DNA of 43,014 nucleotides from a virus (IMGVR_UViG_3300014656_005852:1-43014); one strand, 5' to 3'. Numbered from the stretch's first letter, positions 1 through 43,014 are shown. Notes: generated by a model from the sequence alone, not told the origin. Numbers and translations are program-made.

Positions 1-13
1 ATAGGAGAAAGTA

Positions 14-265
14 ATGTCAGAAAAGCCAGAAGAGTCACAACAAGGCGGCTACATGCCGTTAAAAGAGGTTCTTCAAGAAAAAGAACTGTTAGAAATTTTA
101 GGAATAAATCAAAGTAATCTTCGCAATCTTATAGATAACAAAGACTTCCCATGTATTAGACTTGCGAGATCGAAGAGAGTATATTTAGAAGGCTTTGTTC
201 TAGAGTGGTTGAAAAAGAATATTTTTCCTCAAAAAGAAAAGAGAGCACTCCCTTTTTATCAATAG
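14..265 (+). CDS. Excisionase/AlpA-like helix-turn-helix protein
   Basis: 83 aa with pattern 'ELLEILGINQSNLRNLI...FPCIRL...RVY...VLEWL'; AGGAG RBS upstream. Confidence 0.65.
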   Translation: MSEKPEESQQGGYMPLKEVLQEKELLEILGINQSNLRNLIDNKDFPCIRLARSKRVYLEGFVLEWLKKNIFPQKEKRALPFYQ

Positions 266-333
266 ATATTAATAATGGTTTTACTTTGTTATAAGACTAG
301 AAGTACTATATTGCTATAGGTAAAGAAGAAGTT

Positions 334-1161
334 ATGATTAAGGTTGTCCATATAGATAGAGATGAGTATAGATGTATTTGTCCCCTTCATAATGATACTA
401 ATCCTTCTCTTTCAATCAATATAAAAAAGAATGTTGCTTTTTGTTTTGCGGGATGTTTCGAAGGTACATTTATTAAATTTGTAATGGATCTATGGGGAGT
501 ATCTAAAAGTGTTGCTTGGAAGATGATTGTCTCTAAAGAGGTTTTTTCATTTGATTCTGAATATTTTAGCGGAAATGGGAATGGATATTGCTATGATTTT
601 GTGGGAGATGTAGAATGGGTTCCTGCAGATTATAGCAAGTATTTAATTAATAGAGGATTTGCTAGAAGTACAATAAGGTTTTGGGATATAGAGTATTCAT
701 CCGAAATTAATCACATAAGAATTCCAATAAAAAATAATAAAGGAGATTTTTTATGTTATTCTTATCGCACACTGGATAAAAATATTCAGCCAAAATATAT
801 TCATCCGGGGTTTAGAAAAAAAGAGGGATGGTTATTTGGAGAGAATATGTATGAACCTGGAGATTGCATCAATGTCGTGGAGGGTGCACTAGATTGTATT
901 TGGATGTGGCAGAATGGGTCTCCCAATTCGATTGCATTTTTAGGAAATCCAACCGTTTCCCAAATAAAAAAGGTATTAGAGTATGGAGATTTTTTTAGAT
1001 TATGTTTCGACAATGATCAAGCGGGAAAAAAATATACCGATAAGATGTCAAGAATAATAGAAAAAAGTGGAAAGAAATTTGTTGCTATCGATATCCCAGA
1101 GGGCAAAAAAGATGTCCAGGATTTAAACAGCATGGAATTTTCAAAAATAATAAGGAGGTAA
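334..1161 (+). CDS. dnaG: DNA primase (CHC2 zinc finger + TOPRIM)
   Basis: CPLHNDTNPS...CFAGC zinc finger; VVEGALD and CFDND TOPRIM motifs; terminal KDVQD. Confidence 0.9.
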   Translation: MIKVVHIDRDEYRCICPLHNDTNPSLSINIKKNVAFCFAGCFEGTFIKFVMDLWGVSKSVAWKMIVSKEVFSFDSEYFSGNGNGYCYDFVGDVEWVPADYSKYLINRGFARSTIRFWDIEYSSEINHIRIPIKNNKGDFLCYSYRTLDKNIQPKYIHPGFRKKEGWLFGENMYEPGDCINVVEGALDCIWMWQNGSPNSIAFLGNPTVSQIKKVLEYGDFFRLCFDNDQAGKKYTDKMSRIIEKSGKKFVAIDIPEGKKDVQDLNSMEFSKIIRR

Positions 1162-1166
1162 AGATT

Positions 1167-1904
1167 ATGCCAGATTGGTGGGAGAATAAAGAAAAGGACA
1201 GAGAAAAGAGAAGAGCGGGTCTTCAAACTTTGAAGTTAAAACCTATTGTGGATGCTAAAAATAATCCAGTTACAGAGGATGCTAAAATAGCTCGAATTAG
1301 ATTTTTGACGGATATTAAGGATGCTAAAAGTTGTTGGGTGCATGGAGTGTTGAAGCAAAGTCGTCTTGGAAAGAGATTCAATGAGGATGTATATTGTTTC
1401 TTCATGAATGATGATGTAAAGTGTAAATGGTGTTCTGATGGAGATTTCCCCAAAAGGAAGTTATATTTTTGGATATATTGCTTTGATATTTTGCATATAA
1501 GACAAGATCAAGGCAAGAAGTGGGAAAAAATCGAGTATATGGGAGATAAATATTTTTCTGAGCCTGTTAATGATATTCGTTTGTTCGTTACGGGAGTGGG
1601 AAAATCTAGCTCTACGGAGGATAAATTTATTCGTGCTGGTAAAAGATTTAAGACTTTATGTGACAGAAATTACGATTGGACAAGAGAGGGTTTAGGACTG
1701 GATACCAGTTATGATCTGGTATATGATACCGAGGCATCTGAGGAGTTATCCGAGGTAAAAAAGGCTAGAGAAAATCTTCCATCCTCTTTGGATGATATTA
1801 TTAATAAAATGAAGCCTGAATCTGAGAATGAGGCTCGACCTGATAATAAAATAGACGATGCCCCAGAGGAATTAGTTGACGAAGATTTAGAGGATTTGTT
1901 TTAA
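1167..1904 (+). CDS. Probable single-stranded DNA-binding protein
   Basis: Follows primase; strong TAAGGAGG RBS; 'ARIRFL', H..C..CKWC metal site; acidic tail ending DEDLEDLF. Confidence 0.6.
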   Translation: MPDWWENKEKDREKRRAGLQTLKLKPIVDAKNNPVTEDAKIARIRFLTDIKDAKSCWVHGVLKQSRLGKRFNEDVYCFFMNDDVKCKWCSDGDFPKRKLYFWIYCFDILHIRQDQGKKWEKIEYMGDKYFSEPVNDIRLFVTGVGKSSSTEDKFIRAGKRFKTLCDRNYDWTREGLGLDTSYDLVYDTEASEELSEVKKARENLPSSLDDIINKMKPESENEARPDNKIDDAPEELVDEDLEDLF

Positions 1905-2128
1905 TGGCTAAAATCTCTATTGGAGCAAGTGTTACAGTAAATTTCTCCAGAAAATCTATCGAATTTATGAAGCTGGATGCTAGGATTGAGGATATCGATC
2001 TGGAGATTCCTATTGATATCCAGCTTCATACTTTAGATGAGAAGTTTGATTATGCCTATGGGAGTCTTAGAAAGCAATTAAATAGTAAAATACGTGAAAA
2101 AATGGTGGGTGCTAATGGAGAGAATTAA
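1904..2128 (+). CDS. Hypothetical protein
   Basis: 74-aa ORF coupled to the upstream stop (TAATG). Confidence 0.6.
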   Translation: MAKISIGASVTVNFSRKSIEFMKLDARIEDIDLEIPIDIQLHTLDEKFDYAYGSLRKQLNSKIREKMVGANGEN

Positions 2129-2663
2129 CTGTTATCTGGCTTCTGGGTGGTTTAATCCACAACAAAAGACTGCTATGGATAAGGTAAGGAGTATTATTTT
2201 GTCTTATCCAGAATTTGATTTGTTTGCTCCATTTTATGATGGAATCGTGCTTGACAAAAGCAATGATTCTCCAGAGATGCGAAGAAAGGTTTTCGATCTA
2301 GATGTGGGCAGCATAGTCCTGGATAGGGGGAGTTTTTGTAGGAGAAAACTTACAGTGGCAATTATTGACGATTTTGAGCCCGGAACTATTATGGAAATGG
2401 GAGCCTCTGCTATTTTAGGGTGGCTAGGAGACAGAGGATATTGGATAACAGAGAAGTCGGATTATTTAGGATCTTCCTTTCTTACATTGCCAAAGGTTAT
2501 AGCCTATTCCGATGTGTCTGGGAGAGGACTTAATGTTATGCTCCAAATGGCTGTTTGGGGATTTGCTAATGGAGAACAGCAACTTAGAGAACAACTTGAA
2601 AGATTTATAATCAGGAGAGGGGCTGCCAATTTTTTGGAATTTGCAAGAGGAGATTTTGTATGA
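2115..2663 (+). CDS. Nucleoside 2-deoxyribosyltransferase / (d)NMP N-glycosidase family
   Basis: YLASGWF, VFDLD, DDFEPGTIMEMG (catalytic Glu) and NVML match the NDT/MilB-type pattern; likely start ATG 2115. Confidence 0.8.
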   Translation: MERINCYLASGWFNPQQKTAMDKVRSIILSYPEFDLFAPFYDGIVLDKSNDSPEMRRKVFDLDVGSIVLDRGSFCRRKLTVAIIDDFEPGTIMEMGASAILGWLGDRGYWITEKSDYLGSSFLTLPKVIAYSDVSGRGLNVMLQMAVWGFANGEQQLREQLERFIIRRGAANFLEFARGDFV

Positions 2664-2938
2664 TTGAGCTGGTTTTTGATGATAGGTATCGAGACTCTCT
2701 GTTAAATGGATCCAAGACTGCTACTATTAGAGGACGTAAAAAGGGTGATGTTGGGGACGTATTTGAGGCTTTTGGGGCTACTTTTAAGATTGTTGGGATT
2801 ATTTGTTGTCCTGTAGATATAGCGAAAAGTATCTGGAAGTATGATGGATTTAATTCTGAGAAGGATTTTCTGGATACAATAAAAAAATATTATCCAGAGA
2901 AGGGGGCTGTGTGGGTACATTGGATTGAGAGGGTATAA
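2660..2938 (+). CDS. ASCH domain protein
   Basis: 'F..RYRDSLLNGSKTATIR' is the ASCH GxKxxTxR motif; DGF...F and VWVH at the C-terminus. Confidence 0.85.
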   Translation: MIELVFDDRYRDSLLNGSKTATIRGRKKGDVGDVFEAFGATFKIVGIICCPVDIAKSIWKYDGFNSEKDFLDTIKKYYPEKGAVWVHWIERV

Positions 2939-3507
2939 TGGATGAATCTAATTCTGAAAAGATAGTATCTCATTTGAAAAAAACTTATGGTAGATTAACG
3001 AATACTGTTAGATATAGCACGGCTTATAAAATAGTTCCAGAGAATGTGGCAACTCATTCATATTTTGTTGTATATATTACAATGATCTTATGTGATTATT
3101 TAAAGGATTTGGGAATTAATATAGAGAGAGCTTTGCGAATGGCTCTAATTCATGATGTAGAAGAGAGCCTGACTGGGGATATAATTTATAGTATTAAACA
3201 TCATAATCCCGATTTTTCTGGTGCTGTGGACAGGTTAAATCGAGAAATAATTAATGAGATATATTCTGGGAATGAGCCTTATTTGGATTTGTGGAGAGAA
3301 TATAAGAGAGGAGACACGATAGAGTCTAAAATTGTTGAGATATCTGATAGGGTGTCTGGAGTATTATACATTTTAGGTGAGATGGAGATGGGAAATAGAA
3401 CATTGATGCCTATTTGTAAAAAATATTTAGATTTAATTTTTGAGACGAATATTCCAGGATTACAGGATTTTGTTTTTCGTTTAGCATTGGAGATTGATCG
3501 TGTATAA
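2938..3507 (+). CDS. HD-domain deoxynucleotidase (YfbR/DatZ-like)
   Basis: RY...ENVATHSY...ALIHDVEESLTGDI...K...D. Confidence 0.85.
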   Translation: MDESNSEKIVSHLKKTYGRLTNTVRYSTAYKIVPENVATHSYFVVYITMILCDYLKDLGINIERALRMALIHDVEESLTGDIIYSIKHHNPDFSGAVDRLNREIINEIYSGNEPYLDLWREYKRGDTIESKIVEISDRVSGVLYILGEMEMGNRTLMPICKKYLDLIFETNIPGLQDFVFRLALEIDRV

Positions 3508-4165
3508 TACATATGCCTACAAAATGGATGATGTATTTGATCTTACTGGAATTAGGCAGTTTGTAAAGCTTTGTCATGTGTATTCGTGTCTAGAGCATAT
3601 AGATAACCCAAAAATATTAGATGTGGGTTGTGGATGGGGAGAAGTAAAGGAATTTTTAGATAAAAATAGCTATCGATGCAATTATGTTTCTTTGGATATA
3701 ACGAATAATCGGTTTAAAGACAATAATTTTGTATGTTTCGATCTAACAAGAGGGGAATCCTTGCCATTTGCTAATTCGGAGTTCGATGTAGTTTTGATGT
3801 TAGACTCTCTTCAAAATATCGAAATCGAGTCTGGTAAGAGAGCTATCTCTGAGATTTCTAGAGTTTTAAAACAGGGTGGTGTCGTTTGTATCTCCACTCG
3901 GAATTCTTTAATGAAAGCGGATGAGGACTCCGAGCATCACCTGGTAAGATGGAATATATTGGAGTTATTGGCCACTATTAAAGAGAACTTTTTGTATGTG
4001 TCTAGAGTGTATGGAGTGAATTATGGATATAATGAGAAGGAGGTGATTAGCGATAATGGGGGTAATCCTTTAGTAGACTTTCTTCCAGATAGATTTTTTA
4101 GAGTTTTGTGTGGAGTCTATGATTGGAAGAAATGCAAGTGTGTTATGGTGGATTGTATAAAGTGA
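3494..4165 (+). CDS. Class I SAM-dependent small-molecule methyltransferase
   Basis: ILDVGCGWG, LPFANSEFDVV, EISRVLKQGG. Confidence 0.85.
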   Translation: MIVYNTYAYKMDDVFDLTGIRQFVKLCHVYSCLEHIDNPKILDVGCGWGEVKEFLDKNSYRCNYVSLDITNNRFKDNNFVCFDLTRGESLPFANSEFDVVLMLDSLQNIEIESGKRAISEISRVLKQGGVVCISTRNSLMKADEDSEHHLVRWNILELLATIKENFLYVSRVYGVNYGYNEKEVISDNGGNPLVDFLPDRFFRVLCGVYDWKKCKCVMVDCIK

Positions 4166-4728
4166 TAATAATTATTGAGGGTATCGATGGATCGGGGAAA
4201 ACTACTCTTGCTGAAGGTTTGTCCAAATATTATTCTATTCCAATATATAAGTCTTTTGGGGTTAATAGAGAATATTTTCCAGAAGGGAATAGTTATGGAA
4301 TTGAGGATGCGTGGAAAAAGGGGATAGTTGATTTTTCTGTGGCGGATTTTATTCGTCAGGTTCTGGTGAATGTAATTTTAGATAGATCTATTTTGAGTTG
4401 CTATTCTTATGGTAGGGATAACGATAGGTATTTAGTGGATAGATGGTGGGAGGCTATGCCGAAAGAAGAAGTTTTAATAATTTTTTTATATGCCGATGAT
4501 GTGAATGTCCTGCAGAGTAGAGCTAAGAATAGAAAAATTTGTGGAGTAGATTTTACCGATCTTAAGGAAGCTCAAAGTAGATATTTTAGCATTTTCTCCC
4601 TCCTTAATGGGATAAAGGAAAAAGTTTTTATGATACGGACGGATAATTGTTTGTCGGATAAAGTTTTTGAATTGGCTAAAAATAAGGTAGACGAATTGTT
4701 AAAGCAAGGAGAAAAAAAATATGATTAA
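4162..4728 (+). CDS. dNMP (thymidylate-like) kinase
   Basis: IIIEGIDGSGKTT P-loop and ILDRS motif; likely GTG start overlapping the upstream TGA. Confidence 0.85.
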   Translation: MIIIIEGIDGSGKTTLAEGLSKYYSIPIYKSFGVNREYFPEGNSYGIEDAWKKGIVDFSVADFIRQVLVNVILDRSILSCYSYGRDNDRYLVDRWWEAMPKEEVLIIFLYADDVNVLQSRAKNRKICGVDFTDLKEAQSRYFSIFSLLNGIKEKVFMIRTDNCLSDKVFELAKNKVDELLKQGEKKYD

Positions 4729-5824
4729 TGTTCACCCTAAAAGCTTTTTCGGCGATACCTATATTTTGGATAGTGAGGGTCGAACTATTTTGGACATGAT
4801 GTCTGGATCTGGAGTATATTTTTTGTGGAGATACGGAGATAAGTTTTGGCAAAATTTTAGGGAAGACAATCTTAATGCTCAGAATTTTTATGTTACAGAT
4901 GATAAGCTTGAAGTAGTAGGTAAGCTTTCTAAGATAACAGATTTTCCGAATGTGTTTTTAGTTTGTTCGGGATCGGAAGCCAATGATGCAGCAGTAAAAC
5001 TTTCTTTTAAGTATCACAGACAAAAAGGGGAAAGAAGGGACAAGGTTTTATACGCCATGGGGTGCTATTTTGGGAGGACATTTGGAGCAGTTCGATGCTC
5101 TCAGGAAAATTATCATGATTTTCTTCCACAGGATGATGTTTTTATTCCATTTCAATTTAATTCTGTTCCTAAGATTGTTCCATGGGAAAGGGTTTCGGCG
5201 TTGATTCTAGAGTATTTACCTTCTAGGAAATTGGAATTCTGGGACAATGAGGTTATAAAAGAAATTGTAGACTATTGTAAGAGGTATGATGTCAATGTTA
5301 TAGTTGATGAAATTAAGTGTGGTTTGGGACGAATGGGGAAAATTTTTGGATATTCCTATTGGAAGGATGCTATGGAGTTTGTTCCTGATATTGTAACGTG
5401 TGGGAAACCTCTAGGTGCTGGGTTTCCGCTTTCTGCTATTCTGTCTAGTTCAAAATTTTCCGATGTTATAGATTATAGGTGGCATTCGTCTACGTATGGA
5501 GGGATGCCATTTATTTCCAGAATAGCCTCTAGGACAATAGATAATCTTACGTTGGAAACTATTGAGGAGATCTCCCAATTTGGGAGGGTAGCTTTGGATA
5601 ACTTGAAAAATATCGAAGGTATAAGATTTTGTGGATGTGGAAAGTATTGGATTATTTTTGTTCCAAATGCTGATATTGTCCATAAGAAACTTCTGAATAG
5701 AGGGATATTAACTTATAATATTAATAAAGAGAATATTTCATTATTACCGAATTTGTGGTTTAATTGCGATCATTGGAGTGAATTTGTAAAGAATTTTGAG
5801 GAGGTTTTAAGTGAAGTTAGGTAA
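4721..5824 (+). CDS. PLP-dependent class III aminotransferase
   Basis: SGSEAN, GRTFGA, IVDEIKCGLGRMG, PDIVTCGKPLG (PLP lysine), HSSTYGG. Confidence 0.9.
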   Translation: MINVHPKSFFGDTYILDSEGRTILDMMSGSGVYFLWRYGDKFWQNFREDNLNAQNFYVTDDKLEVVGKLSKITDFPNVFLVCSGSEANDAAVKLSFKYHRQKGERRDKVLYAMGCYFGRTFGAVRCSQENYHDFLPQDDVFIPFQFNSVPKIVPWERVSALILEYLPSRKLEFWDNEVIKEIVDYCKRYDVNVIVDEIKCGLGRMGKIFGYSYWKDAMEFVPDIVTCGKPLGAGFPLSAILSSSKFSDVIDYRWHSSTYGGMPFISRIASRTIDNLTLETIEEISQFGRVALDNLKNIEGIRFCGCGKYWIIFVPNADIVHKKLLNRGILTYNINKENISLLPNLWFNCDHWSEFVKNFEEVLSEVR

Positions 5825-6536
5825 TGTGGTATGGATTACTGGTGCTGGAAGTGAAAATGGTTTGGGATATGCAATTGCTGAGGAGCTAGAGATCGAGGGA
5901 TATGGAACTGAAAGATTTGACAAAAAAATTGAGGGAGGTGCTATTGGACATGTTCTAGACATAACCGACGAATACGCTGTGGAGAAAGCATTCGACTCTC
6001 TAGAGAAACCATTTGCTATTGTAAATTGTGCAGGAGTAAATATTACTGGAAAGTTTTTGAGTTATTCTTTGGAGAATTTGAGAAAGACCTTTGAAGTAAA
6101 TGTATTTGGTAATTTTATCTTTACAAAGGCATTTGTGGAGGCTACTTTAGAATATGATGCTCCAAAGTATATAATAAATATAGGTAGCGATAGTGCTAAT
6201 ACTCCTAGAACAAATTCCTTTGCATACTGTGCTAGCAAGGCTGGTATACAGATGTTTACTCGATGTTTCTCTAGAGACTTAGCCAGTATGGGATATCGCA
6301 CGATTGAACTTGATCCTAGTTTAATATTAGATACAAATATGGACATTTATATCAATAACGAAGCAGCTAGGATTCAAGGACAGACGGAGGAGCAGATTAA
6401 GAGGTATCGTATGTCAAAAGTTCCTATAGGACGATTTGCCACTACATGGGAGCTTGCTAAATGGATTCCCTTTATTTTAAAGAATGGCGAGTATGCTAAT
6501 GGATCTTGCATTAGGGTTACTGGAGGGGTTATTTAA
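5811..6536 (+). CDS. Short-chain dehydrogenase/reductase
   Basis: ITGAGSENGLG, NCAG, NIGS, YCASK. Confidence 0.9.
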   Translation: MKLGNVVWITGAGSENGLGYAIAEELEIEGYGTERFDKKIEGGAIGHVLDITDEYAVEKAFDSLEKPFAIVNCAGVNITGKFLSYSLENLRKTFEVNVFGNFIFTKAFVEATLEYDAPKYIINIGSDSANTPRTNSFAYCASKAGIQMFTRCFSRDLASMGYRTIELDPSLILDTNMDIYINNEAARIQGQTEEQIKRYRMSKVPIGRFATTWELAKWIPFILKNGEYANGSCIRVTGGVI

Positions 6537-7288
6537 TTGCAAGTTGATCAAGTTTTGGATATGGATGCTATTGATATGATTAATAGTCTTCCAGATGGAT
6601 CTATCGATTTGGTGATTGCTGATCCTCCATTTCTTTCTCAGAAGGGTAGTAAAGATAGGTATAATAGAGGTTTTTCTGGGGATAAGGATAAGTATTTGGA
6701 GTGGTGTGATATTTGGATGGAGGGATGCTCTAGAAAGTTGAAAGAAACGGGAAGTATGTATACCTTTGGTGGGATTGGGATTTGGTATTTTTATGTAATT
6801 TTAGAAAAGTACATGATATATCGCAATCATATTGCATGGATTAAGAGGAATAGTATGATTGCTGTTCCCCAGTTGAGAAATTGGTTTTCGAAAGATGAGT
6901 TAATTCTTTATTTTACTAAAACCAATAAGTATATTTGGAATCCTATATATAAGGAATACGGAATAATGGGAGCTACTACTTGGCAGGATATTCCTGTGAT
7001 AACGAAGAGAATGAAGGAGTCTGTCTGTCATCCATCACAGAAACCTTTGACTTTGTTGGAAAAATTTGTTAAGGCTAGCACGAATGCTGGAGATCTGGTG
7101 CTTGATCCATTTTGTGGATCTGGAAGTTCTTTGGTAGCAGCAAAAAAGCTTGGGAGGAATTATCTGGGATGTGATATAGTTCCAGAGTATACGGAAATTG
7201 CAAGGAGGAGATTGGGTGGACTGCCTTTATAATGAAGGATGGAGAATGTGCTAGTGGGTTGTGTATAAGGGTTGTTGGAGGAGTTATA
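6480..7288 (+). repeat. Degenerate 54-bp direct repeat (6480-6533 and 7235-7288) flanking the methyltransferase gene
   Basis: KNGEYANGSCIRVTGGVI vs KDGECASGLCIRVVGGVI; 40/54 nt and 13/18 aa identical by hand alignment. Confidence 0.8.
6537..7232 (+). CDS. DNA N6-adenine/N4-cytosine methyltransferase, beta class
   Basis: ADPPF (motif IV), then HPSQKP and DPFCGSGS (motif I). Confidence 0.9.
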   Translation: MQVDQVLDMDAIDMINSLPDGSIDLVIADPPFLSQKGSKDRYNRGFSGDKDKYLEWCDIWMEGCSRKLKETGSMYTFGGIGIWYFYVILEKYMIYRNHIAWIKRNSMIAVPQLRNWFSKDELILYFTKTNKYIWNPIYKEYGIMGATTWQDIPVITKRMKESVCHPSQKPLTLLEKFVKASTNAGDLVLDPFCGSGSSLVAAKKLGRNYLGCDIVPEYTEIARRRLGGLPL

Positions 7289-7298
7289 TGGTGGATTG

Positions 7299-8304
7299 AT
7301 GGAATGCCTTAATTGTGGAATAGAAATAAATACAAAAAAATAAGAAGTTTTGTTCAGTTAAGTGTCGTGGCTTGTGGATGAGAGGCAAAACAAACGAAGA
7401 AATATTTGGAACAGATCTAGCGAGCAGAATTCGTAGCAAGCAGTCCGAAAAAGCAATGGGAAGACCTAGCAAATTAAAGGGTAGAAAGTATGAAGAAATT
7501 TACGGAGAGCGGAAAGCCATAGAGTTAAGATCCAAGAAGTTTAGAAATGTAGATCGTCATAGAAACAAAGGCAAAACTTATGAGGAAATGTATGGGATCG
7601 AAAAGGGTAAAGAACTTAGAAAGCTGCGATCTAGACAGAGAATAGATCTTAATAGAATAATAAGAAAAAAAGCTAGAAAATCCAGAGAGGGGTCTAGTAA
7701 TAGAAAAGGAATCTGGGGTGAGTGCAAAAAGGTTGTGGTTTGCGACAAATGTGGTAGGGAGATTAATACTAGAGGATATCCTAACCACGTTAAGAAGCAC
7801 TCTAGAGGTCGGGAACCCCATAAATGTTTGAACCCAAATTGCAGCAATGCGGTTGAATGGGGAAATGGTTGTTGTAGTCGCAGATGCTCCTCAATTGTTA
7901 GATGTATGAATTTAGGGAAAGAAAAAATGAGCGAAATGAAAAGAAGGTCTATGATAGAACATCCCGAAACGTGTTTGGCTAAGCTTACAGGGGGAATGGG
8001 TAGGAGCAAGACTCACATTTCTTTTCCTCAAAGAAGATTATTTGAGGTTGTAAGCAAAATAATTGGAGGAGTTGAACTAAATTATTCAGTTAATACAGGT
8101 AAAACTGTAAGGTACTTAGATGTTGCTGTTATAGGAAAGAAAATCGATTTTGAGTATGATGGGGAACAATTTCATAAAGATAGGGTAGAAAGTGATAAGA
8201 AACGGACAGAGGAACTGAATTTTTTGGGATGGAAGGTATTTCGTATCACTAAAAAGGATAATTTTGAGGAAAAAGTTTTGTCCGTTTTAAGGGAGGTGAT
8301 GTAA
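7299..8304 (+). CDS. Free-standing Vsr/DUF559-like endonuclease with DNA-binding repeats (apparent +1 frameshift near the 5' end)
   Basis: C-terminal LDVA...DFEYDGEQFH...D..R...L...GWKVFRI; three KG.TYEE.YG repeats; CxxC motifs; N-terminal MECLNC (7299) joins KFCSVKC only if one A of the A7 run at 7334-7340 is skipped. Confidence 0.75.
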
Positions 8305-8306
8305 AA

Positions 8307-11300
8307 ATGAGCGAATACGTGGACTGTCATCTTCACAGTACATATTCGCTACTTTGACTTGATGCATTTGGTACACCTCTTCAAATAGCAGAAAGAGCAA
8401 AAGAGCTTGGCAGGAAGGCTATGGCTATTACCGATCATGGAATGGTAAGTGGCATAGTCAAATTTAATAGAGCCTGCATAAATAATGGAATTAAGCCTCT
8501 TCTCGGCTGTGAATTTTATACTGTTTCTGATGCATCTGATAGATCTAGCTCAGATCGTAATCATTTAACCATCATTGCTAAGACTCAAGAAGGTTATGAA
8601 AATTTAATGAAATTGGTTACTGCAAGCTGGAAGCATGGATTTTATTATAAACCTCGAATTGATTCTAAAATGCTTCTAGATCACAACAAGGGATTGATAG
8701 TTATGAGCGGATGTTATTCGGGATCTTTGTGCCACGCTTTTAGAGAAGAAAATTTTGATAAAGCCAGAAAAATAGCAAGTAACTTTAGTAGAGTATTCGA
8801 TGGTGACTATTATTTGGAGATGCAGCCGTTAGAGCTAACATATGAATACAATAAGTTTGTCCAGGAACTATCTAGAGATTTGTCAATAAAAATGGTCATG
8901 ACCAATGACACCCATTTTGTTAGAAAGGGACAGGATAGACTTCAGAGGATACTTCATCTAGTTAGAGGGACAGATGAGACCAAATCATCTACCATCGATA
9001 CCTTGTATCCTCTAGATTCAAAGGAACTCGATGAAGTTTTGTCAAGATTTCCAGGAATAAATTGGGTAGAGGCTGTGAATAGTACTTTTGAAATAGCCAA
9101 TAAGGCTAATGTAGAGATACCAAAAACTCCAATGGTGAAATATCCAGAGGGAGAGAATAGTAATGCTATATTATCCGAAAGATGTTATTTGAGCGAAAAG
9201 TGGAGAAGGCTAAAAGATGATCCCGTGTATCAGAAAAGGCTCAAGTATGAGCTGGAAATTGTTATAAAGAAAGATTTTAGTTCATATTTTGTGCTAATTA
9301 ACGATATATGCAAGTATATGCATAAGAACGAAATATTAGTTGGTCCTGGGAGAGGGTCGTCTGGAGGAAGCTTAATCTGTTTTTTGCTTGATATTATCCA
9401 AATGGATCCAATTAAGTATGATTTAATGTTTGAGAGATTTCTTGATTTGAATCGTATGGATTATCCTGACATTGATATGGATATTCAGCCATCTAGAATT
9501 CCAGAAGTTAAAAAATATGTAAAAGAGATATTTGGAGAGGACAGAGTAGCCAGTATTGCAACATTTTCGGAGTATAGAGGCAAGAATATAATTGATGATT
9601 TAGGTAGAATTTATAAAATTCCCCATGCTGATACGAATTTATTTAAAAGTAGAATTATCCAATATTCAGATGCTGATGCTAGATATAGCTTTGGAATAGA
9701 AGACACTATTGCTAAATTTCCAGAGGTGCAAAGGGTTGTAGAAAATCATCCGGAGCTCAAAGTGGCGGTTGAGATGGAGGGGCAGTTCCGCCATATGGGA
9801 CAACATGCAGCTGGAATTGTGGTAAGCGGACAGCCTCTTTACAAATCATCGGCAGTTTATCTAAATAGAATAGGGGAGGATTTAATTAGTTGGGATTTAA
9901 AGGACTTCGAGGAGTTAAATCTTCTAAAAATAGATTTGTTAAAGCTCCAAACTCTCGATATACTTAAAAAGATTCTTGATTTAATAGGCTGGAAACCTCG
10001 AGATTTGTATAATTTGCCATTAGATGATCCGAAAGTGCTCCAAGCATTTAAAGATCTAGACATGCTTGGGATATTCCAGTTTGATGGTTATTCTGCATAT
10101 TGGGTGTTATCTCAGGTGGATATAAAGAGTATTGATGATCTCGCCCATGTTAATGCTTTGGGGCGTCCAGGACCAATAACTTCTAGGGCTGCGCATAGAT
10201 TTATTAAAGCTCAAAGAGGTATAAAGGAGGGGAATGAAATTCCAGAGCTAGAGAAGTTTACCTGGAATACTGGAGGAGAGGTTATTTATCAAGAGCAGGT
10301 CATGAGTATCGTTAGGGAGCTTGCTGGTTTCTCATGGGAGGATGCAAGTAAGATAAGAAAGATTATTGCAAAAAGTCTTGGAGTTGAAGGATTTAATAAG
10401 TTTGGGAAGCAATTTGTTGAAGGCTGTAGTAAGAATAATATTGATCCGGAGATATCCCAGACAATATGGGACAGATTGTCCGTTTTCGGATGTTTAGCGG
10501 GGAATACTCGGATATATATAGATAAAGTGTGGTCTAAAAAAGTAGAGAAAAGAAATTTTAAGACAATTAAACAGATTTATGAAGATCAAGGAAGGGGAAT
10601 TGTTCATGAAATCCCCACAATAAACATTAAAACTGGAAAAGTTTTTTTGAAGAAACCAATATCTATAGTATATAGTGGGATTAAATCTACTTATTACATG
10701 AGGACGTTGCGGAGTGGAAGAAGTAGAACAAGAGTAATTAGATGCACCAAGGATCATCAGTTTTTAGTCTCAGATGGATTTTGGAAATCTTTGAAAGAAA
10801 TCAAAACTGGGGATAAGGTTTATGCCAGTAAGCGCAGCTATTCTAGTTTTAATTATCAATGGTATTCTGGTATTGTGAATACTAAGAATATTAATAAAAG
10901 ATTTTGTGCAAATGGAGAGGTTTGGAATAAGGGACTTGCTAAATCTGATGAAAGAGTTAAAAAGTATGTTATGAAGTCAATTGCTAGCCGCTGTAAAAGC
11001 GGAGTATTTAATAATTGGGGATATGGAGAGTGCTCTGTGGCTCTAGATGGACATTTTTGTCAATCTAGTTTTGAGCTCGAATTCGAGGATTGGATGATAA
11101 AAAATAACATTCCACATAAGAGCCATGCCCATATATTGAATTCGGCGAGAATATCGGATTACCAGATAGGGGATTGTTATATTGAATTGGATGGTATGGA
11201 TCCCCCTAGAAATAAAGAGTTTTGGGATGAAAAATATAGTAATGGAGAAAGATATATTATATTGTATCCTGGGGATGATTTTGGTGGTATTCTAAAATTG

Positions 11301-12248
11301 GTTGATCCCATTATTCCAGAGAACTGTAATGGAGGTTATGAGGAGGTTTATGAAATAAAATATGCAGGGGATGAGGAGACATATGATGTTATTATGGAGC
11401 CTGATACTCCATTTTTTGTGGCCGATGGGTTTTTAGTCCATAATTCTTGGGCTTTTAATCGTAGTCATGCATTTGTTTATGCAGCGTTGGGATTTTACTG
11501 TATGTTTTTCAAATTATATTTCCCCAAGGAGTTTTATTTTGCTAATATATTTTATGCAGATTCTGAGGAAAAGCTAGAGCGTCTTCTTCTTAAATTTAGT
11601 GAGCATGGAAAAGTATTTTTGCCTAATATAAATAAGAGTGGAGTTGGATGGAGATACGAAAATGGGAATATATATGCAGGATTGGATTATTTAAAAGGGG
11701 TTGGAGGGAAGACAGCAGAGAGTATAGTCAAAAATGCTCCATATAAAGACTGGGATGATTTAGTGGCTAAAAATGGAAAGAGGATAGTGCGAAAGAATGT
11801 TCTAGAGCTTCTGAAGGCTAATGGTGCATTTGAGGATAGAGAGTTAGTGTCTAAGGCATTTGAGCTATTCAAAAAGTATTCTGATGGCTGTGATAAGGTT
11901 AAGGACATTGGCTGGGAGACGATTCGGAAGAATAGGGAAGTCAAGCTAGTGTGTTATATCAAAAATAGAACTTTATATAACCAGAAGCAAGAAGATGAAA
12001 TTAGGGGAATAACAAAGAAGTATAAGAGTGACAATCTGGACTTTATGGTTGTGAGTCTTGAGGATGATACTGGGTTGGTAAAAGCTAAAGTAAATCCATG
12101 GATATTTCCTAGATATAGGGATGTATTGATGAATTCTAAAGAATCGGAAATATTTGGAGTAATGGGTAAACAACCGTTTGAGCAAAGAACTATATGGATA
12201 ACAGATATAGTAAGATTGGAGACATTAGATGAAAGTACAGATGATTAG
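8307..12248 (+). CDS. dnaE: DNA polymerase III alpha subunit (family C) with one intein and an in-frame TGA at 8355-8357
   Basis: PHP motifs CHLHSTYSLL*LDA, AITDHG, GCEFY and TNDTH; GPGRGSSGGS; PDIDMD; HAAG; AFNRSHA; OB-fold LEDDTG; GGGAGG RBS before ATG 8307. Confidence 0.93.
10491..11444 (+). mobile_element. Intein in DnaE (318 aa) with an internal nuclease-like domain
   Basis: FG|CLAGNTRI ... CTKDHQF ... YDV...FVADGFLVHN|SWAFN. Confidence 0.92.
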
Positions 12249-12987
12249 TTTTACTCATAATCCTCTGGGAGTAATTGCGTCTGCAAAGGGGCTAATGAGA
12301 GGAATCCACAAATATCCGAGCGATTTTACAGATGAGGAGAAGGTGTTTGAGTTTAAAGATTGTACTAAAACAGCTTTGCTTGGTCCATTTGAGTTTGCAA
12401 ATTTTGTGTTTGATTTTGTTGATGTTACTCGTTCCTTTACTCATCAAATAGTGAGAACTAGAACAGCCAGTTTTGTTCAGGAGAGCATGAGATTTAGTGC
12501 CAAGGTAGGAGAACAGTTCAAATATTCAGTTCCAGACTCGGTAAGAGATATTCCTAATCAGGGGGGGACTGCATTATATCTGGGCATTATGGAGAATATT
12601 CAGAGATGTTATGAGAATTTAATTGATATTGGGATTCCAGTTGAGAATGCCCGTGGAGTTCTTCCAACAAATATTTTAACATCTATAATTATGGGGATAG
12701 ATTACCGCAATTTGGTCCAAATGTGTGAGAGTCGGCTATGTCATCAGACCCAAAAGGAGCATCGGGAGGCTATGTTAATTGTAAAAGACTTGGTGATGGG
12801 AGTGGAGCCTCTTATGGGCAATTATTTGCAGCCCTCTTGTGGGCATTTTGGATTTTGTTCTTGGGAGGGAAGCTTAGATAGAAAATGTCCTCTACAGGAA
12901 GTGTATCCATTCAGAAGCGAGATTGTTGAGAATCATAAAAAGATAAAAGGAGTTTTGAAAAAGAATGGAAATGGAGGTAGTGTATAA
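12229..12987 (+). CDS. thyX: Flavin-dependent thymidylate synthase-like protein (divergent)
   Basis: FEF, TRSFTHQIVRTRTASFVQESMRF, ENARGVLP, RLC. Confidence 0.85.
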   Translation: MKVQMISFTHNPLGVIASAKGLMRGIHKYPSDFTDEEKVFEFKDCTKTALLGPFEFANFVFDFVDVTRSFTHQIVRTRTASFVQESMRFSAKVGEQFKYSVPDSVRDIPNQGGTALYLGIMENIQRCYENLIDIGIPVENARGVLPTNILTSIIMGIDYRNLVQMCESRLCHQTQKEHREAMLIVKDLVMGVEPLMGNYLQPSCGHFGFCSWEGSLDRKCPLQEVYPFRSEIVENHKKIKGVLKKNGNGGSV

Positions 12988-13783
12988 GAGAAATAGAAAT
13001 GCCATAATTTGTGGGGATTGTGTAGAGGTTATGAATAAATTTCCTGATGGGAAAATAGATTTAGTAGTGACAAGTCCTCCATATGGTAATTTTAGAGATT
13101 ATAAAGGTTATTCCTTTAATTTTGAGGCTATTGCTAACCAATTGTTTAGAGTTGTTAAAGATGGAGGTGTGGTGGTTTGGATAACTGGGGATGCTACAAT
13201 GGGTGGTTCTGAGACAGGAACAAGTTTTGAACAGATATTATACTTTAAAAGTATTGGGTTTAGATTGCATGATACAATGATATATGTAAAAACAGGAATT
13301 GCATTTCCATCTACCCAAGCTCATGCTAGATATCATCAAGTGTTTGAATATATGTTTGTTTTATCAAAAGGGAAACCCAAAGTGTTTTGTCCTATTTGCG
13401 ATAGGGATGTAGATAGAACTATAGATTATACAAAAAAGACAAAAAGAGATGTAGATGGGAGAGTTAAAAATATGCATACTAAAAATATGGATAAGCAGAT
13501 TTGGGGGAAGCGTTATAATTTATGGCAGTATTCTGCGGGAATAAATGTAAGTAGCAAAGATAAAATATCGTTCAATCATCCTGCTACTTTTCCAGAGAGG
13601 TTAGCTGAAGATCATATTTTATCTTGGAGTAATGAAGGAGATATAGTTTTAGATCCGATGTGTGGAAGCGGAACAACTTGCAAGATGGCCATGTTGAATA
13701 AGAGGAAGTTTATTGGCATTGATATTGCTAGAGAGTATTGTAATATTGCTAAAGAAAGAATCCTAAAATATGAAAAAATTTAG
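12965..13783 (+). CDS. DNA methyltransferase, beta class (probably N4-cytosine)
   Basis: VTSPPY, HPATFP, DPMCGSGTT. Confidence 0.9.
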   Translation: MEMEVVYKRNRNAIICGDCVEVMNKFPDGKIDLVVTSPPYGNFRDYKGYSFNFEAIANQLFRVVKDGGVVVWITGDATMGGSETGTSFEQILYFKSIGFRLHDTMIYVKTGIAFPSTQAHARYHQVFEYMFVLSKGKPKVFCPICDRDVDRTIDYTKKTKRDVDGRVKNMHTKNMDKQIWGKRYNLWQYSAGINVSSKDKISFNHPATFPERLAEDHILSWSNEGDIVLDPMCGSGTTCKMAMLNKRKFIGIDIAREYCNIAKERILKYEKI

Positions 13784-14312
13784 TTTTTGTAAGAATTGCT
13801 CTTTGATAGATAAACCTATAGTCCACGGTCAGAAGGGATCTAGAGATGATGTTGTTTTGATTGGAGAAGCTCCAGGGAGAGATGAAGTCGAAGAAGGTTG
13901 TCCATTTGTGGGTAGAGCAGGAAAACTTCTAGGTAGGATTTTATCTGATTTGGGGTATAATAAGAAGGATTTTTATATTTCGAATAGTTGTATTTGTCAT
14001 CCGATCGATGAAAATGGAAATAATAGAAAACCTAGCTTGTCTGAAATTTCCTGTTGTAATGATAGGTTGTTAAGGTCGATAGAAAAGATAAGTCCTAGAG
14101 TTGTGATTTCATTGGGTGCTGTTGCATTATTCTCTCTAACTGATATAGAACCTCTAGATAAAATAGTTATGTCTAAATATGTTGGAAAAGTTCTTGATAG
14201 TAAAAATGGATATAAAGTTTTTTGTATGTATCATCCAGCTTTTATATTGAGGAATAATAATTTTGAGGATATATTTAAGAGACATTTGGGGAAGGTGTTA
14301 AGTAGGTTATGA
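13770..14312 (+). CDS. Uracil-DNA glycosylase family 4 (Fe-S)
   Basis: CKNC, IGEAPG..E...G.PFVGRAG, N...C.P...NRKP...C, YHPA. Confidence 0.9.
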   Translation: MKKFSFCKNCSLIDKPIVHGQKGSRDDVVLIGEAPGRDEVEEGCPFVGRAGKLLGRILSDLGYNKKDFYISNSCICHPIDENGNNRKPSLSEISCCNDRLLRSIEKISPRVVISLGAVALFSLTDIEPLDKIVMSKYVGKVLDSKNGYKVFCMYHPAFILRNNNFEDIFKRHLGKVLSRL

Positions 14313-14779
14313 ACTGGGATAAATATTTTTTGGGTATAGCCAAAGCAGTATCGAAGAAGAGCCATTGTTTATCGGTTAAAAGAGGGTGTATTATTGTGAG
14401 AGATAGGCAAATATTAAGTGCTGGGTATAATGGTCCTCCTAGGGGCTATCCAAATTGTGATGATATTTATTCAGAATGTCCTAGAAAAACCCTAAATTTC
14501 AAGTCTGGTGAAGGGTTGTATATCTGTCCCTCTGCTCATGCAGAGGCTAATGCAATAGTTCAAGCCGCTAGAAATGGAGCGTCGGTAAATGGATCAACTT
14601 TGTATTGTAATTTTAAACAAAAGCCTTGCAGAGAATGCTCTAAGATAATCATTAATTCTGGAATAATTAAAATTGTTACTATGGGAAATCCTGTAAAGTA
14701 TGATGAGAATGGATTAACAGGAGAGGATATTCTTAATACTTGTGAAATAAATGTAGTAAACGGAGAGTTGAATGTCTGA
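14309..14779 (+). CDS. dCMP deaminase
   Basis: GYNG.P, HAEANAI, PCREC. Confidence 0.92.
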   Translation: MNWDKYFLGIAKAVSKKSHCLSVKRGCIIVRDRQILSAGYNGPPRGYPNCDDIYSECPRKTLNFKSGEGLYICPSAHAEANAIVQAARNGASVNGSTLYCNFKQKPCRECSKIIINSGIIKIVTMGNPVKYDENGLTGEDILNTCEINVVNGELNV

Positions 14780-15767
14780 AGTGGAGTCTGTAATAAAAGA
14801 TCTGAAGTCTGACAAAAAATTTAAGGATGTGATGATTTCTAAGGGGAGCAATCCAGATCTTGTAATAAAGAAGCTTCCATTCGAAGTGCCTATGCTTGAT
14901 AACTTGCTTGGAGGAGGCTTGCCTATAGGAAAATATACATTGATATATGGATCGTATTCTGTAGGGAAGACATTTCTTATTCAGAAAATTATCTCATCTA
15001 CTCAGAAAAAATGTATAAGGTTAGCATATATAGATGTAGATAAAAGTTATGAGCCAAGTTGGTGGAGTATTGTGGGTGTTGACATAGACAATTTGATAGT
15101 GGCTCAGCCCAATACTGGGGAGCAGGTTTTCGACTTAGCTCTCCATTTGGTGGAGTCAAAATTTGGCTTGGTGATTATAGATAGTTTAGATTTAGTAGTT
15201 CCAACTGCTGAGGTAGAAGCAGACTTTGGTAATCAGACGATGAACTTAAGCTTGTCAAGGGCAAAATTGATAAGTACGGGATTAAGAAAGATAAAGGCTG
15301 TTAATACGGATACAACTTTGGTTTGTGCCAATCATATTAGTGAAGGAATAGGTGCATTTAGTCAGTGGAAAATTCCTGGAGGAAGAGCTCAGGAAGATTT
15401 TGCAAGTGTGATGATGTGGATATCAAGGGGAGCGAATATTAAGGAGAGCGAAGTAAAGAAGAATGGTGCTGAGGATAAGAGAGTAGGATTTAATATAAAA
15501 GTGATGCTTGAGAAAGACAAAATTATGGGAAGAAGATATGACTCCTGTCAGTTGCCATTTATTTTTGAAGGTGGAATTATTGATGATGTCTCAGGACTGT
15601 TCGAGATTTGTCTATCACTTGGAATAATAAAGAAAAGCAAGTCTACATATGCATTTCTTGATCAAAATATTTTTGGGAAGCTCAATGTTAAAGAATATCT
15701 GTCTAATAATCCTGAAGTTCAGGAGGAGCTCAAAAAGCAGGTTAGAAAAATTGAGAAATATTACTAA
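14772..15767 (+). CDS. recA: RecA-like recombinase
   Basis: LGGGLP.G, GSYSVGKT Walker A, QPNTGEQ, IIDS, PGGRA. Confidence 0.9.
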   Translation: MSEVESVIKDLKSDKKFKDVMISKGSNPDLVIKKLPFEVPMLDNLLGGGLPIGKYTLIYGSYSVGKTFLIQKIISSTQKKCIRLAYIDVDKSYEPSWWSIVGVDIDNLIVAQPNTGEQVFDLALHLVESKFGLVIIDSLDLVVPTAEVEADFGNQTMNLSLSRAKLISTGLRKIKAVNTDTTLVCANHISEGIGAFSQWKIPGGRAQEDFASVMMWISRGANIKESEVKKNGAEDKRVGFNIKVMLEKDKIMGRRYDSCQLPFIFEGGIIDDVSGLFEICLSLGIIKKSKSTYAFLDQNIFGKLNVKEYLSNNPEVQEELKKQVRKIEKYY

Positions 15768-16044
15768 AAAGAGATTTACTGAAGGGCAGATGCAATTACA
15801 AAAAATAATTGAGGATCTTGGTTTTGAGACCGTTTTAGAGAAACAGTTCGGAAGGTATATAATAGATATATACTTAGAGAGTGACAATAAGGGAATAGAG
15901 TATGATGGGGTTGGACATTATAAGAGAAGAGATGCAAAACGTGACAAGTACTTGAAAGATAATTTTGGTATAGATATTTTGAGGATTGCAGATTTAGACG
16001 ATCCAAAGTTAGAAGATAAGATAGTTAGATTTTGTGAGACATAG
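15649..16044 (+). CDS. DUF559/Vsr-like endonuclease (true start probably near 15751)
   Basis: YIIDIY...IEYDGVGHY...D..RD..L....GIDILRI. Confidence 0.8.
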   Translation: MHFLIKIFLGSSMLKNICLIILKFRRSSKSRLEKLRNITKKRFTEGQMQLQKIIEDLGFETVLEKQFGRYIIDIYLESDNKGIEYDGVGHYKRRDAKRDKYLKDNFGIDILRIADLDDPKLEDKIVRFCET

Positions 16045-16072
16045 TGGTAAATAAAGAGTTTTCGAGGAATAG

Positions 16073-16849
16073 ATGATAAAAACAGTAAGTAATAGTAGTG
16101 TAGGGTTATGGCTGAAATGCCCTAAGGCGTGGGAGTTCAGATATGTGAAAGGATTGAAAATACCACCTTCTGGGGCTCTTGTACAAGGTTCAAGTTATCA
16201 TGGAGCGTTGAAGGAGAATTTCTCTTTTAAGCTAAAAAATGGGAAAGATATGTCTATATCAGATGTTCTTGATGCGTATGATACTTCATGGAATGAGAGA
16301 CTCAAAGGAGATGATTTAGGCAAGGATGAATCAGAAGAAGCAGGCGGAAGTGAGGTAGATTGGGGAGGTAGACCTCCAGATATGTTGAAGGATGAAGGGG
16401 CTAAATTAGTAAAAGTCTATCATAAACAGTATGCGCCGGCTATCATGCCTTTAGGGGTAGAATTATATAGAGAAAAGCCTCTAATAGAAGGAGTGAAATT
16501 CATTGGCTATCTCGACTTAGAGCTTGAAGATAAAATTATTGACCATAAATTAAAAGGCAAAATGATATCTCAAATAGAGGCTGATAAAGATACCCAGCCT
16601 CTCTCTTACTGCTTTTTGTCTGATAAAATGGATTTTGACTATCATGTAGCTATAAAAAAGAAAGTGCCTGAGATTCAGATCCTTACTGTCAAGAGGAAAA
16701 CAGCAGAAGATATTGAGTGGTGGAAGAATATGGTTATTGATATTGTAAATAATATTAAAACAGGGATATTCCCACCAAATCCGACCTCCTGGTTGTGCAG
16801 TGAGAGGTGGTGTGGGTATTGGCCGAAATGCCATGCCTCTAGAGAGTAA
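16073..16849 (+). CDS. PD-(D/E)XK (Cas4/RecB-like) exonuclease
   Basis: S.SS...W.KCP, G..YH, GYLDL, IIDHK, Q..SY, terminal C...WC.Y...C. Confidence 0.85.
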   Translation: MIKTVSNSSVGLWLKCPKAWEFRYVKGLKIPPSGALVQGSSYHGALKENFSFKLKNGKDMSISDVLDAYDTSWNERLKGDDLGKDESEEAGGSEVDWGGRPPDMLKDEGAKLVKVYHKQYAPAIMPLGVELYREKPLIEGVKFIGYLDLELEDKIIDHKLKGKMISQIEADKDTQPLSYCFLSDKMDFDYHVAIKKKVPEIQILTVKRKTAEDIEWWKNMVIDIVNNIKTGIFPPNPTSWLCSERWCGYWPKCHASRE

Positions 16850-16856
16850 TTTTTAA

Positions 16857-17396
16857 ATGAAATATAAAACCTTAGTAGTAGACTCTCCATGGCAATATAA
16901 CAATAGAAGAACCGGTGGTAGCATGAGTTCAGGTTCTGTCCAGAAGTATGAGGTGATGTCCCTTACTAATATTTGTAATTTACCTGTTCGTAATGTTATG
17001 GAGAATGATTCTGTGTGCTTTTTATGGTGCACAGTGCCATTAGTACAATATGGATTTAGAGTATTGGAGACTTGGGAGTATCAATACAAAACAATGCTTT
17101 TTTGGAAGAAGTCTAATTGGGGAATGGGCTTTTGGTTTAGAGGCCAAGTAGAAATTTGTCTTTTAGGAATTCATGGTAAAATTAAACCATTCAGATATCA
17201 GAAGTCTAATTGGTTTATAGGCAAGAATAGAGGGCATTCACGAAAGCCGGAAGAATTTTTTGCTCTCATTGAGCCTGTGGCAGAACTGCCTAGATTAGAG
17301 TTATTTGCTTCTAATAATCGTAATAATTGGACTTGTATTGGTTTAGGGGCCAATGGACAGAGAGTTGAGGATTTTTTATTGAATAGTGAGGTGTAA
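16857..17396 (+). CDS. MT-A70 family adenine methyltransferase
   Basis: VDSPW, FLW, W.K...GMGFWFRG..E, HSRKP, RLELFA. Confidence 0.9.
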   Translation: MKYKTLVVDSPWQYNNRRTGGSMSSGSVQKYEVMSLTNICNLPVRNVMENDSVCFLWCTVPLVQYGFRVLETWEYQYKTMLFWKKSNWGMGFWFRGQVEICLLGIHGKIKPFRYQKSNWFIGKNRGHSRKPEEFFALIEPVAELPRLELFASNNRNNWTCIGLGANGQRVEDFLLNSEV

Positions 17397-17852
17397 GTGA
17401 AGATACTTGGATGCGACTGTAACAGTAGATCTATTACCTGTGCTCTTATAGATACCGAGGTAAAAAATATTACTACATTTGAGGTGATAGGTGGGGATAA
17501 GAATGATTACAAGCAAAGAGTGAAGAATATGCTGTTTGAGTTCAATGGCCTGATTAAACGAATTGTTCCCGATGTTGTGTACATTGAACAAGCAGTGATG
17601 CTTCAGAATGTCAAGACAACATTAATGATTGATGGAGTAGTGTCAGTTGTTAGGGACTGTTGTATATTAAATAATATAGTATATGAAATAATAGATAACA
17701 AGTCTTGGAAAAAATCTGTTATTGGAAATGGCAAAGCTAGTAAGGAAGAAATAATGGAATTTGCTAGGCTTAAAGGTGGATGCAAAATTACTTCTCAAGA
17801 TGTGGCAGACGCTATTGCTATTGCTACTTTTGGATTGCTGAGATTAGGCTAA
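17397..17852 (+). CDS. ruvC: RuvC-like Holliday junction resolvase
   Basis: ILGCD, VYIE, WKK.VIGNGKASKEE, DVADAIAIA. Confidence 0.85.
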   Translation: MKILGCDCNSRSITCALIDTEVKNITTFEVIGGDKNDYKQRVKNMLFEFNGLIKRIVPDVVYIEQAVMLQNVKTTLMIDGVVSVVRDCCILNNIVYEIIDNKSWKKSVIGNGKASKEEIMEFARLKGGCKITSQDVADAIAIATFGLLRLG

Positions 17853-17870
17853 TAGTTTTTATGCTCAATG

Positions 17871-17893
17871 TGATATAATTAAATTAACGGAGG
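17871..17893 (+). promoter_or_regulatory. Extended -10 promoter (TGnTATAAT) and GGAGG RBS
   Basis: TGATATAAT at 17871-17879 in an intergenic gap; GGAGG at 17889 before ATG 17898. Confidence 0.5.
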
Positions 17894-17897
17894 AACA

Positions 17898-18086
17898 ATG
17901 GATAAAATTAAATATGGCTTTTATTCACATTCTATTCGCGACAGTTTAATTTATTGTAATGTTGAGGTTACTCCGATTTTAGAGATAATAGGTCCAAGAG
18001 GTAAAATAACAATGTGGGGTAAAGATATTGATAATCAAGTAGAAGCTATAAGAAGTTTTATGGAATGGCAAAATTTATATAGTTAA
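17898..18086 (+). CDS. Hypothetical protein
   Basis: 62 aa with a good RBS. Confidence 0.6.
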   Translation: MDKIKYGFYSHSIRDSLIYCNVEVTPILEIIGPRGKITMWGKDIDNQVEAIRSFMEWQNLYS

Positions 18087-18107
18087 AAAGGACAATTTGG
18101 CAGAGAA

Positions 18108-18350
18108 ATGGAAATAAAAATAAATATGGTGCCAGAACTTTCTCCAATAGATAGTGGTGGAGGCTGCTGTACTATTGGTGTAGATATCGAGGTAGATCCA
18201 TTATCTCATCCTAAGACACAGCAGAAAGTAGTTGTTCATGAGGTATTAGAAGCTACAATAGGCTATGTAGTGCCGCATGATAACATAGAAAGAATAGCGG
18301 AATTGATAATGGATGGGTTGGAGCAACTGGATATACTGAGGAGTGAGTAG
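18108..18350 (+). CDS. Hypothetical protein, possible degenerate zincin-like (HEVLE)
   Basis: 'QKVVVHEVLEA' resembles HExxH/E of small phage metallopeptidase-like proteins. Confidence 0.45.
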   Translation: MEIKINMVPELSPIDSGGGCCTIGVDIEVDPLSHPKTQQKVVVHEVLEATIGYVVPHDNIERIAELIMDGLEQLDILRSE

Positions 18351-18390
18351 ATAGTAGATGTGGACGAAATGTTAGAAAAAATAGTAGAGG

Positions 18391-18705
18391 TCTCACGAGA
18401 TTAAAATCTTTGTTATAAGGAGGACTAATGAAAATAGTTATCAAACAAGATGAACTGACTGTAGCTGCCGAGACGTTATCATATCAAATTCCTTTCTCTA
18501 AGGCCAAGAGGTGTCGCTTTTGTAAATCAGATGCTCCATTATTTATGTTAGTAAACGATGATAAGGGTGAGCTGGTTACGCTAAGACCTGATGATGTCAG
18601 AGTTTGGCCTCATGATTGCTCTACAATAGCAATATATTTTTGTACTAACTGTGGCAGGATGAAGGCTACCTGGAATCAAGGCTAATATAAATTAATCTCG
18701 TGAGA
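18391..18705. repeat. Perfect 14-bp inverted repeats bracketing one gene
   Basis: TCTCACGAGATTAA (18391-18404) and TTAATCTCGTGAGA (18692-18705). Confidence 0.85.
18428..18685 (+). CDS. Small zinc-ribbon protein
   Basis: CRFC...HD...CTNC; AAGGAGG RBS. Confidence 0.7.
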   Translation: MKIVIKQDELTVAAETLSYQIPFSKAKRCRFCKSDAPLFMLVNDDKGELVTLRPDDVRVWPHDCSTIAIYFCTNCGRMKATWNQG

Positions 18706-18733
18706 TGTGGATAAAGTTTATTTTGAGTGAATA

Positions 18734-18937
18734 ATGTCAAGAGATAAGATGTCAGATGAAGAGTTGAGAGCATTTGCTATATCTAAAGTAGCCTCTTTGG
18801 CAGCAAACAAAGATGGAATATATAGCATTACTAAAGTGATAGCTGATTCTGTAATAATAATGGAGTTTATTAGAAAAGGTAAGATAGGTAATTTGAAAGT
18901 TGTAGAGGATTATGATGGATGTGCAGAAGAGGCATAG
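18734..18937 (+). CDS. Hypothetical protein
   Basis: 67-aa ORF on the coding strand. Confidence 0.5.
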   Translation: MSRDKMSDEELRAFAISKVASLAANKDGIYSITKVIADSVIIMEFIRKGKIGNLKVVEDYDGCAEEA

Positions 18938-19046
18938 ATCGCATATATCACATAAACGTATCCGAGCTGAAGGTTGGACAAGCCTCCCTCAGCGGTCGAT
19001 TCGGGAAGATACATATTCTATGATTGAGGAGGGTAGTAAGGCATTT

Positions 19047-19517
19047 ATGGCTGATAATTATTATTCTTGGAGTACTACTGAGGCGGCTAGTACCTTTTTT
19101 GCCGAGTCTTCGACTACAGCTGCTTGGCCACCCACAAAGATTTATTCAACGTGGACAACTAACTGGCCACAGGTGGCTCTTCAGGGAAATATTAAAGAAG
19201 GAGGTAGCATAAGAGAACAATTTAAGGACTTGGCACAGAAAATTATCGCAGAAGGAGGTGATAAAGTGGAAATGCGAACATTGTTTAAGGTCTATGTTGT
19301 TGATCCTAGAAAGGGAGGCAAGATTCTTATGAATGGCGAACCTGTTATTGCTGCTAATGAGAATCAAGCAATGCTTAAAGTGGGTGTTGCTAAAGTTGCT
19401 GGAGATGTAGATCTAGATATCGAGCAAGTTGATGTCTATGTAGAGGAAGTAGCAACATTCATTAGGCCTAGAAAAGAGACAGGAAAAGTTAAAATAGTAA
19501 AGGACGAGGAAGACTAG
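19047..19517 (+). CDS. Hypothetical protein (Ser/Thr-rich N-terminus)
   Basis: Part of ORF 18912-19517; ATG 19047 follows GAGGAGG; start uncertain. Confidence 0.55.
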   Translation: MADNYYSWSTTEAASTFFAESSTTAAWPPTKIYSTWTTNWPQVALQGNIKEGGSIREQFKDLAQKIIAEGGDKVEMRTLFKVYVVDPRKGGKILMNGEPVIAANENQAMLKVGVAKVAGDVDLDIEQVDVYVEEVATFIRPRKETGKVKIVKDEED

Positions 19518-19525
19518 GAGCTGTG

Positions 19526-19565
19526 GGCTGGGAGGGGATTGTTTTAAATCTCTTCCCAGCCTTTT
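19526..19565 (+). terminator. Probable intrinsic terminator
   Basis: GGCTGGGAGGGGATT / AATCTCTTCCCAGCC stem followed by TTTT. Confidence 0.65.
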
Positions 19566-19578
19566 AAGGAGATACAAC

Positions 19579-20274
19579 ATGAAGAAAGAAACAATAATTG
19601 CGTTGGTGCTCGACGAAACGGGTTCGATGGCGAATAAGCGTGAGGAAACTATTGCAGGAGTAAATGAATATTTTGATACTATTCAAGAGAAGAATACTAA
19701 AGTATTAATTACCCTTGTAAAGTTCAGCTCTGAGAAGTACGAGGTAATGTGTTCTAATATGCCTGTAAAGAAAGCACCACGCTTGTCAAATAAAAACTAT
19801 ATCCCAAATGGAGGTACACCATTATTTGACTCTGTAGGTAAGACTATAAGGACAATAGAAGCAGAGTGTGCTGGTAAAGGAACTTCTCCAGCTGTGCTGT
19901 GTGTGATTGTTACTGATGGTGAAGAGAATGCCTCTGTGGAATATACTCGTGAGCGTATTTTTGAAGTGATAAAAGAGAGAGAAGATGCTGGTTGGAATTT
20001 TGCCTATCTTGGAGCTAATCAAGACGTCTGGACTACTGGAGTAGGAATTGGTGTAAGAGGGACAAGTACGATGAATTTTGCTGATTCCGGTGGTGGAATG
20101 GTGCTGGGATTAGCAAATGTAGCGGCTGCTTCTAATGCGTATTTAGATAATGATTCTACATTGTCATGTGGGGCAGGGTACTTCCAGAAGAGTTCTGATT
20201 GGTATACTGATACGGATGTAAAGCTGTATCAATCTAGAATTGAAGATAGAATAAAGAAGAGTAAAGATAAATAG
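19579..20274 (+). CDS. von Willebrand factor A domain protein
   Basis: LVLDETGSM MIDAS, GGTPLFD, IVTDGEENAS, YLGAN. Confidence 0.9.
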   Translation: MKKETIIALVLDETGSMANKREETIAGVNEYFDTIQEKNTKVLITLVKFSSEKYEVMCSNMPVKKAPRLSNKNYIPNGGTPLFDSVGKTIRTIEAECAGKGTSPAVLCVIVTDGEENASVEYTRERIFEVIKEREDAGWNFAYLGANQDVWTTGVGIGVRGTSTMNFADSGGGMVLGLANVAAASNAYLDNDSTLSCGAGYFQKSSDWYTDTDVKLYQSRIEDRIKKSKDK

Positions 20275-20287
20275 AAATTATTAGGAA

Positions 20288-20325
20288 GGCTGCCTCTATC
20301 TAGATCAACAAGCTTAGAGGCAGTC
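20288..20325 (+). terminator. Intergenic hairpin (terminator or regulatory) upstream of the RNR gene
   Basis: GGCTGCCTCTA / TAGAGGCAGTC 11-bp stem; no clear U-tract. Confidence 0.4.
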
Positions 20326-20342
20326 ATTATAATGGAGGGGTA

Positions 20343-23189
20343 TTGATGTGTGCTAACTGGTCACAGAATGCGATAACAGTTTTAGAACATAGATATTTAA
20401 TTAAGGATAGAAAAGGAAATATTATGGAGACTCCTGACGGAATGTTGGCCAGAGTAGCTAAAGCAATTTCTGAAGCGGAACTTGATAATAACAAGTCTAT
20501 GTGGAATGATAGATTTCTGAGCATAATGGATAGCTTGGAATTTTTGCCCAACAGTCCATGTTTAATTAACGCTGGTAGAGAGCTTCAACAACTTTCGGCA
20601 TGCTTTGTTTTGCATCCGATGGATTCAATTGAATCTATAATGAACACTGTTAAGTATACCGCCATAATCCATAAATCTGGTGGTGGGGTCGGTTTGTACT
20701 TTTCTAATATTAGACCTGCTAATAGTGTGGTGAAATCAACTTCTGGCGTAGCTAGTGGACCGATTTCATTCATGAAGATATTTAACATGAGTACGGAAGT
20801 GATCAAGCAGGGAGGCGTCCGGCGTGGAGCAAACCTTGGGCTGTTGAAATGCACGCATCCCGACATTTTTGATTGGGTGAGATGTAAAGAAGATTTAACT
20901 CAATTTCAAAGTTTTAACCTATCTGTATCTGTAACGGACGAATTTCTTGAGGCCGCTAAAGAAGACTCTACTTTTTATTTAAAAGATCCTTATACTAAAG
21001 AAAGGCAAGCAATAAAAGCAAAAGAATTGTTCGATTTAATTTGTTATGAGGCTTGGCTGACTGGCGAACCTGGTTTAATTTTTATAGACACAATTAATAG
21101 AAAGAATTTTACGCCATGGTTAGGACCGATGGAGTGTGTGAATCCATGTATTGCTGGCGATACTTTGATATCTACTACTAAAGGCAAAGTGGCGATAAAA
21201 GATCTTGTAGGCAAAAATCCTTTGGTATTTTGTACTGATGGAGAAGAGATCCATATTAGAAGAGCTTTCGATATTAGAAAAACTGGTAGGATGAGGAAAG
21301 TATATAAATTAACCACGAAAGGATTTATTAGTGGAAATAGTACTAGGAGGGAAATTGTAGCCACAGGGGATCATTTATTTATGTTATATGATGGAGGATA
21401 CAAAAAGTTGGAGGATCTTAGAGAAGGAGATAGGCTTTTGCCCTTTTATCAGATGGTAAGAAATTCTAAGGGCTATAGAAATATTCGCGATATAAATAAT
21501 AAGGTCAATGGAGAGGCCCATTATGTTTGTAAATATTTTCATGGTGCTCCTAGCGATAATCAAATACCTCATCACAAGGATGGTGACAAGACTAATAACG
21601 ATCCAGACAATCTCGAGTGGGTTGATAATAGCGAGCATAACAGGTTAAAAATGATTGGAGAAAATAATCCTATTCATAAATTGACAGAAGAGGGAAGGAA
21701 TCCTTTTCAAAGGAATGGTTTTGTTTCGGAAATGAATAAGATAACATGGCAAGATGATACTATTAGGGCTAGAAGAATTAGTGGTATTAAAAGAGCTCAT
21801 GAGAGAATGGGCCATAAAGTTCATAATCATAAAGTTGTGACTGTAGAGTTTTGTGGATATGAAGATGTGTATGATATGAGAGTTCCAGATTTCCATAATT
21901 TTGCTGCCAATGGATTGTTTGTCCATAATTGTGGTGAGCAAAATTTGTATGCCTGGGAATCTTGCAATTTAGGTTCTATTGATATTTCAAAATTTGTTGT
22001 AAATGAAAAAGTAGAGTGGGATAGATTGTCTGAAGTTGTCGAAATAGCAGTACGCTTTTTAGATGATGTAATTGATGTAAATAATTATCCGCATATAAAA
22101 ATTAGGAGAAAAACTCTTCTTACCAGGAAAGTTGGCCTAGGAATAATGGGATGGGCTGACGCCTTGATAAAATTAGGGTATAGGTATGATAGCAATAAAG
22201 CTATTAAATTAGCTAAGAAATTAATGATGAATATTCGTGAAGTAGCTCACATAACCTCTAGAGATTTAGGCAAAGAGAAAGGTTTTTGCTTTGATAAATT
22301 AAAAAGAAGAAACACAACTTTGACTACCCTGGCGCCCACCGGATGCCAAGTAAAAGATAATGTCATTATTACATCAGAAGGAAATAAATCGTTGAGAGAT
22401 ATATTAGAAGATAATAAAATAAATTATTATAGTGTGGAAAAAGTTGGTAAGAAGAGATGGTTTGATATAAAAGATATTTCTTTGCCTACTAATAAAGGCC
22501 AGGCTGTCTCCAATAAAATATACTATAATGGATTTGCCAAAGTGAAGAGGATTGTTTTTGAGGATGGTGGTGAATATGAATTTACAGAAAATCATCCATT
22601 ATTAATTAATAGAGATGGGGCAGAGATGTGGATTTGTGTTGGAGAGTTAAAAGAAGGAGAGAATATTATTAAATTTAATGAAGTATTTGAGACGAGGATA
22701 GCAAAAATTGAAGATAATGGGTATAAACATACTTGGGACATTGAGGTGTTGCCTTCGCATTGTTATTTATTATCAAATGGATGTGTGTCGCATAATACTC
22801 TCAGTATATTAGCAGATTGTTCTAGTGGAATTGAGCCTCTATTCGGTAAAAGTTTTACTAAAACGGTTCTTAATGGCACAGTTTTAGACATGAGTAGTAA
22901 GTATAAAGGAGTGGCGAATGATCTTTTAGTAACTGCGCATGATATTCCAGTAGAAAAGCATATAGAGATGCAGGCGGCCTTCCAGAGTTATGTTGATAAT
23001 TCCGTCTCGAAAACAATAAATTTACCGAATAAAGCCTCTGTTGAGGATGTCAGAAAAGCCTTTTTGTTAGCCCATGAATCGGGATGCAAAGGGATAACAA
23101 TTTTTAGAGATGGCAGTAGAAAAGGACCAATAGAAGCTACCACAGAGGGTGCTCTTTATGAGTGTGAGAATGGAAAATGCCCTATTTAG
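20343..23189 (+). CDS. nrdJ: Ribonucleotide reductase, probably class II (B12-dependent), with two inteins
   Basis: FLPNSP, QLSACFV, GGGVG, QGGVRRGAN, NP|CGE, ESCNLGS, APTG|TLS, SKTIN, C-terminal CENGKCPI; about 536 aa after splicing; no beta subunit in the window. Confidence 0.9.
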   Translation: MMCANWSQNAITVLEHRYLIKDRKGNIMETPDGMLARVAKAISEAELDNNKSMWNDRFLSIMDSLEFLPNSPCLINAGRELQQLSACFVLHPMDSIESIMNTVKYTAIIHKSGGGVGLYFSNIRPANSVVKSTSGVASGPISFMKIFNMSTEVIKQGGVRRGANLGLLKCTHPDIFDWVRCKEDLTQFQSFNLSVSVTDEFLEAAKEDSTFYLKDPYTKERQAIKAKELFDLICYEAWLTGEPGLIFIDTINRKNFTPWLGPMECVNPCIAGDTLISTTKGKVAIKDLVGKNPLVFCTDGEEIHIRRAFDIRKTGRMRKVYKLTTKGFISGNSTRREIVATGDHLFMLYDGGYKKLEDLREGDRLLPFYQMVRNSKGYRNIRDINNKVNGEAHYVCKYFHGAPSDNQIPHHKDGDKTNNDPDNLEWVDNSEHNRLKMIGENNPIHKLTEEGRNPFQRNGFVSEMNKITWQDDTIRARRISGIKRAHERMGHKVHNHKVVTVEFCGYEDVYDMRVPDFHNFAANGLFVHNCGEQNLYAWESCNLGSIDISKFVVNEKVEWDRLSEVVEIAVRFLDDVIDVNNYPHIKIRRKTLLTRKVGLGIMGWADALIKLGYRYDSNKAIKLAKKLMMNIREVAHITSRDLGKEKGFCFDKLKRRNTTLTTLAPTGCQVKDNVIITSEGNKSLRDILEDNKINYYSVEKVGKKRWFDIKDISLPTNKGQAVSNKIYYNGFAKVKRIVFEDGGEYEFTENHPLLINRDGAEMWICVGELKEGENIIKFNEVFETRIAKIEDNGYKHTWDIEVLPSHCYLLSNGCVSHNTLSILADCSSGIEPLFGKSFTKTVLNGTVLDMSSKYKGVANDLLVTAHDIPVEKHIEMQAAFQSYVDNSVSKTINLPNKASVEDVRKAFLLAHESGCKGITIFRDGSRKGPIEATTEGALYECENGKCPI
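21147..21929 (+). mobile_element. Intein 1 in RNR (261 aa) with HNH endonuclease
   Basis: NP|CIAGDT...ATGDH...HHKDGDKTNNDPDNL...FVHN|CGE. Confidence 0.93.
22344..22796 (+). mobile_element. Intein 2 in RNR (151-aa mini-intein)
   Basis: PTG|CQVKDN...FTENHP...TWDIEV...VSHN|TLS. Confidence 0.92.
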
Positions 23190-23216
23190 ACGGAGAAAAA
23201 GAAGGGGAAAAGCAAC

Positions 23217-23603
23217 GTGAATGAGTCTTGTTGGATAGATAAAAGCTATATATGTAATTGTGATATGGATAGATGTTTTGAATGCAATATATTTATTAAT
23301 CATTTTTCTATAATTACCTTTTGTAATGTAATGAATTGCTTGCATAATAGAACATTACCCATGAAGAAGATAGTAGAATATCATAGAGCATATACTCCTC
23401 TAAGTAATGATGCTGGCTATTCTGGAGTGTGTACTAGACGTGAAATAGGGATAGAAGAAAAAGTTCACAATGATAGAAATTATGATTATAAATATAGAGC
23501 TTGTCAACTCTATTCTAATAAGAAGGTTAGTGGACATATGGACTGGAGTCGTCTACCACAAGGCGGGGCGTTGGATAGTGGGAAATATCCGGAGGATATG
23601 TGA
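23217..23603 (+). CDS. Cys-rich hypothetical protein
   Basis: Multiple C..C patterns; no family recognised. Confidence 0.55.
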   Translation: MNESCWIDKSYICNCDMDRCFECNIFINHFSIITFCNVMNCLHNRTLPMKKIVEYHRAYTPLSNDAGYSGVCTRREIGIEEKVHNDRNYDYKYRACQLYSNKKVSGHMDWSRLPQGGALDSGKYPEDM

Positions 23604-24127
23604 AAAGAGAGACAGGCAAGAAACATAAGAGATATCTAGTCAAAGATAGACTTAAAGCTAAAAGATTATTTTTGCAAGGATATAATTTTTATCAGATAGC
23701 TAAGATCATATCTGAAGATACTAAACAGCCATGCCAATCCAGAATAGTGACATTGTGGGCCAAGAAGGGTGGGTGGAAAGAGGAAAAGGAAAAAATGCTT
23801 GTAAGAGTAAATGAAGAAGTTACTGTTGCAGCAGAGAATGACCTCATTAAGAGAAGTGAAGAGCAGAGGAATGCCTATAGGAAAATGATTGAAAGAGGTC
23901 TGGAAGAACTCACTGCTGGTGTAGTTCAGGTTGATAAAATGACGGAAATTGTTCAATTAATAAATACAGGTATTTTAGGTGAAAGGCAAATAAATGCAGG
24001 GTTAGTCTCTTGGAAGTATATTGAGGCGGTAATTACTGCAATAAGTGAAGAAGTACAAGATGAGGGCATACGTAGAAGAATTGCGAAACGATTACAGGGA
24101 CTCACAACAGAATATCTCTCAATATAA
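23600..24127 (+). CDS. Probable terminase small subunit
   Basis: N-terminal HTH ending W...GGW, helical body, position upstream of TerL. Confidence 0.55.
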   Translation: MKRETGKKHKRYLVKDRLKAKRLFLQGYNFYQIAKIISEDTKQPCQSRIVTLWAKKGGWKEEKEKMLVRVNEEVTVAAENDLIKRSEEQRNAYRKMIERGLEELTAGVVQVDKMTEIVQLINTGILGERQINAGLVSWKYIEAVITAISEEVQDEGIRRRIAKRLQGLTTEYLSI

Positions 24128-24140
24128 AAATAGTACTGTT

Positions 24141-24329
24141 ATGGCTCTATGTACGAAATGTAAATACTTGGATTTCCTGGCTGTTTCTGATAAGGGAATA
24201 GAATGTGATCGCTCATATTATACTATTGAGGATAAAGTGCCGTTCTATAAATCTTATTTTGAATTTACAGATGAGCCAATTATTTATCATAAATGTGGAG
24301 GAAAAGTCCGATTAATAAAGTGGAGCTAA
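24141..24329 (+). CDS. Small zinc-binding hypothetical protein
   Basis: CTKC...HKCGG; likely start ATG 24141 within ORF 24045-24329. Confidence 0.5.
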   Translation: MALCTKCKYLDFLAVSDKGIECDRSYYTIEDKVPFYKSYFEFTDEPIIYHKCGGKVRLIKWS

Positions 24330-26041
24330 AAAATCTTCCATTTGAAGAAGCTCTTGCGTATACTAGTTCTATGCTATTAAAGACTGTTGCGGGTGAGCAG
24401 ACTGGTATTACTCAGGAACAAAGAGACTATTATAAAACAAGGCCAGTAGAGTTTTCTCGAGAAATGCTTGGATTTGATCCGTATGATAAGCAAGAGCTCA
24501 TTATGAACAGTGTAGCTAATAATGAAAGGACTACTGTAAGAAGTGCCCACGGTTTAGGAAAAAGTTGGGTAGCTGCCCAATTAGTTCTGTGGTTCATTAC
24601 TTGTTTTAAACCCTCTACTGTTGTCACAACTGCTCCTAGAGCAAAACAAGTTCGTGATATATTATGGAGAGAATTAAATTCACAACATGCAAGGGCAAAA
24701 ACTCCTTTAGGTGGGAAGATGCTCCAAATGAATTGGGAGATGAGTCGTGAAGTAAAATGGTTTGCAACTGGCTTTACCACAGAGGAGCACAATATGGATG
24801 CCTTCCAAGGTTTTCACAATGAAAATATTTTGGTAGTAATTGACGAAAGCTGTGGGGTTGTTACCAATATATTTAATGCTGTTGAAGGCCTATTATCATC
24901 TGGCCAAACAATTAGATTGCTTCTTATTGGCAATCCTACAAATGAAGCTACTGAGTTTGGCAAAAGTTTTAAGTCCCCATTATATACTGCAAAATTAAAT
25001 TTGTCGGCTTTTGACTGCCCTAACTTTGTTAATTACGGAATAACCTTAGAGGATTTTAAAAATGATACTTGGCAGCAAAAAATTACTGGCCCTATTCCAC
25101 GACCATATTTAACTAGTCCTCAATGGGTTGCTGGGAGAGTTTCCTCTTGGGGGATAGACCATCCATTATTTCAAGTAAAGGTACTTGGCAATTTTCCTGA
25201 TGAAACAGAGAATTCCTTTATAGCGTTATCTTGGCTTGATGATGCGTATAAATCAACTTTGCAACCAGATGGGCTAAAAGTCCTTGGAGTAGATGTGGCT
25301 GGTCTCGGGAGAGATGAGTCAGTAGCGACTTTTAGACATGGAGATGTTGTAGTGGAGCAAAGAGTGTGGGGGCAGAGAGACCCTATGGAGAGTGTAGGTG
25401 TAATAGTTAATTTGATCAGAGAATTGGAGCCTGACGTTGTTAATATAGATGCTATAGGTGAGGGATCCGGAGTGTATTCTAGACTGAAAGAATTGGGCTA
25501 TGAGGTCAATGGCTTAAAGGGAAGCAATGTGGCGGATAATTCGACTGAATATTACAATTTTAGATCTGAGTTACACTTTAAATTGCGTAAAAAACTACGT
25601 GATAGGACTATAAAGCTTCCACAGGAGGATTCTCTGACTGAAGAAGCTACTAGCATTAAGTTAGATAAATTGACTAGTAAAGGGCAGCAGAAGGTTGAGA
25701 ATAAAGAGGACTTTAAAAAAAGAATTGGCAGAAGTCCTGATAGACTAGATTCATTAACATTGACAATGTGCGAGAGGGTGCAGGAGAAGATATCTGTTGC
25801 TGGTGATTTATTCTCGAGCTTTACCGGAGGGACGTCTGAAGTAGTTTCTTCCGACAGATTTTCCAATCTAGAAAAATCTCTTACACCATTGACCGAGGCT
25901 GTACCGGGAATTTATAATACTGACAATTTATTATATAATAGAAATAAGGTATGTCCACGGTGTGGACATTCTGAAGGACTAGTATTCTATAAAGATACTG
26001 CCAAGTGTTTGATTTGTAATATTAATGTGGAGGTTCAATAA
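24293..26041 (+). CDS. terL: Terminase large subunit
   Basis: RSAHGLGKS Walker A, VVIDES Walker B, IGNP, LGVDVA..G.D nuclease motif, SPDRLDS. Confidence 0.93.
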   Translation: MWRKSPINKVELKNLPFEEALAYTSSMLLKTVAGEQTGITQEQRDYYKTRPVEFSREMLGFDPYDKQELIMNSVANNERTTVRSAHGLGKSWVAAQLVLWFITCFKPSTVVTTAPRAKQVRDILWRELNSQHARAKTPLGGKMLQMNWEMSREVKWFATGFTTEEHNMDAFQGFHNENILVVIDESCGVVTNIFNAVEGLLSSGQTIRLLLIGNPTNEATEFGKSFKSPLYTAKLNLSAFDCPNFVNYGITLEDFKNDTWQQKITGPIPRPYLTSPQWVAGRVSSWGIDHPLFQVKVLGNFPDETENSFIALSWLDDAYKSTLQPDGLKVLGVDVAGLGRDESVATFRHGDVVVEQRVWGQRDPMESVGVIVNLIRELEPDVVNIDAIGEGSGVYSRLKELGYEVNGLKGSNVADNSTEYYNFRSELHFKLRKKLRDRTIKLPQEDSLTEEATSIKLDKLTSKGQQKVENKEDFKKRIGRSPDRLDSLTLTMCERVQEKISVAGDLFSSFTGGTSEVVSSDRFSNLEKSLTPLTEAVPGIYNTDNLLYNRNKVCPRCGHSEGLVFYKDTAKCLICNINVEVQ

Positions 26042-26541
26042 TGCCATCAACGTTGGGAAGTGATTTGTCAAATTTACCTACTAGATACGCCGTTTCTTAT
26101 GAGGCGATAACTAAAACTTGGAGAATAATTGATGTTAAGCATCCAGAATTATCTAAAGTTCCAAATATTAATCTTATGGAGATGGATACTGACATTCCAG
26201 ACGATCATCCAGCAGTTACTGTAATTAATGAGACAATGTTTTGGCTGCTTGTATCTGAGGCTATTAAAGAGGGGGTCTTAAATCAATCTGTTGCAGGTGT
26301 TTCTGGAGAAGGCAGGAGAAATTCTGATAGTGTATTAGCAGAAGACTTTAATAAAGTTATTGATGAGCTGGCGAGAGAGAAATTAGAAAATGAGAGGCTT
26401 GTAAAAGAGCTCTCAGATACGAAAGATAAATTTCAAGGTCTACAGGGTTCAGAAGAGTTCAGGTTGAAGAAAGACATAATACAATCACTTACTCGTTTAG
26501 CCTTGGCGGAGGATATTAATGAGACTAGGAGAATACCTTAA
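26041..26541 (+). CDS. Hypothetical protein with C-terminal coiled coil
   Basis: Coupled between terL and portal. Confidence 0.65.
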   Translation: MPSTLGSDLSNLPTRYAVSYEAITKTWRIIDVKHPELSKVPNINLMEMDTDIPDDHPAVTVINETMFWLLVSEAIKEGVLNQSVAGVSGEGRRNSDSVLAEDFNKVIDELAREKLENERLVKELSDTKDKFQGLQGSEEFRLKKDIIQSLTRLALAEDINETRRIP

Positions 26542-28351
26542 AAATTACGAGGAAGGACCTAATGAACAGAGGAGACTTGATGGGTTAATAAATTTCTTTG
26601 ACTTCATTAGTAAATCAGAAGAAAATACTGGTCGTTTAGCTACTCTTGGTGTTGACACCTTGGTTAATTCTTGGGTGAGACAGCAATTTGCTTATAGAGA
26701 GCAGCTTCTTGAAGATTTAAACATAATTGCGCATACCATAAGTGAAGTGGCTTCTCCATTATTACATCTTAGAAATGAAGTGTTCAGAAAAGGTCTTACT
26801 TGGGAGCCCAAATTTGGAAAGAAATGTAAGGATTGTGGAGAAGAGCATGAAAATATTGTGGAGGAATGCGACAAATGTCATTCTAAAAATTTGAGAGACC
26901 CAGATAAGGGCCAGTTAGATGTATTTAAGACATTTGTTTCTGACTGCAACTGCTTCGATGAGGATATGGAATCCGTGCTAAAGCAGATGCATTTATCTGT
27001 AAATTCTCTTGATGATGCCTTTCTTTATATAGGAAAGGAGTATATGCAGAAGAAACCTTCTGACCCTATACGTTCGAAGATAATCGAGATTAGAATGTTG
27101 AGGACTTCTGCAGTTGAATTTGATTTAGACCCCAGTGGCCTGCCAAAGAACAATAATTGGATATGTAGATTTCATAGAGAGATACCTCCAGTAAAAAAGG
27201 AGCCTGATGTAGAGGAATTTCCCAAGTGTTCTAAATGTGGCAGAGAATTAGCTCCTGTCATGTATAAGTATAAGCATCGTGGACACATATTGTATTTATT
27301 AGATTCCGAAGTGTGCCATATACAAAAATTCTGGCCCGATATCACATATGGGTTTCCTCCCTTATTGACGATAATTGAGAAGGCTCTTGTTATTTTGGGG
27401 ATGGACCGAACGATCTATAAATATTTCTATGAAAAAAAGATGCCTACCTCATTATTGATGGTAGCAACTGATGACACTGATAGTCTTAGACGAGCAAGGG
27501 CTGAAATTATAGCACAATTAAAGATTAATCCCGATTATGTTCCTATGGTGGGATATTCTGCCAAGACCCAGCGTGGTAGAGTTGACATGGTGAGATTGTT
27601 CCATACATTGCAGGAGATGGATTATCTTCCTGTAAGGCAAGAAATCAGGGAGAGAATAGCGGCTCTATGGGGTCTTCCTCCTATGTGGCAAGCAGAGATG
27701 ACCGGTGCCAGTGGTCTATCATCCCAATCTCAGCAAATGGCGTTGTTTAGCAGAGTTGTAGAGTCCGATCAGAGAATGTTTAATGAAAAGGTATTCCCAT
27801 TTCTGGCAGATGCTTTTGGAATTACTGATTTTGAATTAAAACTCCAGCAGCCGGAGGAAAAGGCGGAAATTGCACGAATCCAAATGTCTCAGCAGCGAAT
27901 ATCGGCAGCTTCAATGCTCAAGCAATTAGGATTTAAAGTAGAGGTAAAGGAAGGAGTGGAGAGTGTTGATGATATAGAATTTAAAGTTAGTGGAGAAATG
28001 GAAGAGCCACAGCAAGGTGGAGGAGCTTTTGGTGGAATGCCATTCAATATGGCCTTAAGCCAGAATCCAGGTTGGACAAACCAGGTAATTAATAAAGGCT
28101 ATAGCATCGATACTTTAGACGATGTAAAAATACTCCAGAATGGCTCTAGTGCATTAATATTTACTGATAATATAAAGAATGGAAAATTCGTGGCGCTGTT
28201 CCAACCTATGGGTAATTTGATTGATATCTATAATGCTGGCAATTTACATCAGCACAATGGGTACCCTCCTCATGATGTGAACATGCCCCACAATACGGTA
28301 TCCAGACACCAGCCTAAAGAAGAAGAAGTGTTTAAAGATGATGATGAATGA
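26519..28351 (+). CDS. Portal protein
   Basis: Follows TerL; DDAFL, YGFPPL, 'EMDY...RERIAALWGLPP' portal pattern. Confidence 0.8.
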   Translation: MRLGEYLKNYEEGPNEQRRLDGLINFFDFISKSEENTGRLATLGVDTLVNSWVRQQFAYREQLLEDLNIIAHTISEVASPLLHLRNEVFRKGLTWEPKFGKKCKDCGEEHENIVEECDKCHSKNLRDPDKGQLDVFKTFVSDCNCFDEDMESVLKQMHLSVNSLDDAFLYIGKEYMQKKPSDPIRSKIIEIRMLRTSAVEFDLDPSGLPKNNNWICRFHREIPPVKKEPDVEEFPKCSKCGRELAPVMYKYKHRGHILYLLDSEVCHIQKFWPDITYGFPPLLTIIEKALVILGMDRTIYKYFYEKKMPTSLLMVATDDTDSLRRARAEIIAQLKINPDYVPMVGYSAKTQRGRVDMVRLFHTLQEMDYLPVRQEIRERIAALWGLPPMWQAEMTGASGLSSQSQQMALFSRVVESDQRMFNEKVFPFLADAFGITDFELKLQQPEEKAEIARIQMSQQRISAASMLKQLGFKVEVKEGVESVDDIEFKVSGEMEEPQQGGGAFGGMPFNMALSQNPGWTNQVINKGYSIDTLDDVKILQNGSSALIFTDNIKNGKFVALFQPMGNLIDIYNAGNLHQHNGYPPHDVNMPHNTVSRHQPKEEEVFKDDDE

Positions 28352-28520
28352 GATCGATAGATATCTGTTCAGGAAAGAAATAGAGATGGAGGCTGATGAG
28401 CTTAAAAAAGAAAGATCGTCAGATTATATAGAGGGATTTGATGATGCTTGTAGGCTATTATTGAGGTATTATAAGGTTGCTTTGGGTGCTGGTAATAGGC
28501 GCATTATCAATGAAAAATAA
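28338..28520 (+). CDS. Hypothetical protein
   Basis: 60 aa, coupled to the portal gene. Confidence 0.5.
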   Translation: MMMNEIDRYLFRKEIEMEADELKKERSSDYIEGFDDACRLLLRYYKVALGAGNRRIINEK

Positions 28521-28824
28521 GAATTTGATTCCTAAAGGTTTGTATTGTTATTCTATAGATAGCGATGGCCATGAGGTTAGGTGCTTCTATTGGGGGGTTG
28601 ATAAAGACCACGATTTGCCGCAGGAGAATGGCTATTGTTCATATCTTGAAAAAGGGGACTATGATTTGAATAGGGAGGAAATTTGGACTACTTATTTTGT
28701 TAAGGATGGGATTAAAAAGGAAGGCACTGCAGCAGAGCTTGGAGAGAAACTCTCTTTGCTATGGGATCAAGTTAAAGAATGTGGAATTAATGATGAAATT
28801 GATGAAAATGAGTTGGAGCAATGA
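28510..28824 (+). CDS. Hypothetical Cys-containing protein
   Basis: IPKGLYCY...C.YW...GYCSYL...LLWDQVKECGIN; likely start ATG 28510. Confidence 0.6.
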   Translation: MKNKNLIPKGLYCYSIDSDGHEVRCFYWGVDKDHDLPQENGYCSYLEKGDYDLNREEIWTTYFVKDGIKKEGTAAELGEKLSLLWDQVKECGINDEIDENELEQ

Positions 28825-31820
28825 CGACATTAGAAACTGGAGCTACTACATTTAATCCTACAGTTGGTGGTGGGAGACAAAAAAAGAAAATAATTGATGC
28901 CACCAAAGGGTCCAAATTGCTAACTCTCAATGATTGGATAAAGAAGCAAAAGGCGACTCTTGTCCCTAAGAAGATAACTGTTCATCCGAAAGAAGGAAAG
29001 CCATTTGAAAGGATACAGATGGTTAGACCCGAGGGGAGTAGGCCTTTTTCTGATGATAAGATTAAAGCCTTGTTGGATAAGGCAGCTTCGCGAAAGTTTG
29101 GCAATCATCTGGGATGGCTTTATGATGAGAAGCCTGGAGGAGGAGCATATCTAGATGATATGGTAGAAATCTTTAAAGATCCTCTAAATGCTGTTAGTGG
29201 AAAGATATTGAATAATTATCCCGAATTAAAAGGGCATCTGGTATATGAGAATATTTCGGGTGATATCGAAAATTATTTTAATGCTTTTGATAGGAGCGAT
29301 GATCCAAAGCCAAATATAGATGTATTTTATGTCGATGAAATTGGTGTAAGATTTGATCCTGAAACTGGTAAAGCTTTAGAAGTGTTTGAAGGGTCAGATG
29401 AAGCCAGTTCTGAGAATATAAGAATAGTTAATGAAATTTTGTATGGTAATAAGCCGACAAAGCTTATTACTGTATATAGTAGCCAGCCAACAGATGTGAT
29501 TGATAAGATAAAACAGGGGAATATTCCTAAAGGGATTTTTGTTAGCCCTAAACGAGAGGTAGCTGAAAAGTATTGGGGAGAGGGCAGGGATGTAATTAGT
29601 TTTAAAGTAGATCCAAAGATGATAAATCAAATTAGCGATATAGATTGGCAAATTTTAGATGAAGTCAAAAAGTCTTCAGATATGCCAGATCCATATTCAC
29701 AAGAAATCTATGATTGGGTAGACGCTACTATATCGAAAGCGGGACTCCAAATACCTGGCAAATTACCTCAGGGTTCAAAGAAAATCGGCAAGCAATTGGA
29801 AGGGGATTTATATTCCTCATTAAGGGATAAGATTGCAGAATATTTGGAGATGCTCCGACCAGATATCCCGCAGTATGAAGTTATTAACGGAGTAATGGAT
29901 GTGGTTCAGAGCTGGACAGATACTGTTAAGGGCAATGTTGATGAGGCTTTTAATGATCTTTACATACGTGGTTTAACTGCCGGGATCGTAGATGCAGGAA
30001 TAAGGCCTGCTATCGGACTGGCAGACAAACTTGTTATGTGCTTAACAGGAGATACACAAATAAGCTTGATGGATGGCACGGAGAAGAGGGTTGACGAGTT
30101 ATCCTTAAGGACAGAAGGTTATTATATATATGGATTTGATTTGGAGAAAGGGCTTATTATACCTAGTTTGGCTACTCCAGCGAAAGTTACAGGAATAGAT
30201 GTTCCTGTTTATGAGGTGTTTTTAGATAATGGGACTTCTTTTAAAGTTACTGGAGAGCATTTGATTTTAATGAGAGATGGGAAGTATAAGAAAGTTTCCG
30301 ATTTAAATGAAAATGACTCAGTCATGCCGTTGTATCGTAAGTTTAATGCTGAAAATGTTTTGAAAGATTATGAGGTTCTCTATCAGCCAAATGAACATAA
30401 ATGGCAGTATACCCACAGAATGATTTTTTCTCCACCAGAAAGAAAAGGAAAAATTATACATCATAAAGATTTTAATTGTCGCAACAATGATCCTAGAAAT
30501 GTGATTCCTATGACACAAAGGGAGCATGTTAAATTACATGCTGCGGGATGGAATAAAAATTTGACAAAAGAGACCGATAGTAGAGTTAAACAGATAAGTG
30601 ATTCGACTAAAGGAAGAGTACCTTGGAATAAAGATAAAACTAAAGAGAATGATGTTAGGGTTGCTTTGCTTGGGAAGAAAGTTAGTCTTCGAAGAAGGGA
30701 ATTGTCTGCTAAGGGATTATTGATTCCGTGGAATAAAGGATTAAAATGGTCTGAAGAAGTTAAATTGAAGTTAAGAAAACCAAAGGCAGTGCCTTCTTAT
30801 CGGAAAGGCCAAACTTGGGAGGAAACTTTTGGGGAGGAGAGAGCAGCTATTATGAGATTAAATCATAAAGGTTTTAGTGGTAAATCTCATTCTGAAGATG
30901 GTCTTGCAAAAATTCGAGGAGTAGTCCAAGAAATGCGGAATAATATTAGTAAAGGGACAAGGAAGAATATGGATCATATTAGAGGGAAGACTTTAGAAGA
31001 GCTATATGGTAAAGATAAGGCAGATAGGATTAAAGCTAGTTCAGGCAAAAATCAGCCTACTAAAGGAAAAACCTATGAGGAATTTTATGGCATAGAGAAA
31101 GCCCTTGAAATAAAAAATAAAATGAAAGTAGCGGAGAGACCAAGAGATTCAAATGGAAAATTTATTTCCAAGAATCATAAAATAATTTCTGTAAAGTTTT
31201 ATGGTATTGTTAATAAAGTTTATGATATTCAGACAGAAACCAATAATTTTGCTTTAACTAATGGAATTTTTGTTCATAATAGTTTTATTAAAGCAAATCC
31301 AATGCGGATCGGGAGCAGGATTGTCACATTTTCTCAGGATCTGGTGGAGAAATTTAGACCTATTATTGCGAATTCATTTACTGCCGAGGGAATTTTCAAT
31401 GTGGATTACCTAACAAATGAGCTGAATAAAGTAGTACCAGCTAAGAGATATTTGCTGGAGAGGATTGTACGTACGGAGGTCGCAGCCATATCGCAAGTTG
31501 GGAGATTAATTGGATGGAATTCCGATAATTATAAGCATTTCTACAATTATCGATGGAATTCTACAAGAGATAATCGGACCAAGCCCATAAGTTTGCGAAG
31601 AGCGGCGGGAAACCCCTACGCTTGGTGTGAAATTTGCTGGCTGTGGGAGAGGCAGGAGGAATTGCGCCCTAATGGACGACGGGAGGTGGATTGGCCGAAT
31701 CAAAGATGTAGTCTTAGTCGGACTCCTAGCGACACAGAAGTCAGAGGCTTTAGATTTAGAGGGCAGGAAATAAATTATCCAATTACTACTCCACTAGGAT
31801 TTATTTATGAATTCGATTAA
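28821..31820 (+). CDS. MuF/SPP1 gp7-like head morphogenesis protein with N-terminal extension and an intein
   Basis: C-terminal ERIVRTEV, YRW....DNRT, PNQRC; located after the portal. Confidence 0.8.
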   Translation: MTTLETGATTFNPTVGGGRQKKKIIDATKGSKLLTLNDWIKKQKATLVPKKITVHPKEGKPFERIQMVRPEGSRPFSDDKIKALLDKAASRKFGNHLGWLYDEKPGGGAYLDDMVEIFKDPLNAVSGKILNNYPELKGHLVYENISGDIENYFNAFDRSDDPKPNIDVFYVDEIGVRFDPETGKALEVFEGSDEASSENIRIVNEILYGNKPTKLITVYSSQPTDVIDKIKQGNIPKGIFVSPKREVAEKYWGEGRDVISFKVDPKMINQISDIDWQILDEVKKSSDMPDPYSQEIYDWVDATISKAGLQIPGKLPQGSKKIGKQLEGDLYSSLRDKIAEYLEMLRPDIPQYEVINGVMDVVQSWTDTVKGNVDEAFNDLYIRGLTAGIVDAGIRPAIGLADKLVMCLTGDTQISLMDGTEKRVDELSLRTEGYYIYGFDLEKGLIIPSLATPAKVTGIDVPVYEVFLDNGTSFKVTGEHLILMRDGKYKKVSDLNENDSVMPLYRKFNAENVLKDYEVLYQPNEHKWQYTHRMIFSPPERKGKIIHHKDFNCRNNDPRNVIPMTQREHVKLHAAGWNKNLTKETDSRVKQISDSTKGRVPWNKDKTKENDVRVALLGKKVSLRRRELSAKGLLIPWNKGLKWSEEVKLKLRKPKAVPSYRKGQTWEETFGEERAAIMRLNHKGFSGKSHSEDGLAKIRGVVQEMRNNISKGTRKNMDHIRGKTLEELYGKDKADRIKASSGKNQPTKGKTYEEFYGIEKALEIKNKMKVAERPRDSNGKFISKNHKIISVKFYGIVNKVYDIQTETNNFALTNGIFVHNSFIKANPMRIGSRIVTFSQDLVEKFRPIIANSFTAEGIFNVDYLTNELNKVVPAKRYLLERIVRTEVAAISQVGRLIGWNSDNYKHFYNYRWNSTRDNRTKPISLRRAAGNPYAWCEICWLWERQEELRPNGRREVDWPNQRCSLSRTPSDTEVRGFRFRGQEINYPITTPLGFIYEFD
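30039..31280 (+). mobile_element. Intein (414 aa) with HNH endonuclease and NUMOD-like repeats
   Basis: VM|CLTGDT...VTGEH...HHKDFNCRNNDPRN...VYDI...FVHN|SF. Confidence 0.92.
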
Positions 31821-31882
31821 AGTTGTTGAAATAGAGTGTATTAAATGTGGATCTATTTTTTTCTAGAAGGGGGTGGTTGTAG

Positions 31883-32467
31883 ATGTCAATATTAATTATC
31901 ATAGGCGTTAGTTTAATTGTAATCATGACTATTTTCCTGATTTTCCCCTTGTTACCTAACCTAGTCAGAAAACTCATATATATGGAAGAAGAGGAGACTC
32001 AATCTTCCGAGAATAGTGATGAGATTAGTAGCTTCCATTTCTTGGAGGGGGCAAAGCATGCAAAACGTGATTATCGTATAGTATCTGGTAACTTACATCC
32101 AAGCTCATTAGACCAAAGTGTGGTGGATAAGCTTGCCAGTATATTGACGCAAAATAAAAAACTAAAAGTTCGTATATTTGTTGGCAACCAAATATTATGT
32201 AGTAGTAAAGAGGGGGATAATCCTATTTGGCAATTATATAAATCTGGAAAATTCAGTAAACAACTACAAATCCGTGTCCTTTCTGGCTATCCTGAACAAC
32301 ATTATAGAGTAGTAGACAAAAGAGAGTTTTTCCTTGAAGAGAATCATCCTCCTCTCAGCCAAAAACGTAAGTATATAATCAAGCCATACAGTTGTACAAA
32401 TGCGGCTGTGTATGCTTCCGAGTTTGACAAGGCATGGGATAGAGCAGATGTTACTCATGATGTGTAG
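31883..32467 (+). CDS. Membrane-anchored protein with a possible PLD-like fold
   Basis: Hydrophobic residues 2-28; 'RIVSGNL...VRIFVG...HYRVVD...F..E..H...F...W'. Confidence 0.45.
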   Translation: MSILIIIGVSLIVIMTIFLIFPLLPNLVRKLIYMEEEETQSSENSDEISSFHFLEGAKHAKRDYRIVSGNLHPSSLDQSVVDKLASILTQNKKLKVRIFVGNQILCSSKEGDNPIWQLYKSGKFSKQLQIRVLSGYPEQHYRVVDKREFFLEENHPPLSQKRKYIIKPYSCTNAAVYASEFDKAWDRADVTHDV

Positions 32468-32499
32468 CCTAGAAATTCTTGGAATAGAAAGGAGTTTAT

Positions 32500-33672
32500 A
32501 TGCCATTACCAAGACATAATACACCAGAGTGGGAAAAAGAGGCCGCTTTTTATTTAAGAGCTAGTGAAGATGAAGTAAAGGAGAGAGCAGAAGCTCTGAA
32601 AATACTATATCCTTCTTACCAGAGGAGGATGAGGGAAGCAGGAATATTTAAATATAGAAGAGACGATATTCCAGAAATCAATGATACTGCTCTTACTGAT
32701 TTAGAACGAACTGTGTTAGATATAGTTAGTAAGCAAACAGTTAGTGTTAGTGAAATAAGCAGGAGAATAGACAGATCTTCTGAGACAGTAATAAAGACTA
32801 TAGATTCACTGCGAGCAAAGCATTATGAAGTAGAGCTGGATGAGATTAGGCACGAAGTGTCTATTCCAACTGCTCCTAGAGGAGATGTTGCTTCTACTGA
32901 ATTCACTTATTTTAGAAAATTTTATCGAATAGGCTTGGTATCAGACACTCATTTAGGGAGCAAGTACCAGCAAGTCACGGCTTTATATGACGCTTATAAA
33001 ATATTTGATGAGAGAAAGACAGATTTTAATTTAGTGGTTGGAGATGTTCATGATGGTATAGATATGTATAGAGGACATCGAGATGAAATATTTCTATATG
33101 ATGCCTCTCAACAATTGAATTATAGTGCTGAAGTATTTCCTAAGTCCATTAGAGGCACGAAGACCTATGTTATTGGTGGCCAGCATGATTATTGTTTTAT
33201 GAAGCAGAATGGTTATAATATTATAGAACATCTTTGTGAAAAAAGGGAGGATTTGGTGTATAGAGGCTTCTATACAGCTAAATTCAACATTAAAGGAATT
33301 CTTCTTGAGATGCAGCATCCAGGAGGAGGCATTGCGTATGCTTTATCATATGCACCTCAAAAGATGATAGAGAGTATAGTACATTTTATGCTCTCTGCTG
33401 TCACTGGTTTAGGTGAAGCCAGGGCTAAATTGCCGCAATTTCTTGCTTTTGGACATTACCATGTGCCAGTTCATTTGCCCCAGTATATGGGTGTTGATGT
33501 CTGTGGCCTCCCATGCTTTCAGAGCCAGACAAAGTACCTGCAACAGAAGAGGAAGATGCCCATTGTTGGATGTGCGATTGCAGAACTCTGGTTAAATGAA
33601 GTCAATACTCTTAGCTCATCAAATGTGGAGTTCATTATCATGAATGACCGAATCAAAGAGAATGACTATTAG
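32500..33672 (+). CDS. HTH plus calcineurin-like metallophosphoesterase
   Basis: SDTHLG, GDVHDG, GQHD, HP, GHYH; winged HTH at residues ~65-120. Confidence 0.88.
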   Translation: MPLPRHNTPEWEKEAAFYLRASEDEVKERAEALKILYPSYQRRMREAGIFKYRRDDIPEINDTALTDLERTVLDIVSKQTVSVSEISRRIDRSSETVIKTIDSLRAKHYEVELDEIRHEVSIPTAPRGDVASTEFTYFRKFYRIGLVSDTHLGSKYQQVTALYDAYKIFDERKTDFNLVVGDVHDGIDMYRGHRDEIFLYDASQQLNYSAEVFPKSIRGTKTYVIGGQHDYCFMKQNGYNIIEHLCEKREDLVYRGFYTAKFNIKGILLEMQHPGGGIAYALSYAPQKMIESIVHFMLSAVTGLGEARAKLPQFLAFGHYHVPVHLPQYMGVDVCGLPCFQSQTKYLQQKRKMPIVGCAIAELWLNEVNTLSSSNVEFIIMNDRIKENDY

Positions 33673-34108
33673 GAGGCAGAGAATAAATGCTCGTACCAGG
33701 AGAAAGCTGAGGTTATCTTCTTATAGGAAATGGCTGAATCCAGTATACAAAAGTAAGACTGTGCAAGCCATAATGAAGGCGGCTCATAAAAGTCCTAATA
33801 AAAAGGAAAAATTACTTGGTTCATTATTGGATGAATGGTTTCCAAACAGATTCAAGTTTGTAGGTAATGGAAAACTTATTCTTGATGGTAAATGCCCAGA
33901 TTTTATAGATGAAAAAAATAGATTATTAATAGAATTATATGGCGATTGGTGGCATAAAGGGGAGACCGAGGAGCCAAGAATCAATCATTTTAAAAAATTA
34001 AATTATGACACTTTAGTGGTATGGGAGCATGAGTTAGAATATCCTAAAATATTATATAATAAGATTAAGGAATTTGTTGAGAAAGGAATATTAAATGATA
34101 TGGAATAA
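33644..34108 (+). CDS. Vsr-like endonuclease
   Basis: CPDFI...IELYGDWWH...LVVWEHE. Confidence 0.8.
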   Translation: MTESKRMTIRRQRINARTRRKLRLSSYRKWLNPVYKSKTVQAIMKAAHKSPNKKEKLLGSLLDEWFPNRFKFVGNGKLILDGKCPDFIDEKNRLLIELYGDWWHKGETEEPRINHFKKLNYDTLVVWEHELEYPKILYNKIKEFVEKGILNDME

Positions 34109-34876
34109 CCTAGAACTGCCAAGGGCTTACTATTCTAATGAGTATGTATATATCATAAATGCTGATTGTCAGGAAGTGCTCCCGATGATACCTGATAAGA
34201 GCATTGACCTTGTGCTGACTGACCCACCGTATAAAATAGGATATGCTGATTGGGATAATGGTGAATTTGTTAAGTTTACTGATAAGTGGATAGAACATAT
34301 ATTTACACTATTGTGTGATACAGGAACACTTTGGTCATTTATGGGGTATAGCAGAATATTTGACTTTGTGCCCTTGTTACAAAAGCATGGGATTGTCCAT
34401 TTAGAGAATTGGGTGGTATGGGCAAGACAGAAAGGTAGAGGTAGTTCTAAACATCTTAAAAGCCAGAGAGAGGATATATTCCATACCACCAAGTCTAAAA
34501 CTTATGTGTGGAATAACTTAAAAATGCTTCGAGAAGTTGTAACTCCTTATGTGAAGGATGGCAAACCGAGGGGGTGGTTTATTAATGAACAGGGTAAACG
34601 TGTTCGCTGGACAGGACTTGGGAATGTATGGGTATATACTTCTCCACAATATAATTCGAGGACAGACAAACAAGTTCATCCAGCACAAAAGCCTAGTTTA
34701 TTATTTTATTATTTGAGAGACTAATATTATTATCTTCAAATGAATGTGATTTAATACTCGACCCCTTTCTCGGCTCAGGCACAACTTGTTACTGTGCCAA
34801 GAAGCTAAACCGCAAGTGCATTGGAGTAGAGATTTCAGAGGAATATTGTGAAATTGCAGCAAGGAAATGCAGTTAA
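34095..34876 (+). pseudogene. Beta-class DNA methyltransferase split by an 8-bp tandem duplication
   Basis: TDPPY...HPAQKP in the first frame; FERLILLSSNECDLILDPFLGSGTT...CS* continues in another frame (34712-34876). Confidence 0.85.
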
Positions 34877-34945
34877 AATGGGATTAGATGGTGGCATGAG
34901 CTTAAATGCTCTAAAATGTTATATAATAAAGGAAAGGAGAAAGTA

Positions 34946-35188
34946 ATGAAAAAAGAAACTAAATCTACAATAGAGGATCTTTACAATGGAGAGTATCTTG
35001 GAGCTTGGGAGGACGATGATATGGTGTCTGTTGATCTTTTTTACAAGGGGCTTGTGATAAATTTTGACAATCCCGAAGAGTTCTTGGTATTCATTCAGGA
35101 GTTTGAGCTTGTTGGAAGGGCTTGGTACAATAAGCACGAGGAGTATCTCGATAAAGGTGAGATTGAGCCTCAAATAAGTAATAATTAA
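34946..35188 (+). CDS. Acidic hypothetical protein
   Basis: ATG 34946 after AAGGAG; TATAAT at 34922. Confidence 0.6.
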   Translation: MKKETKSTIEDLYNGEYLGAWEDDDMVSVDLFYKGLVINFDNPEEFLVFIQEFELVGRAWYNKHEEYLDKGEIEPQISNN

Positions 35189-35194
35189 AGGAAG

Positions 35195-35713
35195 ATGGAT
35201 AGAGAGTTAAAACGACAAATTAGTGAGGCTATAGTTGAAGGTATTCGCAGAAATGCCGACAGATGTTTTTCTACTAGTCAGTCAACGAGTGAATGCTTTG
35301 TACCAGTAAATACAGGAAATTTGAAGCGCTCTGGAATTGTGGAACATATTCCTGGAGGAGCTAGAATTGCCTACAGGGCTAATTATTCGGCAGATGTTGA
35401 ATGGGGAAGAGAGGAGCAGCTTATTACAGGCACCCAAACGGTGCATATTCATGCTCATAAAAGAAAAACCAGGAAAGGTTCTTCAATTGTGAAAGCGCAT
35501 GATAAAAAATATGTGAATAAAAGGTTGATTGGCTTCAGACCAAAATATGCTAAATTTGAATATGGTGATAAAATATTTAGAGTAATTAACAAAATTTCAG
35601 CGACCAGAGCCCAACTGTTCCTTTCGCGGGCTGTTGCTCAGGAGATAGTGCATCTCCCCACAGATATCGCCTTTTACCTAAAAAAATTTGGGAGTACTAC
35701 TGTTACAAGATAG
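35195..35713 (+). CDS. HK97 gp10-like neck/tail-completion protein
   Basis: VPVNTGNLKRS, YSADVEWG, FLSRA. Confidence 0.7.
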   Translation: MDRELKRQISEAIVEGIRRNADRCFSTSQSTSECFVPVNTGNLKRSGIVEHIPGGARIAYRANYSADVEWGREEQLITGTQTVHIHAHKRKTRKGSSIVKAHDKKYVNKRLIGFRPKYAKFEYGDKIFRVINKISATRAQLFLSRAVAQEIVHLPTDIAFYLKKFGSTTVTR

Positions 35714-35720
35714 GAGGATT

Positions 35721-36062
35721 ATGGAGAGAAAAGAGATTATAGCAAAGAATATTAGCTGGCTTGCTGGTAAGTGCATGAGTTATATAGATGTTACTATAGA
35801 GGATTCAGGAGTTGATAAGCATTCAAAGAAAGTAATGATGAAGAAATTATTTAATGAGCAAGTATATGGTCTTGGAGATTATTTGCTGGATAATGATGAT
35901 ATTGGGGAAGGGTGCAAGAGATTACTTGATAGTTTGGCTAGATTAGTGGTTACTGCTATAGGAGATAAATCTCAAAGAAGTCAATTTGTGATATTGATTT
36001 CTAGAAAAATAAATGAATTTAAGAATAGATTTAATGATGATTTATTAGAAAGGATGGATTAG
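35721..36062 (+). CDS. Hypothetical protein
   Basis: AGGAGG RBS before ATG 35721. Confidence 0.6.
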   Translation: MERKEIIAKNISWLAGKCMSYIDVTIEDSGVDKHSKKVMMKKLFNEQVYGLGDYLLDNDDIGEGCKRLLDSLARLVVTAIGDKSQRSQFVILISRKINEFKNRFNDDLLERMD

Positions 36063-36592
36063 TGATATATAAATTTGAAAAAGAGGTAGAACTTATTGCC
36101 AATGAGGAGATAAAAATATTTACTAAAAGGTGTATTGAAGCCGCTCCAAGATATGTTTTTAATATTCCAAGTTCATCTTCAGGTAAGCACCACCCGAAAG
36201 ATGAAAACAATTCTGGAGGGCAGGTTTTACATACAAGAAGAGTAGTGAAGATAGCAGAAGATTTATGCAGGAATTTTAATATTGTTGGTGATGATAGAGA
36301 TTGTGTAATATCAGCAGCTATTCAGCATGATTTTGCCAAGCAGGGCTTTCCGATTGATGTAGGCTATACGGTTGATGGACACGGAAGTTTATGGGTACAA
36401 CTTCTTAACAATGTTGTAGATAGAAAGGAGATTTTAAAGAATCCTATAATAACAAAGATAGGAAGACTGATAGCCTGTCACATGGGAGTCTGGGATATAC
36501 CTTATTCTGTTGGGAGAGATAATTTAGAGTTAATTGTGCAATTAGCTGATTATATTAGTTCACGTGATTATATTAGAGTAGAGGTATATTGA
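36062..36592 (+). CDS. HD-domain phosphohydrolase
   Basis: SSSGKHHP...GG...HT, QHDFAK, H, CHMG, ADY. Confidence 0.85.
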   Translation: MIYKFEKEVELIANEEIKIFTKRCIEAAPRYVFNIPSSSSGKHHPKDENNSGGQVLHTRRVVKIAEDLCRNFNIVGDDRDCVISAAIQHDFAKQGFPIDVGYTVDGHGSLWVQLLNNVVDRKEILKNPIITKIGRLIACHMGVWDIPYSVGRDNLELIVQLADYISSRDYIRVEVY

Positions 36593-36613
36593 AATACAAA
36601 AACATAGATAGAA

Positions 36614-36766
36614 ATGGAGAATGCCGAGGAGTTCGAGAAATTGTTATATGCATTACTTGAAAAGGCAGAGAAGAAATTAAATATGACCGATAGAACATTG
36701 GCCTATATTCTTCTCAGAGAGGGTATTGCTTACTATCTCAGAACTATATGTCAAGGTGATAAATGA
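36614..36766 (+). CDS. Small hypothetical protein (50 aa, absent from the ORF track)
   Basis: MENAEEFEKLLYALLEKAEKK...QGDK*; fills the gap and its stop overlaps ATG 36763. Confidence 0.55.
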   Translation: MENAEEFEKLLYALLEKAEKKLNMTDRTLAYILLREGIAYYLRTICQGDK

Positions 36767-39012
36767 CCAGTTTAGGAAAATTAAATTTATTTTTGGAAGA
36801 ACAATCTCATGAAGGTCTTGTCCGTAGGAAAGTTAAAGTTCATCCTAAAGAAGGGAAAGAGTTCGAGAGAGAGCAGTGGGTGCGTCCTGAAGAGGTTACT
36901 CAAGAGGAAGCTCAAAAGGAGAAGCCTCAAGAGGAAGAGCCTTCTGTTGAAAAAATTAATTATGAGGAAGAGAAGAAAGTATTTGATAGAGACCTTGGTA
37001 CTCTAATACACAAAAAAGCAGAATATGAGTCACTTCCAAGTGAGTTTACTCCGCAGGCGACTTCTGTATTAAAAGATAATGCCGATAAACACTTGGAGCA
37101 GTATGAGAGATTTTTTGACGCTTCTACATTTAATAAAACACGGAGCATTGCCTATAGGCTAATAAATAATGGTGCTAAGGTAAAGGGAAAATTTTCTCCA
37201 TCTGACTTGCAGGAATTAGTTCATAGTTCTATTAACAAATTATTATACCAGGAAGCTAGAGCCTGGGAAAGACAGCTTAGTGACCATGGCATCAGGCACA
37301 TTTATGGGAATATTGACATGTCTAATAGAATAATGAACGCTATGGGAGAAGCTGGAATAAAAATTAGTGCCAAAGACAGATTCCTTTGCGATGTAGTAAT
37401 GGTTAATCACGATCTTGGATATACAGTAGGTTCAGCAGCAAAAACCGTTCCTGGAACAAAGCGGCATCCAAAGTTTAGCCAGGAATGGTTTGATAATGAA
37501 CGTGTCATATTTAAAAAGTATTTCTCTAATGAAGAACTCGATGAAATGTCAAATTTTATTGTAAACCATGGCCAGAGAGAGATAGATTGGGGGAATCGCC
37601 CTCTACTTTCTGCTATTTGTGTGTCTGATAATTTGTCAATATTCCATGAGGAGAAATTACCCTCGCTATTTAAATATGTTGATGGAAGTATTGATTCACT
37701 ATTTGCTATGCAGAAAGCACTTAGAGACAATGATGATAAAGCCTTTGATGAGGCTAAGAATGGCCTTGAGAAAAAAGTAGAGGATACCAAACTTCCTGAG
37801 TTTACCAAGTCCTGGTTAAAGAGGGCCGTTGTAGAGGTGTCTAAGTTCACCCCTAAATTTATTATACCGATGCTTATTGGTAAAATTCAAGGCTTTGATT
37901 TTAGCAGAGAAGAAGGTCTTGAGGTAGATATAAAGGAAGATCCATTTGATAGTCAGATGGCAGATTTCTTTGATATGGGGCAAAAGGCCTATACGAATTT
38001 GGCCGAAAGTTATGGTGTAGAACTTGCAGATAATGACAAGATAGACTTCAAGAAAGAAGGTAAAACTCTTCTTAGAGTGAGAATCTTCAGAAATCCTGTT
38101 ACAAAGTCACTCGAATTGTCTCTTGAGTTGGAGAAAGCCGATAGAGAAGGTTTAGTCCCCAAGAAAGTTACTGTGAAGGGAAAAAGGAAAACCTACCAAG
38201 CCACAAGATGGGTTAGACCTGTAGAAATAGCTTCTGTAAAGGATAGAAATTTTAAAGACTTGCTTGAACTTGACTATAATGAGCTTCTTAGTGGCAAGTC
38301 TAAGAAAGTTAAAGAAATTCTTAAGAATGCCACAGATTCTTTGCTTAAAGACAGGGAGAAAAATTTAGATAAAATATCTAATATGAGAGGACTTTCTATG
38401 ATTGATAGTTGGGCTAGAGGAACTCTTTTGGATATAGTGGGAATACGAATAATATTTGCTAAAATGAATGGGAAAGAGTTATCTAGAGACCAAGTAAAGT
38501 CCTTATTATCAGCAGTAGATCCAGAGAATAAATCGCCTGAGGATAAGACAGTGGATTTTCTAATGCATATAGGGGAACTTTCTTATACCAGTATCAAGGA
38601 CAATAAACCATCACTGGAGCCCTCTATAAAAGTGCTGCAGGCAGAGATGAAATATACACAAGATAGAACACGAGAGTTATTTGGAGATAAAATAGAAGTA
38701 TATCGAAAAATATATGGCCCTACTGCCACAAAGATTAAAGAAGCATTTAAAACAGCAGAGGAAATAGCTATGGACGAATTTCCTCTCTCCTCTTATTCAC
38801 AGGACTATATTGCGGCATGGGCATTTGCTAGAGACAAAGGAGACTCCATCTTAATTAGAAGAGCTGTGTCTGCCGGTGAAATATGCTTCAGCTGGTACGC
38901 CAACCCATCATTTCTCGATAATATGCCGGAGCAACGGGAAGTGGTAGTTACTTCAAGGACAGGGAGTTTTAAATTAAATAAAAAGGATGTGATAGAGTGG
39001 CAATCAACATAG
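36763..39012 (+). CDS. Two-module protein: motif + HD hydrolase, then motif + ADP-ribosyltransferase-like domain
   Basis: DHGIRH...NHDLGY...H...NH...D; C-terminal VYR...LSSYS...EQREV (R-S-E pattern); shared motif at about 36814 and 38149. Confidence 0.6.
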   Translation: MTSLGKLNLFLEEQSHEGLVRRKVKVHPKEGKEFEREQWVRPEEVTQEEAQKEKPQEEEPSVEKINYEEEKKVFDRDLGTLIHKKAEYESLPSEFTPQATSVLKDNADKHLEQYERFFDASTFNKTRSIAYRLINNGAKVKGKFSPSDLQELVHSSINKLLYQEARAWERQLSDHGIRHIYGNIDMSNRIMNAMGEAGIKISAKDRFLCDVVMVNHDLGYTVGSAAKTVPGTKRHPKFSQEWFDNERVIFKKYFSNEELDEMSNFIVNHGQREIDWGNRPLLSAICVSDNLSIFHEEKLPSLFKYVDGSIDSLFAMQKALRDNDDKAFDEAKNGLEKKVEDTKLPEFTKSWLKRAVVEVSKFTPKFIIPMLIGKIQGFDFSREEGLEVDIKEDPFDSQMADFFDMGQKAYTNLAESYGVELADNDKIDFKKEGKTLLRVRIFRNPVTKSLELSLELEKADREGLVPKKVTVKGKRKTYQATRWVRPVEIASVKDRNFKDLLELDYNELLSGKSKKVKEILKNATDSLLKDREKNLDKISNMRGLSMIDSWARGTLLDIVGIRIIFAKMNGKELSRDQVKSLLSAVDPENKSPEDKTVDFLMHIGELSYTSIKDNKPSLEPSIKVLQAEMKYTQDRTRELFGDKIEVYRKIYGPTATKIKEAFKTAEEIAMDEFPLSSYSQDYIAAWAFARDKGDSILIRRAVSAGEICFSWYANPSFLDNMPEQREVVVTSRTGSFKLNKKDVIEWQST

Positions 39013-39566
39013 ACTTAGAGAATCCTGATTGGATGGGAAAGATTAGAGCAGATTCACTTGCCGAACTTGAGGAGAAAGTAGAAAAGCAGCAAGCTACTTC
39101 TGCTATAGATAAAGACCTACATATTACGTTTCTAGGTGAAGATCCTACTAATTCTACATTGCTTCTTCAACATGTAGGATATAATATTATTGTTGACTGC
39201 AATAAATTCTTTAAGGATCAAATAGCCAATACTGGAGTGGCAAGTATTGATGTTGTAATTCTTACTAAAAGTGATGATGGTACTATAAGTGGATTGTCTG
39301 AATTAAGTGATTGGGCAAAAGACAAACAGGAGTCAATCGCAGTATGGGCAGAAATAGATATTAGTGGCAAGATTAAGAATCCATTTGTCGAAATAAGCAC
39401 GTTTGAGCTTGATAAGGAATTTAAGGTATTTGGTCTCTCTATTATTCCATTTAAAATAGAGGAGACATCTACCATTGGATTGAGAGTAGCTGATGCTTTG
39501 GTGTATGCCTTAGGCGCAGTGGAGCATTATGATACAATGGATAATGTGGATACGGTAATATTGTGA
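38997..39566 (+). CDS. Protein with a degenerate metallo-beta-lactamase fold
   Basis: HITFLG...STLLL...IIVDC...IDVVILTKSDDGTISGL; HxHxDH residues are replaced. Confidence 0.55.
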   Translation: MAINIDLENPDWMGKIRADSLAELEEKVEKQQATSAIDKDLHITFLGEDPTNSTLLLQHVGYNIIVDCNKFFKDQIANTGVASIDVVILTKSDDGTISGLSELSDWAKDKQESIAVWAEIDISGKIKNPFVEISTFELDKEFKVFGLSIIPFKIEETSTIGLRVADALVYALGAVEHYDTMDNVDTVIL

Positions 39567-39567
39567 G

Positions 39568-40491
39568 ATGACAAAAGTACTTGAATTAGCTACCTTTATT
39601 AAGAAGCAGAAAACTGGATTGGTCAAACGCCCTGTTAGAGTGAAGAGAGGTGGTAAAGAGTTTACTAGGCAGCAATGGGTTAGACCAGAGGAGTTGGAAT
39701 CGCAGAAAGTCTCAAAAGTAAAATCGATTGTGTCTAATACTTTGGATGATATTGTTAATAAATATATCAAAGATCATAAGAAGGAGTTCGATTCTGATCC
39801 TAGTCTCGAATATCATCAATTTATTGAAGATGTTAATTCGCAGGTATTTAAAAAAGTATTTGGTAAAGATTATAAAGATAAATTAGATGCTGCCCACAAT
39901 GTGTTTGGTGAATGGAAGCAATGGTCTTCAAGTGGAGGAGCTTGCCTTTTTAGACAGATAGTAGGCAAAATGGTTGGCAAAGAAAAGAAGTCTGAAATAG
40001 AGATAAATAATGTGGTAGAGCATGATGCTAAGGAGGCCCATCCCAGTGATACTAAGATGCAGAAAGAGTATGTTGAATTACTTAAACGAAGATATAATGC
40101 AGACAGAGAAGAATATGGTAGACATTTTGATGAGGCCCTGAGAGTATCTTCAGAGATGACTCAACAAGTGCTGAGGAAACAATTTGGAGATACTATCCGA
40201 GTATATAGAGGGACCACTGCTAATATGGCAAGAAGATTGGAAGATAAATTTGGAAAATTGGAAAAGGGGAAGAAGTATAGAGTAGATAATGGTATTTTAT
40301 CTTCATGGACGTTGAAGGATACTGTGGCAAATGGGAGGGCTCATATAAATGGAGGAATTGTTCTAGTTCAAGATATTCCTACCAGCTCTGTATTATATTC
40401 TGATAGGGTGAATTCTAGTAGTGGTTCTGGCCTTAGAAGTGAAGATGAGATAGTATTTTATAAAGAGAATCAAGAGGTGGAACTTGGTTAA
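39568..40491 (+). CDS. Motif + ADP-ribosyltransferase-like protein
   Basis: IRVYRG...LSSWT...A...A...SEDEIV (R-S-ExE). Confidence 0.65.
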   Translation: MTKVLELATFIKKQKTGLVKRPVRVKRGGKEFTRQQWVRPEELESQKVSKVKSIVSNTLDDIVNKYIKDHKKEFDSDPSLEYHQFIEDVNSQVFKKVFGKDYKDKLDAAHNVFGEWKQWSSSGGACLFRQIVGKMVGKEKKSEIEINNVVEHDAKEAHPSDTKMQKEYVELLKRRYNADREEYGRHFDEALRVSSEMTQQVLRKQFGDTIRVYRGTTANMARRLEDKFGKLEKGKKYRVDNGILSSWTLKDTVANGRAHINGGIVLVQDIPTSSVLYSDRVNSSSGSGLRSEDEIVFYKENQEVELG

Positions 40492-41215
40492 TTTAGATTT
40501 AGAGGAGCCTTTTTGGTTAAGAGATAGAGATACAGAAATTGTTAAGCAAGAGGAATCTCCTGCTATTGAGCTGTTGTCAAAACTAAAAAATATCAAGAAT
40601 TGTATTGTTGTCTTCGCAACTGATGACTATCGCGAAGATAATAGAAGGCTGAAACAAGAAGCAACCAATAGAAATATTGAAGTAGAGGTTACTTTGGCAT
40701 TTAAAGGATTAAAGACTGCCATTTATAGATCTGCACTAAAACTTGAAAAGAGTATAGAAACCTATAGGTCCGCAGAAAAGGTCTCAGAATCAATCGATTC
40801 GTTAAGTTTAGAGGCATTTAACAACATTTCCAAGGCATTTGAAGCATCTTTAGACAACGATGCAGACCTCCTAGAGAAAGAACTTATTGAAAAAGTAGTA
40901 TGGGTACATCCAGGAGGAGGGAGACAACCATTCCAGAGAAGGATGAAAGTAGATCCTGAGCATATGAGAGAGTTGGGAAAACTTGGCTTTGCGGCAACTT
41001 CAAAAAAGATTGTAGATATGATGGCAGACCCTCAAGCAAATCCGGATGACATTTATGGGATTGCTCGTTTCTTAGCTAGAAGAATTAAGAGTACTACACA
41101 TACATATAGAGCACAATGGTGGGGTGAATTCAGAAAGCATCTCAAGGCAGGCGAGAATAATGTAGTCGCTACTGCGGCTGCCAAAGCTTTCTTAGAGGAA
41201 TTAACATCAAGATGA
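40484..41215 (+). CDS. Hypothetical protein, probably virion-associated, with an internal motif variant
   Basis: LEKS/ISKA sites; 'EKVVWVHPGGGRQPFQRRMKVDP'. Confidence 0.55.
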   Translation: MVNLDLEEPFWLRDRDTEIVKQEESPAIELLSKLKNIKNCIVVFATDDYREDNRRLKQEATNRNIEVEVTLAFKGLKTAIYRSALKLEKSIETYRSAEKVSESIDSLSLEAFNNISKAFEASLDNDADLLEKELIEKVVWVHPGGGRQPFQRRMKVDPEHMRELGKLGFAATSKKIVDMMADPQANPDDIYGIARFLARRIKSTTHTYRAQWWGEFRKHLKAGENNVVATAAAKAFLEELTSR

Positions 41216-42783
41216 CAAGTAAATTATTAGAGCTTACAGAATATATTGAGAAGCAACGCAGAGCTGGGCTGGTGCCTAAGAAAGTGCTTGTGCACCCCAA
41301 AGAAGGCCAGCCATTTGAGAGGACTCAGATGGTTAGACCTGAGGAAGTAGAAATAGAGAAGAGAAAGATAAAGGTATTTATTCGGCCAGGAGAAACTTCT
41401 CCAAAAGGTGTGAAAATTATTGAAGACAATACTACTTGGAAAGATAGAAGATATTACGAGAAAGAAGGCACTACTGATATTGTAACTATACCCTCTGATA
41501 AAGATAGGATGAGTAAGAGAATTGAGATTCCAAGATTTGTATATGTAAATGTTGATCCTAAAAGATTTGATTATGAGGGCTCTGTTCCAGGTGAATGGTA
41601 TAAAAAAGTGGCAGAGGAAATAAAAGACAAATTTGTTGATGAAGGAGATCAAGAGTATAAATACAGATATGTGGTATTATCGGAAAAGCCTACAAGTAAA
41701 GATTCCTTGAAGATAGATTTATCTCATGTGGAGACTAATTATATCAGAGAGGTTAGTAAAGGCAAATTTGCTTATAAAAATGAATATCCTATTAGAAGAA
41801 GTGCTATTGTGGATGATACTTCGATTAGCGATAGATATTATCTTTCTAGATATGGAGGCCATTTATCTCAAAGATCTCCATATAGAGTGAGATTGCGTGA
41901 GGATGAGAAAGGTCCATATTATTCGAAGAGTGAGGTAGGAAGACATACGGTTGAAACAATGTACAAGCAATTTGAAGGTAAAACTCCTTCTGTGGTTGAA
42001 AGAACCGAAGCCAATAGAAAGAGACTGCTTGAATATATGAATCCAGAAGCTGTACGTAGATGGAAAGACTATGCCGAAGGGTTGGGAATTACTTCTGACG
42101 AGCTTAAGAAAAAGGTGGTTGATATTATTAAGCCACTAGTGGCAAAGGCAGATATCTGGATTAGAATGCCTAGTTCTAGGCTAAACAGTCTCTTGTCAGC
42201 AGGTAGATTTAAAAATATTTCAGAGCAGAAAATAAAAAGTCCCGGAAAGAACCCTGATATTTCTCTTAAGGAATATCAAAAAGATAGGAGTGTAGCAGAA
42301 AATGAACTTTTTGGATTATTACCTAATGTAGATAATGCTGATAGACCTATTTATGGATATCTTACCTCTAATAAAAATGGGTGGCTTCGTTCATATGATG
42401 AAGGCAAGAGTAAGCACGATTGGTTATCGGATTATGGAGATTGCAGAATAAAAATGAAGAATACTATCAGAGATAGATCCACATTTACAATGGGAGATAC
42501 TTTAGATGTTAATTCTGGCGGTAGAATTGCTTATGATGGAGCTAGAATAATTCCAAGCCCATTAAATAATATTCATGCTGAGGTAGAGTTAGGTAATAGC
42601 ATTACAATTGGTAAGAAGTATAAGTCAATAGAGGATGCCACAAGTATGTATTATAATGAAGTACATATTCACAATAAAGTTACTTTAGATGATATTGATA
42701 CAATTTATTTTAAAGATGAGCCGGATAATATTACAAAAGGTAAGCTTGTAAAAGCTGGAATTAAATTTGGAGTGTATAAATGA
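41212..42783 (+). CDS. Motif + DUF3626-like domain protein
   Basis: GRFKN..E, E..LFG, RPIYGYL, YG......K, RSTFTMGD, Y.EVHIH..VTLDDI. Confidence 0.65.
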   Translation: MTSKLLELTEYIEKQRRAGLVPKKVLVHPKEGQPFERTQMVRPEEVEIEKRKIKVFIRPGETSPKGVKIIEDNTTWKDRRYYEKEGTTDIVTIPSDKDRMSKRIEIPRFVYVNVDPKRFDYEGSVPGEWYKKVAEEIKDKFVDEGDQEYKYRYVVLSEKPTSKDSLKIDLSHVETNYIREVSKGKFAYKNEYPIRRSAIVDDTSISDRYYLSRYGGHLSQRSPYRVRLREDEKGPYYSKSEVGRHTVETMYKQFEGKTPSVVERTEANRKRLLEYMNPEAVRRWKDYAEGLGITSDELKKKVVDIIKPLVAKADIWIRMPSSRLNSLLSAGRFKNISEQKIKSPGKNPDISLKEYQKDRSVAENELFGLLPNVDNADRPIYGYLTSNKNGWLRSYDEGKSKHDWLSDYGDCRIKMKNTIRDRSTFTMGDTLDVNSGGRIAYDGARIIPSPLNNIHAEVELGNSITIGKKYKSIEDATSMYYNEVHIHNKVTLDDIDTIYFKDEPDNITKGKLVKAGIKFGVYK

Positions 42784-43014
42784 AAGCTATAGCCAAGGCA
42801 GATAAGTTAATTCTCTATGAGACAGAAGATAATAAAGGCTATTGCGTTAATACCGATACAGGCCTAAAATCTCCTGAGAAATATATTGTGTCGCTACTGT
42901 CATTGTCAGATGAATGGGAGCCTTTTGAGGAGAGTATAGAAAAAGCTCATCAGGCTAATCCACCTTTTCCAGGCGGTGTATTTGATGAACGCAAGCATAG
43001 ATGGGTACAACCAG
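42780..43014 (+). CDS. Partial ORF running off the window end (absent from the ORF track)
   Basis: MKAIAKADKLILYETEDNKGYCVNTDTGLKSPEKYIVSLLSLSDEWEPFEESIEKAHQANPPFPGGVFDERKHRWVQP; ATGA overlap with the upstream stop. Confidence 0.75.
   Translation, partial: MKAIAKADKLILYETEDNKGYCVNTDTGLKSPEKYIVSLLSLSDEWEPFEESIEKAHQANPPFPGGVFDERKHRWVQP

Follow-up and report, generated by a model that had tools for sequence, protein, structure and literature searches.

The window, a linear contig of 43,014 nucleotides from an uncultured phage and about 50% complete, carries between its SSB and DnaE genes seven consecutive ORFs, all on the + strand, with neighbouring ORFs sharing 1–14 bases (Table 1). The earlier note had recognized seven overlapping genes, and the ORF overlaps, together with the family and structure matches below, bear out the families it named. 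Contigs from three other DNA runs (X3–X5), short and with no single piece covering the whole operon, match this region, many at 99% or above, so that it is not an assembly artefact. For the kinase, the GTG start at 4162 is likelier than the TTG at 4123. The placement between SSB and DnaE holds, with the correction that three extra ORFs flank the set: a 74-aa ORF, a DNA methyltransferase and a DUF559 nuclease-like ORF. The DNA methyltransferase is probably an insertion at the SDR 3′ end, outside the pathway; just past it lies a decayed copy of that 3′ end, at about 7205–7290. Beyond DnaE, the ThyX, uracil-DNA glycosylase (UDG) and dCMP deaminase listed in the note are present; however, a further DNA methyltransferase intervenes between the first two, and ThyX, hereafter ThyX*, is divergent in sequence and not in direction. 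It sits 5.7 kb away from the seven-gene cluster.

Table 1. Features of the operon and its surroundings (positions counted from the first letter of the window)
Feature	Coordinates	Strand	Remarks
74-aa ORF	1904-2128		between SSB and NDT
NDT	2115-2663	+	N-glycosidase gene
ASCH	2660-2938	+	operon gene 2
HD	2938-3507	+	operon gene 3
MTase	3494-4165	+	operon gene 4
Kinase	4162-4728	+	operon gene 5
Aminotransferase	4721-5824	+	operon gene 6
SDR	5811-6536	+	operon gene 7
N6/N4 DNA methyltransferase	6537-7232	+	Pfam; located at SDR 3′ end
DUF559 nuclease-like ORF	7372-8304		between SDR and DnaE
DnaE-type DNA polymerase with intein	8421..12248	+	Pfam
ThyX*	12229..12987	+	ThyX-fold flavoenzyme; ORF overlaps DnaE stop
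Uracil-DNA glycosylase	13770..14312	+	Pfam, 5e-28; 34% to SP-15 gp100
dCMP deaminase	14309..14779	+	Pfam, 4e-22; predicted dUMP supplier

As for NDT, a profile search gave no Pfam match; the protein matched phrog_7995 (E 4e-8), its predicted structure and features matched PF05014 clusters (TM 0.73), and a six-sequence profile linked it to solved NDTs in the PDB (E 8e-16). It has the NDT (PF05014) superfamily fold with the Tyr...Glu...Asn catalytic motifs, and shares the YLAS, GTxxExG and GLNxML motifs with the NDTs of SP-15, Carin-5 and YerA41. The family occurs in four of the five phages tested (SP-15, Carin-5, YerA41 and Vibrio 150E35-1; absent from LMA2), and in SP-15 and 150E35-1 it lies one or two genes from a ThyX-like gene. 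The enzyme is predicted to be an N-glycosidase/deoxyribosyltransferase that releases 2-deoxyribose or its 5-phosphate; beyond only stripping the canonical nucleotide, it may furnish a side chain. ASCH had no Pfam or PHROG match, and the sequence search returned only YqfB at E 0.5; its predicted structure matched ASCH/N4-acetylcytidine amidohydrolase clusters (TM 0.87–0.90). The weak alignment with YqfB retains the K-T-x-T-I-R motif, with the Lys and Thr of the Lys-Thr-Glu triad aligned and the Glu position presumably occupied by Asp, and the modelled PUA-like fold is possibly that of a nucleotide binder or an amidohydrolase. HD is assigned by sequence as a YfbR/DatZ-like nucleotidase (HD_3/YfbR-like in Pfam, E 5e-22/4e-20; phrog_7076, 5e-17; best PHROG annotated as dATP triphosphohydrolase); it is 26% identical to SP-15 gp90, and in both Vibrio 150E35-1 and GXN1 an HD gene adjoins the ThyX-like one.

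MTase matched Methyltransf_11 (Pfam, 1e-14), with every NCBIfam score well under its cut-off; it resembles class I SAM enzymes acting on small molecules and may methylate either N or O. The kinase (Thymidylate_kin, Pfam, 8e-8; phrog_761, 7e-17) is classed as a thymidylate-kinase-like dNMP kinase and is 25% identical to SP-15 gp134; relatives occur in 13 of the 121 IMG/VR loci with ThyX*, many of them short contigs, on which the co-occurrence counts are based. The aminotransferase (Aminotran_3, Pfam, 2e-44) has the features of class III, fold I enzymes, namely the PLP-binding Lys229, Asp196 and the FxGRT and STxGG motifs, and it falls into a small clade (8 rows, SH-aLRT 99). Its identity as a true ArgD was rejected, given 169 bits on the argD model against a cut-off of 410 and its changed site residues: it has Arg169, Ser340 and Lys199 where ArgD conserves Glu, Arg and Gln. 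Among 44 general class III enzymes, 31 have Glu at 169 and 38 have Arg at 340, versus none of eight (the window, six relatives and the locus L234) at either site, and the PLP lysine is kept in all 52 sequences aligned; the protein reads as a class III enzyme of ArgD descent whose substrate site has been remodelled.

The SDR (adh_short, Pfam, 5e-24) reads as a classical SDR with the Asn97-Ser126-Tyr139-Lys143 tetrad. Asp37 follows the Rossmann β-2 strand, a position at which Asp usually marks NAD-type SDRs, and the enzyme probably uses NAD. It clusters with the SDRs of ThyX* modules (SH-aLRT 90; FastTree 0.978), its apparent lineage; it matches SP-15 gp129 weakly (25%, E 0.006). With the tetrad and the PLP lysine retained, the proposed succession of SDR, aminotransferase and MTase as the chemistry from alcohol to carbonyl, amine and methylamine finds support. 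The lineage of the SDR also speaks against a target other than thymine, in which HD would remove canonical dC or dA nucleotides, NDT swap bases and ASCH deacylate, with ThyX* a separate matter. The dATP triphosphohydrolase annotation of HD, the likeness of ASCH to N4-acetylcytidine amidohydrolase and the distance of ThyX* from the cluster fit such a scheme; it is nevertheless very improbable, as none of PurZ, the 7-deazaguanine enzymes (FolE/QueD/QueE/QueC/DpdA) or dCMP hydroxymethylase was matched among the 49 ORFs of this incomplete genome, dCMP is drained by the deaminase, and the adenine/cytosine methyltransferases imply ordinary A and C.

Regarding ThyX*, its model (pLDDT 91.6) was matched by Foldseek to the Thermotoga maritima ThyX TM0449 (E 2e-12, TM 0.63–0.67), with which it shares the fold and the FAD/dUMP residues Arg78, Arg80, Ser88, Arg90, Arg147 and Arg174, all intact; it differs in His53 (Leu50 in the window), His79 of the RHRx7S motif (Thr77) and Tyr91 (Phe89), three residues expected of a canonical ThyX. 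In a quick tree it belongs to a phage clade of 65 rows (SH-aLRT 100) that takes in Pbunavirus LMA2 (gp59, 33% identical), Wifcevirus Bas101, XcP1, Gordonia Sadboi and Mycobacterium Hawkeye. All 65 members retain Arg78, Arg80, Arg90 and Gln75; none has His53, versus 14 of 16 canonical ThyX, or Tyr91, versus 15 of 16, and both are missing in all 121 IMG/VR loci. In the available part of PMC11940539, His53 of ThyX is described as stacking folate and Tyr91 as catalytic; since a His53Ala structure with folate exists (4gtf, by its title), the loss of His53 is not proof of lost folate use. Formaldehyde, a free aldehyde, can also serve as a substrate of ThyX by way of a flavin carbinolamine (PMC8316439, available part), and ThyX* is predicted to be a C5-alkylating enzyme.

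Were ThyX* to make dTMP, then the deaminase, kinase, HD, NDT and UDG would be routine pool management, and SDR, aminotransferase and MTase accessory metabolism of an unrelated small molecule. The conserved arginines and Ser88 agree with this, as do a TIGR02170 thyX score of 86 bits, near the cut-off of 87.9, and the resemblance to a phage still exposed to restriction, with four DNA methyltransferase genes (one apparently truncated) and a shortage of palindromic 4-mers, among them GATC (0.66) and GCGC (0.60). This reading is unlikely, given the clade-wide loss of His53 and Tyr91, the fixed coupling of ThyX* with a flavoprotein and a HAD protein, the separate acquisition of an aminotransferase by L234, the low argD score and altered site of the window enzyme, and two reports, each available in part: hypermodified thymidine in clade members (below) and restriction resistance of Wifceviruses without known protection (PMC11990801).

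Links to phages with modified thymine, absent from the earlier note, give the operon a chemical context. The available part of Yee et al. (bioRxiv 10.1101/2025.03.31.646159) reports, in the Pbunaviruses F8 and 14-1, thymidine derivatives of 362 and 390 u without assigned genes; the modified base occurs within TG, a motif preference suggestive of modification after replication. SP-15 contains C5-dihydroxypentyl-U, produced ahead of DNA synthesis and, per a cited title, with ribose label in the chain (PMC5977210, available part); the core masses are 346 u in YerA41 and 330 u in Carin-5 (PMC12686479). By calculation, these values equal dU plus a tetra- (362 u), tri- (346 u) or dihydroxypentyl (330 u) chain and dU plus hexose minus water (390 u), with 362 and 390 u equally compatible with O-linked 5-hmdU ethers or glycosides. 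F8 and 14-1 share with the window the ThyX* clade, the DnaE polymerase and the loss of His53 and Tyr91; LMA2 differs in having a flavoprotein like UDP-galactopyranose mutase (UGM) as well as a HAD fusion, no NDT or SDR, and no aminotransferase-like gene within the 20.7 kb examined, the window having instead NDT, HD, kinase, SDR, aminotransferase and MTase.

SP-15, Carin-5 and YerA41 carry an NDT of the same PHROG family (phrog_7995), and SP-15 further shares a YfbR-like HD, a FabG-like SDR, a kinase-like gene, UDG, dCMP deaminase, a divergent ThyX-fold gene and pre-replicative C5 alkylation, as proposed for the window. These three phages differ in their fused PolA-UDG polymerase (the window has DnaE and a free UDG) and in the sugars and phosphate added to the base, with no amine reported; no glycosyltransferase, of which pentyl-uracil systems of the SP-15/RP13 kind have a block, was matched in the 49 ORFs of the half genome in hand. 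A guess that YerA41 lacks an SDR was wrong, as its sugar cluster has two classical ones. The ThyX-like gp130 of SP-15, about 400 aa long, forms a lineage of its own without a BLAST match in the window, and its family is no closer to the ThyX* clade (hhalign probability 70%) than to canonical ThyX (81%); the SP-15 precedent therefore rests on NDT, HD and kinase, and not on an orthologous ThyX. Finally, 5-NmdU and 5-AcNmdU of PaMx11 and 5-NedU of M6 (PMC8989533) likewise bear an amine on the C5 substituent of uracil; they differ in being formed post-replicatively by a ThyA-type hydroxymethylase, a 5-hmdU DNA kinase and an aGPT-Pplase, with no transaminase, and those three enzymes had no Pfam match in the 49 ORFs of the incomplete genome.

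Among the 121 ThyX* loci, DnaE is close to ThyX* in 85, the UGM-like flavoprotein is present in 110 and HAD/DUF genes in 98. Neither partner was matched in the 43 kb of the window, about half the genome; they are likely to be truly absent from this phage, because relatives keep both only a few kb from ThyX*. Module-type SDRs occur in 34 loci, 33 of them without an aminotransferase, and often with a glyoxalase-fold partner (19/121), which together hint at epimerisation or dehydration of a polyol. Within these often short contigs, NDT, HD and ASCH were found in 0/121 and an aminotransferase in one, L234, which reads flavoprotein, dUTPase-HAD, SDR, class III aminotransferase, kinase, DnaE and ThyX*; this aminotransferase is not orthologous to that of the window (23%, outside its clade), hence its independent recruitment. 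The order MTase-kinase-aminotransferase recurs in one relative, L008 (41/29/42% identity), where an orthologue of the window MTase lies upstream of the other two genes. Operon-type genes do co-occur with a ThyX-like gene in other phages; the complete seven-gene set was seen in the window only.

Some loci have glycosyltransferase, TAGT, sulfotransferase or radical-SAM genes near ThyX* or the module SDR, and UDP-galactopyranose mutase gives a weak match to the usual flavoprotein of the module (E 0.004). Both observations, the TG specificity of the Pbunavirus modification (from the partly available source) and the half-complete genome would suit an amine built on a free, activated or O-linked sugar, which ThyX* or a transferase encoded in the missing half would couple to thymine or hmdU, either ahead of replication or later. 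Such an order of events is quite unlikely: the dNMP kinase is embedded between MTase and aminotransferase in the window and L008, and beside the aminotransferase in L234, and no glycosyl- or nucleotidyl-transferase was matched in the 49 ORFs scanned.

Taken together, the data support a pre-replicative base-modification module, as originally proposed, and the phage probably makes some amine-bearing thymidine. The specific product favoured here, at somewhat less than an even chance, is dUMP with a sugar-derived five-carbon chain at C5, then aminated and methylated, and we infer all seven of its steps from the genes present, their clades, the altered residues and the co-occurrence observed. The dCMP deaminase would give dUMP; HD and NDT would break a deoxynucleotide to base and 2-deoxyribose (or its phosphate), draining a canonical dNMP pool as well; and ThyX* would load the open-chain sugar aldehyde onto flavin N5, parallel to ThyX with formaldehyde, for reductive transfer to C5, yielding 5-(trihydroxypentyl)-dUMP (nucleoside 346 u). 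The SDR would then oxidise a single hydroxyl of the chain; the simplest choice is the terminal position, as enzymes of the ArgD type aminate aldehydes at the end of five-carbon chains. The aminotransferase would form the amine (345.15 u) and MTase methylate it (359.17 u if on N). Last, the dNMP kinase would pass the modified nucleotide toward DnaE, predicted to incorporate the modified dNTP, with UDG clearing stray dU. Several observations count against this model: the ambiguity of 362 and 390 u, the Pbunavirus TG motif, the non-orthologous gp130, the weak SDR-gp129 match, the unmatched flavoprotein and HAD, the two classical SDRs of YerA41, the 0/121 count for NDT, HD and ASCH and 1/121 for an aminotransferase, the seven-gene set seen only here, and 4gtf.

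The route first suggested, from 5-hydroxymethyl to 5-aminomethyl, was not established. In it, ThyX* would act as a non-reducing hydroxymethylase giving 5-hmdUMP, which the SDR would oxidise to 5-formyl-dUMP; transamination would yield 5-aminomethyl-dUMP (257 u) and MTase 5-methylaminomethyl-dUMP (271 u), with NDT and HD removing dTMP or intermediates. Class III enzymes aminate aldehydes, hmdU conjugates also fit the Pbunavirus masses, and 5-NmdU does occur in phage DNA, being formed post-replicatively in PaMx11 (PMC8989533). This option is somewhat unlikely: the same SDR lineage mostly occurs without an aminotransferase and often with a glyoxalase-fold protein, the window NDT tracks phages with pentyl chains, and the available part of Yee et al. 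mentions no hmdU peak for F8 or 14-1. The loss of the folate-stacking His throughout the clade and the polyol or sugar chains of related phages make a sugar-derived chain likelier than a one-carbon arm.

In conclusion, the proposed modification would likely serve nuclease shielding, and a cationic side chain may aid packaging; if the pathway is right, this phage would hold the first (methyl)amino-polyhydroxypentyl-uracil DNA, an undescribed way for a virus to disguise its genome. A broader and rather doubtful proposal is that ThyX* proteins are flavin-dependent uracil C5-alkyltransferases whose carbon donors are sugars and not folate, around which phages swap donor modules (the UGM-like flavoprotein, or HD with NDT, which would scavenge deoxynucleotides) and tailoring modules (SDR and VOC; SDR, aminotransferase and MTase; radical SAM; GT). 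If so, a single chemistry would account for the bases of SP-15, Carin-5, YerA41 and the Pbunaviruses.

The genes of this linear virus contig, about 50% complete, lie nearly all on the + strand, in the order primase, SSB-like protein, seven-gene cluster, DnaE, ThyX, UDG, dCMP deaminase, RecA, RuvC and ribonucleotide reductase, and then portal and head genes. The earlier note had read the cluster as a candidate base-modification pathway encoded by seven overlapping or coupled genes, and its gene content held: all are present as described, with neighbours overlapping by 1-14 bases. Pfam names five of the seven; the NDT was identified by PHROG, by the atlas and by searching the PDB with a profile, and the ASCH protein by its predicted structure only (sequence match, E 0.5). 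Short contigs of three additional DNA runs match the region, and those of an RNA library (run X7) match parts of the NDT, the MTase-kinase junction, the aminotransferase-SDR junction and the end of the ThyX-like gene; such contigs cannot demonstrate transcription. The cluster is regarded here as a real, well-supported candidate pathway.

Regarding its surroundings, the window has a heavy load of mobile elements, with free-standing nuclease-like ORFs and inteins in DnaE, ribonucleotide reductase and a 999-aa head protein. A DNA methyltransferase gene begins directly at the SDR stop, and is followed by a degraded duplicate of the SDR 3' end (61% over 28 aa, E 1.6e-5), the scar left there by an insertion or recombination. 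The CpG ratio is 0.47 and that of GATC 0.66; the dinucleotide and palindrome bias of the window is not diagnostic. Several large ORFs in the last part of the window resemble head-associated or ejected proteins, and a second HD-domain gene lies distant from the cluster.

Coordinates of the features discussed, in the window and in related phage loci
Feature	Position	Remark
Seven-gene cluster	window 2115-6536, + strand	NDT, ASCH, HD, MTase, kinase, aminotransferase, SDR
DNA methyltransferase genes (n = 4 in 43 kb)	window 6537-7232, 12965-13783, 16857-17396, 34095-34724	three N6/N4 (the first at the SDR stop, the last apparently truncated), one MT-A70
Decayed SDR 3' end	within window 6537-7290	
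Nuclease-like free-standing ORFs	window 7372-8304, 15649-16044, 33644-34108	first two match DUF559
ThyX*	window 12229-12987	downstream of DnaE
Second HD-domain gene	window 36062-36592	
Large ORFs	window 36763-42783	without Pfam match; common repeated N-terminal motif (…LVxRxVxV…GKxFxRxQxVRPEE…)
ThyX* module with aminotransferase	L234 2845-10672	flavoprotein, dUTPase-HAD fusion, SDR, class III aminotransferase, kinase, DnaE, ThyX*
YerA41 gp086	L011 11380-11916	annotated mannosyltransferase
DpdA, TET-associated glycosyltransferase, sulfotransferase	L273 9167-10000, L274 3170-4006, L104 4886-5698	adjoin ThyX*
Two ThyX*-like genes	L041 4483 and 9983	
RHph_Y65 ThyX	L228 3857-4657	

As for the ThyX-like protein, its closest cultured matches are in Carpasinavirus, Wifcevirus and Pbunavirus (30-34%). 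In a quick tree of 81 rows it falls, on a long branch, within a clade of 65 rows (SH-aLRT 100), here called ThyX*, separate from 16 canonical rows; the latter are 11 single-domain proteins of 27 loci plus five viral proteins (including a fragment of SP-15 gp9 that aligns poorly), with L206 and weaker, mostly tandem, loci left out. All 65 ThyX* rows keep Gln75, Arg78, Arg80 and Arg90, whereas none has His53 or Tyr91, present in 14 and 15 of the 16 canonical rows, respectively; His79 occurs in three of 65 against 15 of 16. The AlphaFold model of the window protein (pLDDT 91.6) matches T. maritima ThyX. In the available text of PMC11940539, His53 stacks the pteridine of folate and mutation of Tyr91 slows flavin oxidation ~1000-fold, and that of PMC8316439 describes free formaldehyde as usable by ThyX for dUMP methylation, via a flavin carbinolamine. 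Judging from the residues, ThyX* would have a changed donor site and retain flavin and dUMP binding. Plain dTMP synthesis, with accessory genes unrelated to it, would fit the retained residues and leave the loss of His53 and Tyr91 to be explained; it seems improbable. The clade also holds the ThyX of the cultured 207-kb Rhizobium phage RHph_Y65, by this placement a candidate for unrecognised modified T, and one locus carries two ThyX*-like genes.

The genomic context of ThyX* was followed in 121 IMG/VR loci (the best 80 of one scan and 41 new from a second; many contigs are short), and the counts hold among the matches listed. His53 and Tyr91 are missing in 121 of 121, and the neighbours comprise a flavoprotein (110), HAD/DUF genes (98), DnaE (85), an SDR (34), a glyoxalase-fold protein (19), a kinase resembling that of the window (13), a small MTase (12) and a class III aminotransferase (1); NDT, HD or ASCH genes were found in none of these 121, often short, contigs. 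The flavoprotein weakly matches UDP-galactopyranose mutase (E 0.004), and the window, as a record ~50% complete, gave no match to the module flavoprotein, HAD or VOC families. Phage contigs of ~41-45 kb (L235-L244, L246, L254 and L258, the last cut short) carry flavoprotein, HAD, kinase, DnaE and ThyX*, and are a minimal kinase-containing version of the module. Scans of two selections, of 57 and 64 proteins, placed radical-SAM, glycosyltransferase, TAGT, sulfotransferase and Nmad5 genes next to ThyX* or next to the module SDR at certain loci; double or further modification is possible where DpdA, glycosyltransferase or sulfotransferase lie beside ThyX*. An amino sugar attached in another way, or after replication, is a reading on which such glycosyltransferases bear, and we consider it rather unlikely for the window.

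In Pbunaviruses F8 and 14-1, according to the accessible part of Yee et al., about one quarter of T, in a TG motif, is replaced by bases of 362 and 390 u, interpreted as sugar-alcohol and cyclic-pentose derivatives; no assignment of genes for the sugar-thymidine of therapeutic Pbunaviruses was found in the accessible literature. Wifceviruses are described as restriction-resistant without known protection in the available text of PMC11990801. That the window pathway modifies a base other than thymine appears improbable. By mass arithmetic, dU bearing a di-, tri- or tetrahydroxypentyl group would weigh 330, 346 or 362 u, respectively, and dU with a hexose added and water lost 390 u; 362 and 390 u fit O-linked hmdU conjugates equally well. 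Formation of 5-aminomethyl- or 5-methylaminomethyl-dU via hmdUMP is, for the window, an unlikely reading.

To our knowledge, the route by which SP-15 makes dihydroxypentyl-uracil has been a standing question since the 1970s. In this phage, the NDT gp127, FabG-like gp129 and ThyX-like gp130 are almost adjacent, and kinase-like gp134, HD gp90 and a UDG are also encoded. In a 14-protein database, the window proteins matched SP-15 for NDT (E 1.5e-6), HD (26%), kinase (25%), SDR (25%, E 0.006) and UDG (34%), and ThyX gave no match; gp130 was rejected as a ThyX* orthologue, being a separate ThyX-fold lineage. The best NDT profile of the window has a match in four of five phages (SP-15, Carin-5, YerA41 and Vibrio 150E35-1; not the Pbunavirus LMA2) and in two of 14 control genomes, and motifs are common to the window NDT and those of the matching phages; YerA41 gp086 is annotated as a mannosyltransferase, yet is an NDT of the gp127 family. 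In the text available for PMC5977210, the SP-15 base is C5-dihydroxypentyl-uracil synthesised before DNA synthesis, and a 1978 paper cited there indicates ribose label in it by its title; linkers of 88 Da in Carin-5 and 104 Da in YerA41 appear in the portions seen of PMC12686479 and PMC13697223. The separate lineage of gp130 and the SDRs of YerA41 stand against a simple SP-15 story, and the SDR does not cleanly mark deoxygenated (330 u) chains, as YerA41 has SDRs.

The window SDR and five close relatives cluster with the module SDRs (SH-aLRT 90; FastTree 0.978, in a tree without SP-15 gp129, Carin-5 gp58 and L119). A single-query search of IMG/VR found no close SDR relatives, whereas an alignment search gave 14 loci at 24-31% identity. 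The same 3137-bp ENA contig is listed by the SDR relative P0042 and the ThyX* relative P0309, which hints that their genes are linked.

The aminotransferase is ArgD-derived, scores far below the argD cut-off, and keeps the PLP lysine. Its site differs at three residues, which 31, 38 and 42, respectively, of the 44 enzymes used for comparison share; presumably these are the counterparts of the Glu/Arg switch in ornithine aminotransferase. Close relatives are few (three at 32-34%, and three others that rank high in the profile search), and the clade has eight rows (SH-aLRT 99). Exact peptides and alignment found none in IMG/VR, metagenomes yielded L008 and the window itself but nothing else, and the 80 hits in GTDB were class III enzymes of a generic type (22-32%); a hit in Pseudomonas phage Y11, among cultured phages, was rejected because it sits among host-like chromosomal genes. 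L008, the sole relative with context, has MTase, kinase and aminotransferase in the window order. The high-GC phage L234, the best IMG/VR ThyX* match listed (40%), also encodes an aminotransferase, rejected as an orthologue (23%, long branch among general enzymes); because it is non-orthologous, amination appears, by sequence comparison, to have joined the ThyX* module at least twice. L234, with its independently recruited aminotransferase, offers another case in which the amine arm can be tested. As for the window MTase, its sequence is compatible with N- or O-methylation.

The model that we tentatively prefer is a sugar-derived chain on C5 of dUMP, aminated and methylated and then incorporated into DNA, all chemical steps of which we infer. 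HD and NDT would release deoxyribose, which ThyX* would join reductively to C5 of dUMP; SDR, aminotransferase and MTase would replace one hydroxyl of the chain by a (methyl)amine, and kinase and DnaE would place the modified nucleotide in DNA, with predicted nucleosides of 346, 345.15 and 359.17 u. Some amine-bearing thymidine derivative, by whichever route, is likely.

Thymidine C5 hypermodification before replication is a known kind of pathway. Neither the window gene combination nor an aminated pentyl-uracil was found in PMC and bioRxiv full text; matches there, including the parts available of PMC8989533 and PMC5977210, concern other pathways, and the portion of PMC12908700 consulted holds nothing on the combination. 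New in the window is an NDT/HD donor arm in company with SDR, aminotransferase and MTase. The locus bridges two gene sets, the Pbunavirus-clade ThyX* and the SP-15-type NDT and HD. It is a compact, cloneable test, with exact masses predicted, of a ThyX-fold flavin coupling an aldose to uracil. If the preferred model is true, the locus would add to what is known a further DNA base with an amine, a flavoenzyme that forms C-C bonds without folate, and a polymerase and kinase accepting bulky cationic dNTPs.
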